This document shows, in pieces, positions 1-64,000 of a DNA stretch of 64,000 nt. Both the position numbers and the translations under genes were made by a program. Numbering within the stretch: the first letter of the stretch is position 1; every line of letters begins with the position of its first letter. The notes beneath the pieces were generated by a model that did no database searches, was not told where the DNA came from, and saw only the letters and a program-made list of their open reading frames with translations. The DNA is taken from assembly GCA_017499595.2 (NCBI GenBank), contig CM039003.1, forward strand, positions 3,534,001 through 3,598,000, in the 5' to 3' direction. This DNA comes from Psilocybe cubensis (lineage: Eukaryota).

Positions 1-3000
1 TTGTCCGTCAAAAACCAAATGTACGCTCACCTGGCATTTCATCGGTTCCAGTTGGCTGAATGGAACGCAAGGCATCGGCAAGAATCACACCCTGTGTTCC
101 AAACGGACTGAAAACGTAAGTCTTCAGCCAGTTGCATGCGCTCATGCCACGCAAATCGACGTTTTTGACAACAACATCCTGATATGTTTGTTAGAGGGTG
201 AAATAATTCTAGGGTTACTTTGGCGGGCCACTAACCGTCATGAACTGTGTCAGAAGCTTTAAGTGAAAAAATCACGTCAGCATTTGCCTCTATTGGGCAT
301 ACAGACGACCGACTGACTTGCATCTGTTCACACGTACATTGATCAAAAATCTTCGACAAGGAAAGGAAATACCTGAGCTCACCTCATAGACGTGCTCTTT
401 CGCATATCCGTCATCGTTCCGACTGGTAGTTCTAGCAGCGTACTGGAGATATGGGTAAGTGAGATAATGTATTGAGTGTAGCGAGAACCTCCTACAGAAT
501 TTCGTGCGCCCCAGTCTGCTGCGGTGGTGCTTAAACTAAGCACAAGAATTGAACGAAAATTCTTCAGGAAAAGGGATAGAGTTATTACTCATCAAGCTCG
601 AGTAAATCCCATATTCCGTCTGGCAGGGTATTTTGGTATGCTGAAAAACGGAGTAAGAATCGGAATGACCAACTTGGGAAATGAACTACGGGGAGGCTTA
701 ATGGTCAATCCCAGGCTACTTCTGGTTATGATTCCACAACGGGTCTCAGAAATTTTCAGGAAAGAGAAAGACGGCTTAAACTCACGGGCATCCTGTCACG
801 CTGACCCGACGTTCAAGATGGACTGCCCGACTTGTGTCAACTAAAATCGTCGCAGCTGACACATTCAAAATAATATACCTATATGTTCTTCGCTTCGGGT
901 TTCAAGTTCATCGTCACCGTCATCGGGATCGGGGTCAGGGACGCTGTCTGCGAGAGCGTCAGCACAACTTCCACTGGTTCCGTTATTTTCCTTCGGGTGT
1001 GGGCAGTCGAATAGGCCTGAGAACAAACCGCGAGACTCCAGACTACCTTCCCGAGCCTCGAAATATTGCAAATTACTCCCCGTACCCCCGTGACGTTTCT
1101 TCCTAAATGGCTTTGCCATGCTAAATCCAACGCTTTCATTTCCTGGTAAATCGCGGGGAGTATATATTGAGCGGCGAGCAGGGGAGTCCGAGAATGAGAT
1201 ACTAGTGCTATGAGTTTTACGCACAGTTAGCTGACTTCATATGACATTATGGAGGTTGCGGACCTGTACAAGTTATAGTCTTGATGGAAAAAGTTGAATG
1301 GACCAACCGTGCCTCCCAATCCAGACGCACCCTATGAAACGGTAAGGGATGATACAATAAACTTGTTGAAGTGTTGCACTTACAGCAAGGAAGTCGACTT
1401 GAGCGTCAATGCTAGCGTCAACTCCTTGTAAATTTGCATTAAAAGACATGACGAGAGCACCATCAACGGTAATGGTGGCTATTTCACACCATAGTCAGCT
1501 ATGTTTGCAAGTCAAAGAACACTAACTACCTTGTGCCCCTATTTCGAGCGGTGTCCCTGGGAATACAGTGAACACCGCTGCGGCTTCTGGTATAACATGA
1601 ACACTGGAATATCAATGTGCATAAGCTTATCAGAATGGGTGTTAACAGTGAATGAATACCCTAAGGATCCGCCAAGCTCGACATCTAGTGTGGGTTGTAT
1701 AGTCCACCCTAATAAAAAAAATATAGTCGATTGAAGTCAGCGCCAAAGATAGTCAAACTCACCATACTCTTGACCTGGAGCGGTATCGCTTCCCTTATCA
1801 ACCGGTGTCTGTGTCCCGCCTACGAGACCAAACGACACATGCCTGTGAAGGACGAATTGGATTAGTACTCCACGAACCATTCATCTCTTGTCTGTGGATA
1901 AAACAAACCCTTGGGGAAGCGTGTAGGCCGCAGTAGCTCCAAAGGTTCCAGACAAAGATAATTGGCCAATAATCTGGCCATCTTGTATTTCATAAATCAT
2001 CATTGACTAGAAACGTTTAATTTTGAAAGAAAACTTACAGATGTTAAATGTAGGTCCCACCGTTACTATAGATGGTATATATAGGTCAGGAAATACATCC
2101 GTAGATCTGCAAAGCAAGCTCACTAATTCCTGGCCATTTCAACTAGACACGGTGCATATTAGGAGGGGTCTATATCCTAGGAGTAAGATTGAGACTTACT
2201 CCTGGCCATGCAAGTTCCGGAACCAATGGTATTCTCCCTGTGTCATACTGAAGTTCGGCTCGGCCGGTTACAGCAAATCCAAGAGAAGCAGAAGCATCGG
2301 AATTCGCATAAACATAGGCAGAATCAACGTTAAGAGGGAAAAGAGATCCCTCCAAGTAAAATCCTGTATGTGAAATTGTGAGTTGAGGGCATGTAATTGA
2401 CATTAAATTGGATATTGACCGTAATTTAGATGAGCCCTTGCATTTCCTTGCGCTGTAACAGATATACTTGCATCAAAGGTCAAAGTACCGTCCTCACTCT
2501 CGCAGTGCTGACTGGCCGAGAAAAGGACACTAGAGAATGACTTTTGCATCACGAGATCAGCGCTTGTATCAGATTTGACTTTTGTAAGTCGCTTGAGCCA
2601 GTCATCAAAGCCACCAAACCACCGTTCCTCTAGATCTCTTCTTACAGATGATCCTGGATCTTGAATTATTTCTTAGACCTTGGTAAACACTTGGAAGAAG
2701 TCACGTTCCAGACTCACCAGCTGTATCAATTTCGGCCCAGTATCCAGGCAATGTAGTAACATCAGCACGAAGAAGAACTTCGCCGTCATCAGCTGTTCGA
2801 GTTTCCGACCTCCAACTAATTTCAGATAATATTATGTGTATGTTTGTAAACGGGGACATACATTAAGTGGAAGTTGTAGTCAAAATGCATTTCATAGACT
2901 GGATTTGCTTCTGGTTTGCGGCCAGCGTGCGTGTCAGGAACTGTCATATCAGGGTTGATTTCAAGATGAGCCAATCGAGCAAACGTCCCTCCGCATCCAG

Positions 3001-6000
3001 GAGGCATCTTGACAATTCTTTGCAAATAAAAAACTCGGTTTCAACTTTCTATCCGAGTGTTGTCAAAAGTGGACCTACGTATTTTTGGCACCTGATTCAA
3101 AAACCGCAGAACATCCCGACGTGGGATCATCCTCCGACTTACTGCAGAAAGCTGTTACTGTCTGGAGAGTATCACTGTTATCCTGACAACCCAGGATTAC
3201 CCAATCAGATGATATCCCAACGCTTGAAAGGAGGTTGGACGGTCCCTAGCATTAAAGTAAGTCATTTTTTTCAGGTATCAACACCACTACACCCACATCC
3301 AGTGCAAGCAATCCAAATGAGTTGTCATTGGCAGCATCACCGCCATTTGGAGCACTCTCGTCAATAGGGTCGTCTTGTAAATCCCAATCAAGGTCTCCAT
3401 CGGCTGGAGGATTAGGAAATAGATCAGCCTACTCAGTGAAAATGTCAAAGAAAAGAATGTGTATTGCTTGAATCTGCGAACCGGATTGAACGGAGAAGTT
3501 GTCGATGCACCTTTTGGTGGTGCACTGATAAAAGTCTCATTGAAAAGTCTTGATAACGGTCAAAACATTATACTTACCAGCACAGCTGTTTCTCTTGCAT
3601 GAAACATGCATGAAATATACCGGTATCTCCGTAATCTAGAATATAGACAATTAATAAGTGAGTCACACGCGCAAGAGTATTCCACGCACAATCTCTGTCT
3701 TTGACAAAGGTGCCGGTTGGGCAGACCTAATAGTAGGAATAAGTTGTGGGAATTATTTGGGAGTCATTTTCATCAAACCTACATTATCATTACAGCTTAA
3801 AAACGACAGCGGCGTAAGTTATACAAAAATATAGGTTGATGTATTTATGCATACTTTTTTGATTGGTGTCCTATAAACTGAATAAATGACTAGAATTTAC
3901 GTGACGAAGATTCAGAATTATCTCACCGTCTACAAATTCCATTAAATTATGACGCCGAAATCAGTATAAATTTTCTACAGGGTAGAATTCCAAGACAAAC
4001 GTACACCTGCGCGGAAGATTAGGATTCAAATTATCTATTTAGAGTTCAAATCAGTTTGTCTCACCATTGGCAGTCAGTTGCTTCATCAATTTGCTCGCTG
4101 CTTAATCCAGACTGGCAGCAAAATTCTTTGTGCCCAGAGCTACACTTATGGCCTGTACCCCAGGAGTCACTTGCCAATGAAATCTCCCCCGCTGTTGACT
4201 ATTATGTCATTCAAGAAATGTCTGGAGCAAATTGATGACATACGTTCACAAACACCGTTGCAGAATGGTGCAGTACCTCTCCACTGACAGCCTTTCGGTT
4301 GCTGACTATCAAAACATTATAATCTGTATCATACAATGCGTCTTCAGATAAACTCACTTAACAGGACAGCAAACTGGCTGCCCAACAGATTTTCCTCCGC
4401 AAGCTAATGACATGGTTAGTTTGGTACCAGACACACCAGTGAAAGAGTTTCACGTACCGCTTGTTGGATTGGCTACAAATTGTATGTTTTTAGCACGCTG
4501 TCTATAGAATGAATGTAATAGATATGGATATACCAAGCTTTCCGTCAGTTACATCTGCGATCCTTTGTTTAATTGACTGAAATGGGAACAATGTTCGTAA
4601 CACACCAGTCATCTGCACGTATCCTGAGGGACATTTTGAACCACATGTACCCAACATACAGTTCTGCCCATCACCAGAGTTCAAATCATGAGCTTTAGGG
4701 ATGTTGCCGTCTAACATGAGTCAGCCACATGAGCGGAATGGAGACAAATAAACAAGCACAACCTTGAATTGAAATACCAAGTAGGGCATTGTTCGCCTGA
4801 ATATTGATGAATGGGTCAGACAATGTTGTTGATTATGGGAGAAAAAGACTTACCGTGGAGCTAAACGGCAGGTCAGCATGATTTAAACATTATCATAGTC
4901 TTATAACATTGGATTGCGTGAACAACGACTTACTCGAAATCATCCAGATCAAGTGCCCACACCATGAGGCCACCTACAATACATATATAAAATGCTATCA
5001 GTGCTCAGAGTGATAGAACAAACCTAGTCCAGCTCCTTTGGCCCATGAAACCTTCGCCTGAAATGTAACAGCGTCGTCATAGCTCACCCAATTGTCCTTG
5101 ATTAAAGAGAAATGATAACTAGTGTTTTCAACTCGAAGAAAAAATGTTGATGTACTCACATCATCATAAACAAGGTATTTCACTTGTGCTGTTTTATCGT
5201 ACACGGGAGTGCTATTGGACTGTGCAACTATTTGCTCTATCTCCGCAAAGCTTAGAATACCATCAGAAGCAGTACAGGCTACAACGAGATCAGCCACGAA
5301 ACATTCATTGTGAATAAGAGGGGACTAACGTCCGCCGGGCGCAGGACCAGAGAAATGACATCCCGGTGTGGTGCAAGTGGGATCAGTCAGTTGGAAGGTA
5401 CGTCCATAGAAACCCATGCCGAGAACAATTTTCTCGAGAGGTACCCCAACTCTTTGGAACAATTGAACGGACTGAACTATCTCAGTGAGATTTGTATGGG
5501 CCTGGACAACGCTTCCAATGTAGACATCCTTCTCGTCCCATACACCATGAAGATCGTAGGACATCAGGTTGACCCAATCGGCGTAAGAGAGTAGACCCAA
5601 GAGATCGTAGTGCTGCAGATACCAGAAGGACGAGGGTGCTGTGAATGTGATTCCAAAGGTATGACCTGAAGCGTCGAACTACAAATCAAGAATTGAGTGT
5701 TAATCATAGCGCTTCCAAGAGGGTTCAAATTAAGACCTACGGTTTCGCGCATAGTTTTAAAAAGAGCCACCATGTTTTCCTTATCAGCCGGTACACCTCC
5801 ACGCTCACAGGCCACTGAATTATGACGCCTCATCAGAAAGGACCGTAAAAATGGGGGACTAATACAAACCTGGGTATTCCCAGTCGCTATATGTCAATGG
5901 TGTGAGTTTGAGTCCTACTTCATATATAGATAACATACATATCTACCCCATCGAATCCATACTGAACCATAAAACTAAATTATTTAAATGTGAGAAACAT

Positions 6001-7354
6001 CCCAACAAGTGAGAGGCCCTCTACATACCTCACTAATGATTTCGCAAATGCTCGCTGATTTACCAAGCTAGATGCCGTATCACTAAAGACATGCTGAGTA
6101 GGTGGATCGTTGAACGACCAGCCCCCAACGGAGATATAAGTTTTGAGATTAGGGTTTGCCTGCTTAAGCCCTGTAAACGCGGTATAATTGGGAATGTCAT
6201 CAGCTAATGCTGGAACGACTTCAAATGTATTCTTCCCAATAACATAAGTTTCCGATCGTAGACCACATTGTTTGAAATTAACAATACTCACTGGATCAAT
6301 GGATGCAAAAGCATAGTTAAGGTGGGTATAGCCGGAAGCAGGTATATTCTGAGGGAACCTACGGTTTTCCAGGGCCCGATGGATAACTTGAAACATGTCG
6401 AACAGCGTAGCGCCTTACCATGCATCACAAACACGACTTGATGCCCTGTACTGTATTCAGAAATGGCTACACATAAAAAATACTTGTATTCATAACGTAC
6501 CATCCCTAAGAATTGATCAGCTGACAGAAAGAGAATCAGGGATACCATGAATACCTCGTAATAGCCGATAACCCTAGATGTTACATCGCTATTAACCCCC
6601 GTCGGTATCTTAGGCTGACCACAGTTTGGTCCTGTGCACCCAGTCCCACAAAAATCATCGGTTGTTCCGCACTGACAAAATTTGCCAAGTCCAACAAAGT
6701 CAAATAATTCGAACAATTGGAATACATACAAAGCCAAATTGACTGCAGCAGACGTTCAAAGCACAAATACTATTCCCGGGTGCAGCATTGGGGCCACATT
6801 CAGCAAGAGCGTCGCAGTTACTCAAGCAACCAACACCGCAGAAAGTGGAACCTGGCTAAGAATTAGAGTCAGGTCAAAGGTACAATTAATGAATATCTTA
6901 CCATATCCACAAAAACCGGATGGTCCACTAGAGACAAGGAATTAGCGACAGCAAGCATGGAGTCGAGAGTTTGTAAGAGATACCAGCAAGCGCCGTTCGG
7001 ACATGGGCGACCTGCCCCACAAGAACCGTCAAAACCGGGCGGCGTGATAGTGACATTGTTGCACGAGAGATTTAAATCCTGTCGTTTGTTGAAGTGGTTG
7101 GACGTTCGGGCAGAAGACGTGCGGTAATCCAAGGTTCGCGGTGCTGTCTGGGTGCTGCGAGGAGAATATGAGGCTGATCTTGACCTCTTTACGATGTCCC
7201 TTTTTCTCTTGTAATCAGCTGCTAGGTTTCGTCGATACCTTTCAACCGAAGGTGTAACATCAACAAGCTTGAGTGCAAAGACTTCAACATATGATAGAAG
7301 TAAGATGAGCGATACAATGCCCGCTAGTCCAGAACGGAAAAGCCGTAGTCGCAT
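1..7354 (-). CDS. Secreted GH18 chitinase, subgroup C / killer-toxin-like, with hevein (CBM18) modules and long C-terminal extension; multi-intron, 3' end outside window
   Basis: ATG at 7354 starts a signal-peptide-like MRLRLFRSGLAGIVSLILLLSYVEVFA. Cys-rich hevein-type modules (SCGAGRPCPNGACC, NVCCSQFGFCGTTDDFCGTGC). GH18 motifs YTHLNYAFASIDP, KTYISVGGWSFND, spliced YGFDGVDIDWEYP (about 5870-5965), VNLMSYDLHGVWD, KIVLGMGFYGRTF, NWVSYDD. Exon-like sequence continues to position 1. Confidence 0.92.
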
Positions 7355-8555
7355 GGCGTCCAGTTGGGATTTATCGAACGACAAGAGAAGAGACACTCGC
7401 TTTGAATATCTAGCAAAATTAATCTGAGAGATCCTTTATTACTTGCTGCTGTATTTAGTCATTAACCAGATCGTAAGATTCAGTGCCGAACAAGACAAGA
7501 TATAATTACTCGCCTTCCTCTACGTGACGTGGCATCAGACCGGAGTGGCTGGACCGTTTTATTGACAACCTGTTGACGCCCACGGGAGAACAAGGAGAGT
7601 ATATGTCATGCCCAAGTGTCATGAGGAGCCCCAAATATCATGACGAGCATTGAGAAGACTCGACCAGAATGTAGAAATGGCAATTGACAAAGTAATGGGA
7701 ATCCTTGAACCCAGCCACGTCACAAGCCTATATACACGGTGTTAATCAACGCTGCGGACAGAAAAGGACCTTTATCTGCTAATTAAGTAGGTTGAAAGTT
7801 GTTCGCTTGGGCGTGCTTAATTCCGGGTGTAGCCTTCTAAAAAATGGTTTGAGAGGATCAAGCACCAGAGTTTGAGCGGGCTTCCATGGTTGAATCCAGC
7901 GTTGCTACCACAAAATTCGTGGGGTATTCCCATACAGATTTATCGTTTCCAGGACCGGATATAGTGTAGGAGTTGGTCGAAACTCAATAGAACCGTCAAA
8001 GTTGAAACAGGTGAAACAAGGTTTCCACACGTTGGATATCTGGTCGGCGCGGTCGGCGGCCTTCCCACGGATAATCTCTGAGAACCAACGGATAGTGGAC
8101 CGCTATTGGCGCTTCTTAGGGAATCTTTAAAGCCTGAAGTTTCTTAACATAAACCACCTGAGCACTCGACAAGTATCCTGTGCTATTCCACGTTCGGAAA
8201 TATCCCGAGTCTGACCAGTACCCAGAAAATTAAATACCCTGAAGGCCGATTAGCAATTTTTCGACCATTAATAAATACACGACCTTGTGGTAGTAATTTA
8301 AATAGCAACCTATGTAGCCTATTAATACGATCCGTGAGTGGGCATTGAGCATTGATAGACGGGAACCATGCTCTTCATTCCAATTCACTCTGACAGCTAG
8401 GCGCTCAAGTGACTAATTTGCTCAACAATAATCCATGTAGAGCACGGTTACTGTAATGAGGAGCACACGCCACGTGGCGGCGTGCTCCTACCCTCTTAAT
8501 GGGTTTTACAAAATGCTCGAATCTATCTGTGGCCCACCCTCTTTGAGAATCCACT
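7355..8555. promoter_or_regulatory. Probable shared bidirectional promoter of the chitinase and LysM genes
   Basis: 1.2-kb intergenic region between two head-to-head start codons. No specific binding sites identified. Confidence 0.5.
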
Positions 8556-11500
8556 ATGGCCTTAATGGCCCTCTTTTTGTTAGCATATTTTCTCACTTCT
8601 GGGAGAGCCCAAACACAGGCGACATTTTCTATATTCTCCAATGCATCCGACATCTATCCTCTCCCTTCAGACCCAAACTGCGCCAATGCACTTGCTACAC
8701 AGTTTCAGTGCGATAGCACAATTGCATTTACAATTCCGAGTTCTGCGTCACCTCTACCAAACCTCACCTCATCTGATTTGTCGTCGTTATGCACCCCTAC
8801 TTGCTTTTCTTCGCTTGCAAATACAATTAAAGACATCGATACGGTCTGTTCAGGATGGCCATATATACTGGGAGATACAAGCTACATCCCATCTTTTCCG
8901 TTTGTATTGAACATTTGGATCAAGCGGAACAAAGTATTGACAAACCGCCTCTCAAAATCTATAGGGTTCGCTGGCTTCAGTATCATTTAAACCTGGTATT
9001 TTCGAGCCAATCTAGTTAGCCACGTACCTCCCTAAACCAAAATTCCAGTCCTGTGTCATGTCGGGATCCACATTTTGTCTTAACATTGCTCAAGTGAGTT
9101 TGTCATGACAACTGCCTCGAGAGCGTGTGTGATTAAGACACTTTTTAGAATTCGACCTCAACAACCGATACCTCACTACTTACTTTACCGAAATCTGAGC
9201 TCTGCTCTACGTGTACCATTCAACCCTTAGCAGTTCAAATGGAAAGCTCCTTTGGGTGGGATTCAAATTTGTAAGTTATCATCTAGCTGGGTGCACAAAA
9301 TCTGATAATGTCCTGGGAAGCGTTCAAAATTGGACTGCGATACAGACTGAATGCGGAGTCTCGTTCGACAATACTATTCCACCGAGTCTTCTACTGAACG
9401 AAATCAATGCCAATGCTACAACATACAATGTCACTGCGTGAGCCAACATCTAACTTTTACACCATACTTTTTCTTAGCGTTGTTAATTTTACCAGGAAAC
9501 CAATGGTTGCACCAGCATCCGCAGATAACTGCGTTTTCAGTACCTATACAGTACAGGTACGCTGAATGCACTAAACGGTCCTGCAACTTATCCAACCTCC
9601 AAGTCTAGAACGGAGACACATGTCAATCCATTGCACAAAGTCACAGCCTCTCGTATGACCAACTAATATCGGTCAACGGGCTGGACGTCAATTGTACCAC
9701 GCTTCCAGCCGTTGGACAGCCCATATGTCTCCCTGGATTCTGCACCCTTTACACAGTACAAGCGAATGATACATGTGTTACGATTTATCAGGCAAACAAC
9801 ATTGGCTGGACACAGCTCATTGCATGGAACCCGTGTGTCTGCATGTTTGTAAACATCGTCTCTAGCTCTGAATCGTCGTTTCATGCATCTAGGCAACTTG
9901 ATAGCTATTGCTCCAATATCGATAGCCAAGTCGGGAAAGGGATATGTATTAGTCCGCCTGGGGGTGGATATACACCGACTACGACGGTGCCAATTGTCAC
10001 AGGTGACTCCATATCTACTAGGTTCGATCACGATGTTAAGGCATTTTGTCAAATTAGGGTCGCCCACTGCTATTGCGTATGGATTTTAAGTATTTCGAAA
10101 CAAATTTATCTGATGTAGCTAATGCAGTACACCTACTGCCGCAATCGCTCCAGGCTCTGACCGCGAATGCGGTCTTTGGTACCAAGCAGTGGCAGGAGGT
10201 GAGCCAGTGCTTTGTCAATGCTGGTACTTCGGATTTACCCCTGTTACAAGACACTTGCCCACAAATAGTACAGCATTTCCAAATTACGAACGACACTTTC
10301 TATGAGGTGAGCCATCTTCTCCACTTTATTTCCAACGTAAATTCGTAATTAATATTTACCGTGTAGTTGAACCCCTCTCTAGACCAAAATGTGAGTCGGC
10401 AGACCGTAATCTTTGGGTGTCTGTGTCTGAACACATTGTCACATAGTGCGATAATCTGCTAGCAGGGTTTGACTATTGCGTCGCCGCTTTTCAAGGTGTG
10501 TCTCGACGAAGATCATTCTATATCGTATACCACAATCTAAATAAATTTGTGAGAAGATACTTCTGAAACAACAACGACTCCTCTGCCTACATCCACCTTC
10601 GCGTCTATGATAAATTATTTCAGTGAGGATTGATCAGTAATAGGTGCCAAAACCTAGCACTGATACCTTTATATGATTCAGATGGCTCCGATTTCCCAGT
10701 GGGTACAGGATTTGCCCAGGTAACTACCACCGGAAATGTCAGCGCTTCCCCGGTGACCGTCCCACCAACTGCCCCTACTCGGACCCAACAAGTTATCATT
10801 CCCCCTACAATTGCCCCAGGAACGATAGATAATAGCACATGTCTTCGATGTAAGCCGTAAACTATCTAACAAGCTCTATACTCACTCGATTTCACGGCGT
10901 ACATGAAGACTACACTGTCCAACCGGGTGATACTTGCTTCGGGATTGAAGTTATATTCAATATCCAGGATAGTTGGTTCCATCAGTGGAACCCACAGGTC
11001 TGCATTGCTTTATTTCTACATGGCCAATTACGCGAGCTGAGACCCGATTAGGTCAACTCGGAATGCACTAACATAGAGGTGGAAAGACCGTGTTCTACTG
11101 ATCCCTGTAGTAATTCATGACTGACTACCACTTAGGTCGGACTGGCGTATTGTGTATATGGGCCGATTACATTCACGACTCCCATCATCACGCTTCTACC
11201 AACATCGACTGTTGCATCCTCGACTGTCTCAGCTTCTAGCCCTACCTCTGGGATTCCATCAAGCACTCCGACGAATATTGCGAGTGGTACGATCACAACG
11301 GGATGCTTAGGTCTGTCCAGTCTGTAAGCTCCTTCAGCTCGCCCTATTAACGTCTTGAAAAATGTCAGAATATTACACAGTTCAGTGCGTCGCTGTATTC
11401 TTCATTGATCAATCGGCAACAATTAAGATTCATTCACAGATCTGGTGATTTCTGCGGAAAGATAGACGATCAATTCGGGATCACACTAGACCAACTGCTT

Positions 11501-12406
11501 ACTTGGAATCCTGAAATGTAACATTCTTTCAGTTCCTTTTTAAGTCCTCATATTAACGTCAGAGCTGAATAGTAATTCTGGATGTGAGCCTAGGCCTCTA
11601 ATTCAGCGTCTTTATTTCGACTGACAGGACCTGGAAGGCACAAATATTCAAGTAGGTTTGGCGTACTGTGTCAGCGGCCCAGCGAGCACAGTTTCTTCCA
11701 GTTCAACACCTGTACCAAGTCCAACAGCCTCTGGAACAATGTAAGCTGCCAGCGTGTCTAGTATCTCGTGATATGACTGATCGAAATGGTTGCAAATAGA
11801 ACCGTCGGATGCACTGAATACTACACCGTTGTGTAAGTTCAATTTAAAAATTGCTTGAGTCGTACGTTAACAGTCCACCAGCTCAGGCGACTCATGCCCA
11901 GCGATAGAGTCAAAATTCTCTATAACGTTTGCGCAATTCCAACAATGGAATCCAGAAGTTGACGCTAACTGTGAGTCGGCTCCGCCATAAAAGGCTCACC
12001 ATCTAACCCACACGCACATAGGCGACAATATCTTCGTTGGGCTTCAATACTGTGTTGCTGGTCGTGAGTATCCAAACAACGCAACCATATAATCCATATA
12101 CTTACCTTGATCTAGCGGCGTCCACAAGCACGATCACCACTTCCCCAGCTGCAAGCCCAACGGCAAGTGGCACAATTACACCGGCACAGGGGTGCAAGCT
12201 ATATTACACCACAGTCTCTGGAGATTTCTGCTTCAAGATCGAGACCCAATTCAATATCACCTTGGCGCAGTTCTTGGAATGGAATCCCGAGATTAATTCT
12301 GATTGCACTAACCTTCAACTGGGGCTCGAAGTAGGTGATTCGCAGATCCATCCATGTCAAAATGCTGATGGCCGGACATTACTAGTACTGTGTTTCTGGT
12401 CCTTGA
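8556..12406 (+). CDS. Secreted multi-LysM chitin-binding protein (about 7 LysM domains), multi-intron
   Basis: Signal peptide [18 protein letters not shown] and a Cys-rich N-terminal domain, then repeated fungal LysM units such as YTVQANDTC...LIAWNP and [52 protein letters not shown]-stop, separated by S/T/P linkers. Confidence 0.92.
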
Positions 12407-12432
12407 GAGTGGCCTTTTTTTTGATATATACA

Positions 12433-12533
12433 GTATGAGGATGAACACAATGAACACACACTGCTCATCTACCAAATTTTCTCTTGTCTGATATCACCCA
12501 AATCTAAATCACTGCCTCGTAAGCTGAGTGGGT
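12433..12533 (+). repeat. 101-bp direct repeat, copy 1
   Basis: gtatgaggatgaacacaatgaacac...gtaagctgagtgggt recurs at 18495-18595 with about 5 mismatches. Confidence 0.9.
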
Positions 12534-13902
12534 TGTAGGAACCGGTATGGTGCTGGGGACGGAACAAAGAATGAACAGACCTTGGTTATTCGAAGGGGGA
12601 CCTTGAAGGACCCCAGTGGAATATACCCTCTGAGCCTCACAATCTTCTTGCTCCTGCATCGCTCTCTAAGCTTAGCTGGCTACTGAAGAAATTCAAGCAA
12701 CTCCGCACACCACTCACAACAAATTTACGCATCAAATTTTGCTCAATTACTCTCGCGCGCGCTACTTTGAGTTGTGCTTGTTAGTCCGTACGTTTACGCG
12801 TCTAATACCGTCTCGCTCCCGCTCACCTCGTAGTTCGGCACGGGTGGTATAGTATGCGGTTACACCCTCCATCAGCGTTGCGCGTACCTCTCTGGTTTCA
12901 TCTTCTCTTTCGTTTTGATTTTGATTTTGGTTATTTCTAAAACAAGGAATAATGATAGTAAGATCAAGAGAGACAACACGAACGCAAACACATACACGAG
13001 CACGAGCACAAGCACGATGACAGGGATGTCTGTAAACTCGACGCCGACATGCTCTTTGAATGCGCAGGTGTTGACCTCAATATTGACGTGTACGGGTCTG
13101 GATCGAATTATGTTGTAGATTTGGTGGGTGTGGAAGAAACCCATAAAAATGAAAACACTGGTGTACGCAAGAATTCATACGCACCAGAGGCAGCATTCGT
13201 ATCTGTGTACTACACGGATGACGGGAATGCGCAGATAAACTGTGCCTTGAGGCACAGAGCTGAGCATACGGCGGCCGTCGAGAGTCAAATTCCAGAGCCG
13301 CCTTGCAAAGCAATTTGAGGATGTCACACTTTCGGGCGCAGCACAGATGAAGAGCGGCAGAAATACGATACGTGCCAGTTTTTAGAAATTATACGACCTA
13401 CACAGAGGTTGTACGGCACTGGTATAGGCCACCAGTGGGGTCGTGGTAAACCAGTCAATAAAAAACACAGACACACAGACAATCACATGTTCTGTGCTGT
13501 GAGTCGACACCCAGGTACACACTCAGAGGCACGAGAGACCCATTTTCCAGCCAGCCCGAGACTCAGACTCAAATACAGCCATAGAGACGACCACGGCGTT
13601 CGCTATGTATACAGGGTCAACGTCCAGTCCCGAGTGCCGATGGAAACAAAACACTAAAAAGAACTTTCCAGACAGCAAGATAGGGACGACAGACACTCCC
13701 GTAGCGCTTAGCTGCTCAAATCAGATAACCATCGCACCACAGCGCAGGAGATGGCGTATTATATGCACGCAAAGTAGAGTCAAAGCACACACCTGCAAAA
13801 CCACTGTACAACCCTCCTACACGCCTGCATGCACATCGAGCTTCTCGAAGGGAGCAACCGCATCACCATGTACACCAAGACACCGTCCTCAGACCTGTAA
13901 AC

Positions 13903-15120
13903 GTAAGTATTTGTGCACTGCGCTTGGATGTCTAAGTGCATATATGCGCCGTCTAGAGGCTGGGGAGCATCCCAAGCGTCATCGTAGCTTTTTTTAAGAC
14001 CCTGCGACACATGTGAGATCATTATGGAGGGTGTGGGGGTGACGCCAACACAGAGAAGGATGGTGAGACAAAAAGGTGTTCCTGGTAGAGGTGATGGAGA
14101 GTGTGGAGTGCATAATCAGGCGAACAATTGGATGGGGAGTACATGGACTTGTTAAGGCAGAATGCAGATGGGGATTGGGGAAGGCATCAGTGTGGTTCAT
14201 ATTCACCACACTCAAGCCCGCGCCTACGTCTACGCCCATGCGGACGACAACGCTCTTAAAGGTGTATTAGGACTCGGCTCTCGAGATCGCTGTGGAGCGC
14301 ATCAAACCAAATGGAGCTCATGGCACCCTGTGCTGCGCTGCCTTTGGCCTAGCAAATAACACGACATAGATGGATGCAAAAATCGAAGCACATTGAGGGG
14401 AGTGAGTTGGGGGTAAACAGGAGGGTGAGGGTAGTATGTCGTCAAGATATCAACGGAATGGTGGTATAGAGAATGAGCGTGAAGTGTGAAGTAACCTGAC
14501 TCACCAGCATTGATATAACCGCAGATTCCAACAAACGGATGAAACCGGATGAGAGATGCTTGGCGTCCATGTCGAGCTCGCCGTCGTATTAACGGGGTGG
14601 CGCATAAGGCATGAGTTTGCGCACAGGAAACAACATATAGAACACGAGATAGCAAAAACATCATTTCCACTGCACTGGATATCACGAACTTGATCATCCG
14701 TCACGACACAGGCCAGCACACAAATGTCATATGGACACGGTGTTGCTGCACTGGCGTCGATGCAGAATGTGTTTCCAGTGCAGTGGGGAAACGAGGATGA
14801 TAGAGGTGGAGGTGGAGGCTTGCAGTATTCCCGCAGTGTCGGTTCCAGGCGCCAAAGCGAAAAAAAAAAAAAAAAATCAAACATTACCACTCACCTAGAT
14901 GCTCCTCCCCCCTCCTCTGTGCTTAGACCCTGGTATCCTTCAACCCATCCCCCCAGTCGCGTATTTCAGAGTTTGTGTTGTCATTCGAGTGGCTGGGGGA
15001 AGAGACGGGTCGCGGTCGTGGATGGTGGTGGAAGACGACAAACGTCGCGTTGTTTGTTGTCAAGGACATTCAAACTCCGCTTTGCCTGACACGCTCGGCA
15101 GGGCATTGCTATCACTTCAC
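13903..15120 (+). repeat. Dispersed ~1.2-kb repeat, copy A (continues briefly after 16399)
   Basis: Reverse complement aligns closely with 43990-45158, e.g. shared translation FHPFVGICGYINAGESGYFTLHA. Confidence 0.9.
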
Positions 15121-16399
15121 TATGGAAAGCCGGAAGAGCGAGGTGCCCAGACACGAACCAAACATCGTCCGGCAGGTATGCCGAGTGATCGATAGGCAAC
15201 ACACAATCCCGCTACGCCTGAATGACTTCTGGCACCCTCCACCGAGTATACAAATAAGTATATTCCGTTACATACTTAGGTACGTTATTTTTTGCCGTCT
15301 ATCATTTAGTTCTGCCCTGTAAGAAAGGCAATAAATTGAATATTGTTGCATGATTAAGATGACCACGGTATTTGGGCCTTGGCTAGCGCATTGATGATAC
15401 GAAAGGAAGTCAACTAGGACAGGTAAGCTGCTTTTAAAAAGAGCCAGAGTGCTTACATATACAAACCAGACTTTGGTATGCGCTCAGCGCAGCGGGCGGT
15501 TGGTCACGGGCAATGGATGTGATGGATATGAGAGAAGATAAAAAGGAGGTGGCTAGGGCGGGTGAGAGAGCACGGTGAGTGGTGTAAGCTCGACCTCGTT
15601 GAAACCTTGAGATGAGGATGAAAGCCTTGATGTGAGCGAAAACCAATGGTGGGTGGGACGATCCGGACTGTTTCCCACACCCCCAACTATCTTCCTTTTA
15701 TCTTATCTATAATTTTCTTTTCTGTGGACTTCACCTTCGCTCCGTCCACCCAATACACGCAGTCCTTTAGCTCATTTTCTTTATTTTTTATTCCTATTTC
15801 TTCATTTTATTCCCCTTAAAACTAACTTGTACAGTTGTACTCCACCTTCATGTATTTCCCATTTAACCCTCTTATATCTCTTTCTTTGTCTACTTCCTTT
15901 GAACACCTTATTTTTACAGTATAAATGCAGGTATGTAGTAGCTAGAGAACCGGTGTCGAATACACAAATACAGAGTAATTTAATTTGTCTATTCGGCCTC
16001 TAAGCTTCATTTTCGACAATTTTCCATGTGCCGCTACGGAACCGCTGTTACCTTCGGAGCCACATTTGTCACTAACGTCACAAACCCTTTCTTACAGGCC
16101 ATAACTAAATAATAGAGGGCAAAAAACAACTCGAAAAGTCGGCTTCGACGCAATTACCCGCCATGCCAATAACTAGTAAAATTAATGTAATAATTATTTG
16201 TGTATCCAAATTACCTACCCATGGCAGGTAATACCTAAAGTATGTGACGGAGTATACTTATTTTGAAAATGGACTCGGTGCAGGGTGTCGGAAGTCACTC
16301 AGGCATACCGGGATTGTGTGTTGCCTATCGATCACTCGGCATACCTGCCGGACGATGTTTGGTTTATGTCTGGGCACCTCGCTCTTCCGGCTTTCCATA
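15121..16399. mobile_element. Non-autonomous TIR DNA transposon (MITE-like), ~160-bp TIRs, 6-bp TSD CTTCAC
   Basis: TATGGAAAGCCGGAAGAGCGAGGTGCCCAGAC... at 15121 is the inverted match of ...GTCTGGGCACCTCGCTCTTCCGGCTTTCCATA ending at 16399. CTTCAC occurs at 15115-15120 and 16400-16405. A single CTTCAC is found at the paralogous empty site (43997-44002, minus). Confidence 0.9.
15318..16096 (+). mobile_element. Probable solo LTR nested in the TIR element
   Basis: TG...CA ends with an 11-bp inverted repeat TGTAAGAAAGG / CCTTTCTTACA. Internal pyrimidine tract and TATAAA near 15920. Flanks gccc / ggcc form only an imperfect TSD. Confidence 0.6.
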
Positions 16400-17004
16400 C
16401 TTCACCGCTGTTTTATAACTTTACTACACATTGCAAAGTCTAAGAAACATGTATTACCCACGGTATGACCAACACGAGAGCTTTCATCGTGTTTATTTAC
16501 TCTGAGGATCATCTCAAAATTTCGGCATTTTCCACCCATTCCGCCGGCTTCATATTCTCAATCAACCATCTACACAGCCTTGTGTACTGTATATGTACCA
16601 CAGAAGGTCGATAACGCTTAAAACAGCTCTAACACGGCCCCCACTTATGTGTTTCCTCCTGGAAATGCTCATATTGCAACTGGAATTCACCAAACTTCTG
16701 GGAAACTTCGAATCGCCGTGACGACGTTATATTTAGCTGAGCGCTGTTAGCCTAACCTGAACTTGGAATGGTGCAGAAATAACGCGACTGGAATGAGCTG
16801 GAACGATGTATCGGGGGAGGAAGATGATATTGACCTTTGAGTATGGTATGATTTTCTGGGTTTTGATGAACAGTTTGATCTCCCTTGTATACGATGTACT
16901 GATGCCACCGCTCTTGACCGCGAACCACATCATTGAGTGAGGGTTTTCTTGTTTCTTTTTTGTAGCACCACGCTAACGATGCTCTGCAGATTCTGATTTG
17001 ATTT

Positions 17005-17885
17005 TTGGACGTCCGCCGAGCGCTGTTGCAAGGTTGAACAAGGTATGTTTTGCCTGTTGCTTTGCTGGCCTATGACTGACCTTGTATTGTAGTTTTCATC
17101 TCGACGCTATGTATCGAGTTCCGGCGAGCAGGACAGCCATGTTGGGGTTGTGGCAATGGTAAGTTCACGTCTTGTGTATGTTTGATTCCCTCGTTGACCT
17201 TTTTATTCTGGTTTTTCCACTCGTGTTGCTCTGACGCAACATATCGACGTCCGCCGAGCTAGGATGTTGTGCTTCCCTGGCCCGTTTTCGAGATGTATGT
17301 ACTGTGAGTCTATGTCTCTCACTTTTCTAAGCTCTATCTGACTTTTTATCCATGTTTCTCACTCGTAATGCTGTGACACAACATATCGACGTCCGCCGAG
17401 CTAGGGTGTTGCGGTTCCGTGGCCCGTTTTCGAAAAGCATTCATTGTAAGCCCATGTCTCCTGTTTCTTCAAGCTCTTGCTAACATTTTACGCAGGTTTT
17501 TCCACTCGTAATGCTGTGAGGCGACATATCGACGTCCGCCGAGCTAGGGTGTCGTGCCTGCCCTCCCCACTCTCTAGCCGTGAGCTGGTGTGTGTTCCTA
17601 GGTCTGTTGGTGTTGTGGGAACTGTAAGTTCATGTTTTGTACTTGCATCAAACTTTCCTTGACCGTTTTATTCAGCTTTATGCGCTGACGCAATGTATCG
17701 ACGTCCGCCGAGCTGTCTTGTCAAGCCGATCCTGTGGACCGCTAGATGCAGAGGAAGGGCTATTCCCTCCGAGGTGTAAGTTCATGCCTTATACTTGTGT
17801 TATTCCCTCCTTGACTTTTTACCCAGGTTTTGTGAACTCGTTGTGCTCTGACGCAACGTATCAACGTCCGCCAAGCTGCCTTGGC
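17005..17885 (+). repeat. Degenerate tandem array, ~140-170-bp units with core ATCGACGTCCGCCGAGC
   Basis: Core recurs near 17009, 17246, 17388, 17531, 17700 and 17863. Confidence 0.75.
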
Positions 17886-17924
17886 CCCGTTTCTTAAGAC
17901 GATCCCGTAAGCCGCTGGATACAG

Positions 17925-18410
17925 GTTGTGGTAAGTCGATCACAGTATGCGCATTGTAGCACTGCTTACCTGTAATTGTTAGTTAGTCCGTATTGATTTC
18001 CGGCGGTCTGGCCGTCAGTTATTTCCAAGCACCCTTGTCACATATGCCACCGCTATATATCCCCTTCTGCACGACAACATCTTTGCGGGATCTGTAGTCT
18101 TTTCACAGTCTATGCGTCCTGTGATGGTTCTGCACATACAGGTAGTGGTAAGTTGATTACAGTATGCGCGTTGAAACTCTGTTTACCCCGAATTCTAGTT
18201 ATGCCCCAACGCATCCTGCAGTCTGGCCGTCAGTTATTTGCAAGCACTTTGCAGTTATACTGCCCAGCAGCTGGCCTTGAGGTTTTACAGCACGTCTGCG
18301 GTTTGCACGGTAAGTTGATTAAGTTGATTACAGTATGCGCATTTAAACTGTACTTACTGGAATTGTTAGTTATGTCCCAGTTGGTGGTATCACGTAAGTT
18401 ATTTCCTCTG
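17925..18410 (+). repeat. Degenerate ~200-bp repeat, 2-3 copies
   Basis: ggtaagt(c/t)gat(c/t)acagtatgcgc at about 17930, 18147 and 18320. gtctggccgtcagttattt occurs twice. Confidence 0.65.
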
Positions 18411-18494
18411 TAGATAGACCGGTTACGCCCCAGTATGGCCTTCGGGCGGGGCTAACCTCTGCTTGTACGATAAATTGAAGGTGTTGCAATGCAT

Positions 18495-18595
18495 GTATGA
18501 GAATGAACACAATGAACACATGCTGCTCATCTACCAATTTTTCTCCTGTCTGATATCACCCAAATCTAAATCACTGCCTCGTAAGCTGAGTGGGT
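18495..18595 (+). repeat. 101-bp direct repeat, copy 2
   Basis: Matches 12433-12533. Confidence 0.9.
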
Positions 18596-18999
18596 GAATG
18601 GGAATTTAGCAGGCTCAGTTTGAGAGCGGCATCTCTGGTCATAGACAATATTCACTATGAAAAAAATTGAACGCCCTTTCTTTCCTTCGTTCTATCTCCT
18701 GCATCCTTGACCCTTGGACCCGGATATTCCTGTCAAGTATCTCATTTGTTCAGACATCTTGCTGCAAAATGCATTCGGCACTTGGGATTCAAGGAACTGA
18801 ATTTCCCATGGTCACATGAGATCTTGATTATGTCAAAGATAACCGAATTCTTATCTCACTCCCCAACACCTTTGTGCGACAACGATATTCACACCATGAA
18901 AGAGTTGAATAGTGGTCAGACTTATCAATATTTTGTGGAATCCAAGGTATTTGTACTATATTAAATTTTTATTGGATACTAACTACTATTTGTTTGGTG

Positions 19000-21900
19000 C
19001 CTATATGGCATCAAACTCTGGGAGCTGCTCTGGAGCCTCTATCACCTGAAAGGCGAGTTCTCCACCTTTTTTTCGGTGACGCGGGCGCTCTTTTATTACC
19101 AAACGTCCCTGCGAGAACCCGTCAGCCAGGCACCTCGGTTGTGCCGGCTTAATCTGCGGCCTCCGTGCGGCCCTCTTTGTCTCTGCGACCCTGTCTGTGG
19201 CCGCCCTTTCTTCCCGAAGAACCTCGGTCCCTGCCGAGGTGCTTGTTTCACGACATGGGTCCAGTGGCAACCCTGCTCGTGCCCGCTTGACGGCAGAAGC
19301 GGGTTCACACCTGGATCAAAGTGCAATTGGGATGGGATGGAATGTCAGAGATTGAGATTAATGAGAAATAGTGAGTGGAACGTACCTCTCGCTGTCTGCC
19401 GTCGATATTCTTCGCTTCCGAGTATATCTGGAAGCGTTGGCTGCTGGCCTAATTTCAACAGTTGCAGTCAGTTGGTTTATGTTTGTTCATTGGACGATAG
19501 GATGACTCGTACCTCTTTATTTTTGAGGTATAGTTTGCCATTCTAAAGAAATTATGCGACACATTGGATTCAGTTTTACACTCTGGAAATGAGAAAGGGG
19601 AAAATGTTATCATACCCTCCATTACGGTGTCCAAGCCTAGGAAGAGGCTCGACGGGATTACCCCCGGAGCTCCCTTCGCGGTTTAAGTCCATCTGGATGG
19701 ATCTCTTGTGATAGCGTATTTCCTTTTCTCCATTGTTAGAGTGGAAATCGCCGGTACTATCGCTTGAGAGGTATTTGTGGCTCCGGCTGTGATAGTACGA
19801 AATCAATTGATCAACGCTTGAAAGCGTTGGAACCAATTGTTGTGTTCGTTTCTCATCTTCTATGGACACCCTAGTGTGGGTATTTGCTGCCTGTGTAGAT
19901 GGGTCGGCGTTGGTGAACCAGACTCCGCCGTGAATGACATCGATATAGCGATTTGGTTGCACGTTTTCTGTGGCAGCACTCGTCGAGGACGTGGACGGAT
20001 AATGCCTGGAGAAGTTGATTAGTTTTTAACCTAACTCCGCGACGATAGACGCACCCATCATCCACGTTCATCGATGGATAATTTCCAAAGTTCCCGAGAG
20101 CCAGAGATTGACGTCTGCTTGATGACGTCTGATTGGAGGTGTGTGGACTGGTTGGACAAATTTCTGAATGCGAAATCGATGGTTGAATAGCAGGGTCGGG
20201 AAAGATCGGGCATGCATCGGGACTTGACACACGTCCTTGACCTATCATGGGGACAAGGTCAAATGAGGAACTAAACAATGCTATTCGTCGATGCTCGGTC
20301 AGCGTGAAATCGCACATGAAGAATTCAATCCTTACGATTGATGTCCTCAAAAGAATAATGAGGAAGTGGGTCTAGTGTAGGCTCCTTGGACAGTTCAAGG
20401 CTGGATGAAGAACCTGACGCTTGTTGAACATGGGAAATCGGAGACGAGAGAGTGGCTGGGTTGGCAAATGGTAGGTATGAACACCCTTCATCCGACTCGG
20501 TCAATATCGCTGTTTATCGTCCTACTGTCAGCGTTGCGCAGCACAAATAAACAGCCCCATTGCTTACTGTTTATGCCTTCCAGACTTGTATAAGGATATG
20601 AATTTGATACAGCTGCAGGTTGAACAGGAATGTGGAGGTTACATGAAAACAGTGCCGCCGTTTGCTGGGAGCCAGTGATTACATCTTCGTCGCCGGCGGT
20701 GTTGTCAGGAATGTAAGCCATTGATGACGCGCTCCCGGGTAGTATAGTATCTGAACTTTCTGTAAACAGATTAAAAATTGATAAGAGATCTAACTGAATT
20801 GTTAGTATCGAAGATACTCGCCATCGGAGAGTCCAGAAACAAAGAGGCTCCAGTCGAGTGTGTCACAGTAATCCATGATTCAAACAGGATGTACTAGTAT
20901 CTTGTTCTGCGGTAGGGCTTGGGGTAACAATGGAAGAGGGAAAGGGGGGAGCAATATTTCGACAAGGTGTGAAGGCTGTATAAGATGACTCGTCGAATCC
21001 TCGTGTATAAAATGATGTTGTAGCTTTTTAGGCAGAAAAACGTTCTGCTTCCCATGAACACACACAATCAACGTCTTTGTGTGCTTACGGCCGCACCATT
21101 TCCCTGACGTGCCGAGCAAAATGACCTGTCATCCACCTCATGTCCTATTTCCACCACACAACAAGTGACTAGTGATTGGTTAATATGTCATTTCTCACAG
21201 GTCTATTTATAATAAGAGCCACTGAGTTCAAGCTGACTTTCTGGCCTTGAGTGTAACAGTTAGGCAGACCTCTATGACCCAGCACTACGGTTAAGACAAC
21301 GAGTGAGCACTCGTGTTTCTAACACTGTATTTCAGCTATAATACCACACTACCATCCGTCTCCAATCTAGGAAGTATTGCGGTTCTGGGAGAAGGTGAGA
21401 CTCGAGAGAAGCGGGAAACTAATGAATCCGAGCCAAGTCAGCAAGAAGACGGGTTGATTAACCAATGAGTAAACTTTTACTCGATTTAGAATGATTCCGT
21501 CTGATGGGTCGTCATTTAGTGTGTGAATGGTGTGTGTTTTGTCGAGAAGTTCAATATCTTTTCCCCCTACGAATACATATAATCAAATTGTTGGAGTGCT
21601 AAAACACAGTATTGCAACACCGGTACATACGCTGCCACTCATGTCCACTCGCTGCGTCGAGGCCCACCGTGTTACAAAGAAAGATGCCGAAGCATGGCGG
21701 CAATTCAAGAAGATGAACAGGAACAAGCACCGGAACCTGAGTCGCATATGCCAAAGGTCCTGCTGTACATTCGATGCTGCCATGGATTTACCACACTCAC
21801 AGTCGCGTCATTGTAACTAACATGAGTCCTCTGAATGCGATGTGTGAGCTCCATTCGCCGTTGTTGGCGAATCATAGACGGACTTGATAAGGCAACACAG

Positions 21901-22656
21901 AAGAGCATGAACACGCGTTCAAAGTGAGTGGGAGACACTCCTGACGCTGGTTTTCCTGGTGTTCACTTCTGACTTGTTCGTGGAGTGGAGAAGAATGATG
22001 TAGAGCACAACCGAATTTCATGTGCACAACTAACAAAATCCGACGGGGAGGTGGTCAACCTAGGCGTGCTAGGTCTCGAGACACCGTTGTCGTGGGATTC
22101 AGAAAAAGAGCAGAAAGGTGTCGTTGGCGGTGGATGGGGAAATATTGCGTAGGCATAATCCCTGGAAATGTTAGAGGTGATAGACGGATGTAAAACGGTA
22201 GAAAGGGGTTCAAAAAGACTGTAAACCACTTACTTTCAACGACCCCTTTCCTACATTTCCCCTCCACGCACACTGTACTACCCACGCACGAAATCAGCAT
22301 TGCATACCTCAGTGCTTTCCTTCTACAGTAGCTGCGATCATTCCGCTTCATGTGCGACTGGACGAGGCGGTGGCTAAGAGCCAAGTTACTTTTGTTTGGT
22401 CATGTTGTTGGAAGCCGATTGTCGTCGCAAGCCGGGAACGGCCAGGAACATGATTCAGGGGCTGCAGCATCTTGATTCGCTGGCTCCGCGATGTAAATGG
22501 TTGCAAAAGCACCCACCCTGCGACGTCGTGTAATAAAATATCTGGTCCATTTGAGTGATTAGTAAAAGAACTGCCCACATGGCAAATTGTCGGCATAGTT
22601 TTCCCAATTTTAGACGATCTAGCGAAAAACAGAAAGTCTGGATTGAGAGTCACCAT
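19000..22656 (-). pseudogene. Possible degenerate multi-exon gene(s), unknown product
   Basis: A chain of minus-strand ORF fragments (22348-22656, 20488-20721, 19871-20350, 19576-19962) with S/P-rich content and weak Cys/His motifs. No domain is confidently recognisable. Confidence 0.25.
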
Positions 22657-22857
22657 ATGGAGCCTGTGAGATTCATCGATAAGAGTCCCATTGTTCTCTG
22701 TGTGTAGAGATTACAGCTACCCGAAGTCCTCATATATTGTGCATTTTTGCGAAACACGATAATCGATGCCTCTTTGAAACATTGTCAAGCTTACAAGTGA
22801 GTAGGATGGTTTATCAGATATCGCAAACACAGTTAGACCTAACACATTATTGAAGAA

Positions 22858-24495
22858 ATGGCCGGGACTGCATTTTCAAGCACTGTTATCAGTTTATCAC
22901 CGTCACGATCATTTTCATTGCCAATTTTTATGGCTTGTAAAAATACTCCAACGAGTACTTCAATCCAACATCAAGCATCAACGCGCCCCTTCGTCACAAC
23001 GCGCCAGAGAGGGGAATGTAAACTTCAACGTGATACATCCATCATCAACGAGTACATGGCACGCTTCCAGGCTCAATATGAAATCCTGTAGAGACAGTAC
23101 CAATGCCTCAATATACCCAAACAAGGATAGAAGGTATAACAGTCCCTTTCCCCTCTTTGTCATTCCAGCGCGCTGATGTTAACTGTACAGCTAAGGACGA
23201 GGTTAAGGACATTGTATCTGCACAAGACTTTCCAATCTTGTCAGATGAACAATCAGAGGAATTGTTCGGCTTCAGGGAAATGGAGCGCTACGTCAATTAC
23301 AACGAGCCCGAGACGGAGTCAGAGGAAGATATGTGATACCCGGACATGGAGGAGCTCACCAACCATAGCATGGACCTCAACTACGAAAATAATGCGAACA
23401 AGGACGAGGCTAAGGAGACCGTAGCTGCACACGACCTTCCAGCCTTGTCGGATGAGCAGTCGGAGGAAGGGTTCAGGGAAATGGAGCGCTATGTCAACTA
23501 CAACGATGACTCCGATTACCTCAATATTAACAACACCACCAGCCATGCACCATCTAGCTGGAGGAATCCGTCAACTTCTGCTGGTTCCATCGCGACATCG
23601 TCAATGCCACAGCCCATATCATCCAGATACTCGGTGCGTCTTTTTCTATCATTGAAACCGCCAAAGATTGAATTTTCTGTGATGAAGGAGATAAATCATA
23701 TCCCCCCCCCCCCCCCCCCCCCCCTTCAAATTTTTATGCCTACAGGTCTTACCCGGCTGCTTGGGTCACTCCACCATGGCCACTGCCCGCTTCTTCTCCA
23801 GCCACAACAAGCCTTCACTTCCTTTCTTCTATGTCGCATGTTCCTATCACTTCAAAGGCAAAGCCAGGTCGTCGAAGGTAAGTTCTCCTTCTTTATCATT
23901 CAAAGTTCATGGACCAATTCAATATATTACTCTTCAGGCCCCCGCGCACCCACGCAAAGCGCCGAAGTCGCGTTCGACTCGGAGTCGCATTGGAGAGACC
24001 CCTGCGCAGAAGAGTGCGCGGCGCAAACGTACCAGTGGGGTGCTAACCCCCTACGAAGTGGATGCTCTGCCGTCCGCAGAGTATACAGACAGGGCGGTTC
24101 GTTCAATCCTCAAAATACCGTATAATATTCCGCTAGAAGATGCGTGGCCATAGGGCCCGGACCCATGGACAATCTATAAACAAGCACAGGTACTTATGTT
24201 AGCAATCTGCTGCTGCAATCACAAGGCAACATTTCATGAGATTGAAATGTATATTATGGGAAAGTACCCTTTGTTGGAAACAACGGAGTATGGTACAGAA
24301 TGGCGGGTAAGCCAAATTCTCCTTCGCAAAATTAAACAGCTGATGAGCATTTATTGTGACGAATAGAGTACGTTACGAAACTATCTCAGCGCATATCCTC
24401 ACTTCGGGAGATTGCGCCGTGAAAAGGGATGTGGGGGCCCCTGGACGCTGGATATTACTATGACTCGACAGCTGTTTGATATTTATGTTTCTTAG
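22858..24495 (+). pseudogene. Forkhead (winged-helix) domain pseudogene
   Basis: C-terminal exons give LMLAICCCNHKATFHEIEMYIMGKYPLL...EWR / STLRNYLSAYPHFGRLRREKGCGGPWTLD, matching the forkhead pattern. In-frame TAG stops at 23089-23091 and 24151-24153. Internal duplicated peptide SDEQSEE..GFREMERYVNYN. Confidence 0.7.
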
Positions 24496-24567
24496 TGTAT
24501 ATATGTGATTTTTTTAAGCTTGAGCAAACGTTGACAGGTTTTGAATTATGAGTAGAGATACTGCTGA

Positions 24568-26597
24568 TCAAGACTCGAGTGGGATGTCCTCATTGGTCTC
24601 ATCTCCATCTGCTGCCTGCAAAGTGTTATATGATTAAAATTAAAATTAATCATCCATGCCACGAACTGACCGACGAGGGCCAGCCACCAAGATTGTAAAA
24701 TCCGTTGTACGCAAGCAGGTTAGGTGTTTTGTCCGCTACAATTTGATGTCATGCTTTGATACAACGCTGATAAGACAAGAAAGGCGTACGGATGTCATGT
24801 AATATTCCCCCATGTACGTATGCCCAGAAGTTTGAAGGTATTCTTGTTGATTCTAGAGACTTCAGGCAGGCCGTAAGTCCAGATACATGCGGTGCAGCCT
24901 GTGTAATTCATGGTTAATTGCCTATGAAATGTACAATTTCCGAGTCAGTGACGCTACCATTGAAGTGCCAGTGTATGTAGTGCTCCCTCCGTGCAACCAG
25001 GTTGATATTATGTCCTCGCCTGAAATGGTTTACTCATAGGAGTCAAGTAGGTATAAGATCATGGTTACCAGGGGCAAATACATTGACTACACTCCCGTAG
25101 TTTGAATGTTTGTACCGTTTATCACGGAAGGTAGTTGCACCAACGGTTATTGCAAAGGGAGAGCGAGCAGGGCTAACGAATTTTGCGTCCTTGTTATTGT
25201 TTCCAGCTGCGGCCACAACAGATATCTTTGTGTCAAACAGCTATAACAAACTATGTAAAAATTGTCGAAATAAATATGAGAATCGACCGACATACCTTTT
25301 TGACAGAATCGTCAATTGCTTGACTTGCATCACCTCCAATACTCAGGTTGACTATACTTGGACGTTTGGTAAATTTAACGTTGATAAGTATCCAGTCTAA
25401 CGCCTTGACACTGTAGTGACAATCAGTGATGCTTATTACGAATCAAAAGACTTGATCAAACAGTAAAGTGGAGCGGGAATCTCTGATGCCAGTTTGTTTA
25501 GTTGTTTATAAGCATTACTTATCAGCCAATTACTTACTTATTTTCCTGGATCTTCACAGCTATGGCGTTTGCCTCTTTGGCAACGCCGCTACAACGGAAA
25601 ATTGAAACATTATATCATCATGGTTTTGAAGACAGTTTGTTATATACGCACTATTGCTTCGACATTGCTATCCCGGCGACGTGCGTACCATGACTGGAAT
25701 AAAATGATATAAGATGTTGAAACAGTAATTATATCATGGCACTTACCCATCGGTATCTACGTTGGGCTGTAAATTTCAATAAAAATAGGGTTCAGTGACG
25801 AACGGTATACATTGGTTCCCAACTTACCTTTCCTGTAAGGGTTATTCCCCAAGATGCGCGATTCTCAAAGGATGGCTGACCATTATATTATTATCAATTC
25901 AAAGCCAATACCCGGGTGGAGAAATGACGATCTTACATGAGATGTATCAATCCCTAAATCGAGTCAAATCAAAAGCAGGTAAGTGATATTATTATCACAG
26001 TTGTAATATAATTTACCCGTGTCTGTTTCAGATACGTCAATACCATGTATCTGCTCAAAAAGGTTTGTATCAGGCTGCTCACCAACAATGTAGATATCTA
26101 CACCTCTACCGGCTTGGGTATCATAGTAGTAGTGATACTTGGGTTCGACTTTCTCAAGTGGGGCGATCCGACTCAATCTTGCTAAATTCCATGTTGCGTC
26201 GGATCTAACATGCACAATTTATTATATCTTGAAACCACTGCACAGAAGGTGAAGAATAACATACTGATGTCCATATGCATAACATTTGGCATCGGCTTCC
26301 ACGTATTTGACGTCTGAGTGGGCCTTTATACTTTCAATATGGCTTTCAGAAAAACTTCCTGAAAATGGCCCGTTAGTTTCCCTGAGTCGTAAAGCGACCT
26401 TGCAGTGCATGAAATTGCTCACCGGTAAACCCATTCAGGACGTGCTCAAACACATGGACAGAGGAAGCAGAGAATGCCTTGACTTGTTCTTCCTGTGATC
26501 TTAGGAATGACGACGTCGATACCCCGTCACGTAGAACGATGATGTACGTGTTTGCCTCCGAGTCTGTGGCAATTGGGACTTCTTGGCTTTCTGACAT
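24568..26597 (-). CDS. Subtilisin-like S8 protease (proteinase K type) with I9 propeptide, multi-intron
   Basis: I9-like NTYIIVLRDG...VKYVEADA, then TWNLARLS and AGRGVDIYIV-DTG (catalytic Asp), HGTHVAGIA (about 25665-25692, His), and TGTSM / APHVSGL (about 24875-24975, Ser). Confidence 0.88.
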
Positions 26598-27337
26598 ACT
26601 TCAGAGGAGCGTGGTTATTTGGCGACTTGTGGTGAGAGGACTGGTGTTAAATACTCCTTCGTGGTGCAATGGTTTTATTATATCTTACATTGGGGCTCCA
26701 GTCTCACTCACGCCCTCACAACCGAGTAAAATTCTCTGTTATCTTCTTCGCATGTCATAGATGATAGCAGTCCATGCGGAAGTTAACATAGGATTTTGAC
26801 CATGGAGATGAACATATATGGCTCAGGAGTTATTACATCGCCGTGATCACTCAATTATAACGACTTTGATTGGTGAAAATGACCGTATGGAAAGGTTTAT
26901 AAGAGGGTAGCTGCTTACCGATGAGATTCCAGTAAGTCCTTTATTGTGTATTTAGAGATGCAATATGAGAATACGATACCGGAAGGGGCATTTGTAAGCC
27001 ATAAATAAACGCTTGTTTGTTTGTACACGGCAATTCTAGTGTTGCGGGATCACTGTAAAGCCAAACAACATGCTAAGTGTAACCTAGATTTAAAGGTTCT
27101 TTCAGGTACCGTTTCCCATGGGTGATTATGAAGAGAGATAGTTAGTTTATTTAGTAGTTTTTGACTCAAGATATCTGGAACGTCCGCACAATGAAAATCT
27201 CCGGACGCAAACAACAAAGGAAAGTGACCTGGTGAAGTCATCCATGTATACGGTACTAAGTTGCTATTAACAAGTGTATAAAGGGAACCGCAAAGATTGA
27301 ACAGCACTTTCACCATATTGACAGCTGAATTTCAATC

Positions 27338-29168
27338 ATGTCCAACGACGCAGTCGACAAAGGTATGTACTCATTCCAATTTTCAACAAGGCAGCGCAGT
27401 CTTCTATCATTTAGTGAAGATCTAACTTCGATTCTGTAGAGACTGAACAAGTCCACGAATGGCTTCGCCAACACGGCGTCTCAGATGATCTTCATGAATT
27501 TTCAGGGGATCCAGTGAGCAAACTCCAAACGTGGGACCTGCAAATTGAAGTCCCGGTGGACTTTATCTGGATCGGGGTACGCAATGAAACCAACCAACAC
27601 CATACCGTCTTTGCACTGTTATTCACTGATCAAACTTGATCCTTCCCTTTTCTACTTCAAAAGCTGCGCGGATCGATTGATTTGGTAGTTGCGAATTGTT
27701 GTATAGACATCACCGTTGGCATACGTGGGGGCAACAAGAAATGTCAGTGCATGTCAGTGCATGTAAGTGCACGTCGGCACTGACATGCGCTGACAATATA
27801 ATGTCTATGCACTGACATGCACTGACATCACTTAGGATTTGTGAAAAAGTTGAAGTCTGTACTTATATAAAATGAAACTGTGTTCAGTGCAGGATTACTT
27901 AGACGGATTTTGAATGTATTATAAGTGTCTAGAAATCTACTATCCTCCTAGAATTATCTCTATACTGAATACCAAGAGTTGATGCACTGACACATGCACT
28001 GACCGCCAAGCAATTGCACTGACTTTGCACTGACATGCACTGACGGTGCACTTACATGCACTGACGGTGCACTCACATGCACTGACATACACTGACCTTC
28101 ATTAATGGTGCACTGACAATGCACTGACATAGTTTTTACCTTATAATCATGTTATCTTTTATTTCAAATGAAGAACACAATTTTAGGTAAGTAGACTGTA
28201 TGAGTTTCCTCTGGTCCATCAGCTGTTCCCAAGACCCGCTTGACTAGGGTGCTTCAATGGGACTTTGTAATTCCCTTTCCCTTTCAGCTGTGACATGGGG
28301 ACATCGAAATACTTACTAGAAATCCGCACCCCAAGCCAAGGCCAATACCAAAGCATTGTTGCGCCTGCAGCCAAGGATGATCCCAAATCATTGTCAAACA
28401 GGATCAATTATACACTGGAATACTCTGAGGCGCCTATTTAATGATTCCAATACAATTCATTCATTCTTCCCACATCTATGCTTGATTTGGTACACCAGAT
28501 TGTTACTTGAAAATGTAGAGAATATATATTTACTTCTATATCTTGTTATTTAGCTATGCCTGACCCAGAAACTCCGAGACCGTATGCTTTAATCATCCCC
28601 CCAAGTTAACTTTCTCACGGCCCCAATTTAACAAGTTCAAATTTTGCCACCACACCATCACGATGAACTAACCAATGCACTAACATAACCCTGCACGCAC
28701 AGGCATGTACTGACACACCATGACCAACTTATAGATTATTGGAAACATGCACTGACATTGCACTGACATCACTGCAGTCTGCACTGACATTGCACTGACA
28801 TTACTGTGGTATGCACTGACATGCACTGACCGCACTGACATTGCACTGACATTTTCCAGTGCCCCATACGTGGATGGCCAAACGGAAGCGGAGGACAAAT
28901 TGGGACTATATCTGGGAATCTTCTCCCTGGGATCACTTTGGCTGTTGGTTACGATGTTGCTTCGATGCAAGGAACCATCAGAACGTATCTTGCGGAGGGA
29001 CCCAATCCGAAATGGCTGGAGCTTGATGTGGACCTTCGTGTATTCAACCGCGCAGTCAAAGAGAAAGGCGTCCAGGTGATTAGGGTCCCGTACGTCAGAA
29101 CCTCGTTTGTAGACTTCCTGAATATGGTTTCTAATACATTTGATACCCAAAGACTGCACAGAGACTGA
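27338..29168 (+). pseudogene. Small (~150 aa) hypothetical gene disrupted by a transposon
   Basis: Exons give MSNDAVDK / ETEQVHEWLRQHG...DFIWIG / LRGSIDLVVANCCIDITVGIR. Removing 27729-28864 plus one TSD restores GWPNGSGGQIGTISGNLLPGITLAVGYDVASMQGTIRTYL in frame. Confidence 0.7.
27729..28864. mobile_element. Non-autonomous TIR transposon with 9-bp TSD (Mutator/MULE-like), 1136 bp
   Basis: TSD CATACGTGG at 27720-27728 and 28865-28873. Ends GGGCAacaagAAATGTCAGTGCA and TGCACTGACATTTtccagTGCCC. Many subterminal TGCACTGAC repeats. Confidence 0.85.
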
Positions 29169-32100
29169 GATACACGGTTGCTCATCTCGCGTCGTTGAAG
29201 CGGAAAGCCCCCGTTCATTGGGGACTTTGGCGTAAAAAAGAAAGACGAGGAAAGTAGAGGGTTAAGAGGGTGAGAAAAGGGAACAGGAAAAAAACATTGA
29301 TTACGGACATACGTGGAACAGTCGAATCGTAGTCTGAGTCATACTTTTGCGGGTTGAATCTTGTCAGTGAATGCGACGTCTTCCCAAAAAGGCCTCATGG
29401 CAGTGAGCGGGGTCGGATGCGATGATGAGGTATCGTCCTCAATTGCTATAACAGTTACCACAGCATGTGAACTACCTTTGATTGTTGGAAATGTATGCGC
29501 ATATATGTGTCACCAATCGTCAATAATTTACAAGACAGGCCAACATATGCGTTTCAAGTGGTGCATAACATGCATTAAATCATTCAAATTTTCACAAAAT
29601 AGGATGCAACGTACATTGGAGCTGACCTTGTTAAAGCCGCCTTCGCGCTCTGAGCGAGGGAGATGTTGATGAACCTGTTGCAGTTGGATTCAACATTTAG
29701 TTTCATAACCATAACTCTATAGGGGTGTGTGTGAGAACAGGGGGACACTCATCGAGGCCATGGGGACACGACAAAATAGTGATGGATCATGTGCTCGAAG
29801 ATATGCCAAAGGCGCTTGAGCTGGGCATGGAAGGAGGTCGAGTCTAGTTAGACTACGAGTATAGCAGGGGAGACGTTACATGTCTAGAGATATGCACCGT
29901 TCAAAAACACCCAACAAACCGCGCATATATTTGACAAATAGGACGCGACACATGCTAGAAGTGACCTGACAAAGGGGCGGTCGGGCGCTCAGAGAAAACT
30001 AGATGTCAAATAAGTGTCTTCATCTCCAAGGTGGTGGTAGGAACAGCGAGACGCACATGGAAGCCACGAGGACACGTCAGAAGAGGGATGGTAGGGGGTT
30101 CTGGCGCCAGTACCTGCTCAATGGGAAATGAAAGGTATGAAAAGACGACCACGAGCACTCAAAAAGGCCTGAAAGGCCAAGAAAGCTGTGGACGCGCGAC
30201 TCGTGCTTCTGCCACGTATGCAGCCAGCACAAAGTCAAACACGGCCTACATCTAGCATCATTAACTCACGCCGGAGGTCAACAGACACAAAGAAGCCCGG
30301 ATACCCTTGATTGAAGCATTACATAGTTAGGGAGGCCTGTGAAGCCTGTGAAGACAATGGGAACACAAATGTAGGGCGGGCGGGAGGCGAACTGATGAAG
30401 CGCGTGGTGTAGCGGCGTAGGAAAGACGAAGGTATAGTTTGTATGTGCCAAATAACACACGATACATGGAACAAGGTACGATGGACCTCACATTCCACTG
30501 CACTGACGCATCTCACCGACGACGCTGCACACAGTATACCACAAGTCATATATAAGCCCCGTGTGAGTGCCACAGCGTCGATATCTTGCATGTTCCAGTG
30601 CAGTGGAGAGGAACAGCGAGGGAAGGGGGGTTTTTGGCCGTGGACTATTGAAATTTATGCACGACAACGATCAGGAGCAAGTTCTCACCGAAATCCTCCC
30701 CGGACTCCTCAACTGGCTCCCTGCCTCATCGACATCCATTTTCCACTGTCGCCCTGCGTCTATCGTGTTCCACGCGCCTTGCTTTCAAAATTTTATCTTC
30801 TGAGTGGCTTCAGTAGAGGTGGAAGTAAGTGGAAAAGAACAAGGAGGGAAAGTATTGTTATTGGGAATGAACAAACGACACGTTGTTTGTCCTTACTGTT
30901 GTTAAGGACATTCAAACCTCCGCTTTCACTCACCGCCGCACCCACGAACACCGCATCTGCATATCAACACACAAATACTCGTTAACCTATACGCATCGAG
31001 TCCACACCAACGTACAGCACCGCTAGTTGAAGGACGTTCAAGCTTAATTTCAGAAATAAGTTGAAACTACCGAGATTTGTGTGATATTATGTTGCATTGT
31101 AGGGGAGACTTCGGTGGCTCCGAGCCGAAAACTCTTCTTCGATCCGGACGCTGTGCACTGTATCACACAACCGACAATGTATGTACATCGCTATCTTCGT
31201 TAACAGAGGGAACATGTGGTGGCTTCCTAGGTACAGCCTTATTTATTTTAAGAACACCTCCACTCGTCTCCGATGATCAGATTGCACATTAATGGCACAC
31301 CAAGAGACACATAAATACCCCTTCAAATACCTCTTTACTCCTCAAAGGCACCCAAATCCTCTATTAAACTTACAGTCCTGCCAATAAGCACCATCAAGAA
31401 TGCTTATAGAGCAATGAGTACTGACTATTTCCCCGCGGTCTCTACAATTTCATGAAGAATGGGCTAGAACACTGCTGATGCCGAGAAAGACACCAATGAC
31501 ATGTATGCAAATAAGAATATAGATGACAGAAGTCGATAAAAATGCGGAGCGTGTAGAAAAGAAAACTCGTGGACGAGTCTTCCTGTGAAATAGTGCCCAA
31601 ATCAATGAAATGATCAATTCATGCCACATGGACCCATGACAGTAAATACTGACTTTTCCACGTGGAATTGCGAGGATATCTATTTATGCCTAGTTTATAG
31701 TACTATTAATAGGGGCGTATTTGACATCTTGGAACACTGGATGGAAAGACTTGGTATCTGAATTCTCTGGCGCGGAAATGCGGGGTCAACGACATTTCCA
31801 ACCGTATGGGTCTTGTTCATATGACTTGAAATCTGCCTTGTGAATGATGTCGCCACCCAAAATAACCTCTGATATGATGGAGCGTTGTGCACTACCTGGA
31901 ACGTTGGAGATAACGTATTCACCAAAAACTTTTTCAAGAATCTATCTGTAAATCCAGCATGCTCGTGCAACTCAAGATTGCAATATTAGCCAACAGATTT
32001 TGTCGCAGAGGGTGGGCATGTAACGTGTCATTGGGAGTAACTTACAGAACTCTCAACAAGGGTTTGGGGGTGATTAATTCTATCTCTTTAATGCGCTGAA

Positions 32101-32763
32101 CAGTTATGTGACAGATAGGGGTCGGAATCATTCTCCTAGATAATGAATAAGTGTTAAAACACTTTCTTAACTTGTAAACAGGGATATTATGGCCCCCATG
32201 ACCGAGCGAAATTTGCGGAGGGAGGGGAAATATTCTATTCCACGTTCTACGGGGGTGACAGTGGCTGGGAGACAATGGGGACAGATGAGTCACAGGTCAT
32301 ACTATGCGAAAAATAACCAATAGCTCCCGGTATATCAATGCGTTTTCAATTAAAAGCTGCGTGTCCATGCATCAAGACAAGACGTATACTGTACAGTGAG
32401 AACGAAAATGTCACCTTGGCATCAGTTATCTTTGACGCAAACAACGAGCGTCTGCAAGTGTATGGAGTCAGATATTGTTATTAAACTGACGGCTTCGAGC
32501 CTTTATCTGTCAGGGATGCGATGTGTCTCGGGGGACAGCACAAAGATTACACAGCTCTGAGTATGTGTGCAATATTTGATAACTATACAATCCATTGATT
32601 TTGATGTGATCTCGAGAGAGTCTATGATGGACATTGGACACATTGTGAGATAATTTACATCTCGTGGATCCGAAATTCACCCTTATGAGTTGTGAGAGAT
32701 GTTCCTAAGGGTTTATATAAGGCGAACGAATTATCTGGTGTGGGCAATCTGCTACGTATCATT

Positions 32764-34141
32764 ATGTCTACACCTAGCATTGCAGTTCCGGTCGGAATAC
32801 AAGATGTCATCGGCGCTAGTCTTAATTCTACGCTTGCGCTGAGTTTCTTAATGGGTAGGTGTAATGCACCGTTGCTGGTCAACGATTAGGAACGCTCAAT
32901 CGGTAGAATTTTAGGCATTTACACGATGGTTTACTCAGGAACCGTGTATATCTATTGCACGTTTATTATTTTGTACACTGGATATCGATTGACATGCGTT
33001 TTTATACAGTATGCAAGAGGCAGTCCAGTACAACGAACATTGTTGTACTAGTGGCAATCTCAAGCTTATACTTGTCCTGTCTCATGGAGGTTATACTGCA
33101 ATGGTATTTTCTGAATCGGTTGGTTTTAAATAACACCAACACCTCAAACTCGATATACTGGGGAGCATTAGGAGGCCTTCAATCTCAATGGATCACACGG
33201 GTCCTCAATGATATCTTCTTTTATGCACTATTTATCATTTCGGATGGATTACTGGTCAGTCCAACTGACCACCAAGATACGTATCTCACTGCTGATGCTC
33301 GTTGACTAGATATGGAGATGTTACCATGTGTGGGGACGCTCTATACTGGCAATCACACTCCCACTTCTCCTTTTAGTTGCCGAGTTTGGTACGCTGATAT
33401 CCGGGAGACTCGAATGATAACATCTCTAATTACCTCTCCGTTAAAGGTTTATCATTGTCAGCGACCATCTTTGATGCTCTATTTGCCAATGGAGTCAGTA
33501 GTTCAAGTGCCATATTGGCCAGTAACAGGATTGAAAGTGCTCTACCTTTTATCATTCTTGGCACGGCAGTCAGTACTACATTCCTCATTGCATTCAAGAT
33601 CCATCGCGCGTCGAGGTCCAGCAACTTGTCGTATAGGAGAAGGTTTATTCGCATTGCTGCGATGATTGTCGAGTCGGCTGCGGTGTATTCTTTGATATTA
33701 CTTGTCATGGCTATAATCACAGCTCTTCCTTCGTCTTTCCCATCGTTGGAGGCTCCTGTGTACATCGCCTTGTACTATGTACAAGCAGTTGCAGTCATAA
33801 TTGGGGTAAGTGTCTTTCCCAATGTAGTGCGTCTGTTATTAATTTATGTTATTAATTTATGAACCACATAGGGGTTGGCGCCAACGATACTAGTGGCAAG
33901 GATTGCCCTCACTAATCCAGCTGCCCACACAACAGCATCGTTGAACCCAGTTTCCCATTTAACGGCCATTCAATTTGGGGTGCATCAGCATCCTGATTCG
34001 CAAGTTGCCGCTTGGAACGATGTGGCTTCTGCTAGACCAAATGGCGGAACTCCATTCCAACCAGCAGAAGCAGAGCAGCGGGTGTTGGATTCAGAAAGAT
34101 TGTCCAAGTCTGGAGAGATTGTCTGGAATAAGGAATTATAA
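32764..34141 (+). CDS. Agaricomycete-type multi-pass (about 7 TM) membrane protein
   Basis: MSTPSIAVPVGIQDVIGASLNSTLALSFLMG, ISDGLL / IWRCYHVW, IVESAAVYS and APTILVARI motifs, with hydrophobic exons and GT-AG introns. Confidence 0.75.
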
Positions 34142-37100
34142 GAAATGTGCTTGTAGGATAGAACGATGATGTACATGGACTAAATGCTTTCGAGGCACTC
34201 TACGACAGAAATTGCTGCATCTCTGAGAAGTTAAGTTGCGGAGAAATGAGTGGGCAACCCAGAGGAATCAAACGAGAAGTCGCTGAAGTGCGCGAGAGCC
34301 CTGATCCGAGATACAACGCGCAGGACAGGTCCCGGAGAAGGGGAACTCTTCACCACGTTCCGCATTCGATTCAGAATTCGCAGTTTGAGATAGGCATTTG
34401 TATTCTGTGAGCAACATGTGTTCAACTTTGCCCACGATCCGCCCTTCAACATCAAACCCATACATATCTACATCTGTACGCCTCCATGGGACGATGAAGC
34501 GCATATATGCGCTCAGCTCCAGGCAGGGGAGTCGCCCGCACAGCACCCTCGTCTTCCCGAGTGCCGAGTGCTCGTGCTCGTGACCAAATCCCCTACCTGT
34601 GCTCCAAGCGACCAAGCGGCATCGTGGTTGTGTTCTTGTTCAACACCACGCAGAGCATGAGCGATGAGTATGAAGTGTACAGAGTGTGATGTAGACGCAG
34701 GCAAGGATGGGCAGTGCTGCTGCTGCTGCTGCTGCTGGCCGAGACTGCAGAGTCAGCCGTCAGCTCAAGTTCCAAGTGTGTGGAGTCAGTGTTTATCAGA
34801 ATGCGGGATGCATCTTATGACGTATTCGTTGGGGGATGGCGCGGGTGAAAGCGTAGAGGAAAGAGAGGGCTCGACAGAAGCATCACCAGAAGCATAACCA
34901 GGGCCAGGGCCAGAGCCAGGGCCAGAGCCAGAACTAACACTACCGGAAGTGACACGCGCAGAAGAGTCTAACGGAAACTCTTCATAGAGCTCGGATTAAA
35001 CATCCGGGACTGAGTGTGTGTTTCTCTCTCCGTGTTCCCCATCCCGTTCTGCATCGTGTGCCCCATCTACCTATTTCATGCCCACACCTACGCCCATCCC
35101 AATATCAACACCCGTAAAGGCCTGTTATAAGTCGTCCGTCAAGACCCGTGTGGTGCGCATCGAACCATTGCCACCCGTGGAAGGCCACACGTAGTGCGGC
35201 GAGTTGCAATGTTTAGGAAGAACATCGGGTGCTTAGCCCCACAAATGGGAGGAAATTTAAAAGGGGAGGGAATGCTTTGCGTGGTGAGTGCGATGTTGAG
35301 GGTAAAGCGATTGTGTTGAATGCGGAGGGAGGGTAGGACAAGTGGGGTTGACAGTGTTGCGTCAGTGGAAGCGTGGAAGCGTGGAAGAAAGAAGTAGGAT
35401 ACAGGCTATGACTATCACTCACCAGGACTGAGATAACCACCGAACGCAGAGAGCGGGTGAAACCGGGTGAGAGAGGTGGCAGGGTTGTGGGACAGGCAGG
35501 CTACGGCGACTCATCGTTGTGTGCGGTCGGGGGCCCTCAGTGTGTTTGGAATCCATGTCAAGCTCGACAGTATGCTCCTTCATTCGCACCCTCATCGTAA
35601 TATCCTCTATCCTCCTCCTGTGTCATCTGTTCATTTGACCGCGTCTTGGATCGTCAGTGGTCCAGTTGACGGCGGCGGTACTCGTTCAAGAGCGGCAGTA
35701 CAATGGGGTTGTATCCAATCAATCTAGGAGGAACAAGATGCAGAGAATACGGAGGTTGAGGAGGTAGTGGTCAATGTTAACGCACCTTGTTATAACCCAC
35801 TGCCGAGCGATAAGCGGAAACAAAACCTTGACTTGACGTAGGAGCGGGCTTGTTTTGCACCCCGCAATACATAGGTGAATATCTGCTCCCAGGTCCATCG
35901 ATGAGTTATCAAACACCGCTTCAGCCTGGACGATATCGAACTTCCCAGCGAAATAATCCTTGAGGCCGGTGGAGGGCATAGGTCACCGTGACGAGTGCGT
36001 CAGGACCTCATGCGTGATACAGGCCAAGCGAGTGCAAGGGTTGAGTAAGTGGTGCGGTTTGTGCCATGAACGAAACAAGTGGCGGGGTGGTGAGTTGCGA
36101 ATGGTGCATGCGGTGTGAAATATGTAGGCGTTTAAAAAGAAGTGGTGTTGGTTTTCGTTGTTCTTGTTGCGTGCCGGGTTGGCCGCAGATCGCAGCGGTG
36201 TCTGCCGTGGGAGTAAAAGTGGTTAAAACAGACTGGGCGCGTTGACGTCCGTGGTCATACGCATGGATTCAGGAAGAGCGGGTAGTCCGGCGATAGTCTG
36301 AGCAAACACAAACGAATACTAACGCTTCCTCCACCTCGAACCGTTGATGCAGACGACCCGTAACCTTCCGATCCCGTATCCGACTCTACACCGCGCAGTA
36401 CTCATGCTCAAACTCGCATGCCAACAGCGGTGTGAACCGCTACATTTCCCGAATCATTTTTTTATTTAAATTGACAAAGGATAAAAATCAACGATAGAGG
36501 ATATAGGAGAATGACATTGAAAACGCGAGATAGCATGTACCACAATTTCTACTGCATTGGATAGGACAATGTTACACATTCACCTCACGGCACAGGTAGC
36601 ACATCAACTGTCATATGAGCCCAGGGTAGGCTTCCCGGCTTCGATGTAGAAATTCTTCCAGTGCATTCGGAAAATGAGGGTGATAAAGATGGCGAGGGGG
36701 GGGGGGTCAGAGGAGAGCCGTAGGGTTCCTCGTATCGATTCCGTACGCGAAAGCAACAAAAGACATATCAAACATGAATCACTCACCTAGATCGCCCCTT
36801 CCTCTATTCCTCAGACTGCATGTCCCTCTTCCTATATCTCCGGTTTAGAGTCCTGCAATGGTTCTGGCGTCAGTCGAGTGGCTGGGGAACTTGGAGATGA
36901 CGAACGAACTACGAAGTGGCGCATTGTTTGTCCTTGATGTTGTCATCTTTATTCAAACCCCGCTTTGACTGGCCGACACCGTGCCGCCCGCTCGGGCGCA
37001 GCGCGCACTGTTGCGGATGCGAGACTCCATTGGTCAGTCCAGTCAACAGATAATATGCAAGAACCGATTAAAATATCATTCAATGCTATATCTTAGTGTA

Positions 37101-37169
37101 TCGTTATTGTAATTATACATATTTAACATGTTTGAATGAGAAATTGTGGATCCAATGGGAGTGACATCG

Positions 37170-37825
37170 TCGCCCGACCTTTCCAATCTCTACGGCACGG
37201 TTCATTTTCTCTTTCAAGAAATGTCATGAGAATGAGAGAAGTAAACATCTGTGTTCTGCTTAGTTGATTACGAAACTGTCTTCTATTTATCTTTAAAATT
37301 TCTATAAACGATTCACTGCCCATCAGAAATAATAGCACTAACTTGGGGAAGCGAAGCGTGGGAAGACATAGTAGCATGGTGGCTTGCAAGCACTAGTCGT
37401 AGTACCATAGCAGTCGGAACAAGTCGCTGAAATACCAACGGCTTCTCGTAAAGCACTAATCCCACACGTAATAACTCAAGGAAACTTACCAGCACATTTT
37501 CTGCCACAGTAGTATAGGTTTCCAACGCAACCAACGGAGAAGCAACATTGCTTAGCTGGGGAACTACCATGCCAAGCGCAACAACTATGAGAACGATAGA
37601 GTATATTGCGGATGTCTTGATTACTATAGCGAGGATACGCGTGTATCGGTTTTGTGAGTGGTATATCTCACGTGTAGAGGTGTAGAATTTTTATCCAATG
37701 AGGATGGTTGCGTACAGAGTGGTACACAGGGATGAGAGCAGTGTCGCGCCTGCGATATAGTTGATTCGAGCTTGTCCCTGCGCGGTATTTATCTCTGTGG
37801 TAAACCAGAGGAAAACAAGGTCTGT
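37170..37825 (-). pseudogene. 3' fragment of a paralogous multi-pass membrane protein
   Basis: Reads ...TTLYATILIG*KF...RILAIVIKTSAIYSIVL...ISATCSDCYG, similar to the 32764-34141 family, with an in-frame stop and no visible 5' part. Confidence 0.5.
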
Positions 37826-37874
37826 AACTGACACTCATGTACAATATTTAGTACGGTGTTAGATTATTGTTTTT

Positions 37875-39553
37875 CTACACCATGTATATAGACAAATCAA
37901 TTGATTGAATTACTCTTGGAGGTACCACGAATGCTGAGAACAAGTCGACTCGATACGATACAGGGGAACGCAAGGCAAAATCCCAATGGAGTTTGACCCA
38001 ACTCACTGGACTAATAAAGATACCATAATGAGACGGAACACCAAACAAAGGATTTATACATACAGGGAAAGCAATCCACATCAGTGTTAATGTGATATAT
38101 ATCAGGCCAATGCTACATGTTGTGAGGATACATATGTCAGCATTTTTTTGTCGTAGCAATTGCAGAGGGACATACATTACAAAGTATATGGCTGAGCCGC
38201 GGTAGAGCATTTCTATCAACTGTTTTCCACTCGTAACTGACGAGTGTTGTCTATGTCCTACCAATTCCAGAGAATCGGTTACTTCTATACCTTTAATCAA
38301 TGCTAGGATACACAATAATGCCTCAAAGCAGAATATAGGGATCCAAAAGGCAAAAAAGTAATGCGTGGAATGCAGTGCTATACATGCAATGCCTTTGGGA
38401 TTTGATATCACTTTGGCTTATGTTATTTAGCTGTTAGAGAAGTGATCATCAACGAGTAATCCATGTAATCACCTTTCATATCTTGAAGAGAAAGCTCTAT
38501 TATTATACCAGATATTGCGGACAAAAGGAGAAAGATTATTAAGAGGATAAATGCCAATTTCTTATTGAAGTACATGGCATATATCCTGATTTGGAGAATT
38601 CCTGAAAGCATAATATTGTAACGGAGATGGTTCAGTACAAGGGTTAAAAGAGTTAAGCACTGTACAGACCTTGGCTCATCATACTGATCGATAAAGTAGT
38701 CCACGCTTGCCATCTAAAATAGGCTAAACCTATAGAAAGTTGCTGATACTTAATCTCCCTAAACAGAAGCACTGTTCAAACTCACAGCTGCCTCAGGTTC
38801 AAAAAATATAAGATTTAAATTCATGACAGGAGTATGTAAAGATGTACTCGCCTCTAGATAGAAAACGTCACTGATAAGTATCTACTTGCATTAAAATAAT
38901 CACTTACGTTGTTAGTAGCTGTCATTGGGAATAACACTGATGAGAATGCTTAGGTCGGTAGTATATCATGCAATAGTTGTCAAAAACTCACTGTAACTAT
39001 TGAAACTGTGTGCCGTATGCCATTAAATCGGTTGATGGGATGAATTCAAAGAGGTAAGTGATATCGACTTACGTTGTACACGCCAGCGTGTAGTAGCGGA
39101 TCTGTACTTTCAATTTTTAACTTGGAAATTTGTAGGCAAATCGCTCTAAGTGCAACGCACACATAAGAATAGAACCTTGAACAATGACCATTGTCGATTC
39201 TATGAAAATAGACACTTGGAACCTTCGCAAAATTGAAGAAAAAAGTCAAATTAATTACCCAAACCAACTCAACCTTACACCCGAGTGAGTAATTCTTCTG
39301 ATATTTATGCTCCAAGTCTCACCTCCTGGTCAAATGTTATAACTACCAGGTTACCGTTGAGTTAGCTGATAATGCATTTTAATCAATTTAATGACACTGA
39401 CTATGATCAAAGATAACAATCGATTGGGCAGACACTAGATACACTCGTAAATGTTGTTTCAATGAGAAAAAATGAAAAGGACGAACAATAAGCATACTTG
39501 ACCATTTCAAGACCACGATAAGAAGTGAAATAATTTGTGGCGTTGTCAGCCAT
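37875..39553 (-). CDS. DUF6533-type multi-pass membrane protein, multi-intron; 3' end uncertain
   Basis: Start MADNATNYF, family-type motif TFDQE / VELVW, then ILQIRIYAMYFNKKL, AFWIPIFCFEALLCILALIKG and LYRGSAIYF. Confidence 0.6.
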
Positions 39554-42500
39554 TTGGGAGGATGTTGGGGGGGAGATGGAAATACAAATCTTGTCTGGCC
39601 TATTTAACTTCCTGCGTATCGTCGATACACGTAATTCCTTAGAGACAATCTAGTCTCCACTGACACCATGACAATATCACTGGAGTTTAAACACTAGATT
39701 AAATCATAATGGAAAGATGGCGTATGGAAATCAAAACTTGATAATCTCCATCTCTGGGGTCAAATTATGCGAAACACATGTGTGACTGAACATGCAAGCT
39801 ACGAGAGGTTCTATAAAAGGAGATATAATTAGGTTATTATATGGATATACGTGTCAGTAGCTTTGTTGAAAGATCTTACATGGCACATAATACCACACTG
39901 ACAAGAACTGAAATGCTCATAAACAAGTTTTGATTTTATCATCCATCTCCAAGGCGGCACTGATGCAACATCTGCATATTCTGTGCGTGTGAAAAGATCT
40001 CACTCCTTCATGGCTTACAATTCATCGAAGCATGACAAACCTTCATCAGAACAGATCAAGCTATTAAAGTAGAAGATTATTGAGTGTGCAAGAGATTGTG
40101 TACATATATATATGACTAGCAGCTAGAGGCGGCTATTAAGTATCCACTATCATAACCCCCAGTTGCAATCCCGCAAAACACAAATATTCCGCTGTGCAAC
40201 AACAGGAAACAACCGCCACTCACAGGAGAGGCCCTATAGGCTACTACAGTATGACTCGGGTGCGGGGCTGAGCTCGGATGTCAGATGTTGTTGAATTGCA
40301 TGACTGGCCCGTTGTTTCCTACATATGCGAAGAAGATTGGAAAGCGGAAAAATAGCAATGAAGACGGTGAGCAACAGACGAGCGAATATATCTAATCATA
40401 CACTCTTGATCACCCACAAAAAGAGTACTACTTCACAACTCCCTCCCACTCACACCCATGGGCTAACGCCTGAATTCTTCTTAAAGTCAAAAACATGATG
40501 CATCTCCACCACCTCCTTATCCCCCCGCAGACCTACACGCATATACACATGTGTACATCCTGTCAATGTTCACATATGTTCTGTCTCGTTGCGTAGCCTT
40601 TTCTTGTTCGCATTTGCGTTTTTGTTCCGGTTCCGCTGCATTGCTGCACTGAAATGTCCAAGACGCCGACGACATGTGGACTACGGCCGGTGTACGAGGT
40701 AATGCCGAAATACCACCTTTATCTCGGGGGAGAATGGCGCAGCACCGTAGACGAGAACGAGGGCCAGGAGGTGGTGGTAGTGGGTAATACACATACCGCT
40801 GAGTCGTCCGTGGGTATGGACGGCGAATACATGAAGTTTGTATGGAGTATTGAATGGTCAGGGAAGGATGTACATAAACCGAGATGAGATTTACCGATTG
40901 TACGCACGATAAACCGCTCAACGTAACGGAAAATGTAAACTGGAAGTCGGGAAGTGAATCAATAAAGGGCGGCGTGAGCATGTCGTGTGCAAGAGAGTTA
41001 TTGTCCTGAGAGGTTATGTGCATCGTCAATGTGCTTGGTGTCCATATTGAGACCCAACTCCTCTATCGACATGAACTCACGCTCACGCTCTTCATGCTCA
41101 AGCCACTGGTTGAGCTAACACTTGTACGACTTGCATAGCTGGCGCAGAGCGGCGACGCCAAGATGGAATGGTTGTGAAAGAGGTGGAGGGAAAAGATACG
41201 CACCAGAAATACCCTCCTCCGTGATCACCAAGTCGGGTTTGATCCCCTTCCTGTATTTGAGCAGACAACCTAGAAGAATATTCCGTCGTGGATGGTGTAC
41301 CGGGTGTGTAAAATCTTGTGCAGCAGTACACCGTTGAGCACACGTAGCTCCCAGCGCTCCCCTCCTGAAATCTTCTCGAGCTGCAAACCGTGCCACTTCG
41401 TGTCAACAATGCAATTCAAGGTTGCACTGTTATTACACGATTTGGTGACAATGAGGGTCGAGATGACTCGGGGTGAGAGTGTCCCGGTGTCAGCGAAGGT
41501 CGGGATCGGGATGGGATGGGTGGTACGCAGATGATGGGCATTGGTGGGACGTGCGGATTTCATTGAAGGTGTAGGTGATGTGGGTGGTTTTGGATGGGGG
41601 TTTTGTATTGAGAATGAAAAATAGCTCACCGCACACCTCATCTGGTATTCTTTCCAGCCCAAACATATCCTTCGCGATGGTGGTCGTCATGTTGGTTTTT
41701 CCAGAACATTGTTACCGTTGTTAGTCAGTCTGTACAGGTTATTATTATGGCCAAATCAACGAACGGAGAGTACAAAAAAAGAGAAACACTCACAGAATAC
41801 CTCAAGCTTCGTCTTGGGGTGCAGACACGGTACTATATACATTGTGCATCGTTACAGAAACCGTTATTCTTGCATTTGTATGCACCAGTTATCCCTAGTC
41901 GAATATGAAGAGGCCGTGTAGATATTGATTTTCGAAAAGGGGACCTTTAAATCAGACATATCAGTTAAGGTAAAACAGAATAAAAAGGACACGTACTAAT
42001 AACGAAGGATTGTTTGTGGAGGTGCAGCTGAAGCCAGACGAGACGAGACAGAAGACGCGTTTTGCGGATTAGTCAGCCGGTGATGTTTCACGCGCTCGGG
42101 CCATGCCAACCAGCCTTGAGCTTGCCCTCTTAACTTGCGTTGCGTTTGTAGGGGACGCGCTGTGCACAGTATACGCAGTAGCAGCATCTGACGGATTAAA
42201 TCAGTCTTATAATTGGTGCACAAAATATGAATAGCATGGGTTTTCGAGTAAAACATCTGGGAGGAAGAGTAGATGGCACTAAGGTTGCGTTATCGCCAGC
42301 GATTTTGACATTCTCATCTGCGTACTAATTGAGCAATTGTATATTTACTGAATTAAAACCTTTTTACTGTTTGTACACCGTGTAATGTACTCCTATTAGT
42401 TAAACGCGGTGTGCGGTCATGCTCAACTGCTCTTTTCGCTACTGACGACTACAGTAGGGTGGATTCAAGAGAACAATGTCACTGTATTGTACATAGCACC

Positions 42501-43989
42501 GTCTGTAAAAACACTGCGAATCACTGAATGCACAAGATCTCACATACCTTTGTTAGTTTATACAACCAATATAACTTGCATGACATAGTCCGCATGCGTA
42601 GACTGTTTGCAAGTAATTGAGTGCATGAGCATGCTCTTTTTAACGACTTTGGAAGGCCAGTTTGCAGCTGGGAGGTATCAGAAGGTGGAGTGTGCGGAGA
42701 CGGGATTGAGCGAGGACTGAAATTGTAAATCAAGGGTAGGTGTTGACTGTAACGAAGAAGGTAGCGATGAACCAAAAAAGAGGTGGGGACGGTGGAGGGG
42801 AGAATAAAACAGAGAAAATTGTGACCTTACGCACCCGCGCATCCATCAGGATATGCCCCTTCAAACCCCTCATCATGACGACTCGCACCCCAACCCATGC
42901 CCTCTCTTCCTCAAACGCACCACTCAATCTTCACCCCACAACCAGTAGAACCCATACGTGTGTACATCGCCACGCATCCAATCTTCGTATAGATAAACAC
43001 GGGTGATAGTCACTTTAATGAGTAAAACGGAATGGGTCGCAAAACTACTATAGACTGAGTGAGGGGTAGTGGGGAGAGGTAATTTACTTACTCACGACCA
43101 CTCTTTGTACTCGTTTGTGCACCACCCGCCACGTATAAATCCGAATTAAATCCAAACATGTACACGTCGGCATCGAGGCCGACACATACGCACATATACA
43201 ACCCGTCGGCGTCGAGTTTACGGTCATCCCTGTCCTCGTGCTCGTGCTCGTATTCTTTCAATATTCTTGCCATTGCTATACGGAGCCGGCGCTGCATGAC
43301 AATACAAATAAAGAACCAAAATCACAACGAAATGAAAGGGGAGATGCAAAGGAAGACGCACTAGCGACAACAATGGAGGGGGAGCGGGAACTTGGCTGGG
43401 GAGGTGGCTGGGGAGGATTATAGATAGGGAGCGCTGGCGGAGGCGGTATAGATAAGGACAAGGAGAGACAATATGTGGAGGCAATGTCAGCAAGAGAGAG
43501 GATGGGTTCTTACGCTCGAACGTACATAGATCGCCTTTCTGAACTGCCTAGCGTTCCGATGCTCATGCGCGTGAGTCCATGAAAAAGATATGAATGACTG
43601 CGTGCTGTGACGTGTAGAGAATTTAAAGGGAGGGGATCACGGTGGTACATGTCAATGGAAGGAATGGCATAGGTTACAAGTGCATGAGGCGGACAGGGTT
43701 GATAAATGGCTTCGGACTCGGATGCTTAATTATCCAGTCCGAGTGTCCAGTAATATCTATTGTCGCGTAGCGCATGAACAATGAAAGCGTGTTCGGCTGT
43801 TAGATGGAAAGGGATTTTGATCGTTTTCTGTTAAAAAGCAGCGCGAGAGTGTGGTTGCCAGTGGAGGTGCTTCAATTACCACCCACAACACGCAACAAAC
43901 TAACGTTTTCACTCTGTGAATCAAAGTACATATAGACCTGATTTAATCTGATTACCCAAGGTATACCCTTTTAGTTCTATGTTCTACGA

Positions 43990-45158
43990 AACAGCGGTGA
44001 AGTGATACCAATGCCCTGCCGAGCGTGTCAGGCAAAGCGGAGTTTGAATGTCCTTGACAACAGCAAGGACAAACAACGCGACTCTTGTCGTCTTCCACCA
44101 CCATCCACGACCGTGACCCGTCTCTTCCCCCAGCCACTCAAACGACAACAGAAACTCCGCAATACGCGACTGGGGGGATGGGTCGTAGGATACCAGGGTC
44201 TAAGCACAGAGGAGGGGGGAGTGGCATCTAGGTGAATGGTAATGTTTGTGTTTTTTTTTTCGCTTTGGCGCCTGGAACCGACACTGCGGGAATACTGCAA
44301 GCCTCCACCTCCATCTCTATCACCCTCGTTTCCCCACTGCACTGGAACACATTTTGCATCGACGCCAGTGCAGCAACACCGTGTCCATATGACAGTTGGT
44401 GTGCTTCCTGCGTCGTGACGGATGATGAAGTTTGTGCTCTCCAGTGCAGTGGAAGGATATTCACGCGTTTTACGCTACCCCGTTTGTACGATGTCGCGTT
44501 CGACATGGACGCCAAGCATCTCTCATCCGGTTTCATCCGTTTGTTGGAATCTGCGGTTATATCAATGCTGGTGAGTCAGGTTACTTCACACTTCACGCTC
44601 GTTCTCTATACCACCATTCCGTTGATATTTTGAGGACATACTACCCTCAACCTCGTGTTTACCCCCAACTCACTCCCCTCCATGTTCTTCGATTTTTGCA
44701 CACATCTATGTCGTGTTATTTGCTAGGCCAAAGGCAGCGCAGCACAGGGTTTCATGAGCTCCATTTGGTTTGATGCACACCACAGCGATCTCGAGAGCCG
44801 AGTTCTAATACACCTTTAAGACTGTTGTTGTCAGGATGGGCGTAGACGCAGGCGCGGGCATGAGCGGGGTGAATATGAACCACGCTGATGCCTTCCCCAT
44901 CTGCACTCCACCTCAACAGGTGCATGTACTCCCTATCCAATTGCCCGCTTGATTATGCACTCCACATTCTCCATCACCTCTACCAGGAACATCTTTCCGT
45001 CTCACCATCCTTGTCTGTGATGGTGTCATCCCCACACCCTCCACAATGATCTCACATGTGTCGCAGGGTGTTACTACGATGACGCTTAGGATGCTCCCCG
45101 TCCCCGCTACGTCGCATATATCCACTTAGACGTCCAAGGGCAGTGTACAGATGCTTAT
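43990..45158 (-). repeat. Dispersed ~1.2-kb repeat, copy B (inverted; carries the empty site for the TIR element)
   Basis: Inverted match to 13903-15120. Its minus strand reads ggtatcaCTTCACcgctgttt with no insertion. Confidence 0.9.
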
Positions 45159-47048
45159 GTGTATGGGTGGACACGCTTACCGTTTAATGCTCAGCGACAA
45201 CGATAGTGTCGTGTACTGTCAGCTCGATACGCTCTTTTCTATGCCCATTGCACTGGTTTTGCAATGTGTGTATATTTGCACCCTCCCCATCTCCATTGTG
45301 CACTAATATCCACATCCCACTTCATATTCCAACCACCCCCGGCCAATAAATCGTTCCCTCCGTACTCCCGACACCTGCACGACCTCGTCGCAGGGCATAG
45401 CGTCTTCGAGCAGGTAGATTCGCACTCAGTTGGAGTGGCCCTCGTTTAGATCTAAGGTCCAAGGTCTAATTAGCTTCATTTCTAGTGTTACTCCACCACC
45501 GCGTCGAGTCGCATCATGGGTGTTCCTTCGCATTGCATCGCATTCGTGCATATCGTATCCCATGGCTTCTCCTTCTTCCCATCCCATGCCTTGAACGACA
45601 TCATAGCAACCTTGGCATTCTGTTGCTTGTCATTCCCTGTCTTTGGCCGACTCGCTCTGCATCTTCAGTTGTCGTTTTTCGAGCTTGTCACCCACATCTC
45701 CATATCCGTGATTTCGAAACCGGATTTCGAATGTCGTGTCACATTACACATCCGACCCTGCTTGTTACGTTTTCCTTGCAAGTCGGAATGTTGATTTGAA
45801 ACTGGATTTTAAGCACTTAGACTGCAAACATTAGAAGCTTGAGTATTGATTTCGAGGTGGGAGCTTCGTACTTTCTTTGAGAGGTGTCAGATATAATTAG
45901 GCTTGTTCTATACACAACGAGACTGAGGAATGCAGAAGACAGACGACATTTGCTGGGCTATTGAGGTTAAAGCTTTTCATTTCCGTTCAATGCTTACCAT
46001 CCACTGTTTTTTGGAATTTCTATTGCTGTTTCTGGTTTTCCATATGCGATTTTCTTGATTTTGTTTCATCAAACTTGTTTCTTTTCTTGATTTTTCCGGT
46101 TTTGCACTTCCTGTACCGTGTACGAAGTTGGAGTGTGCGAGTGAGTCCCCACATTGGGGCAACGTTTCTTATGACACAATTTTCCGTTGAAAATGCGAAG
46201 TGTCTGGCTTGAGATTTCGGTCACTACAAAAATAGCAAGGTTAGAACCTTAGTACGTAAATCGGTGTCAGGTTTCATAATGAACTACTTGGTCGTTAGTG
46301 CATACACCCTGAGTCGAATAACATACTTTGGTGTGGTTGTACTGCGCCCTAGGCATACTTTAGTATCAGATGGTTTTCTTGTAAGTAATGTAGTACTACC
46401 CGGATTACATGAACATATATACCAAGTCTAATTCCCTTTCGCAAAACCGTTGTAATCATTTCTCAAATTTCTTTGTTTCCAACTTATCCCGGCTGCTTCG
46501 GCTTTAAAATAATTCGTATAAATGTACCGGAAACACCCACAGCAAGACATATACTGTGTTGCTATGCTTTGCCATGGATAGGCCAATATAAAATCAGTTT
46601 AATGTTCAATTTTCTGGAATTATTTTGCCCTTAAATATCTGTTGAAATACCTGCTTTAGGTAAGCCATCTTCAGAGAAACCACCCTAAGGCAATACCAAC
46701 ATGTATACTGTTGGTTTTGATAAAACCACGACTTGACCACGGCTTTACCACGACACCAGATTAAATTTACCACAGTCTGTGCTAATTTTATCAGAATCCT
46801 GGGTAATAGGCTGTTCGCACACTCAAAATGTAAGTACTACAATGTAAGAAAAGCTACAATGTAAGAAAAGGTCCGAAACTAGTGAGTACAACTCCATTTC
46901 TGAGTGTTCGCATTTTCAATGGAAAATCGTGTTATAGGTACAACTGCTTTTCTCACGTTTTTATTTATTCTCTCGCAGGACTTCTTCTCTTATTAGAACG
47001 TTGATTTTCTATACGTTAACCACAGGACTGCTTACAAGCATACTGGCT

Positions 47049-47082
47049 GGGGGGTTTAGGGTTTAGGGTTTAGGGTTTAGGG
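47049..47082 (+). repeat. Interstitial telomeric array: G6 followed by (TTTAGGG)4
   Basis: Read directly from the sequence. Confidence 0.95.
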
Positions 47083-47084
47083 TG

Positions 47085-47120
47085 GGAGCAAGCACCGAGC
47101 GAAGCGAGGTGCGAGCGACT
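47085..47120 (+). other. GA-rich DNA hairpin with GCGAAGC mini-hairpin, copy 1
   Basis: GCACC-GA-GCGAAGC-GA-GGTGC, conserved in copy 2 at about 63866-63900. Confidence 0.7.
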
Positions 47121-47148
47121 TGTTTAAACTGTGAGTTAAATGGAAAGA

Positions 47149-47213
47149 AGCCAGAGGGCTGTTGGGGGATCCCAACAACCAGCCCTTTCGTCTTTATAGA
47201 CTCTTCAGTGGCT
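47149..47213 (-). ncRNA. Type I hammerhead ribozyme, copy 1
   Basis: Minus strand: AGCCA CUGAAGA GUCU-auaa-AGAC GAAA GGGCU-gguu-GUUGGG-aucc-CCCAAC-AGCCC UC / UGGCU. All core nucleotides and three stems are present. Predicted cleavage after CUC, between 47154 and 47153. Confidence 0.93.
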
Positions 47214-47907
47214 ATTCTTAGAAGGAATGTTCTAGACATCCGATGACAGCGCGTGAAGTGATGCTGCGCAGCTGTCATGTATCTTACCGACTATCACAAA
47301 TCTGTCAATGTTTATTGTCAAGTTAGACAGGTCTCTGATGAACAGAGTGTCACGGGTCGATGTGGCACATGGTAACCTGTCAAAAGTGGATCCAACACTT
47401 TTGTTCTTTGACATCGTGGGTTATTGACTGTGATGTGAATCACATGGATATAGAGTACTCTGGTTACGTGGCTCCGAGTAACCGCGACATGGGAATATTC
47501 ACATGTCTAGAGTATAAATAGCTTACCTGGGTCCTTACCTAACAATCAAACAATAGACTGATTGATTGTTGTGAATCTTAATTGGACAGTTCATGATCCG
47601 GTCCATCAAAAATGTTTCCACGGTACTAAGGAACTTTTCCCGAAGTACTAAGTAACTTTTCCCATGTACTAAATTAGATCCGGCCCTTCACAATCACATG
47701 CCGTTCGGAAGTTCACACGCCTACCTTACTTCCTAAGCTTATTCCCCCCCAAAGGGGGGGCCTTCGTTGCATTGGGCCTCCTGTTCAGAATTCCTGAAAT
47801 CTGATGCCAGATTCGGATTTCTTGACCCCAAAAACCCCCAAATACACTTTCAAAATATTTTATTTTGTACATATGGAGGTGCTACGTAATTAAATGTGTA
47901 TTTTACC

Positions 47908-48224
47908 GAGGCCGGCCTCCAAATTGATCGAGGCCATTGGAGGCCGGCCTCCAAATTGATGGAGGTCACTGGAGGCCGGCCTCCGTCTAAAAATAACTTT
48001 TGACAGGGACTGGAGGCCGGCCTCCGTCCAAAAATAAACAGAGCGAGGCATCCGAGGCCGGCCTCCATCTAAAAATAAACAGTGACAGGCACTGGAGGCC
48101 GGCCTCCGTCTAACAATAAACACGTCAAGGCCACCTGAGGCCGGCCTCGATTTGTACGCGCGTCGTACGTGCGAGTGGAGGCCGGCCTCCGCTCGTACGC
48201 GCCAGCAACTGGAGGCCAGCCTCC
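47908..48224. repeat. Array of 9 GGAGGCCGGCCTCC-type palindromes, mostly ~41-bp spacing
   Basis: Copies start near 47908, 47939, 47971, 48012, 48054, 48094, 48137, 48177 and 48211 (last is a variant). Confidence 0.9.
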
Positions 48225-49164
48225 AGTGTGGGTCCCAACCAGATAGGTCACGTGAATGTACGCGTGTCGTTGTTGGTTTACTGCTCGTCGCCGCCTGTCG
48301 CTGCCCCCACCACCTTCGCTCGCCGCCCACAATGACACGCACATTGCTGCGTGTTGTTGCACTGCCACCCCCGCGCCTTCGCCGCCGCCGCCGACTCCCC
48401 CACCCCGCCGCCGCCCCGCCTCCACTTGCCGCCCACAACGACTCGCGGCAGAGGAATCGTTTGTGTTTGTTTGTATTTGCTCACACTATCCCTACCCGCT
48501 CTTCCGCTTTCGCTCATTCTCCTCCGCTGCCGCCTCTTCCTCCCGGCACCCGTACTCACAGCAAACAACGGTGGCCCGCCCGCCCCCGGCCCTGACATCT
48601 ACCAACAACTGCAACAACAACAGCAACAGCAGCACATCTCATTGCACGCCACATACGCAAACCGTTCCTCGCTGTACGACCACCTCTCACATCAGACCCT
48701 CAACACCCTCGAGCTGTTACTGCTGTTCTCATTGGCGCACGAGCGTGCAGGGTTTGCGATGCATATGTTTGGAATGTCCTGCCAAGTTGAGTAAGTACAT
48801 GCCTACTTCTCTCGTCACCGCCGCCATCCCATACCATTCCGTCGTCAAGGCCGACATCAACAACCGTGAGGGAGGGCCGCGGGAGAAGTGTCATGATATC
48901 CTTTTTGGGTTATCATGGCGGACAGTTGTAAGTTATCTACGCCGCTGACATTGCGCTTTTACCCTTTAGCACTTCAGCGTGTCTGCGTTTGGATGGGGTG
49001 GTGCGACCCATGTCCACTGCCAGTAAAGAGGTCAGTCATTTCAACAGCCTACATCGACACCCTGTTACCCACTGTTCGTTCTATCCTCCAGTTTCCTTCA
49101 ATGCCGCCATTACGCGTGTCGGGTGCGTTTTATGGGTGAGAGAAAGGCAACCTGGTGAGCGCAG

Positions 49165-49790
49165 GCAGATTGAGGGCGGTCTGGTAGGGACAAATTGCGA
49201 TGGCAAGCAACGACGAGCTGAGGATAGAGGGAGCGTGCTGGCCAGGTGCGTCAGTACTGTAAATACGGGTTGTGGAGATTTGTTTACCCTCGTCTCCTTG
49301 TTGGCAGTCATGCCAGCTTCCTTTCATTGTGTGTCTACACCATGAAAACAAATCCAACGCGGGCCACACAGCAAACGAAGGCGGATTGAGGGCGGTCTGG
49401 GAGGGGTGGGTTGCGATGACGAGCAACGAGTTGACGACAGAGAGGGGACGCTGGCTAGGCGCGTCAGTGCTGTCAATACGGGTGGTGGAGATTTTTACTT
49501 ACCATCGTTGGCAGTCGCGCCAGCGTCCTTTCGTTCTGTGCGTACACCATTAAAACGAATTCAATACATGGCAACACAGCGAGCGGGGGCGGTTTGAGGG
49601 CGGTTTGTGAGGGACAGGTTGAGATGGCAAGCAACGACGAGTTGATGATAGAGGGGAACACTGGCTAGGTGCGTCAGTGCTGTCAATACCGGTTGTGGCG
49701 ATTTTGCTTACCGTCGTTTCCTTGTTGGCAGTCGCATCAGCATCCTTTGATTCTGTGCGTACGCCGTTAAATCAAATCCGACACATGTGA
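49165..49790 (+). repeat. Three degenerate tandem ~210-bp units
   Basis: ttgagggcggt...agcaacga...gcgtcagt(a/g)ctgt(a/c)aatac...gttggcagtc recurs from about 49170, 49385 and 49593. Confidence 0.8.
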
Positions 49791-52751
49791 TGACACTCAC
49801 CGTAGTGTCGCGTTCAGGGGGCACGTTGCCGACGAGAGGCTGCGTCGTCAGCATTGCTCTCACGTTGAGCTGCGCAGCAATGAGCGGGAGGTGAGCACCC
49901 AGCGCGTCGTTCATGGAATGCAACTCACCATGGTGCATCCTTGAAGCTGTTCTGTCAATGTCAAGCATACCGTCAGCGCCGTTGTCAGAAGCAAATACAG
50001 CACGGCTTACCATCTCGAGCAACTTGCTGTACAGAGCCGGAAACAACGAGGGAAGCGTGGGGGAAGAGGTCCTTTGACTGACCTGAAGGCTGAAGAGGCA
50101 GGGAAGAAGAGGGGATGAGGGGATGAAGGATGCCAGCAAGGTGCGTACCCTTTATATACCCTGTCGTGGTTCGACTGTTACTAGTACGCCTGTTACATGT
50201 CGTAAGTAGGCCGAAAATACAGATTTTTTTTTCGTGTCGCTTGTTAGTGTATATTCGGGTTATGCGAGGTGCGATTGGTGTGTTGAGATTCGGAATTGGA
50301 TAGGTTTTCTTGCTTGAATGTTGGATTTGAGGTCAGGGTGGTATGGAATAGTTGAAGAAAATCATCGTACGTCTAATCTATCAAACCGAATACGACGTGA
50401 AATGCTCAACAGCAAGTGCTCGATAATGCATTCATTGAATTTCACTCGAACATCTAATAAAGATTTGAACACGAGAGGACACAAGTACGTTTTTAGTTAT
50501 CTTTAATCCTGAATATCTATACCAGAGTACATTTTTGCCTTGGAATACCCCTGAGCAGAGATAACGAAATAACATGAAATCTCTCAAAACCATCTTGAAA
50601 GTTGCAAAGCCCTCGATGACTCGGGAACAGGTACGTACACCCAGACCTCGAACTATACGCACTCAACACACAACTCGCGTTCTAGCACTCCCGGAATGCG
50701 GACACTTGTTCTGGAGTCAACACACGGAATACTCATCTTCTGCTCTTCTGCACAGCGACAAATTGGACGCCGTTGCTTCTGCTAGTGGATGTGCCGTTAT
50801 TGCTTAGCCGAGGGTGAGCGAGGGTGTTTGGGCTAGTACAGGGCACATGGAGCCGAGTTGTAGGGAAAACAATTGGAATGAGGTGCAATGCCGATTTGGG
50901 AGAGGAGGTGGAGGTGTGGTTGGGTCGGATTTGCTGCGGCAGTTGTAACATTTTGGCCGGGTGGGTGGTTGTGATTGTGCGCGTATTTCTCGTATGCCCT
51001 GTTTCAAGCAGACGCGCAGGGATACAACTGCACTGAGGTCATATTTCCAAGGTCTGTGTACTCTCTCTTCATCACTTGCTAAAGTAATCACCATCTTGTT
51101 AGGATGGTATGCCCCAGGAGATTGAGATTCACTGCAATGATGCGACATTTGGTGAGCATTGTCACCTTCTCATTTAGAGTTTTCTGGCTTGAGATACTTG
51201 CTATATTTTAGTGAGTACATTACATCACAAGATCGACCGTTCAACCGCGTTTATAGGTATTTATTTAGTTGTGGGAACAAGAGCGGGCGATGAGATTGAC
51301 ATGGGGGGGTGAGTATTTGTTCCATTACTTCCGAATCCGATATTGATATCCTTACTACATCTCTTCGTCTATTTAACCGTGTGGGTAAGTCTTCCACTTT
51401 CAAAGTGATGTAATAATATCGAACTGCCGCACCGAAATCTCCAGATCTCTGTGTCAGTGTTTCTACATGCCTTCGTCCCCTCTGCGCCCGTTTTAAATAT
51501 TCTGTATGATCCCAGCAACTCGGTACTGTGGGGATACGTCAAACATAATGTCGTTTAGGTCAGAAATCAAGCTAATATTGATTCAAGGATACAAACTCAC
51601 AATTCAGCATAGAATCCTCGCTCATTCATTTGTCATTCTTGCCTTGATTAAGCGGACTTTGACTGACTCTAAGGAAGCAGCTTCAACACAATCTACGGCC
51701 ATTTGAAGTTGAGTAACATTCATATTACTGCCAATTATTGTATTTTATTCCTCATTATTGTAGTCAAACCTATCGTACATCGATGTATAAACTAGCTACT
51801 AGTATGATAGACACATATATACATATCTATCATCTTGCAGACCTCGATAAAAGTTCAAAAATTCTAAATTTAAACAAGTTCTCCTTGAGTCCCAATGTAT
51901 TCATTCACTAGTGAATTCGCAAGAAGAGCATATTAGATTAGCCATGGAGACCCTGTAACGGAGTTATACCATAGTTTCAAACGCACCTAAACACAATACT
52001 TCGCCGCAATGATGCTGTGAGCCGAAGGAAAATTAGCACCACTCCTCCCCCCAAATCACGAAATTACACAATTTCAAACATTTGCTGCATCTAACTGACA
52101 TTCAAACATTGCATAAAGGAGCCGGGTACCTCCGAAGGCAAGATGTAAAGAAGCTGGATGCAAGTCAATCGAAGTTGAACATGTATAAAAACATTACATT
52201 CCGTTTAGACGCACCTGGGCACAAAACAAGGAAATCCGGGTCTGCCATGAGGATCCTGAATAAAATGAAATTATACATTGGAAGAGATTATGTGAGATAA
52301 AATAAACGAGTCACTCACACGGCATCCAGATGAAAATTGGGACTGGCATTCGTTAAGCGCCCAAAACGTCTCTAAGACGGTACTTTTATATATTTAACAC
52401 ATATCGTCTCTATTTCCCCAAACATCAGTGACAAAGCAGTGCATTAGGAAGGGCAGAGGGATAAATACATGATATACAGAGCTACATGCTATTCCAGCTC
52501 CAATTCCGCGTTTCTAGCGTATGTCCATCAGCAATACCGGGGCCAAGTAGGTAATGATCCGTAGTGATACGTAATTCTGTAGTGCCCATAGTAACGGTCC
52601 CATTTGGGTAACACACACTGATGTACCTGTAGCTTGGTACCAACGTGACATGGTACTCTGTAGTGATCTGTATTGTAACGCGAGTGCTGTGTAGCGGCGT
52701 GTAGCATGCTTACCATGGTCCATACCCCTCTGTATACAACTGACATACAAA

Positions 52752-52843
52752 TTGTAGCATACTACCACAGATTTGTAGCATGCTACCACAGATTTGTAGC
52801 ATGCTACCACAGATTTGTAGCATGCTACCACAGATTTGTAGCA
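52752..52843 (+). repeat. 21-bp minisatellite, about 4.4 copies (TTGTAGCATGCTACCACAGAT)
   Basis: Read directly. The unit contains the palindrome GTAGCATGCTAC. Confidence 0.9.
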
Positions 52844-53111
52844 CATCATAACACACTGCAAATAGGTACAAAGGCATATATAGTATCCACTTTCATTTGT
52901 ATAGTGTTGTGTGGCTATTCCTGCAAGTGCCAATATCACACTGAAAACCGAACCATTTTTGACTAAAATGGGCAATTTTAAAAATAGATAATCTATGTTT
53001 GGATCGGACCAAACATGTTTCTATTAGTAGATGCATAACTATTAATACGTGACGATCTAAATATGGTATCTTCTAATCCACACCCGGCAGCTGCCCCGCT
53101 CATTCACCCAA

Positions 53112-55853
53112 CTACCCTTCTGGACCGTAATCTAGTTCCTCCTGTGGGATAGAATGGAGAGTCATCCTATAAGGGTTGGGGGGGTTCTTCGTAGGCCTCA
53201 TAATAGCACTGATTATGGAGATCTAAATGATGCAAAGAAAGAAATGAATAAAAAAAGATACACACCATCCTTCCTCAGCCACTTCCCTACATAAGCGAGC
53301 CAAGCGAGGACCTTGGTTCAAGGTATCCTTCTCTGCCTCTGCTGCAACCAACATGCAGGCATCATACCTCAGGGAGTACTCCTCTCCCTTGAATTCAATA
53401 CCCGAACACGGACCACCTCTTGCAGGGTCAATCCCATCCCTCCACTCCTCAAGACAGTTGTGGATCTACAGCAAAATGCTTGTTAGCAAGGCAGTGCCAA
53501 TAGCAGGAGAGAAATCAGAACTACACAACTGGCCACAAGCGCAAATGCTTTGTGGGGAAGCGATGTCTTGAAGAAATCCGTCTTTGTCTCCAGACCTTTG
53601 ATGGGGACTGCAACCCCTTTTGTAGGATGGTAGAAGAAGTCCAGACAGATCTTCTTCACAAAAGGATGTCCAAATGGGACATTGTGATACTGGAAACAAA
53701 TCAATGAGTGGTAAGCCAGGTAAAATGGACGGCGAACTCACTCGGGTTTTGGCAACACCCCGGTGGTATTTACCATTGAGTAGCCAATATGCTACCCTGT
53801 CCTTGATGTATTCGATCTCCCCCATCTGATTTTCAAACATATTGGGGTTCGCGGCGATGACCTCCGACGGGACTTCGAGGCCATACGCATTTTTGACCAG
53901 GGGTCTGATCATCGTCTTCAGTCTTCCCCGGAAGGTTGACGCGTAGACAAATGCCTAATGAGAACAGACACGTTAGTACGATATCCTTAAAAGAACACGC
54001 TAAAAATATACCGTTACGGCGGTATTCCTGTCTAGGAGCGTTTTTTTCTCTGCAAAGTTATGTAAACCAATTAACTAAAATCACAGAAGACAGAACTTAC
54101 TATCAGGCAACACTTTATCCGTGTTCATTCTTTCAAACACGGTTACTGCCATCTTCACACATCCATCGGCGACTAATAAGTGATTTTCCCGAGTGGGAAA
54201 GGGGACCTCCTCTACTACATACAGGCACATCAGTTTGCGTGCAATTTTGAGCACATCTTTCCAGTAACCAGTAAAGGATGCAACTGAATGCTTGGATACT
54301 TCCCTAGCAGAAGAAGTACTGGACTTCTTATGAGCGATGTGTGCCTCACCAAGCACCTCATCATCGTCAGATGCTTCGTTGTTCTCCCTTGTCAAACCTT
54401 GGGATACGGCTCCTTGCGAAACAGCCGCCTTGCGCAATGCCTCAGGGCGAGGTGGCTTGTTCGCCCGATTACGACGACGGTGTTCTTGAAGAACATCCTC
54501 TACTTCCACAACCTATATCAATAATACATTAGCTAGACATTAAATACAGCAGAGAAATGATTACATGGGGGGAAGGCTGGCGGAGCAATGCCCTTGCTCT
54601 CCTCTCCTCTTCATCATCGGAAACTTCATCAACCACTGTCAAACATAGGTGGTAAGCAAACACGACATAAAGGTGGAGTTAAACCAACGCTGGGCAGCAG
54701 GCTCTTCATCATCTTGACCCGCGTCGTCGTAACCTTCATCACCGTCGACATATTGGAGAGCTTCTTCATCCCCAATATTCTCTTCATCAATTCCTTGCAT
54801 GCATTCGTCCCCTGATGCTTCCTCAGATCGCCTTTCACCGTCACTATCCCCCTCTTCCTCCTCCTCATCTTCCTCCTGCTCTATGCCTTCGTAATCTTGT
54901 TGCTCCTCCTCGTCTTGATGGCTGATGCTAGCCTCTTGGTGGGCGTTATAGGCTGCTGGATGCACTGGCTGTTGTACGGGGGCATGTTGTGTTACAGGAT
55001 GCACTGGTTGTTGTACGGGGGCATCGTAGTATTGGACAGAATTCTCTGCCGCAGGGGCAGCGTAACGCTGAACAGGATTTGCTGCGTGTTGTACAGGGCG
55101 CGGGACAGGATGTGCTGCATGTTGTACGGGGCGCGGGACAGGATGTGCTGGCTGTTGTACCGGAGCAGCGGGGCGCTGGATGGGGGCAGTGGGTCTTTGG
55201 ACAGCATGATCAAGCTCTGAGTGCTCCTGATTTCTCTGAGCTGCACGTTGGATCTGGACAGGAGGGGGGGCACCCTGAGATTGTCGTGGGCTTGGTTGGA
55301 CTTGTTGGACATCCCAAGGAGCAACTGAAGGCGTTGGCCTTGGTTGCATTTGAATAGGGGGACCTACATGCGACACAACGGTAACCTAGACGTGCTTGGA
55401 AGATAGCAAATTTAAGATTAGAACAGTAGACTCACCCCATTGCGAGGTTTCTTCAAGGGAGGCGCCATCTCATTTTCAGGCATGGCGCTAGTATCCACAT
55501 TGGCGGCCCTTGACTTCCTCTTCCCAGCCTTCTCGAAGTCAATAAAAATGATGTTAGATGTTTTCTCCTGCCGAGCATTTACTCCACCAAGACCACGGGT
55601 GCTTCGGATAGGACGGCCATTGGGGTCTTTTTAATAAGGAGTTCAGTGAATCTCAACAAAGAAAATGCTAGTACAGACCTGCTTCAGGAGCCTGAGGTGG
55701 CTCGTTTTCTGCCACGGAGCTCGGACCCTGTTCAACCTCTTGTCCTAGATGGATAAAACATTAAGTATGCGGATGTAATGAGGATATATAGATGATACCT
55801 TCAACCGTGGCATTGACAACCGCCTTTTTCTTTTTGGATCCTTTAGGTGGCAT
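53112..55853 (-). CDS. Large protein with Q/P-rich and acidic tracts and a C-terminal DUF6532-like domain
   Basis: Start MPPKGSKKKK (NLS-like), PVQ repeats, E/D tract, then WKDVLKIARKLM...VPFP, STFRGRLK, PFGHPFVKKICLDFFY and IHNCLEEWRDG. DUF6532 assignment is from motif recall, not a search. Confidence 0.7.
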
Positions 55854-56647
55854 ATTGGGCTGGTTTGACGGTTGTAATGCAGAAATAGAGACAAGGGGTG
55901 GTGAATTATGTCAAGCTACGATCCGGAGGTATGCGAAATTAGCCTCTTTTCAAAATTTAAGGCGACGGACATCAGTCAAAAATATATCGTGCCATATAGA
56001 AATTACAGGTACTGAAACAGTACCCCTATCTACTACAATATATCACATATACATTATAGTCAGATTCCATGTCCTACTTAGAGTTAAGTAAAGTTACATC
56101 TCAGAGGGGAAAAGACTGCACCTATCATGATCGCGGATTATCCTGAGGGTGCATTAGAATAGGTATTCCCCGACTAATGAGGGATACCCGTAGACGGGCG
56201 ATTTCGAGCTGGGTTTCAAACAGAAGATCTTCATTGGATTTATATGCTCGCATAATGTCGTCCATATAACAACGTAGCTCTGCCTGAACTTCTAGACACC
56301 TCTGTTCAGTGAGTTGAAATTGGTCAAGAGCCTTTTTAACGGCCTCTATGCCTTGATTCTAGAGGAAGGTGGATTAAAACATGAAAATAGACCTAAAACG
56401 AAGAACTCTGCCTCTTCGGGTATGCTAGGGAGGCGGCGACTTTGAGGTTGCGAAGCGTTGTTGCTATTGGAATGGTTCATGATAAAGATAGGCAACAATT
56501 TGGTGTGGTGGTGGTGGCTTAAGTTCAAGACGATCAACACATTACGAACCATTAGCACTGTTGATTGCCGAAATACACTTAAATAGAATGACATAAAACC
56601 CGTATATGTCTACAAGTCCGTGTTCGAGATACAAGTAATGCTGCACC

Positions 56648-59007
56648 CTACATATTTACAACTTTGACACCACGGGACGGGGGGAAGATTTGAATCAAAG
56701 ATGTTGTCGGAAAAGTTGGGAATGTATCACCGCGTTTCATACGAGTAACGGGATATTTATGTACAACGCAAATATCCTTGTCTATTGATCGTATCCTGAA
56801 TATAATCCCCATTGAATCGCCCTCAAGCGGTGTAACGAAGTCGTCCTTTTTTACAGGATGAATTGGAAACAACACTGATTTCGGTAATGTCAGTGTACGT
56901 CCCAGTAATGCTAGGTGGGCAGTATCGTCGGTAAGGCTGAGAAGTTCCATCGCCACTTGATGGTCGCCCTTGGATTTGTCTACGACTTTTAATCGTAATC
57001 CTTTCAGCTTATCGTATTTCGTATCTAGCCAGTGAGCGACGGTTGAGGGTAGTTCTGCGATTTCCACCGCCGAGTGTACAGGTATTGCTGAATACGGATT
57101 CCATGCAGGAGACAGAAAACTTGCTACTGTGGACGGCATTGGAGTTGCTCCACCAGAAGGCCCGGGGTCTTGAGCGGAATTTATATGTTCTCGGTTGCTT
57201 GAAACAATGTCAGTAAGCACCTGACAGTCAACGAATCAAGTGAAACCACATACTGTATAATTAAATGTGATATTTTAATACGTTCCACCCTCTGGTTACG
57301 AGCTTCCAGCTCAACGTCTGCAAAGCCGTCGGGGGTAGTGCTTTTAACGATGCCATAGTACCCCTTGAATGTATTATTCCCGACAACGATGACACTCAAA
57401 CCTATATAGACGTCGTTGTGGTCTCTTTCTCCAAGCTTTGACGAATGACGCTTTCGCGGGCGAAGAGTAGCATGGGCAGGGGGGACGTAGAATATGACTG
57501 TGTGGATGGGCACAATGACCTGAAAAATGTGTTGAACACTACTGAGACAAAGAGAATGACAGTTCACCTACTTCGCGTTCGTGCTCTGGGGCGATAATAC
57601 AAACAGATCTTCCATCAAAGTCTGACACCCATCCATGGAGATCTTTGTGATCCCCTTCAACGACTTCAACACTATCGCCTATCTGGAAAGCTGCACGTAG
57701 ATCGTGTAGTGCAACTGCTTGTGTTATACCTTGGGAGGGGATGTGCACTTCCACCTCAGCGTCAGAAACACTCTTGACCGTTCCAAAAAGACCTAAGTAT
57801 TCTCCACCAATAATTTTGACTCGATCATATCGTTTCAGTCGAGTCATGGAGATGGCTTTCGAGGCTTGCGCTAAGGTCTCCGTCGTTACAAATGGACACT
57901 CGCGAAATTGCTCCAACTCGGACGATGTTGGGAGGACATTGGAAAGATATTTGAGATCGATGGCGTCGAAATCCGTGATAATAAATCCATCCTGGAATAT
58001 CCTGTCGAGGTGCGATTTCTTGATGTTGTCCGGAGGTCTGGGGATAAGAACAACACTTTTCCGACCCTGGAATGTGAACACAAGGCCGGTAGCATTTGCG
58101 TAGGTCGTCCAAGCCTTACGCTTTCCAGCAACCTTGACCCACGATTGGTCTTCAGGGCGTGAGGGTGGGGGATGAGATAGGATCTCCATACATCTCTCCG
58201 AGGATAGCCTAACTAAATGTGTCGGATTAAGCTCTCTAACGAGGCAGGCTAACGTATGCGCATGTTGCATTGATGGCGCCTTGACGTAGATTCTCCCAGG
58301 AATTGAGGATTGAGCGAAGACAGACCGGGCAAGGATGATGGGAAATGTAGGGTTCGTTGACATCTGCATAATTTTGAAAGCGACGGCCTCTTCGCGTCCA
58401 ACCTATCACTCGTAAGGTGATCAATAAATGCTGACTGAAGACTTATATTATTTTTGCGTACCTTGCAACCTATTTCATACATGATATCAGTCGCGGAAGG
58501 CATATAATTATTATCACCAAGTCCTCCTGGTTGGGGATTGCCATATTTCTGTATAAGTTCTCGTGAACTAGATGGCTCTATATCATTGTCAGGACGAATT
58601 TTCATGCGTGAAGGCAGAAGCATGGGCAACAAATCGCTCCATTCATCAGCGTTATCTGTATTTTGCATGGCATGATATAGCCGAGAGTGTGCAACACGTT
58701 CCTCATCCTCAGAGTATTCATCGTTATCATTCACTGTATGTCAGAACCCATTAGCATCAGTACATATTGAGCAGAATATATGTAAATTATTGGAACATAC
58801 GTAGTTGGCCCCCTTCATAATCAAGCTCTTCCGAACTTTCATCATCATCGGAAACCGCTGCTTCAATGTCTATGAAGGGATTAATGTCCTGATTTTTTGA
58901 GATCATAATTAAATTTCCCTGAAGTTAGTGATTAGATGGAGGGTTGGATTAGTACACACTGTGCGGTTGCCTAGGCTGTCAAGTCGTCTGCGTTTATAAC
59001 TAGACAT
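56648..59007 (-). CDS. Divergent Spt5/NusG-family paralog (acidic N-terminus, NGN, several KOW motifs; no C-terminal repeat region)
   Basis: NPFIDIEAAVSDDDE, NGN-like YEIGCK/VGREEAVAFKIM...PGRIYVKA, and KOW motifs YDRVKIIGGEYLGLFGTV, FQIGDSVEVVEGDHKDLHGWV and IGLSVIVVGNNTFKGYYGIV...VELEA. Confidence 0.85.
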
Positions 59008-59432
59008 TGTGGGTCTTAAAGACTGTTAATCGATGTTCATCTCACTTAATTTATCATCTTAACTTGTGATAATTTATTTTTAGATACTACACAACCTATT
59101 ACTATGATAAGACGCTATGATGAACGGAAAGAGAAAACATATGGTGAGAAACACGCTATTTCCGGAGCGATTCTTTAGGGTAGGTTTCCCGTCCTGAAGT
59201 CACGAGTTGGTTAAAAAAACGCCCCCTTACATCAGAACTTGATTGTTTTTCTTTCCGTTCGTCATAGCGTAGTACCCCTCCCCATAGATTTAACATACAT
59301 TCTAATAAAATAGACATAGACAATACTCTAGACACTCTATAATAGTTTTCGTTCAGTTAAAATTCATCTAGTTGAAAATTTGAGACACCAGAAAAAAACA
59401 CACAAAAAAAAGTAAGTACCCAAAGAAATAGA

Positions 59433-62400
59433 ATGCAGGGTGAGACGTTGAAGTTTTGTAGTGCAAGCCCAGAAGATTTCCCCCATTGCCCGACTCCAAG
59501 CTGAAGAAATTCTGGCGTTTCCCTTCGAAACGCAGGTCGTTCGTCAGACTCTGGAAAACATGTTGCCAGAGTCGCACCCACTCCGCGTAGGTCTTAATTG
59601 GATTGCCATTTATGGTACTAATATCAAGTTTCTGTAGAGGATGGTGGATTTCCTCCGACGATATGAGGACTTCACCTTTTTGAATTACGATGTTTCATCA
59701 TCGAGCATGCGAGCGGCCATCAAGTATAGGCAAAGCTTGGCTGCCCTTCAGAACAGCATCGTAGAGACACCCTGCGTAACCTCGGCTACATGGGAGCAGG
59801 CGGGTAGCTTATTTGCAGCATACCGTCTACTCGATCTCGTAGCGTTGTGGCCAGCAGCCTTTGGACCATCGTTGCCGGTGACCGTGCCCCTGAATGAAAT
59901 ACAGGCCAGCACAGGAACTAAGGAAATATTTTCACGGTTCAAGGTATGCGATCATGAAGTCACTCAATGTTAATTCTTAATTTTCAAACAATTATTGTAG
60001 CTTGTAGATGACTTGAAGGACTGGCCGGCAATGCTCTGCTCTGCCAGGAAGCGCATCCTCAGAGCCGACTCTAAGTCGCACAGAAACATCAACACCCCTT
60101 CTATCAGTGACACGCCGTCATCCGCTTTCACCCAGGGCGGGCCCTCGGAATCAACGCTATTACTCTGTCTGGCGCGTAACCACTTCAAGGGTGTTGTGGG
60201 GAAAATAATCGGGAATGTGTACTGCGCCTCGCTACACTACCAAATCTTGTCAGGAATGCGCGGTATGAAGGACGATGAACACGTTCTACCAGACATTCCA
60301 ACGGACACGGCTACTCTTGCAAATCTCTAGTAAGTTTTCTTTCCTCTATTCATTGATACAATCTGCTCAACATACCCTAGTGCAAGCGGCCATCCTGATG
60401 CTGCGTTGTTCCTCTCAGAGGTCACGCCATCTCATTTAAAAATTCCTCTGCATGTCGCCCTTTTCATATCCCCCATCCTTCTTTTTGTGAATAAATCTTG
60501 GTATTCTAAGAAATGTGACCGGGAGCAGCTGCTTAAAGTAGGTGTATCCACATCCTCCCAGTTTAACTTGGATTAACGCACTCCTTTAGGCCTCAAAAGC
60601 GCTCGGTAATTGTCGCCCCCGTGTTCTGCGTGAAGTGGAGATGGAAATTTGGAAAATCATTGCAGCGCAAAATTGCGACATCCAGTCAGCCTTATATAAA
60701 CTTGTTATCTCAGACTACTGGATGGAATGCGAGCGGGTAATTGCACAAGATCCCGCGTTTCACTTTTTCATATGTGTGTTCTACGTACTGTAACAAAATA
60801 ACAATTTAAACTAATAATTGGCCAGCGTCAACAAGCAGCGCCGAGGTTACAGCAAATTCTAACCTAGCAAGGCGCAGCACTGAACCACACGGTAAGTTAT
60901 AAGCAAAGTCTGCGTCAATTACATGATTTAAATCCGTTTAAAACAGCTCAACTTCAGACCGTTTCCCATCATGGTGAAAAAACCACCTGTGAAGGGTCCG
61001 ACGCAGACGCGGAGGGTGACGATGATCACGAAGTGGACACGACGGAAATGGTCAGCATGGGTCAACGGGAGAACGGGGACAATATGGTCCCTACCTCAAA
61101 TATACAGCCTCCGGAAGACACGTCTTCAGTGGCTGGCAAGGATGTCAGCATGGGTCAACAGGAGAACGGGGACAATACGGTCCCTACCTCAGATATACAG
61201 CCTCCGGAAGACACATCTTCGGTGGCTGGCAAGGATGTGCCCACGGACGAGCAACCTGGTTTGCCGCGGAGTGATGATATTGGATCTGGTCTACTTCAGA
61301 CTGAGAATACTGGGCCCTCATCTGCAGGGGATTGTGAGATGAACGTCGATCCGGAGCAAGCTGATGTCGACCATCAAATGGAGGATGGTCCACATACCAA
61401 TGGTCCAGAAAATTTGGGAGATGGCGGGGCTGGACAAGGAGCTGAAGGGTCTTCTGACGAGGCAAATCGTATGTCGGAAGTTCACGAGGGCGAAAAGCAG
61501 GGGCAAGACGGAGAACGACCCGACGAGGAGAACCGAATGTCAGAAGATGGTGAGGAGGAAAGGCCAGACGACAGTTCGTCGGACAATGAGACCGAGAAGC
61601 AGGGGCAAGGGGATGTTCCACCAGTCCAGGAGGACAGAATGTCGGTCGATGGAGAGGGGGTAGGCCCAGAGCAAAACAATGATTCCTCAGACATGGAGAG
61701 GAATACATTGGAAGACAGCCAAGGCGAAAAGGAGGGGGAGAACGCACCTCCTGCTCCTCTTATTTTGAGGATTCCTCCTGTTTCCCAGATAAACAGGAGC
61801 AAAAACACCACGGCTGACTCCTCTCAGAAAGGGAAAGGGAAGGGCCGGCAGGGCCTTTCCAAGCGGCCTCCCAAACGCAAGCCGACGCAGGCTACCGACA
61901 CATTTGATTCGGACGACGACCTGTGTATTGATGTCGATCTGTACGACAGCAACACCACCCTTGATGTCGTCAGCACTCCGGAGAAGGTGTATGGCACCAA
62001 AGTTTGGTCCACCTACAACGGTCGTGGCCAACTTAAAAGTTTCTGCGTTGTTGCCCATGTAAGTCATTCTCGATATTGATTTTTTCGTCATTTATTTATT
62101 CTCCAAACAAGAGTCAAGCCGACGTGGATCGTGTTGAAAGGGTTCTGGAATTGGTCGAGAGTGACTACGTCGATGGAGTTCCATTGCACATAGCACGTCC
62201 CGAAGAATCATGTTTTGCGGTATTCGACCGCAGCACCACGAAATCCATGTATCTGATGGAGTCTTTCTCTGAAAGGAACGTCGTCCTTATGTCTCCTTCT
62301 CAAGAGGAGTCTATTTCAACTTGCTCCGACGAGTTCTACAGCCAGGTACGTCGCCATATGGGTGATATGACGAGCACCAGGTCAATCCAAGGTGTGTTTC

Positions 62401-63789
62401 CTCTTCGATGTTTTGATTTTTCTTTCTGCGTCTCATGCTAATGGCCGTAACAGATATGTCGACCATGTCGTCTAACCCCATCGAGAGGATTAAGTGTGGG
62501 TCCCTCTCTCAGGTCATGGAAGCAGCGAGGATGAAAGGCAAAAGAGGAAAGATCCTCAATGCCCTCAACATCCCTTTACCTCATGCAGGCGCTCACTCTT
62601 TTGACTTGAGTACTGAGGCGGCTGCTCTTCGGGCTACATCTGGTAGCTGGAAGTATAGTACCCCCGTCCCATTTGGTGATATGTCATGGGGACTCGTAGC
62701 TACAGAGGGGGCATTTTCAGATATCCATATCGATGCCAATGGTTTCTGTTCCTTCATCCAACCTCTTCATGGACTGAAGCTGTGGATTATCATGTATCCC
62801 AGACGGTTGGATGTTGACCTTTCTTCTGACCGCCGTGTATTTCTGGGAGACAAGCTGGATTACGGGGAAACGCACCACCAAGACTGGATTTACGAGGCGA
62901 TTGTTCTCGATAACCAGTCAGAACTGTATGTGATTTTTGAATGTCCTACCCATTTGATTATATTGACGCTACTTTGAAAAACAGCTTCATGAGACCGAAT
63001 ACTCTACATATGGCGTATTCTATCTCCTCAGTGGTTTGCCGTGGCGGACATTTTTACTCCTCCACTTCCTTCGAAGAAACCCTGACAGGAATCATTCACT
63101 GTTTTACCGCTGGATACAGGGCAACGAATACGAATCATTCAACGTCCCGATTTTTCCTGCAGCAAACCATACATTGGTTCTACAAGGTTTTGGTTGAAGG
63201 TGACAGCGACCCAGAAGGTATGAGGTTTTTTACCGTTTCCTACAAGATATCTGATTCTTTTCTTCTATTTTCTCTCAGATTTTTATGAAATGTACCATGT
63301 CCCATTCTACAGTACGCAGTCCGGATACTCGAGCTTGATAGCTCTGTGCGTGTGCATGATCTTGGCAAATGCGCTCGACTACGAGACCTATCGAAATCCC
63401 GATCAGATGTTCTCCACCAAGACTTCGGCACAGTTAGACGCATGGATGCGGTGGGATACCAACAGCCTGAGCGACGAAGAGCGCAAGGCGTGCATCTTTG
63501 CCCGTGGCGAAGCCTTGGCTATTCTAGAGTGGCTATGTCATCGCACGAAGTCCATCCACTACATGATTGAGACGGACAAAAACAAGGATGCACAAAATAT
63601 CATGGCGACAGAAAAGTTCCATGAAATGATACTTTGCCGCTATGCCCGTATGATTCTAGCCTACGACGCAGAAGCCAAACATAACAACATTGGTGGTGCC
63701 CCTTGCTGTACCGACACCAGTTTGCTTTTTGTCCAGCTTCAGGGCGTCTGCAGCGGAGAATTGAACAAGGTTATATGTCGCAGTATCGA
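59433..63789 (+). CDS. Large JmjC-domain 2OG/Fe(II) dioxygenase-like protein, 3'-truncated by telomeric repeats; start uncertain
   Basis: Multi-exon, with an acidic region at 61033-62079. JmjC core WGLVATEGAFSDIHIDANGF...GLKLWII (HxD) and FMRPNTLHMAYS...GGHFY (distal His). The last exon reads ...KVICRSIE straight into GGG TTTTAGGG. Confidence 0.8.
61051..61238 (+). repeat. 93-bp (31-aa) coding tandem duplication
   Basis: VSMGQ(R/Q)ENGDN(M/T)VPTS(N/D)IQPPEDTSSVAGKD occurs twice. Confidence 0.9.
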
Positions 63790-63866
63790 GGGTTTTAGGG
63801 TTTAGGGTTTAGGGTTTAGGGTTTAGGGTTTAGGGTTTAGGGTTAGGGTTTAGGGTTTAGGGGGGG
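63790..63866 (+). repeat. Interstitial telomeric array, 10 units (TTTAGGG, with one TTAGGG and one TTTTAGGG)
   Basis: Read directly from the sequence. Confidence 0.95.
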
Positions 63867-63932
63867 AGCGAGCACCGAGCGAAGCGAGGTGCGAGCGACT
63901 AGTTTAAACTGTGAGTTTGAAATAGAAAGAAG

Positions 63933-63996
63933 GCCAGAGGGCTGTTGATTGTTATCAGCAGCCAGCCCTTTCGTCTTTATAGACTCTTCAGTGGCT
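63933..63996 (-). ncRNA. Type I hammerhead ribozyme, copy 2
   Basis: Minus strand: GCCA CUGAAGA GUCU-auaa-AGAC GAAA GGGCU-ggcu-GCUGAU-aaca-AUCAAC-AGCCC UC / UGGC. Core is identical to copy 1. Confidence 0.93.
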
Positions 63997-64000
63997 ATTC

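Follow-up and report, generated by a model that had tools for sequence, protein, structure and literature searches.

Two co-oriented modules, each consisting of a (TTTAGGG)n array, a hairpin tail of ~71 nt and a minus-strand type-I hammerhead, lie 16.78 kb apart in the 64-kb stretch of Psilocybe cubensis DNA analysed here (the window), and raise the question of what the DNA between them represents. A sequence-only reading had proposed that a module and the DNA distal to it form a giant Terminon-like retroelement of >16.7 kb, with Spt5-, JmjC- and DUF6532-like genes as its cargo. The two modules on which that proposal was built are real, as judged from the sequence, the alignment of the termini and shuffled controls. 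Their layout of terminus, repeats, body and terminus equals that around canonical reverse transcriptase (RT) bodies, and anatomy alone fits a giant element too. The features of the region are collected in Table 1.

Table 1. Features between the interrupted DUF6534-like gene and the right-hand end of the window (PLE, Penelope-like element; CM, covariance model)
Feature	Position	Strand	Evidence or remark
DUF6534-like last exon	46938-47051 (ORF 46938-47066)	+	cut at ~47049-47054 by array 1
Interstitial telomere array 1	47052-47082	+	GGG + (TTTAGGG)4 at 47055-47082; G-strand pointing right
71-nt 3' tail, putative PLE terminus 1	47083-47153	-	3' of cleavage site; sequence, fold, metagenomic alignment
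Hammerhead motif, terminus 1	47145-47233 (helices 47145-47219)	-	predicted cleavage 47154/47153; Rfam sub-threshold, fold, CM
Non-coding stretch 5' of hammerhead 1	47234-47907	-	without Pfam, RT or telomere signal
Nine copies of palindrome GAGGCCGGCCTC	47908-48223		spacing 32-41 bp; 9 matches vs 0.08 expected
Three tandem units of ~210 bp each, GC-rich stretch	49146-49787		repeat analysis
DUF6532-like ORFs	53466-55385	-	Pfam 23.2 bits (cut-off 24)
Spt5-like gene, GT-AG introns	56651-59007	-	NGN + KOW domains (Pfam); tblastn
JmjC-like gene, introns	59560-63789	+	stop of paralogues 76 codons further on
Interstitial telomere array 2	63790-63862	+	GGGT, then 9 TTTAGGG + 1 TTAGGG at 63794-63862
74-nt 3' tail, putative PLE terminus 2	63863-63936	-	same hairpin as terminus 1
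Hammerhead motif, terminus 2	63928-64000, window end cuts motif	-	predicted cleavage 63937/63936; CM 124 bits

The telomeric arrays are confined to the two modules. The 14-mer TTTAGGGTTTAGGG has ten matches in the window and none in 100 shuffles, and a search of the 64 kb for telomeric 10-mers found none besides arrays 1 and 2. TTTAGGG telomeres are described for another strophariaceous mushroom (PMC8874372), and TTTAGGG is a plausible host telomere type for this lineage. Both arrays interrupt plus-strand genes, a DUF6534-like gene at array 1 and a JmjC-like gene at array 2. In the DUF6534-like exon, Pfam aligns positions 13-43 of the 80-position profile at 26 bits (E 2.1e-5), short of the 28.2-bit cut-off; the exon is chromosomal DNA proximal to the first of the healing events proposed below, and a regular-expression search, a weak test, detected no match to the rest of this gene in the whole window. 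At the other end, the JmjC-like gene is 96-100% identical to its paralogues up to 63790, after which the last 76 codons are missing. The earlier view that the distal end of the first unit is cut inside a gene and capped by telomeric repeats is thus upheld by a gene that stops at 63789 with array 2 adjoining.

The modules carry a second conserved component, the hammerhead. Positions 47052-47217 and 63833-64000 are 90.5% identical over 169 nt at a spacing of 16780-16783, in an alignment that reaches the window end. Both copies contain the complete core (CUGAAGA ... GAAA ... UC; type-I consensus CUGANGA ... GAAA ... UH) in an architecture in which helix I is open, helix II measures 4 bp and helix III is long, and the predicted minimum free energy fold of an 81-nt piece recovers the three-way junction. 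The minus-strand hammerhead of the sequence-only reading therefore stands, on a complete core and a three-way-junction fold in both copies, with Rfam scores below gathering. Within the tail of terminus 1, folding also places the 'GA hairpin', with a 5-bp stem, at 47092-47112. The 23-nt hammerhead core occurs exactly twice in the window and not at all in shuffles, and 94% of cells are paired in the named hammerhead structure versus 26-59% when it is slid, this structure having been assigned by hand and RNAalifold on 10 termini giving no hammerhead junction.

Covariance-based searches place the same sites at graded strength. Rfam at gathering thresholds returned 0 matches, the curated hammerhead-family score not being reached; below threshold, RAGATH-1-hammerhead scored 29.1 bits at 47149-47233 (gathering 56.3, E 0.0057) and Hammerhead_3 19.5 bits (gathering 48.5). 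A covariance model scored 139.7 bits at terminus 1 and 124 bits at terminus 2, scores that follow by construction because both window sites are among the 10 termini from which it was built; the next best score was 11.8 bits (E 0.46), and the model detected no third hammerhead site in the 64-kb window. The core helices are invariant and show no covariation (shuffles equal the observed value in 500/500), and compensatory change is seen in just 2 distal helix-III pairs of the termini alignment. From sequence and modelled structure, both termini are predicted to be hammerhead ribozyme motifs, which would be self-cleaving.

The kinship of these termini becomes apparent from metagenomic relatives. 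A metagenome scan with the hammerhead pattern recovered 12 loci, in seven of which a tail of ~70 nt and telomere repeats in reverse complement come after the hammerhead (CCCTAAA in L001, L005, L010 and L011; CCCTAA in L007, L008 and L012). Five of these seven encode ORFs of 859-1227 aa, all five with TMTDKNLG and YIDD motifs, and the 4.5-kb elements flanked by the module encode reverse transcriptases of 1183-1227 aa with the DKN motif of Penelope-like elements (PLEs). RVT_1 was matched in two of three scanned ORFs at 28.9 and 27.8 bits, just below the cut-off of 29.6, and no GIY-YIG endonuclease was found by Pfam in the scanned RT ORFs. The module lies on both flanks of the RT body in L001, L005, L007 and L011, the last of which holds a head-to-tail chain of elements. 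No differences separate the 35-nt hammerhead cores of three element families, the window core included, and the repeats match the host telomere type (7-mer or 6-mer). Window homology to the metagenomic elements is restricted to 47051-47219 and 63789-64000.

Because the identical module flanks RT-encoding, endonuclease-free metagenomic elements, the comparison supports both termini as 3' ends of Coprina-type, endonuclease-deficient PLEs, a known kind; on this point the earlier reading is borne out by these elements and by the literature. Endonuclease-minus Athena and Coprina elements attach to G-rich overhangs through reverse-complement repeats that adjoin the hammerhead, as set out in PMC8557442. 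The window shows the arrangement of a Coprina-type 3' end, in which host-type telomere repeats in reverse complement come after the hammerhead; G-strand repeats precede an antisense terminus, an orientation that fits a 3' end turned towards the centromere. Repeats between element and chromosome and head-to-tail chains are further shared features (PMC8557442 and PMC13159263), and Coprina elements of A. lentis occupy chromosome ends, flanked on either side by telomere repeats (PMC13159263). Unlike in these elements, just ~170 nt of each copy in the window can be assigned securely to the element, an RT is absent, and beyond terminus 1 come 16.7 kb of non-PLE DNA instead of an element body or telomere. 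Our literature searches returned no usable description of such elements in Psilocybe or Lentinula.

Within the interval, the absence of an RT, already noted from the letters, was confirmed by two approaches: Pfam found no RT family in any of the 39 ORFs scanned, out of 40 ORFs of at least 100 aa in 47000-64000, and tblastn with PLE RT ORFs as queries gave no match in the window. The non-coding stretch next to hammerhead 1 is probably a remnant of a PLE 3' UTR; in RT-bearing relatives this UTR spans ~870 nt, as in L001, with its RT ORF ending at 3656 and its hammerhead beginning at 4527. The GAGGCCGGCCTC palindromes may derive from a PLE UTR or from subterminal repeats of a DNA transposon. No telomere repeat that would cap a short PLE fragment at its 5' end was found between the two modules.

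The genes of the interval are of mixed orientation, with the Spt5-like and DUF6532-like genes on the minus strand and the JmjC-like gene on the plus strand, and GT-AG introns are kept in genes of both strands, at least three short ones in the Spt5-like gene. Spt5-like cargo had been named correctly: KOW2_Spt5 scores 51 bits alongside KOW and NGN (Pfam), and tblastn of P0023 and P0005 gave 91-100% identity, with no match between the Spt5-like ORF and longer proteins. The DUF6532-like assignment holds as a sub-threshold match and falls short of the Pfam cut-off; the ORFs concerned are probably unannotated or decayed, and one had 0 matches among 1.84 billion representatives. The JmjC-like gene has no Pfam match, and its putative JmjC identity comes from a high-scoring Atlas feature lead; the earlier assignment agrees with this lead and finds no counterpart in Pfam.

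The JmjC-like gene belongs to a 39-member family at >=90% identity. The 15 listed members of this cluster place the family on at least 8 P. cubensis contigs, and for 7 of these 15 the gene model extends directly into a Plavaka DDE transposase. In the paralogues the transposase (PF18759, 245 bits, Pfam) lies directly 3' of the JmjC-like gene, and DUF6830 is also present. Because the listed paralogue models continue into the Plavaka transposase, the JmjC-like gene is assigned to a DNA transposon, and by sequence comparison the right-hand 4.2 kb is a truncated copy of a high-copy Plavaka-family unit whose transposase is missing. The Plavaka-linked family has its own route of spreading at the DNA level; copies on one contig appear, from locus tags and accessions, to lie ~180-190 genes apart. 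At one other locus, on another contig, an Spt5-like paralogue (98% identity) stands beside JmjC-like and Plavaka genes (JR316_0004105-4109).

This unit resembles Plavaka elements (CMCT clade, EnSpm-like, Agaricomycetes) in being multi-copy and in having JmjC-like paralogues followed by the Plavaka transposase and DUF6830. It differs in that the window yielded no transposase (tblastn), no TIRs (5'-TGT..ACA-3' or 5'-CATCA..TGATG-3') and no TSDs; the left end was sought by visual inspection around 47.87 kb and at 59.0-59.5 kb, where the end motifs TGT and CATCA are too short for calling ends. Dioxygenase passenger genes are described for Plavaka in PMC12730594, those described being TET/JBP whereas the passenger in the window is JmjC-like.

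Together, these features are likely to reflect two telomerase healing events, each followed by addition of a PLE, with sequence of DNA-level origin caught between them. The chromosome would have broken within the DUF6534-like gene (~47049) first and within the JmjC-like gene (63789) second, and at each event the broken end within a gene would have gained telomeric repeats. An endonuclease-deficient Coprina-type PLE, whose RNA would end in the hammerhead, the ~70-nt hairpin tail and (CCCUAAA)n, could then attach, with the RNA tail pairing with the G-rich overhang and the overhang priming reverse transcription. Since the tail would be paired with the priming overhang, the 3' end of the element would come to lie antisense on the G-strand right after the repeats. 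DNA distal to terminus 1 would most plausibly have arisen by insertion of a DNA transposon into the terminal PLE, or by subtelomeric recombination or a break-induced copy that extended it. The 16.7 kb would comprise a short PLE 3' UTR remnant, repeat-rich DNA, the weak DUF6532-like match, the Spt5-like gene and the left portion of a high-copy Plavaka unit, and the second break would have cut the JmjC-like gene, the Plavaka transposase being lost with the distal piece. As a less favoured variant, PLE cDNA may have been captured at an internal break, with loss of the remaining DUF6534-like gene.

The giant Terminon-like unit of the earlier proposal, or a 5' transduction of similar extent, would require a long minus-strand RNA, comprising a Coprina-type 3' module with the Spt5-like, DUF6532-like and antisense JmjC-like genes, to be copied by an RT in trans onto a healed telomere, the copy halting at 63789 and telomerase capping it. 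The body does sit where RT bodies sit between termini, the arbitrary distal end with its telomere cap resembles 5'-truncated Terminons (PMC6431247), and an Spt5-like and JmjC-like block is present at a second locus, as this reading predicts. However, neither an RT nor a remnant of one is present in the interval, the genes there are of both orientations, and the Spt5-like gene on the sense strand of such an RNA retains its introns. The JmjC-like part belongs to a Plavaka unit whose widely spaced copies would be beyond the reach of a telomere-primed element, and a source locus with non-PLE DNA distal to its terminus would need a DNA-level origin anyway. A retroelement of >16.7 kb is thus not sustained by the data, and we regard it as very unlikely. 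Yeast Y' elements are subtelomeric blocks amplified by recombination, and a similar block, spreading by break-induced replication with the PLE terminus as its conserved proximal edge, would account for telomere repeats at both unit boundaries, for a unit 2 that opens with the same 170 nt and for the partial duplication on another contig at 98-99% identity. This explanation is unlikely, given that unit 1 stops distally within a gene and not at a conserved unit end, and that the termini differ by 9.5% whereas the gene copies differ by ~1-2% (protein level).

A small self-contained hammerhead element at internal sites, retrozyme-like or non-autonomous and with telomere-like repeats as its own tail, would be in keeping with family B loci, where unrelated DNA begins just ~1.5 telomere units after the tail, and with L008, where a 355-nt terminus fragment is followed by ~6.9 kb of other DNA. 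Against it, neither terminus has a second boundary or hammerhead nearby, no continuation of the interrupted DUF6534-like or JmjC-like gene was found on the far side, the window holds 4 and 10 telomere repeats, and the related autonomous elements are without endonuclease; such an origin is very unlikely. Retrozymes proper are likewise non-coding pieces of retroelements that carry hammerheads and need an autonomous partner, but they are short and bounded by two hammerheads, whereas the window hammerheads are tied to telomere repeats; with just two of them in 64 kb, 16.8 kb apart, identity with a retrozyme was rejected. Repeated PLE termini and telomere repeats could also have produced a chimeric join at one or both junctions, and metagenome contigs break at such termini, which are therefore hard to assemble. 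Gene model P0002 reads into the repeats, evidence from the same assembly and so not independent, and 8 runs, drawn from 3 studies, each contain 72% or more of the words sampled across 46001-56000, which leaves the junction itself unlocalised. Window words were found in 12 sequencing runs from 4 studies, with no RNA runs among those listed. An assembly artefact is given little credence.

Healing followed by PLE addition would make the window a fungal example of telomerase-healed breaks that were then extended by a telomere-primed Penelope-like element. The resemblance to the Terminons of bdelloid rotifers extends to the 3' hammerhead with C-rich repeats, the telomere-capped 5' ends and the host genes caught between neighbouring elements; in descriptions of Terminon arrays, 'host genes [are] often captured between neighboring TEs' (PMC6431247). 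The difference is that Terminons carry Athena RT and accessory ORFs, whereas the window interval is without RT in 47084-63789, its genes are of mixed orientation and its 'cargo' is a DNA-transposon unit. Conserved PLE termini can mark past chromosome-end breaks in agaric genomes, with the caution that an arrangement of terminus, repeats, body and terminus is insufficient to identify the body as a retroelement.

It is highly improbable that a portable Coprina-type 3' handle let an RT acting in trans copy >16.7 kb of upstream DNA-transposon and host sequence, introns included, to a healed telomere. If it did, such retrotransduction would enlarge subtelomeric gene blocks in P. cubensis, a fungal counterpart of Terminon behaviour, and the element would be, to our knowledge, the first giant telomeric retroelement outside rotifers. 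Literature searches for a giant telomeric retroelement in fungi found no case. On the proximal side of the interval, Pfam searches of ten ORFs from 1-47 kb identified a LysM domain alone.

The window contains two short telomere arrays, and about 170 nt directly after the first (terminus 1) recur after the second (terminus 2), with the copies spaced 16780-16783 nt apart. The match (47052-47217 versus 63833-64000) is 90.5% over 169 nt, which is the visible length only, as it reaches the window end at 64000. No further telomeric 10-mer occurs elsewhere in the 64-kb window, nor is a third terminus found there by a covariance model trained on 10 termini, both window sites included. The TTTAGGG repeats are plausibly native to the host, since the protein database names the proteins of the interval as Psilocybe cubensis and the related mushroom Stropharia rugosoannulata is described as having ~100-bp TTTAGGG telomeres (PMC8874372).

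Features of the two termini, the interval between them and the tail-bearing metagenome loci
Feature	Position	Strand	Description
Telomere array 1	47055-47082	+	(TTTAGGG)4
Telomere array 2	63794-63862	+	9 TTTAGGG units and 1 TTAGGG
Hammerhead helix I		-	GCCA/UGGC with distal extension
Hammerhead core		-	CUGAAGA
Hammerhead helix II		-	GUCU-AUAA-AGAC
Hammerhead 3' part		-	GAAA, long helix III, UC, then cleavage site
Predicted cleavage sites	between 47154 and 47153; between 63937 and 63936	-	
Palindromic repeats	47908-48223		nine copies of perfect palindrome GAGGCCGGCCTC, spacing 32-41 bp
GC-rich stretch			three ~210-bp repeats
Tandem repeats	52731-52856		five copies of 21-bp unit TTGTAGCATGCTACCACAGAT, partly palindromic
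DUF6532-like ORF		-	weak Pfam match
Spt5-like gene	56651-59007	-	
JmjC-like gene	59560-63789	+	introns kept; cut by array 2
CCCTAAA repeats after tail	L001, L005, L010, L011		
CCCTAA repeats after tail	L007, L008, L012		

Each copy of the terminus is a predicted textbook type-I hammerhead, followed after the cleavage site by a tail of 71 or 74 nt containing a hairpin (5-bp stem) and then (CCCUAAA)n. The window has two occurrences of the 23-nt core, and 100 shuffles have none. As many as 94% of cells are paired under the author-named structure, versus 26-59% with partners slid. The core helices provide no covariation (shuffles equal the observed value in 500 of 500) because they are invariant, and RNAalifold finds changes of both partners at two distal helix-III pairs, in 5 of 10 sequences. 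An Rfam search of the window gave no match at gathering score, with RAGATH-1-hammerhead (29.1 bits versus 56.3) and Hammerhead_3 (19.5 bits versus 48.5) both sub-threshold, so it is motif, fold and conservation, and not a curated threshold, that underlie the ribozyme call.

In a single search of metagenome contigs, the hammerhead pattern identified 12 loci, seven of which carry the hammerhead, a hairpin tail of ~70 nt and reverse-complement telomere repeats. Five of these seven encode ORFs of 859-1227 aa, all containing TMTDKNLG and YIDD motifs; the DKN motif is typical of Penelope-like elements (PLEs) (PMC13159263). Among three ORFs scanned with Pfam, two match RVT_1 just below cut-off (28.9 and 27.8 bits versus 29.6), the third has no match, and GIY-YIG is absent from all three. 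In L001, L005, L007 and L011, the covariance model finds the terminus module flanking the RT body at either end, and L011 runs on into a 5'-truncated second copy, forming a head-to-tail chain. The window and both metagenomic families share an identical 35-nt stretch around the hammerhead core, with divergent flanks. The same 3' module is described for Athena, Coprina and Terminons (PMC8557442, PMC6431247). Given these descriptions and the module shared with RT-bearing loci, the window termini are, as judged from sequence, 3' ends of Coprina-type endonuclease-deficient PLEs; Coprina is preferred to Athena on the basis of the fungal host and single-ORF layout.

The remaining five loci differ, L002 being a bare match. 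Complete hammerheads with the core CUGAAGAGUC...GACGAAAGGGC as in the termini lie in unrelated context at L003:2498-2555, L004:3790-3847, L006:110-167 and L009:1659-1716, lacking tail or telomere repeats and scoring 31.4 bits with the terminus model. At L008:734-1088, a 355-nt PLE terminus fragment of family B, one of the two metagenomic families, is separated by ~6.9 kb of non-PLE DNA from a further GGGTTAGGG motif at 7958-8085. Like the window, L008 has foreign DNA on the distal side of a telomere-primed terminus, the second such case.

The sequence-only reading had described two co-oriented copies of array, hairpin and minus-strand hammerhead, of endonuclease-deficient Penelope-like kind, and noted that no RT is visible. 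The arrays and the match between termini confirm the former, the identical module flanking RT ORFs that lack GIY-YIG supports the assignment, and RT is indeed missing: no RT family was found among 39 scanned of the 40 ORFs of at least 100 aa in 47000-64000, and tblastn of 33 ORFs of at least 120 aa from the seven loci matched only the terminus itself in the window. Its claim that the distal end of unit 1, the 16.7 kb between termini, is cut inside a gene and telomere-capped also holds. The JmjC-like gene aligns at 96-100% with its paralogues up to 63790, they extend 76 residues past the cut, and the annotated model P0002 reads on into the repeats of array 2. Before array 1, a DUF6534-like exon ends at about 47049 (profile positions 13-43 of 80; Pfam E 2.1e-5, below cut-off); a regex search, a weak test, did not find the rest of the gene.

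Within the 47.2-56.6-kb part of the interval, 674 nt of non-coding sequence adjoin the hammerhead of terminus 1 and plausibly represent a PLE 3' UTR; that of L001 is about 870 nt (ORF end 3656, hammerhead start 4527). The GAGGCCGGCCTC repeats resemble subterminal transposase-binding repeats of CACTA-type elements, but may instead belong to a PLE 3' UTR. Short GT-AG introns are retained in genes of both strands. Of the cargo proposed earlier, Spt5 is substantiated by NGN and KOW domains. The DUF6532-like ORF does match Pfam, but under the cut-off (23.2 bits versus 24), with no match among 1.84 billion representatives. The JmjC label is a lead only, from an Atlas feature (score 0.94) and 10 of 10 best family matches being JmjC/cupin, with no Pfam family found.

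The family membership of the JmjC-like gene is the decisive point on the nature of the 16.7 kb. Its cluster at ≥90% comprises 39 members, all named P. cubensis, and the 15 members listed lie on 8 contigs. Seven of these 15 models continue from the JmjC-like part past the window's cut point into a Plavaka transposase (245 bits) and DUF6830 (152 bits); the window itself has no Plavaka match. The Plavaka lineage of DDE transposons belongs to the EnSpm-like CMCT clade and carries dioxygenase passenger genes in Agaricales (PMC12730594). Same-contig copies lie 181 locus tags (JR316_0011323 and JR316_0011504) or 194 accession numbers apart, so some of them are probably remote from every chromosome end, which would rule out telomere-primed insertion for those. 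The Spt5-like cluster is rarer, with three members at two loci: one is the window, and at the other (JR316_0004105-4106) models for JmjC-like (4107-4108) and Plavaka (4109) proteins lie alongside in the same order. A second copy of at least 56.6-63.8 kb therefore exists elsewhere, consistent with additional cargo in a variant of the transposon or with segmental (subtelomeric) duplication. The P. cubensis Plavaka-family unit (window 56651-63789; P0001-P0023) is very young and high-copy, on at least 8 contigs. Its ~1240-aa JmjC-like gene precedes the transposase, which is followed by a cyclin-like ('pas1') part. Speculatively, chromatin and transcription-factor passenger genes might aid the transposon's escape from silencing.

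These observations are best accounted for if breaks were healed by telomerase and then joined by a PLE on two occasions, trapping DNA-level sequence in between. Three routes could have placed non-PLE DNA distal to terminus 1: nested insertion of the DNA transposon into a terminal PLE, subtelomeric recombination (break-induced or other), or an internal break at which PLE cDNA was captured and DNA was deleted. The trapping of other DNA between elements would not be new in kind, as host genes in Terminon arrays are stated to be 'often captured between neighboring TEs' (PMC6431247). The earlier proposal that the whole 16.7-kb body is one giant Terminon-like retroelement would explain its canonical position between termini, its arbitrary, telomere-capped distal end and the partial duplication of the block. 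However, it requires an unspliced RNA of >16.7 kb and no RT, and its source locus would still require a DNA-level origin. With the JmjC-like family linked to a Plavaka transposase, we consider this proposal very improbable.

The chromosomal portion of the window includes an ORF at 9609-10118 with two LysM domains (59.5 bits), the only Pfam match from the ten longest ORFs in 1-47 kb. A 1.2-kb inverted duplicate (13898-15120 versus 43997-45163, 86% identity) and smaller related pieces at 15121-15282 and 16232-16399 are dispersed repeats in this portion. Just upstream of the cut DUF6534-like exon, 30-nt inverted repeats (46170-46199 and 46907-46936, 90%) enclose 707 nt that may be a MITE-like insertion.

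Follow-up and report, generated by a model that had tools for sequence, protein, structure and literature searches.

Two copies of a small module lie on the minus strand of the window (the whole stretch of 64,000 nt that was analysed). In both copies a type I hammerhead ribozyme comes first, and it is followed by a spacer that contains a hairpin and then by (CCCTAAA)n, the C-strand form of a telomere-type repeat. The repeats begin 67-70 nt past the ribozyme, and thus are not immediately adjacent to it. The parts are listed here by window position.

47055..47082, minus strand: (CCCTAAA)x4, equivalent to (TTTAGGG)x4 in the plus-strand reading; forms the 3′ terminus of copy 1 of the element
47083..47149, minus strand: copy 1 spacer between the ribozyme and the telomere-type repeats, with a hairpin (GCACC...GGUGC) at 47112-47092
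47150..47212, minus strand: type I hammerhead ribozyme, copy 1; core and helices read from the sequence, fold, descriptor and covariance model
47213..47735, minus strand: copy 1 non-coding body upstream of the ribozyme; about 40 times single-copy depth in the reads of a related organism
47736..48190, minus strand: further upstream part of copy 1; depth falls stepwise, with 41-nt tandem repeats at 47972-48131
63794..63862, minus strand: about ten CCCTAAA units (one of them CCCTAA); 3′ end of element copy 2
63863..63932, minus strand: copy 2 spacer, with a hairpin at 63892-63872
63933..63995, minus strand: type I hammerhead ribozyme, copy 2; same parts as copy 1, recognized by descriptor and covariance model

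Similarity between the two copies stops at the repeats, and the sequences beyond are unrelated. These two are the only TTTAGGG arrays in the window. They share one orientation, the one to be expected for a chromosome end somewhere to the right of the window. The element that carries copy 2 is cut by the window end, and its remainder lies beyond.

A Pfam search of the whole window found no reverse transcriptase (RT) domain in any of 110 open reading frames of at least 100 aa, and the same was true of 145 open reading frames of 45-99 aa between 47066 and 64000. The RT sequences of the metagenome relatives described below, searched against the window by tblastn, gave a best E value of 0.44 and no RT. 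The unit 47052-47735 has no open reading frame with a family match, and Pfam detected no GIY-YIG endonuclease among the window open reading frames. Copy 1 is probably a 5′-truncated fragment of about 1.1 kb without an RT gene.

Several other features surround the two copies. The 41-nt tandem repeats upstream of the copy 1 ribozyme (47736-48207, especially 47972-48131) each bear the palindrome GAGGCCGGCCTC. In the related organism this region has a read depth of about 200-1000 and shows many internal joints that skip forward or go back, and therefore the repeat number varies among copies. To the left of the unique flank of copy 1, at 46667-46934, is another repeat with a depth of about 300-700, compared with about 35-40 for single-copy sequence. 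Three tandem units of about 210 nt are found at 49146-49782, within a GC-rich stretch (0.566 GC over 48001-50000), and have no family match.

Two genes on the minus strand are situated between the copies. One, at 53226-53954, is a fragmented DUF6532-like gene spread over several frames with weak matches. The other, at 57184-58924, is an Spt5-like gene that encodes an NGN domain along with several KOW domains, and its nearest Atlas clusters are mostly short Basidiomycota paralogues. Both may be genes that lie between telomere-added element units. Far to the left, a GH18 chitinase is encoded over at least three exons (5001-6414, minus strand), with LysM-domain open reading frames adjoining (9609-12435, plus strand); such a pair is ordinary for a fungus and has nothing to do with the ribozyme element. 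By its gene content (GH18, LysM, weak DUF6532 fragments and Spt5) the window appears fungal.

Architecture and detection of the ribozymes

In copy 1 the 5′ strand of helix I, GCCA, occupies minus-strand positions 47212-47209 and leads into the core sequence CUGAAGA (47208-47202). Helix II (GUCU/AGAC, 4 bp, loop AUAA) follows at 47201-47190, and the core sequence GAAA is at 47189-47186. Helix III extends from 47185 to 47156, with about 12 bp and a 4-nt bulge on its 5′ side. U16.1 is position 47155, C17 is position 47154, and the 3′ strand of helix I, UGGC, is formed by 47153-47150. As both the 5′ and the 3′ end are in helix I, the ribozyme is of type I. Cleavage is predicted to occur between 47154 and 47153 in copy 1, and between 63937 and 63936 in copy 2. 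Secondary structural modelling suggests that helix I of copy 1 may be longer, reaching about 47223 and 47140 across a small internal loop.

Both copies have the elements of a type I core: CUGAAGA, the G10.1-C11.1 pair, GAA, the A15.1-U16.1 pair and C17, which is an H and not a G at position 17. Folds and model alignment agree that helix I is open and that helices II and III are closed by loops. For copy 1 the three-way junction is the minimum-energy fold, save that the pairing at the base of helix III is shifted in register; for copy 2 and the metagenome relatives it is within about 2 kcal/mol of minimum energy.

The original prediction had stated that both copies keep CUGAAGA, GAAA, the cleavage triplet and three stems, and the core and helices read directly, together with the descriptor search reported below, bear this out. 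The positions it gave, 47149-47213 and 63933-63996, are correct to within one base. It had also described a 3′ piece of about 100 nt that cleavage would release. The geometry is right, in that 47153 to 47055 is 99 nt, and cleavage itself stays a prediction. The element hammerhead is probably an active self-cleaving ribozyme.

An alternative pairing is seen at the 3′ strand of helix I. Within 47140-47190 of the window, and within 4546-4594 of the metagenome relative L005, the sequence CUUCUUUC can pair with either the 5′ strand of helix I or the core GAAAG, and the pairing with GAAAG appears in the unconstrained minimum-energy fold of the relatives and of copy 2. The modelled GAAAG-paired form is possibly an inactive conformer.

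The descriptor used in the search demands 4 bp in each of helices I and II, the core sequences CUGANGA and GAAA, a helix III that is closed, and UH. It matches the window twice, at the two ribozymes, and matched none of 300 first-order Markov simulations of the window. A loose pattern, CTGANGA...GAAA...TH, has 21 matches in the window, with 14.8 expected by chance, and this difference is not significant. A covariance model was also built from the five metagenome relatives alone, with the window sequences left out. It gives 65.9 bits for copy 1 (E 4e-16) and 50.5 bits for copy 2 (E 9e-12), and the third-best match in the window reaches only 11.1 bits.

Comparison with Rfam, which was proposed with the original prediction, did not recover the ribozymes. 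At gathering thresholds there were no matches in the whole window, and none in nine related loci. The best model in E-value mode is RAGATH-1-hammerhead (RF03152), with 29.1 and 22.5 bits for the two copies against a gathering score of 56.3, and Hammerhead_3 (RF00008) gives 19.5 and 18.0 bits against 48.5. Both copies therefore fall outside every curated model by Rfam thresholds. What they have in common with the Rfam hammerheads (Hammerhead_1/3 of clan CL00010, and RF03152) is the catalytic core and the three-helix junction, and the RAGATH-1 model aligns all three helices of the window ribozyme.

This raises the question of whether the two sites match the hammerhead consensus by chance, as the loose-pattern count and the lack of Rfam matches at gathering thresholds might suggest. 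Against this are the two matches to the descriptor with helices, the scores of the independent model, and the finding that relatives of the ribozyme are tied to an RT open reading frame. The odds of a chance match are negligible, and the descriptor simulations and the independent covariance model effectively refute it.

Relatives, covariation and genomic copies

Metagenome contigs were scanned with one pattern, made up of the core and the first bases of helix III, which returned 59 loci. Five full relatives of the window ribozyme are present in four of these (L005, L036, L053 and L055), all from soil metagenomes. A further 19 loci have a different type I hammerhead, and in the remaining 36 inspection by eye of the printed match and flanks revealed no hammerhead continuation with a closed helix III and helix I.

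The relatives are about 71% identical to the window over the 3′ module. In alignment positions 17-51 (from helix I through the core and helix II to the base of helix III) all 35 positions are identical, 19 of them forced by the search pattern. Distal helix III, in contrast, is identical at 5 of 20 positions yet paired, and in the spacer 28 of 69 positions agree. A hairpin occupies the corresponding place in the spacer of the relatives, with one pair swapped from U-A to A-U, and CCCTAAA repeats come after the spacer.

In three of the four loci, those long enough to include it, the module is about 860 nt behind a single open reading frame of 1183-1227 aa. The encoded protein matches RVT_1 with E values of 1.2e-6 to 2.4e-6 and 27.8-28.9 bits, just below the Pfam cut-off of 29.6, and has a DKN motif and YIDD (RT motif names such as DKN follow PMC13159263 and PMC8557442). 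RVT_1 is the sole Pfam match at E ≤10, and neither a second domain nor GIY-YIG was detected. In L055 two ribozymes are 4561 nt apart and define head-to-tail units of 4.56 kb; the upstream module ends in CCCTAAACC, and the next open reading frame starts about 40 nt on. It is through CCCTAAACC that the tandem units of the metagenome relatives are joined. L005 and L036 each have a partial ribozyme at the contig end.

The RT open reading frame has 338 relatives in the protein collection, some of them 62-63% identical and source-labelled Psilocybe cubensis. Precomputed domains of those proteins are PF00078, PF28514 and PF26215. The nearest Atlas RT clusters have the same three families, with Rotifera as the commonest phylum, which is a lead and not a clade placement. 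A PDB sequence search with the RT open reading frame gave no matches at E ≤1. As the window has no RT, the link of the window ribozymes to an RT is by way of relatives that are about 71% identical.

The second type I hammerhead merits a separate description. It is found in 19 contigs (L003, L007, L009, L012, L014, L015, L017, L021, L022, L028, L031, L032, L038, L040, L042, L044, L045, L046 and L051) and has a 6-bp helix I, GGUUAA/UUAACC, and a helix III of 7 perfect base pairs; an ATG follows about 15 nt downstream. Its helix II covaries, with the forms GUCU/AGAC, GGAU/AUCC and GUCC/GGAC. In the three contigs that were checked, the encoded proteins are those of phages (tail fibre, GroEL, endolysin and homing endonuclease). 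The core and helix II closely resemble those of the ribozyme of the fungal element. This likeness echoes a remark that hammerheads of fungal Penelope-like elements resemble bacterial motifs (PMC4209133).

The two window ribozymes differ at eight positions, all within 47178-47165 (distal helix III and its loop), and are identical at the other 55. Two of the changed pairs are compensatory, one from G-C to A-U and one from G-C to U-A. The further helix III changes from copy 1 to copy 2 are U.G to C-G, U-A to a C.A mismatch, and two in the loop. The metagenome relatives provide a third helix III variant. A MAFFT alignment (A2) misregisters helix III and the spacer hairpin between the window and metagenome families, and pairs were for this reason counted on a model-fitted alignment (A4). 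A4 contains nine matches, seven of them distinct, and is itself fitted to the structure; 97.7% of its pair cells are standard, and compensatory changes occur in four pairs, all in distal helix III, so that the covariation rests on three helix III variants. The other four helices never change on both sides and are therefore uninformative either way.

These data agree with two further points of the original prediction. One was that the changes in distal stem III are compensatory, with one C-A mismatch in copy 2, as the alignment of the copies confirms. The other, that the copies are diverged family members and not a recent duplication, is strengthened by the third helix III variant and by a read depth that corresponds to about 40 copies.

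That depth comes from raw DNA reads of a related organism, mapped on 46600-48600 at 82% likeness; no public read run contains more than 0.55 of the sampled words of the window. Depth is about 1400 over 47069-47735 and about 35-40 in the flanking bins, which suggests roughly 40 copies of the element per genome. Joints from 47735 to 47052, 47056 or 47063 are present in 247 reads, and 488 loose-end reads have the same linker, with an agreement of 0.98. Position 47735 is a frequent 5′ end, and the linker there is a conserved, degenerate telomere-like sequence of 38 nt that leads into the TTTAGGG tract of the next unit. The joints through the linker and the TTTAGGG repeats thus show that units are arranged head-to-tail. 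The form of about 0.7 kb makes up roughly half of the 40 or so copies.

Other joints, 47883 to 47052 and 47440 to 47063, mark further 5′ ends. Upstream of 47735 the depth steps down to about 1000, 650 and 330, and then to about 40 beyond 48207, and at 48190 four contigs diverge from copy 1. The stepped depth and the divergence at 48190 are read as variable 5′ truncation, with copy 1 extending over about 1.1 kb. A total of 1020 reads run on leftward from 47052 into the longer TTTAGGG arrays of other copies. Chains of 5′-truncated copies joined by telomeric tracts are thus found in the reads of the related organism, and also among the metagenome relatives.

Two organisms share an identical 276-nt unitig, 47179-47454, which begins exactly where the variability of helix III ends. 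Among the best-supported rows listed in the table of other letters, none falls between 47015 and 47558. The adjoining 240 nt vary as little as the core does, which points to recent spread and not to ribozyme-specific constraint.

The invariance of this adjacent sequence, as would be seen under recent homogenization, is one of three observations that could be taken to mean that the module is a decaying relic, i.e. a non-functional ribozyme within a subtelomeric repeat that is spread by recombination and not by retrotransposition. The others are that the window copies are interstitial and have no RT, and that copy 2 has the C.A mismatch in helix III. However, helix III stays paired by compensation in the comparison with the RT-linked metagenome family, where spacer and distal helix III are so different; all 16 pattern-free positions of helix I, helix II and its loop are identical between the families; and the fold is at or near minimum energy in all variants. 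The relic explanation is very improbable.

Somewhat better placed, and still unlikely, is the possibility that the element is a non-autonomous retrozyme-like one. Multimeric transcripts of its tandem hammerhead units, each about 0.7 kb, would self-cleave to unit length, perhaps be circularized, and be recopied in trans by the RT of a Penelope-like element (PLE). The unit 47052-47735 fits this in having no open reading frame with a family match, in its 40-fold depth, and in its sharp, conserved head-to-tail junction with the 38-nt linker. Reviews propose that PLEs or Terminons mobilize non-LTR retrozymes with type I hammerheads (PMC7761336). However, unit boundaries are not at the cleavage site: each window copy stands alone and stops exactly at the telomeric repeats, not at 47154/47153, and all head-to-tail joints run through telomeric repeats. 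The stepped depth upstream of 47735 and the other truncation joints fit 5′-truncated copies of a longer element, and the relatives carry the same module on RT-encoding units.

Two read runs were considered for transcripts. The listed RNA run (X19) has 0.05 of the sampled words. A run that is only guessed to be RNA (X23) gave three contig pieces, one of which touches the module (47076-47150) and stops a few bases short of the cleavage site, but contigs cannot show RNA ends. Within these sparse data no circular or unit-length RNA was seen.

Assignment and proposed mechanism

We interpret both sites as the 3′-terminal modules of insertions of an endonuclease-deficient PLE, of the Coprina/Athena kind by its published layout, and give this assignment a probability of roughly 0.8. 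Several of its components are directly observed, namely the motif, the layout, the RT open reading frame in the relatives, the multicopy head-to-tail arrangement and the common orientation. Coprina elements, which are fungal PLEs that lack an endonuclease, were reportedly described by Gladyshev and Arkhipova in 2007, and a 2017 paper by Arkhipova and coworkers is said to have described the Athena elements and Terminons that occur in bdelloid rotifers.

Coprina and Athena elements are defined by a hammerhead near the 3′ end with reverse-complement telomeric repeats beside it (PMC8557442, PMC6431247). The repeats are described as immediately downstream of the 3′-terminal hammerhead, with 5′-truncated copies and head-to-tail arrays that have host genes between them (PMC6431247). 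In the telomere-associated PLEs of fungi and protists the hammerheads are reported to be of type I, with a large helix III, and to be stable in monomeric form, and a self-cleavage assay at 1 mM Mg2+ is given for the hammerhead of Serpula lacrymans (PMC4209133). Coprina is reported at chromosome ends in several fungi, and Coprina-1_Alen of Ascochyta lentis has been described (PMC13159263). The combination of a ribozyme with reverse-complement telomeric repeats is thus an already published PLE 3′ module, to which the window adds another example, and this context is absent from the original prediction; the exact hammerhead family may also be in published lists.

Besides the absence of an RT from the window, the RVT_1 scores below the Pfam cut-off, the low Rfam scores, the invariance of the sequence beside the core and the small number of helix III variants, further points count against the assignment to a Coprina/Athena-like PLE. 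The stretch of about 16.5 kb that separates the two copies has the appearance of ordinary genes, and 48208-48600, the sole part of it covered by reads, is at single-copy depth. In addition, a type I cut would sever the telomere-complementary tail from the template, which is a poor fit to a simple processing role.

The steps by which such a PLE could be added to a chromosome end may be outlined as follows. The element RNA would be the minus strand, and its 3′ end would consist of a monomer-competent hammerhead, the hairpin spacer of about 67 nt and the C-strand telomeric repeats. By extension from the published model, (CCCUAAA)n would pair with the exposed G-rich overhang of a chromosome end, and the 3′-OH of the overhang would prime a telomerase-related RT, whereby the RNA is copied onto the chromosome end. 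On the plus strand the expected product begins with (TTTAGGG)n and continues into the element in reverse complement, and both window copies look like this product. Telomerase would then re-cap the end, often after 5′ truncation, and the next addition would create a head-to-tail chain with telomeric repeats between units. PLE RT is reported to be able to initiate at internal RNA sites (PMC11167929), and therefore the repeats need not be the exact end of the element RNA.

The role of cleavage in such a scheme is less clear, and reviews state that the function of the hammerhead in PLEs is unknown (PMC7761336). With an EN+ PLE, hammerhead cleavage is reported to be dispensable in vitro and to have needed the protein (PMC11167929). 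Since a type I cut would detach the priming tail from the body of the RNA, cleavage is likelier to serve processing or switch-off than the making of a template. There is about an even chance that the hammerhead and the hairpin form a 3′ structure for recognition or for positioning of the RT, and that cleavage processes or disables read-through and tandem transcripts.

A far more speculative thought, and one that we hold to be very doubtful, is that cleavage is productive. The 5′-OH RNA of about 100 nt that it would release, with the helix I strand, the hairpin and (CCCUAAA)n, would then act as a miniature telomerase RNA, used in trans by a TERT-related RT that adds TTTAGGG to the ends of chromosomes or elements. 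The hairpin just 5′ of the template would in that event be a boundary-type element, a suggestion with similarly slender prospects. Such a small telomerase RNA, if true, would account for the telomeric tracts at the capped ends of truncated units, and the element would represent a living intermediate between retroelements and telomerase.

Returning to the assignment as a PLE 3′ module, the window offers a clear example of a ribozyme with telomere repeats from a basidiomycete-like genome that apparently has TTTAGGG telomeres. Telomeres of this type have been reported for the basidiomycetes Stropharia rugosoannulata and Rhizoctonia cerealis. The match between the element repeat and the TTTAGGG telomere type fits a tail that is tuned to pair with the host overhang. 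With a monomer-competent hammerhead, three natural variants of helix III and a conserved hairpin, the element is therefore a convenient system in which to study the role of the hammerhead in PLEs. In genome annotation, interstitial TTTAGGG tracts beside the module would mark former chromosome ends.

Comparison with known systems

The element resembles animal non-LTR retrozymes and hammerhead satellites in that these are also short, non-coding, head-to-tail units with type I hammerheads, and are presumed to depend on PLE RT (PMC7229834, PMC7761336). It differs from retrozymes in that its units are separated by, and end at, telomeric repeats and not the cleavage site, and it is known here from DNA.

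The likeness to Athena elements and Terminons is in the reverse-complement telomeric repeats after a 3′-terminal hammerhead, and in the 5′-truncated head-to-tail chains with host genes between them (PMC6431247, PMC8557442). The rotifer repeats are different, (ACACCC)n or (TCACCC)n. The Terminon/PLE hammerheads are described as minimal variants, without helix III or loop-loop contacts (PMC7761336), whereas helix III of the window ribozyme has about 12 bp. Terminons are up to 40 kb in length with many extra open reading frames, whereas the metagenome relatives are 4.56-kb units with a single open reading frame.

Several features set the element apart from Coprina as well. Its repeat is CCCTAAA (TTTAGGG type) and not of the commoner fungal TTAGGG type. 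The window copies are 5′-truncated and have no RT, and one form of 0.7 kb accounts for about half of the approximately 40 copies. A conserved hairpin is present between the ribozyme and the repeats, and the passages at hand from the published descriptions mention none. What the element shares with Coprina is a monomer-foldable type I hammerhead whose helix III is large, a fungal, Basidiomycota-like host and, in the metagenome relatives, one long open reading frame with an RT and the DKN motif and no endonuclease.

Follow-up and report, generated by a model that had tools for sequence, protein, structure and literature searches.

An intact Spt5-like gene between two hammerhead and telomere-repeat termini in Psilocybe cubensis

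The window analysed here, a stretch of 64,000 nucleotides of Psilocybe cubensis DNA, contains an intact Spt5-like gene. Judged from its sequence, the product is a member of a large, mostly basidiomycete family of compact Spt5 paralogues. The gene lies between two co-oriented type-I hammerheads, each followed by (CCCTAAA)n, and these are real termini. The explanation favoured here, to which we give a probability of somewhat less than one half (about 0.45), is that a compact Spt5 paralogue changes the fate of transcription and that the block in which it resides is trapped subtelomeric DNA, not cargo needed by an element.

The Spt5-like gene and its family

Based on reading frames and splice sites, the gene occupies 59007..56648 of the window on the minus strand and consists of six exons that encode 684 amino acids. 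These are exactly the coordinates that a preliminary description of this DNA had given for an Spt5 gene. The frame stays open through all six exons and the five introns (71, 67, 59, 52 and 56 nt) are all bordered by GT..AG. The nearest named protein is a P. cubensis hypothetical protein (P0001), which was the sole protein returned by the near-relative word-index protein search. It shows five differences from the window protein over the first 329 amino acids (98.5% identity), its first splice is the same, its model ends at 329 amino acids and its cluster is on record from one contig. In the word-index protein search for longer proteins, not one of 1482 candidates scored. All 182 tblastn pieces fell on the gene, and the window thus contains no second Spt5-like copy. 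The parts of the gene are:

59007-58960, minus strand: exon 1 (reading frame, GT..AG; first splice as in P0001)
58888-58801, minus strand: exon 2, with the acidic N-terminal motif DINPFIDIEAAVSDDDESSEE (Spt5_N and family profile)
58733-58462, minus strand: exon 3 (reading frame, GT..AG)
58402-57572, minus strand: exon 4, with most of the NGN, a shortened KOW1 region, KOW2 and KOW3 (Pfam, AlphaFold/Foldseek)
58280..58282, minus strand: codon AAG of Lys177, where the NGN motif IY(V/I)EA has a Glu conserved in the family
57519-57254, minus strand: exon 5, with a KOW5-like domain (KOW5_SPT5 match)
57197-56648, minus strand: exon 6, stop included, with a CTR-like nonamer and then a tandem KOW6-KOW7-like domain (regex, Foldseek)

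The order of the domains (acidic N-terminal motif, NGN, KOW1-3, KOW5-like, one CTR-like nonamer, KOW6-KOW7-like tandem) is collinear with that of Spt5. Although Pfam Spt5_N remained under its cut-off of 24.2 (17.3 bits, E 0.0094), the family profile puts ..NPFLDlEAeVdd.. on NRFLDIEAEVSDDED of yeast Spt5 (residues 171-200), which agrees with the earlier claim that the acidic motif is kept. Spt5-NGN gave 17.3 bits on the window piece, which is interrupted by an intron, against a cut-off of 22.4; on the same region of P0001, which is 98% identical, it gave 31.5 bits (E 1.7e-7, cut-off 22.4). Together with the alignment of the profile with the yeast NGN and the fold matches described below, this shows that an NGN is present. 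At least three KOW motifs had been announced, and KOW2_Spt5 (E 3.2e-13, 49.7 bits), KOW (E 8.6e-8, 32.2 bits) and KOW5_SPT5 (E 9.3e-7, 28.7 bits, cut-off 27) were indeed all found above their Pfam cut-offs. KOW4_SPT5 (20.8 bits, cut-off 27) stayed below its cut-off and overlapped the KOW3 stretch, and KOWx gave no Pfam match in the window protein. With yeast Spt5 the family profile matched at E 2.5e-71 over residues 171-630, KOW1 included; in the alignment the KOW1 insert of the window protein is about 35 residues shorter than that of its relatives.

The AlphaFold model of the exon at 58402-57572 had a pLDDT of 86.6, and its first 24 Foldseek matches were Spt5 chains in RNA polymerase II complexes (best E 2.6e-14). 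For the last exon no Pfam match was obtained. Its model exceeded a pLDDT of 90 over about residues 60-175 and was matched best by KOW6-KOW7 of human DSIF (5ohq; E 9.4e-6, TMt 0.74). The C-terminal repeats had been described as absent. This is correct for the repeat array, as the window protein gave no Pfam match to the CTD repeat family PF12815, but a single CTR-like nonamer, SPAWNPYSA, remains at residue 531 (regex).

At E<=1e-3 the family comprises 341 representatives, of which 88 remain at E<=1e-10. Its Atlas clusters are mostly from Basidiomycota, where it forms hundreds of clusters at 50% identity, and to call Spt5 essentially single-copy is therefore misleading here. In a tree from which eight fused or odd rows had been dropped beforehand, four canonical-like Spt5 rows split with an SH-aLRT of 98 from the 23 rows of the family, among them the window protein. 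This separation, with the homology to Spt5, sustains the view of a diverged, non-canonical paralogue. PF12815 was found in one and KOWx in two of the 35 long family representatives scanned; the canonical-like P0123 contains PF12815 and five matches to the nonamer regex, the window protein one. Fragment-sized models of less than 450 amino acids account for 112 of the 150 best family representatives. When the word-index proteins were searched with the family profile, 13 matches were obtained, namely 12 canonical-type Spt5 proteins and P0007 itself. A single-protein scan of metagenome contigs yielded 70 pattern matches but no relatives. No paper describing the fungal family was found by full-text literature search, and it is apparently undescribed.

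In some gene models a family member is fused to a Tet_JBP (P0006) or RTC4-like (P0021, P0035) domain; such fused models are possibly annotation errors. The candidate assignment of the window gene as the canonical SPT5 of the organism was rejected on its separate clade (SH-aLRT 98) and the lack of a CTR array.

At residue 177 the window protein has Lys, whereas Glu is found in P0001 as well as in the aligned relatives. With numbering counted from the profile alignment, this position is E338 of yeast Spt5, which belongs to the NGN surface that binds Spt4. Its replacement by Lys reportedly weakens the binding of Spt4, a result ascribed to Guo et al. in 2008. The columns conserved at 80% or more in the family number 52, of which the window protein keeps 44 and departs from eight; the other 22 members depart from 1 to 17, which places the window protein in mid-range. 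Conserved motifs have also suffered the lineage-specific losses W131Y, D240A and G390D. The E338K replacement is the yeast allele spt5-194, according to an excerpt of PMC4978902. Because of the Lys at the E338-equivalent position and the three other losses, the window copy could be impaired in function.

It would go further to regard the copy as a duplicate in decay or without function, which plays no role today and lies in a chromosome end that changes rapidly. The Glu-to-Lys change at a position that is Glu in P0001 and in relatives, the shortened KOW1 insert, the P. cubensis model that ends at 329 amino acids and the telomere-type repeats around the gene would all suit such a duplicate. However, the frame of 684 codons is unbroken and its five introns are canonical, the 44 of 52 family-conserved positions that are kept represent a mid-range value, and the CpG observed/expected ratio of 0.98 for this copy gives no mutational decay signature. 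We consider decay very unlikely.

The two termini and the block between them

The surroundings of the gene contain the following features:

47052..47083, plus strand: telomere-type repeat (GGGTTTA)4.6, read as (CCCTAAA)n on the minus strand, where it follows the hammerhead after 66 nt
47149..47233, minus strand: type-I hammerhead with CUGAAGAG core, 4-bp helix II, GAAA, long helix III and cleavage triplet CUC, with the predicted cleavage at about 47154 (Rfam, named-structure pairing)
47084..63788, minus strand: block of 16.7 kb between the termini, with the Spt5-like, DUF6532 and opposite-strand JmjC-like genes and about 6 kb of repeat-rich DNA
53226..56358 (approximate), minus strand: DUF6532 gene, downstream of and co-oriented with the Spt5-like gene (Pfam, ORF translations)
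60868..63802 (approximate), plus strand: divergently oriented JmjC-like gene encoding an acidic repeat stretch and an HxD..H domain (ORFs, Atlas feature score)
63789..63862, plus strand: telomere-type repeat (AGGGTTT)10.6, the distal edge of the block
63926..64000, minus strand: second copy of the hammerhead terminus, ended by the edge of the window (direct repeats and alignment)

The termini were detected as direct repeats, D12 being 92% and D13 88% alike, with spacings of 16780 and 16783; of the second terminus no more than 168 nt lie within the window. The hammerhead terminus that had been reported is accordingly present in two copies, 16,780 bp apart and accompanied by telomere-complement repeats, and the Spt5-like gene lies with both hammerheads on the minus strand, as its reported co-orientation with the hammerhead strand implied. 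When the hammerhead structure was imposed on both copies, 40 of 42 cells paired and two pairs were compensatory. Rfam RF03152 matched at 47149..47233 with 29.1 bits (E 0.92), under the gathering score of 56.3, and no Rfam match was obtained at the gathering score. The RNAalifold consensus of the two copies was a non-hammerhead fold, and the shuffle control for the hammerhead fold (129/500) is uninformative with two sequences only. The hammerhead core pattern occurred at the two termini, in one helix-less match and nowhere else; the exact 38-nt terminus pattern had no match in metagenome contigs. The ends of Coprina and Athena elements, as given in part of the text of PMC8557442, match the hammerhead and (CCCTAAA)n termini seen here, and so do hammerheads with a long helix III described for fungal Penelope-like elements (PLEs) in an excerpt of PMC4209133.

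Within the block, the repeat-rich stretch of about 6 kb contains no recognisable genes and leads to the 3' terminus. The DUF6532 gene encodes coiled-coil, Pro-rich and acidic regions followed by DUF6532 (E 7.2e-5 at 53469-53954; neighbouring ORF pieces gave 0.0045 and 0.031). The JmjC-like gene measures about 3 kb, and its last ORF enters the distal telomere repeat without a stop of its own. Its ORF had an Atlas feature score of 0.92 to a JmjC/Cupin_8 cluster, and its first Atlas matches were unnamed Basidiomycota clusters at 0.97; Pfam gave no match for the gene and a PDB sequence search with the ORF nothing better than E>0.3. No reverse transcriptase or transposase was found in the 123 ORFs of at least 95 amino acids from the whole window (E<=1e-3), or in the 144 ORF pieces of at least 45 amino acids from 47-64 kb (E<=0.05). 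Terminal inverted repeats were absent from 46-64 kb. There was no CpG depletion of the kind that would mark a silenced element; block and flank both had a value of 0.85. Twelve sequencing runs were listed as sharing part of 52000-61999, nine of them with half its words or more, and none of the listed runs was an RNA run.

Trapped DNA or cargo

The Spt5-like gene appears to be set in an array of the chromosome-end type. Two 3' termini of endonuclease-less PLEs of the Coprina/Athena type would have been added onto telomere repeats, and the 16.7-kb block would be subtelomeric DNA trapped between two successive events of end healing and retroelement addition. The trapped DNA would carry three lineage-expanded genes of chromatin or transcription type, JmjC-like, Spt5-like and DUF6532. 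We infer from these features that trapping is the most likely origin of the block and that a cargo module required by a retroelement is less likely. This preference is based on the lack of a reverse transcriptase or transposase, the truncation of the antisense gene by the distal telomere repeat, the divergence of the termini and the retention of introns. The likeness between the two termini is 88-92%; for the gene, identity to the P. cubensis counterpart reaches 98.5%. All five sense-strand introns of the Spt5-like gene are kept. Since PLEs are known to be able to retain introns (PMC4209133, in part), this last argument is weak evidence. According to part of PMC6431247, telomeric PLEs that adjoin each other often have captured host genes between them. 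The designation of the gene as element cargo is unproven: the block contains no reverse transcriptase or transposase, its opposite-strand JmjC-like gene is cut and its termini are just 88-92% alike.

A single long retroelement unit could also account for the exact co-orientation of the gene with both termini and for the gene-poor repeats, 6 kb in length, before the 3' terminus. The block could then be one giant endonuclease-less PLE of the Terminon kind, 5'-truncated and devoid of reverse transcriptase, in which the Spt5 cargo would be an element-specific processivity or antitermination factor for a full-length RNA polymerase II transcript. Such a reading gains from the co-oriented hammerhead and (CCCTAAA)n termini at 16,780 bp, with the Spt5-like and DUF6532 genes on the same strand, and from Terminon copies being mostly 5'-truncated by telomere repeats and carrying accessory ORFs, as described in part of PMC6431247. 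The JmjC-like neighbour and the Tet_JBP fusion of a relative would suit an anti-silencing toolkit. On the other hand, ORF Pfam scans found no reverse transcriptase in the whole window, the JmjC-like gene is antisense, five of five introns are kept and the termini differ as stated. Also, the P0001 cluster is on record from a single contig, and the tblastn pieces, 182 in all, show no further Spt5-like copy in the window. We regard a giant element as quite unlikely, and antitermination of an RNA of more than 16 kb in the manner of RfaH, as proposed in the preliminary description, is speculation. It seems more doubtful still that mushrooms harbour a Terminon-like giant telomeric retroelement with its own toolkit of CTR-less Spt5, JmjC-like oxygenase and DUF6532, and that the Spt5-like family is carried by transposons and hijacks the polymerase, which would make it the first counterpart in eukaryotes of the NusG paralogues of mobile elements, of which RfaH is one.

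The fused models hint that the Spt5-like family travels with transposon-type genes. It could accordingly be cargo of large mushroom DNA transposons that carry TET/JBP, JmjC-like, RTC4-like or DUF6532 genes, the block being a transposase-less fragment that is subtelomeric by chance. Besides the fusions to Tet_JBP (P0006) and RTC4-like (P0021, P0035) sequences, the fragment size of 112 of the 150 best representatives (<450 amino acids) is consistent with this, as are the JmjC-like and DUF6532 neighbours, which likewise belong to multi-cluster Basidiomycota families. Yet transposase Pfam families are absent from the window, 46-64 kb is without terminal inverted repeats, the fused models may be erroneous annotations, and the paper on fungal TET/JBP transposons (PMC12730594) makes no mention of KOW, NusG or elongation. 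We consider DNA-transposon cargo unlikely.

Under the favoured explanation of trapped DNA with a specialised Spt5, NGN-KOW1 of the window protein would seat on the clamp of RNA polymerase II and replace canonical Spt5, by analogy with other specialised NusG/Spt5 paralogues. As the CTR repeat array is absent, downstream factors would find no phospho-CTR platform on the protein. It would thus alter the fate of transcription where present and would not act as a general elongation factor.

Comparison with known Spt5 proteins and telomeric retroelements

Spt5 is, to our knowledge, the only transcription factor conserved across all domains of life. Specialised eukaryotic paralogues exist in plants (SPT5L, in Pol V silencing) and in ciliates (Spt5m), and the hundreds of diverged CTR-less paralogues of mushrooms would add a third instance. 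Family members adjoin oxygenase-type and other lineage-expanded genes, and the window copy appears to lie inside a telomeric retroelement array. The family would thus offer a natural experiment on the function of the Spt5 core without the CTR and a handle on transposon-host conflict over fungal transcription. If the cargo reading were true, Terminon-like giant retroelements, hitherto described from bdelloid rotifers only, would extend to fungi.

The window protein would resemble RfaH-type NusG paralogues in concept, as these vie with the general factor for the clamp of the polymerase and serve particular long operons or mobile DNA. RfaH differs in that it has two domains, is brought in by the ops DNA signal and contains a KOW that switches its fold; NusG structures were weak fold matches to the window-protein model (E 1e-4).

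In the parts of the literature consulted, endonuclease-less PLEs (Coprina, Athena) and rotifer Terminons share with the window a 3' hammerhead followed by reverse-complement telomere repeats, and a head-to-tail order with telomere repeats between the units; fungal PLEs likewise have type-I hammerheads with a long helix III. In contrast to these elements, window and block are without reverse transcriptase, which a 5'-truncated copy could lack. With respect to Terminons, the Spt5-like and DUF6532 genes are co-oriented with the termini and the JmjC-like gene of about 3 kb is opposite. The block has none of the Terminon accessory ORF types listed in an excerpt of PMC6431247, and an Spt5-like ORF is not among the accessory functions named there.

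Canonical SPT5, the large subunit of DSIF, has the same collinear acidic N-terminal motif, NGN, KOW1, KOW2-3, KOW5 and KOW6-7. It measures about 1000-1100 amino acids against 684 in the window protein, and has a CTR repeat array where the latter has one CTR-like nonamer. In the window protein KOWx-KOW4 were undetected at the Pfam cut-offs and the KOW1 insert is shortened. Identity is about 20% in fold alignments, the tree clades are separate and the window protein belongs to a family of many clusters.

Paramecium Spt5m is, according to parts of PMC5416832 and PMC8934623, a meiosis-specific Spt5 homologue for non-coding transcription. The likeness to it is one of description: it too is a second Spt5 for a special transcription programme, tied there to the elimination of transposons (PMC5416832, PMC8934623, in part). 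As far as these excerpts go, it differs as a single developmental paralogue of ciliates with its own Spt4 partner, which neither belongs to a many-member family nor has a link with telomeric retroelements.

Plant SPT5L/KTF1/RDM3 is matched by the family profile (8hyj_W) at E 5e-35. It has a long GW/WG Argonaute-hook tail, whereas the window protein contains one GW/WG dipeptide per 684 amino acids and six Trp in total. We know of no Pol V in fungi. SPT5L is nevertheless, like the window protein, an Spt5 paralogue specific to its lineage in which NGN and KOW domains are retained, and as partner of Pol V in RNA-directed DNA methylation it is linked, in the portion of the literature consulted, with transposon biology, as the gene may be here.

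Gene structure and Spt5 homology

When the minus strand between 56400 and 59400 was read in three frames, one gene interrupted by short introns (71, 67, 59, 52 and 56 nt, all canonical GT..AG) was found. The limits 56648..59007 given in the preliminary description match the start and stop of its frame.

Spt5-like gene
59007-58960, 58888-58801, 58733-58462, 58402-57572, 57519-57254, 57197-56648, minus strand, exons; open frame of 684 codons

The closest relative of its product (the window protein), cluster representative P0001, was identified in an all-against-all search as NCBI 'hypothetical protein JR316_0004106 [Psilocybe cubensis]' and differs from it at 5 of 329 positions. The N-terminus of P0001 reads MSSYKRRRLDSLGNHT up to the first splice and DINPF after it. 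As P0001 uses the same junction, the first splice of the gene has support beyond the frame reading. The near-identity places the origin of the window in P. cubensis or a close relative.

The gene was scanned with Pfam exon by exon. Piece 58402-57572 matched KOW2_Spt5 (E 3.2e-13), KOW (8.6e-8) and KOW5_SPT5 (1.6e-7), with NGN at 17.3 bits staying under its cut-off of 22.4; the preceding exon encodes the first NGN strand, and P0001, which spans the intron, clears the cut-off with 31.5 bits. KOW5_SPT5 was also matched by piece 57519-57256 (28.7 bits, cut-off 27), Spt5_N was sub-threshold in the N-terminal exon (E 0.0094), and pieces 58731-58462 and 57196-56651 had no Pfam match. A family profile built from 28 sequences matched yeast Spt5 with E 2.5e-71, its positions 5-431 being collinear with yeast residues 171-630 across the acidic motif NRFLDIEAEV and then NGN, KOW1, KOW2 and KOW3. 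For the AlphaFold model of the 277-aa exon (pLDDT 86.6), the top 24 Foldseek matches were all Spt5 chains from Pol II elongation complexes (E 2.6e-14 to 1.8e-7). Despite its lack of a Pfam match, the last exon was modelled with pLDDT >90 over approximately residues 60-175, and its best Foldseek match was the human DSIF KOW6-KOW7 tandem (5ohq, E 9.4e-6, TMt 0.74). Immediately before this domain lies SPAWNPYSA, which occurs once in the window protein and resembles the nonamer of the C-terminal repeats (CTR), TPAWNSGSK in fission yeast Spt5. The gene is Spt5-like beyond chance, and its product is a nearly complete Spt5 core in which the CTR is down to one unit and KOWx-KOW4 was not detected. The acidic N-terminal motif, NGN and at least three KOW motifs of the preliminary description were confirmed by Pfam, profile alignment and fold matches. 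Its statement that the C-terminal repeats are lacking is right for the array but overlooks the one remaining CTR-like unit, which together with the KOW6-KOW7 tail is added to its domain picture.

A family separate from canonical SPT5

With the 277-aa exon as query, 341 of 1.84 billion cluster representatives were matched at E<=1e-3; of these, 88 reach <=1e-10 and 9 reach <=1e-30. The best 150 of the 341 comprise 112 proteins of <450 aa, 2 of 450-559, 28 of 560-850 and 8 longer ones. Of 35 long relatives from these 150 that were scanned with Pfam, the majority measure about 680-730 aa and showed NGN and KOW, like the window protein; the CTD repeat family was found in the canonical-like P0123 only, and KOWx only in P0123 and one further relative, P0132. 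After 8 fused or oddly built rows had been left out (P0035, P0095, P0119, P0125, P0130, P0115, P0075, P0103), a maximum-likelihood tree of 27 rows split 4 canonical-like rows from 23 family rows, the window protein among the latter (SH-aLRT 98). The end branches of the family are long (median 0.83 changes per column). This tree against canonical SPT5 had been proposed at the outset, and the separation supports the earlier claim of a diverged Spt5 paralogue. That the window protein is canonical SPT5 itself is ruled out by the split and by relatives that mostly have neither CTD repeats nor KOWx.

Look-alike clusters in the Atlas are labelled 'commonest Basidiomycota', proteins of this type appear in UniRef as 'NGN domain-containing protein' or 'Chromatin elongation factor SPT5', and word-index searches returned predominantly canonical Spt5. 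No description of a fungal Spt5 paralogue family was found in the main texts of openly accessible papers.

In some relatives the gene model fuses the Spt5-like N-terminal part to another domain, namely a Tet_JBP oxygenase domain (P0006) or an RTC4-like domain (P0021, P0035), which suggests either recurrent adjacency in other mushrooms or annotation run-ons. In the window the gene neighbours a JmjC-like oxygenase gene and a DUF6532 gene, each of which extends over several Basidiomycota clusters. Together, fusions and neighbours hint at some mobile or conflict-driven lifestyle of the family, but not at the Penelope-like terminus in particular. A paper on fungal TET/JBP transposons (PMC12730594) has 0 occurrences each of KOW, NusG and elongation.

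Hammerhead termini and the block between them

Features of the 16.7-kb block (47084..63788) and its termini
47052-47083, plus strand, telomere-type (TTTAGGG)n, 4.6 units
63789-63862, plus strand, telomere-type (TTTAGGG)n, 10.6 units
47053-47137 and 63833-63917, direct repeat, 92% alike
47150-47217 and 63933-64000, direct repeat, 88% alike
47908-48148, tandem array, 32/41-nt units with GGCCGGCC palindrome
49146-49782, tandem array, ~210-nt units x3
52752-52843, tandem array, 21-nt units x4.4
53226-56358, minus strand, DUF6532 gene, immediately downstream of the Spt5-like gene, in the same orientation
60868-63802, plus strand, JmjC-like gene, multi-exon run of ORFs, divergent from the Spt5-like gene

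The two direct-repeat pairs are spaced 16,780-16,783 bp, and the telomere-type pattern has 11 matches against 0.02 expected by chance. Both termini carry on the minus strand a hammerhead motif whose core is CUGAAGAG and whose cleavage triplet is CUC; helix I is AGCCA/UGGCU, helix II has 4 bp and is followed by GAAA, and helix III has 12 bp and a bulge. Rfam RF03152 was sub-threshold (29.1 bits against 56.3, E 0.92). With the fold named explicitly, 40/42 cells pair, and the copies show two compensatory pairs relative to each other, both in the distal part of helix III; the shuffle control gave 129/500, two sequences being unable to reach significance. The core pattern is confined to the termini, apart from one helix-less match at 24340. 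In the minus (sense) direction the order is hammerhead, 66 nt, (CCCTAAA)n. The hammerhead terminus of the preliminary description thus exists, in two copies with a telomere-type repeat. The repeat unit has seven bases, apart from a single TTAGGG variant within the distal array, and the usual mushroom telomere unit is the six-base TTAGGG; the longer unit may stem from the host telomerase or from a template of the element itself.

The DUF6532 gene encodes coiled-coil, Pro-rich and acidic stretches and then DUF6532 (E 7.2e-5 and two weaker pieces), a domain with a single mention in the full-text literature searched. Between it and the hammerhead lie ~6 kb (47.3-53.2 kb) of GC-rich, gene-poor DNA in which the three tandem arrays lie and no ORF can be recognised. 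The JmjC-like gene, without a Pfam match, combines an acidic tandem repeat of 93 nt (61051-61238) with an HxD..H domain (..HIDANGF..GLKLW..); its Atlas scores were 0.92 for a JmjC/Cupin_8 cluster and, higher still, 0.97 for unnamed clusters from Basidiomycota. The stop codon of its last ORF is supplied by the distal telomere repeat, into which the frame runs (end at 63794), so that the gene appears truncated by the repeat, as after breakage and healing.

No reverse transcriptase (RT), endonuclease or transposase family was found among the window's 123 ORFs of at least 95 aa (E<=1e-3), whose sole Pfam matches were GH18, LysM and DUF6532, or among 144 ORF pieces of at least 45 aa in 47-64 kb (E<=0.05). 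Terminal inverted repeats were not found in 46-64 kb. Spt5-like sequence is confined to one place in the window: the 182 tblastn pieces from 150 relatives all fall inside the gene. Elsewhere, an inverted repeat of ~2.2 kb in several pieces (13002-15247 against 43104-45168, 72-98% complementary, ~29-31 kb apart) contains ORFs without Pfam matches and may be another repeated element. A GH18 chitinase-like gene (5001-6414, minus strand) and LysM-domain ORFs (9609-12435, plus strand) make up an unremarkable pair of fungal genes some 35 kb to the proximal side of the first telomere repeat, and direct repeats of families D1, D2, D7 and D8 cluster at 17159-18379 with spacings of 142-330 nt.

As the plus strand is the G-rich strand at both telomere-type repeats, a former chromosome end at 47083 would have been capped by the copied 3' end of a Penelope-like element (PLE), and a later end at 63862 likewise. 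On the capture reading, subtelomeric DNA would have come to lie distal to the first fragment, been broken inside the JmjC-like gene and been healed by telomerase, the healed end receiving the second PLE. The preliminary description had taken the Spt5 paralogue for element cargo, and the block could be one long, 5'-truncated, RT-less Terminon-like unit: Terminon copies are mostly 5'-truncated by telomere repeats (PMC6431247). The same Terminon review also reports frequent capture of host genes between adjacent elements, so that the literature allows a single unit or capture. Capture is favoured by the absence of RT from 16.7 kb, the JmjC-like gene antisense to the unit, the Spt5-like gene having kept each of its five introns in the sense strand, and termini (88-92% alike) that have diverged far more than the gene and its P. 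cubensis counterpart. These points are not decisive, as truncated copies can lack RT and PLEs are known to keep introns (PMC4209133). The paralogue stands, and we lean towards a captured block rather than cargo.

State of the copy, predicted action and known systems

Frame and every splice site of the gene are intact, with no CpG depletion (observed/expected 0.98). The window protein retains 44 of the 52 columns conserved at >=80% in 22 other full-length members; these miss 1-17 of the columns, which places it mid-range. Departures in the NGN/KOW motifs include W131Y, D240A and G390D, the first two common to P0001. Private to the window protein is Lys177 in the motif RIYV-K-APS, where P0001, human and yeast Spt5 and the aligned relatives (including P0002-P0005, P0007, P0012, P0020, P0024, P0029 and P0035) have Glu. 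Counted along the profile alignment, this position is yeast Spt5 E338, which reportedly contacts Spt4. The classical allele spt5-194 is E338K (PMC4978902). Judged from sequence, this copy may be impaired in Spt4 binding, or Lys177 may instead be a neutral polymorphism.

In Spt5, NGN-KOW1 attaches to the clamp of the polymerase and closes its cleft, further KOWs line the DNA and RNA exits, and the phosphorylated CTR array recruits downstream factors. The window protein retains NGN-KOW1 and further KOW domains with confident folds. Because these clamp and exit modules are kept, the best-supported mechanism is that it would bind RNA polymerase II, competing with the canonical factor for the Spt5 site. 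As the paralogue has no CTR array, a polymerase bound by it would be decoupled from CTR-dependent steps. The outcome could be RfaH-like read-through, silencing-linked transcription of the SPT5L/Spt5m type or dominant-negative interference, between which sequence cannot discriminate.

Specialised Spt5 paralogues are already known in plants and ciliates. The family profile matches plant SPT5L/RDM3 (E 5e-35), whereas the window protein differs from SPT5L by its lack of Argonaute-hook repeats (1 GW/WG). The termini show the same order of hammerhead and then telomere repeat, here (CCCTAAA)n, that PMC8557442 and PMC6431247 describe for the endonuclease-less PLE clades Athena and Coprina and for rotifer Terminons. 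Their long helix III is likewise in keeping with the type-I hammerheads with large helix III described for fungal PLEs (PMC4209133).

Follow-up and report, generated by a model that had tools for sequence, protein, structure and literature searches.

A gene for a putative JmjC oxygenase and a gene for a diverged paralog of Spt5, an elongation factor of RNA polymerase, lie head to head at a former chromosome end of Psilocybe cubensis, in the 64-kb stretch of DNA analyzed here (hereafter the window). The gene pair is real, and its function is something that we infer. Our best explanation of the whole, which we hold only tentatively, is that the oxygenase gene and the Spt5 paralog have been kept together through joint action.

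Results

The JmjC-like gene on the plus strand and the Spt5 paralog on the minus strand are two separate protein-coding genes, and no second copy of either was found within the 64-kb window. The preliminary description placed their starts roughly 0.5 kb apart on opposite strands, which agrees with the 425 bp measured between 59433 (+) and 59007 (−). The region between them may contain a bidirectional promoter. The coordinates of all features are collected in Table 1.

Table 1 Features of the oxygenase/Spt5 gene pair and of the neighboring telomere-repeat junctions.
Feature	Position	Strand	Basis or remarks
JmjC-like gene, KDM2/KDM7-type family expanded in Agaricales	59433..63788	+	tblastn with P0002 and P0151; open splice path
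N-terminal helical region exons	59461..60780	+	Colinear with P0002 residues 36-388; modelled as helices in the full-length homologue P0128
Exon of the long, acidic, low-complexity linker	60947..62058	+	Residues 341-532 of the P0128 model, the corresponding part, are disordered
Alpha/beta sub-domain exon, just before the JmjC barrel	62112..62391	+	P0128 model, residues 540-650, pLDDT >93
JmjC core exon 1	62454..62925	+	Ser 62717, His 62726, Asp 62732 (HID), 2OG Lys 62777
JmjC core exon 2	62985..63218	+	Distal iron His 63007 (NTLHMAY); GGHFY motif
C-terminal helical domain exon	63281..63788	+	Broken at CRSI|E; 75 residues short compared with P0151
Spt5 paralog	56651..59007	−	NGN and KOW domains behind an acidic N-terminus; C-terminal repeat region absent
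Spt5/JmjC-like intergenic region	59008..59432	.	425 bp to ATG 59433; start of the JmjC-like gene about 430-450 bp from 59007
(TTTAGGG) tract, ~10 units	63789..63862	+	Joined directly to the broken JmjC-like frame
Tail start with candidate hammerhead-ribozyme motif	63863..64000	−	Core 63969-63991; tail cut by the window end
Internal (TTTAGGG)4 tract	47052..47083	+	
Tail with candidate hammerhead beside reverse-complement telomere repeats	47083..47233	−	Core 47186-47208

The JmjC-like gene is colinear with its P. cubensis paralog P0002 (1373 aa; residues 36-1291) from 59461 to 63775 and consists of at least ten exons separated by GT-AG introns of ~50-60 nt. The N-terminal exons, with splice sites read from the sequence, lie at approximately 59461-59586, 59638-59943, 60001-60329, 60381-60537, and 60590 to ~60773, and the splice path stays open through the poorly conserved region 60590-62061. 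The linker exon contains a 93-bp tandem repeat in two copies (61051-61238). A JmjC gene had been proposed for 59433..63789, and a multi-intron gene does exist there, but both of its ends need revision. Homology starts at 59461 in an exon that shares the frame of 59452; the ATG at 59433 lies in a different frame and can be joined to this exon only by assuming a 22-nt intron. At the other end, the gene does not stop naturally at 63789: its frame continues into the (TTTAGGG)n tract, and 75 C-terminal residues that P0151, the second genomic copy, possesses are missing, among them a basic KRRRL tail. The remaining ~1250 codons contain no frameshift or internal stop.

The Pfam JmjC model matched neither the window exons (E ≤ 1) nor any of 16 full-length homologues (0/16 at E ≤ 0.01), so the assignment rests on profile and structure comparisons. 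The family profile matched ceKDM7A (9.6e-9), KDM2A (3.6e-6), PHF8 (1e-4), and PHF2 (5e-3), with the HxD, Lys, and distal His all in register. The two His and the Asp of the window fall on the residues that bind the metal in ceKDM7A and KDM2A, and the Lys of GxKxW falls on the GEK/GGK Lys of KDM7 and KDM2A. We take the 2-oxoglutarate (2OG) contacts in KDM7 and KDM2A to be this Lys and a Thr/Ser three residues before the first His, and the window copy has a residue of the expected kind at both positions. The iron triad that had been noted earlier, HID and the His of NTLHMAY, is intact (codons 62726-62734 and 63007-63009). With the 59-nt intron removed, its two His are 74 residues apart, compared with 72 in KDM2A and PHF8. 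The two His, the Asp, and the GxKxW Lys are all retained in 86 of 94 domain sequences of the family, and likewise in the window copy. By sequence, the metal and cosubstrate site of the window copy is complete.

For structure comparison we used the AF2 model of the homologue P0013 (pLDDT 88.6, pTM 0.90), a protein 34-37% identical to the window exons, and not the spliced protein of the window itself. The best Foldseek matches of this model were all KDM7, PHF8, PHF2, or KDM2A (E 4e-10 to 5e-9, probability 1.00 at best). In the VIA comparison it aligned with PHF2, KDM7A, and PHF8 at Z 18.1 (rmsd 3.7-3.9 Å over 268-273 residues) and with other JmjC subfamilies at Z 10.5-11, so that the fold expected in the preliminary description is found in the homologue. 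The likeness covers the JmjC barrel and the helical domain that follows it, with Z 18.1 for KDM7/PHF8/PHF2 and 15.6-16.2 for KDM2. In contrast to these proteins, the family has no PHD, CXXC, F-box, or LRR modules, and unlike KDM7 and KDM2 it has its own helical N-terminus, a disordered acidic linker of considerable length, and an additional alpha/beta sub-domain. Several family members carry the UniProt label “JmjC domain-containing protein”. The profile alignment and the homologue's predicted fold together place the core of the window gene among the JmjC Fe(II)/2-oxoglutarate oxygenases, with those of KDM2/KDM7/PHF8 (JHDM1) type.

This gene belongs to a large, fast-duplicating, and unstudied expansion in Agaricales. 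A search with one exon returned 435 clusters at E ≤ 0.001, and the hundreds of diverged copies are confined to Agaricales as far as sampled. Duplication units among the paralogs are gene-sized (4.6-5.3 kb), with DNA similarity ending at the gene. We considered a transposon origin of the gene, which gained no support: paralog similarity is limited to the gene, and there are neither TIRs nor a recurrent neighboring ORF family; no transposase or conserved neighbor was found around the JmjC-like genes. Multi-copy 2OG/Fe(II) dioxygenases linked to mobile DNA are described in basidiomycetes in an excerpt of a study on transposon-borne fungal TET/JBP (PMC12730594). The JmjC-like proteins differ from TET/JBP in belonging to another dioxygenase family and in the lack of a detectable transposase, TIRs, and conserved neighbor. 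FfJMHY was also rejected as a relative of the family, being a JmjN+JmjC protein of the KDM4 type according to part of PMC9147824. A literature search yielded nothing relevant on the JmjC-like family or on a fungal Spt5 paralog.

The minus-strand partner is, by sequence, a divergent paralog of Spt5, to our knowledge the sole transcription factor that every domain of life has conserved. It is identical to P0185 at 278/278 residues (100%). Its ORF matched the Pfam models KOW2_Spt5 (1.1e-13, 51.1 bits), KOW (9.5e-8, 32.0 bits), and KOW5_SPT5 (1.7e-7; 31.1 and 27.7 bits), all with scores above the cut-offs, and Spt5-NGN at E 0.005 with 17.2 bits, under the cut-off of 22.4. The same NGN model exceeded its cut-off in the two metagenomic counterparts described below, L007 (29.0 bits) and L035 (26.7 bits). 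A profile of the paralogs matched the PDB entry of human SPT5 from NGN to KOW3 (7.7e-25), human and yeast SPT5 at ~1e-24, and plant RDM3/KTF1 at 9e-13. Thus the window protein has an NGN domain and serial KOW domains colinear with NGN-KOW1-KOW3 of SPT5. It ends directly past the last KOW-like stretch, as seen in P0185, and no tandem repeat of the kind expected for a C-terminal repeat region was present in 56651-57235. The paralog is rare. Single-sequence searches found no Spt5-like relatives among longer proteins, and in the similar length range they recovered just the P. cubensis cluster to which it belongs. Scanning metagenomes with this ORF gave no match, and a profile search returned 15 clusters.

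The pair occurs twice in the P. cubensis reference protein set, at 98-99% identity. The second copy (copy B) comprises JR316_0004105/6 and JR316_0004108, adjacent on one contig, and P0185, which the window matches, lies on another contig. The preliminary description would have been contradicted by genes that part company in other copies, and here they remain neighbors. We had considered JR316_0004106/0004108 to be the same locus in another strain, an idea discarded because P0185, on a different contig, is identical to the window protein. The two copies represent one recent duplication or possibly two haplotypes; because of their high identity they are not independent support for the linkage.

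Independent support comes from diverged metagenomic loci, where JmjC-like and Spt5-like genes are adjacent in 2 of 31 that could be assessed (L007/L008 and L035). In L007 the Spt5-like gene precedes the JmjC-like gene on one strand with a gap of 2.4 kb, which includes a fragment of SF3B1 (E 7e-13), likewise a core nuclear gene, and in L035 the JmjC-like gene comes first, again on one strand. These two genes are the only homologous genes that L007 and the window have in common. Orientation and spacing differ among all three linked loci. The suggestion of a conserved divergent pair therefore holds for adjacency, in copy B and in both metagenomic loci, but not for the divergent orientation. The Poisson estimate for two Spt5-like genes in ~217 kb of flanks is ~1e-4 to 1e-3, and no other recurrent neighbor gene family was found across the divergent loci. 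Side-by-side loci exceed chance, and most members of the JmjC-like family have no such partner.

The window copy is located at a former chromosome end, and the telomere-repeat junction cost the JmjC-like gene its last 75 codons. The description of the locus as subtelomeric is backed by these telomere-type repeats; TTTAGGG is the telomeric unit in this group of fungi, and telomeres of ~100 bp made of it are reported for Stropharia in part of PMC8874372. Behind the tract, the tail at 63863..64000 is ~90% identical to 47083-47217 at the internal junction. By eye, no position of the hammerhead core is missing, and the centroid of the predicted fold is a three-way junction. The tail near 47.05 kb matched the whole Rfam model RAGATH-1-hammerhead at 29.1 bits (E 0.016), below the gathering score; the two hammerhead scores in the window are 29.1 and 22.5 bits, compared with a gathering score of 56.3, and at the gathering threshold Rfam gave nothing in the 64-kb window. 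The only Pfam domain detected between 46 and 56.7 kb was DUF6532.

Discussion

We tentatively propose that the JmjC-like and Spt5 genes are kept together because their products cooperate. Through its NGN domain, the Spt5 paralog would travel with the transcribing polymerase. On the same template, the JmjC enzyme would either hydroxylate a protein or remove methyl groups from lysine, by analogy at H3K9/K27/K36 or H4K20. In this way the pair may jointly control transcription of subtelomeric chromatin that is rich in repeats. By analogy with known systems, it could either oppose silencing, like Epe1, or serve non-coding transcription that feeds silencing, like SPT5L and Paramecium Spt5m. The anti-silencing module of the preliminary description, an element that resists heterochromatin, might be the former case.

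Epe1, the JmjC anti-silencing factor of fission yeast, is a precedent for the anti-silencing idea, likened here by description. In contrast to the JmjC-like family, it is a single-copy protein that Swi6/HP1 recruits; we know of no Swi6/HP1-type link for the JmjC-like family. For the other partner, plant SPT5L/KTF1 (RDM3) and Paramecium Spt5m are likewise extra Spt5 proteins (NGN plus KOW) beside the essential one. Plant SPT5L has a long WG/GW Argonaute-hook tail, whereas no WG/GW tail was seen in the fungal paralog, which in turn adjoins a JmjC gene. The plant and Paramecium paralogs serve non-coding transcription linked to silencing or genome defence, as excerpts of three articles describe (PMC5416832, PMC7714444, PMC4412961). 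These rare paralogs of plants and ciliates each mark a dedicated pathway of this kind, and a fungal Spt5 paralog recurring beside a KDM2/7-type JmjC protein with a seemingly intact catalytic site would suggest an undescribed transcription-chromatin pathway in mushrooms. The pair would also offer the first functional handle on the very large Agaricales JmjC expansion, for which the databases hold hypothetical proteins only.

As to the window copy of the JmjC-like gene, its truncation may impair it, and the second copy is whole. One possible, though doubtful, interpretation is that the window copy is a dying gene, a non-functional remnant, with any function residing in the intact second copy. 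Besides the loss of the C-terminus with its basic tail and the out-of-frame candidate ATG, the 90% cluster that holds the protein model of the second copy contains no NCBI protein model for the window copy, and P0002, its closest paralog (65% identity), has already lost the catalytic His, Asp, and Lys. However, the long uninterrupted reading frame and the intact catalytic residues of the window copy argue against decay, and only 5 of 600 residues aligned with copy B differ, indicating that the truncation is recent.

It is also conceivable, although rather unlikely in our judgment, that adjacency does not reflect shared function: fast-evolving accessory families could be co-located in repeat-rich subtelomeres and copied in blocks between chromosome ends. 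The size of the JmjC-like family and its gene-sized duplication units fit this explanation, as do the 29 of 31 loci that lack an Spt5-like neighbor and the varying orientation. The three linked JmjC genes are scattered over the domain tree instead of grouping in a single clade (3 changes, not an improvement on shuffled labels). The window block is edged by telomere-type junctions, and the SF3B1 piece inside the L007 pair would be expected of a region that gathers duplicated fragments. Against mere co-location, the Spt5-like gene is rare and yet stands beside a JmjC-like gene in two independent loci, at the low chance level estimated above, no other neighbor recurs, and both proteins are presumed nuclear, acting on transcription or chromatin.

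We regard it as improbable that the 16.7-kb block 47083-63788 is a 5'-truncated, Terminon-like, EN-deficient Penelope-like element with the Spt5 and JmjC genes as passengers, which would have attached its hammerhead/telomere-repeat 3' tail at 47083 and been capped by new telomere repeats at 63789. Reverse-complement telomere repeats beside a hammerhead, at an older telomere tract, are the 3' end signature of Athena/Coprina in an excerpt of PMC8557442. A junction of this kind, with a candidate hammerhead, occurs twice in the window: the proximal (TTTAGGG)4 is followed by the minus-strand motif, and the distal gene break is capped by (TTTAGGG)10 and then the second, similar tail. No telomere tract lies between the 47-kb and 63.8-kb junctions, the larger ORFs from 47 to 59 kb are mostly on the minus strand, and copy B continues beyond the position of the break, which would be expected of a copy that had lost less. 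Terminons of up to 40 kb with many extra ORFs and spliceosomal introns in Penelope-like elements are described in parts of PMC5408684 and PMC4209133, respectively. Unlike Athena/Coprina and Terminons, however, the window has only recognizable tails: Pfam detected no reverse transcriptase in window ORFs of at least 100 aa or in ORFs of at least 50 aa in 46-56.7 kb. The candidate hammerheads score below the Rfam gathering score, the putative element would have the JmjC gene in antisense orientation, no telomere repeats were seen at L007 and L035, and terminal deletion and telomere healing, with short tails attached afterwards, account for the same junctions. Very improbable is the further idea that the Spt5 paralog and the KDM2/7-like JmjC gene form a cassette of telomere-attached, hammerhead-tailed, Terminon-type blocks in mushrooms that counters subtelomeric heterochromatin. 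Equipped with an elongation factor and a demethylase of its own, an element at the chromosome end would remain transcribed there, and it would be the first giant telomeric element of such kind, with the first dedicated Spt5 paralog, to be described in fungi.

The junctions of telomere repeats and candidate hammerheads themselves reveal breakage, healing, and extension of P. cubensis chromosome ends.

The JmjC-like gene encodes a KDM7/PHF8-related domain

The iron triad (HxD...H) that the preliminary description read in the JmjC-like gene was retained as His 62726, Asp 62732 and His 63007; with Lys 62777 these are the iron/cosubstrate residues, and the two His are 74 residues apart. The window DNA is of fungal type (~45% G+C, short GT-AG introns). 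Splice sites were read off the sequence, and a script check found an open splice path through the poorly conserved stretch 60590–62061. The ATG at 59433, proposed earlier as the start, does not share the reading frame of the first homologous exon and would be joined to it in frame only by way of a 22-nt intron. An in-frame 93-bp tandem duplication (61051–61238, two copies, 94% matches) lies in the acidic linker exon.

Pfam made no JmjC call on the window exons or on any of 16 full-length homologues. A search with a 157-aa exon of the gene against 1.84 billion representative proteins returned 435 clusters at E ≤ 0.001, and alignment of 32 homologues across both core exons gave the pattern W.L..GA...H[IV]D..G..T...G.K.W ... 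L.MRPNT.H.V.T...IC.GGHF...TNT.H. The 38-row family profile A1 matched solved JmjC demethylases (ceKDM7A, 9.6e-9; KDM2A, 3.6e-6; PHF8, 1e-4; KDM7, 2.4e-4; PHF2, 5e-3), with HxD, Lys and the distal His in register. Structure was tested not on the spliced window protein but on the homologue P0013 (432 aa, Agrocybe chaxingu, 34–37% identical to the window exons), whose AlphaFold2 model had pLDDT 88.6 and pTM 0.90. The top Foldseek matches of this model were all KDM7/PHF8/PHF2/KDM2A (E 4e-10 to 5e-9), and VIA-align gave Z 18.1 for PHF2, KDM7A and PHF8 (rmsd 3.7–3.9 Å over 268–273 residues), 15.6–16.2 for KDM2A and only 10.5–11 for KDM6 and KDM4. The H-D-H plus K set was kept in 86 of 94 family domain sequences; P0002, the nearest paralog of the window gene, is among the eight exceptions: R, S and N stand in place of the first His, the Asp and the Lys, and the second His falls in a gap. 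These several lines (profile, model, Foldseek, VIA-align, residues and conservation) agree in identifying the gene as JmjC, the fold itself having been recovered by structure prediction on P0013. The model of the full-length homologue P0128 had a mean pLDDT of 69.4.

Features of the window and of related sequences
Sequence	Feature	Position	Strand	Remarks
Window	Tails with candidate hammerhead core	47052–47233; 63789–64000 (tracts included)	core on −	by eye
Window	Spt5-like gene	59007 down to 56651	−	acidic N-terminus, NGN, KOW domains
Window	JmjC-like gene	59461–63775	+	colinear with residues 36–1291 of P0002 (1373-aa P. cubensis paralog)
P0128 model	Helical N-terminal region	1–335		moderate confidence
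P0128 model	Disordered acidic linker	341–532		
P0128 model	Alpha/beta sub-domain	540–650		confident
P0128 model	JmjC barrel	~680–860		
P0128 model	Helical C-terminal domain	C-terminal to barrel		
L007	Spt5-like gene	1598–3831	+	
L007	SF3B1 fragment	4999–5283	+	human residues 483–533, E 7e-13; between the other two genes
L007	JmjC-like gene	~6275–10606	+	
L035	JmjC-like gene	1–2214	+	
L035	Spt5-like gene	2998–5515	+	

Named family members come from Psilocybe, Agrocybe, Coprinopsis (CC1G_11256), Panaeolus, Galerina, Pluteus, Tulosesus, Candolleomyces and Infundibulicybe, all annotated "hypothetical" or automatically "JmjC domain-containing". A literature search found no publication on this family; the sole Agaricales JmjC study found concerns a KDM4-type protein outside the family (PMC9147824). 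On metagenome contigs, DNA similarity between paralogs was confined to 4.6–5.3 kb, the gene itself, with no terminal inverted repeats found around it and no recurrent neighbouring ORF family at these loci. The near-identical closest paralogs P0002 and P0153 (JR316_0012510 and JR316_0001703, 1373 aa) lie on two different P. cubensis contigs, and in P0153, as in P0002, RIS replaces HID; the two form a recently duplicated branch that is probably inactive.

The Spt5 paralog is rare

The main exon of the Spt5-like gene was identical at 278/278 residues to P0185, an NCBI Psilocybe cubensis protein of 603 aa that is encoded on a 3.62-Mb contig and annotated "Transcription elongation factor SPT5". Pfam scored KOW2_Spt5 at 51.1 bits, KOW at 32.0 and KOW5 at 31.1 and 27.7, and NGN at 17.2 bits, under the cut-off; no repeat region was seen after the last KOW. 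A profile of the paralogs aligned with human SPT5 from NGN to KOW3 (7.7e-25), and also matched yeast SPT5 (~1e-23) and plant RDM3/KTF1 (9e-13). When 5.8 billion proteins were searched with the single sequence, no Spt5-like relative was found among longer proteins, and the paralog's own P. cubensis cluster was the only match of similar length. The profile search retrieved 15 clusters, all unnamed metagenome proteins akin to the form at metagenomic locus L007. The paralog is thus rare.

Pairing of the two genes across copies and species

The Spt5-like 90% cluster joins P0185, the window copy, to JR316_0004105/0004106, which share a 4.19-Mb contig with the JmjC-like JR316_0004108, two locus tags away; JR316_0004108 differs from the window at 5 of 600 cleanly aligned residues. 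The pair therefore occurs twice in P. cubensis, at 98–99% identity. As the two pairs go back to a single recent duplication of the block, or might conceivably be two haplotypes, the second is not independent evidence.

When metagenomes were scanned with the JmjC alignment, 80 loci (70 distinct) were recovered, and partners were sought in them with an HMM of Spt5 paralogs. Only two distinct loci had one, L007/L008 (one sequence met twice) and L035; this is 2/31 of the loci that offer ≥5 kb of upstream or ≥2.8 kb of downstream flank, and 1/11 of those offering both. By a Poisson estimate, two Spt5-type genes in ~217 kb of flank have a probability of 1e-4 to 1e-3 if there are 3–10 per 46 Mb, a rough genome size. 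The window's best matches include the JmjC genes of both loci, which also keep the catalytic residues. The window Spt5 paralog is 28% identical to that of L007, and that of L035 is more distant still. With the SF3B1 fragment, part of a second core nuclear gene has been duplicated into the L007 locus.

Two findings argue against a simple inherited module. The three linked JmjC genes all fall within one weakly supported 34-row subtree, but they do not form one clade (three changes, no better than shuffled labels), and the gene arrangement differs in all three loci. Of the divergent pair suggested earlier, the adjacency recurred in the second P. cubensis copy, L007/L008 and L035, the head-to-head layout was absent from L007/L008 and L035, and most assessable metagenomic loci had no partner. 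The JmjC-like/Spt5-like pairing is made up of parts of known kinds.

Possible function

The two proteins would act on common templates, the Spt5 paralog by binding a polymerase engaged in transcription and the JmjC enzyme by removing methyl-lysine marks or hydroxylating a protein. Known analogues point both ways, Epe1 on one side and Spt5m and SPT5L/KTF1 on the other. Plant SPT5L/KTF1 acts in RNA-directed DNA methylation, a silencing pathway. Epe1 counters heterochromatin (PMC6576747), and Paramecium Spt5m serves non-coding transcription during development (PMC5416832). A real functional coupling of the two genes is plausible, if slightly short of an even chance. The gene pair noted in the preliminary description stands; its interpretation is partly supported, and the specific version, anti-silencing of a subtelomeric element, seems unlikely.

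Telomere-type junctions

The JmjC reading frame is broken at ...CRSI/E and followed by ~10 TTTAGGG units (63789–63862); the JmjC protein of the second P. cubensis copy has 75 further residues past this break. Telomeres of the related genus Stropharia are TTTAGGG tracts of ~100 bp (PMC8874372). The tract is not terminal: the sequence downstream is ~90% identical to that after a second tract in the same orientation, (TTTAGGG)4 at 47052–47083, 16.7 kb away, with no telomere tract between the two.

By eye, both tails contain a complete candidate hammerhead core with stem I AGCCA/UGGCU, CUGAAGAG, stem II GUCU-AUAA-AGAC, CGAAA and a long stem III. The two copies of stem III are unlike in the distal part and the loop. 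Rfam RAGATH-1-hammerhead scored 29.1 bits on the first tail (E 0.016, whole model) and 22.5 on the second, and Hammerhead_3 scored 19.5 and 18.0, all short of the gathering scores; in its centroid fold the first tail formed a three-way junction. In EN-deficient Penelope-like elements (Athena, Coprina), attachment to telomeric overhangs uses reverse-complement telomere repeats beside a hammerhead (PMC8557442), and the window junctions resemble them in having telomere repeats beside a candidate core. Because of this match, 63789 and 47083 appear to be former healed chromosome ends, each of which later received a Penelope-like element. A further reading, in which the 16.7-kb block as a whole would be a giant Terminon-like element (compare PMC5408684), has a low probability, since searches of the window turned up no reverse transcriptase. 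The metagenomic locus L032 has, on its minus strand at ~18580–18700, a candidate core that shares the window's stem II exactly (CUGACGAG-UCUAUAAAGA-CGAAA) and has a degenerate CCTAACCTAAA remnant after it; this core lies ~8 kb downstream of that locus's own JmjC-like gene. Telomere tracts of three or more units were present in 0/80 metagenomic loci.

Other features of the window

The G+C-rich (~57%) region 47890–49600 carries a palindromic GGAGGCCGGCCTCC-containing unit in arrays with periods of 32, 41 and 82, and its ORFs overlap on both strands, with no family match. An ORF at 53466–53954 (−) resembles DUF6532 weakly (E 7e-5, slightly under the cut-off) and is part of a minus-strand ORF run from the first telomere-type junction to the Spt5-like gene. 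The proximal part of the window holds ordinary fungal genes, a GH18 chitinase gene at 5001–6414 (−) and LysM-domain genes at 9609–12435 (+).
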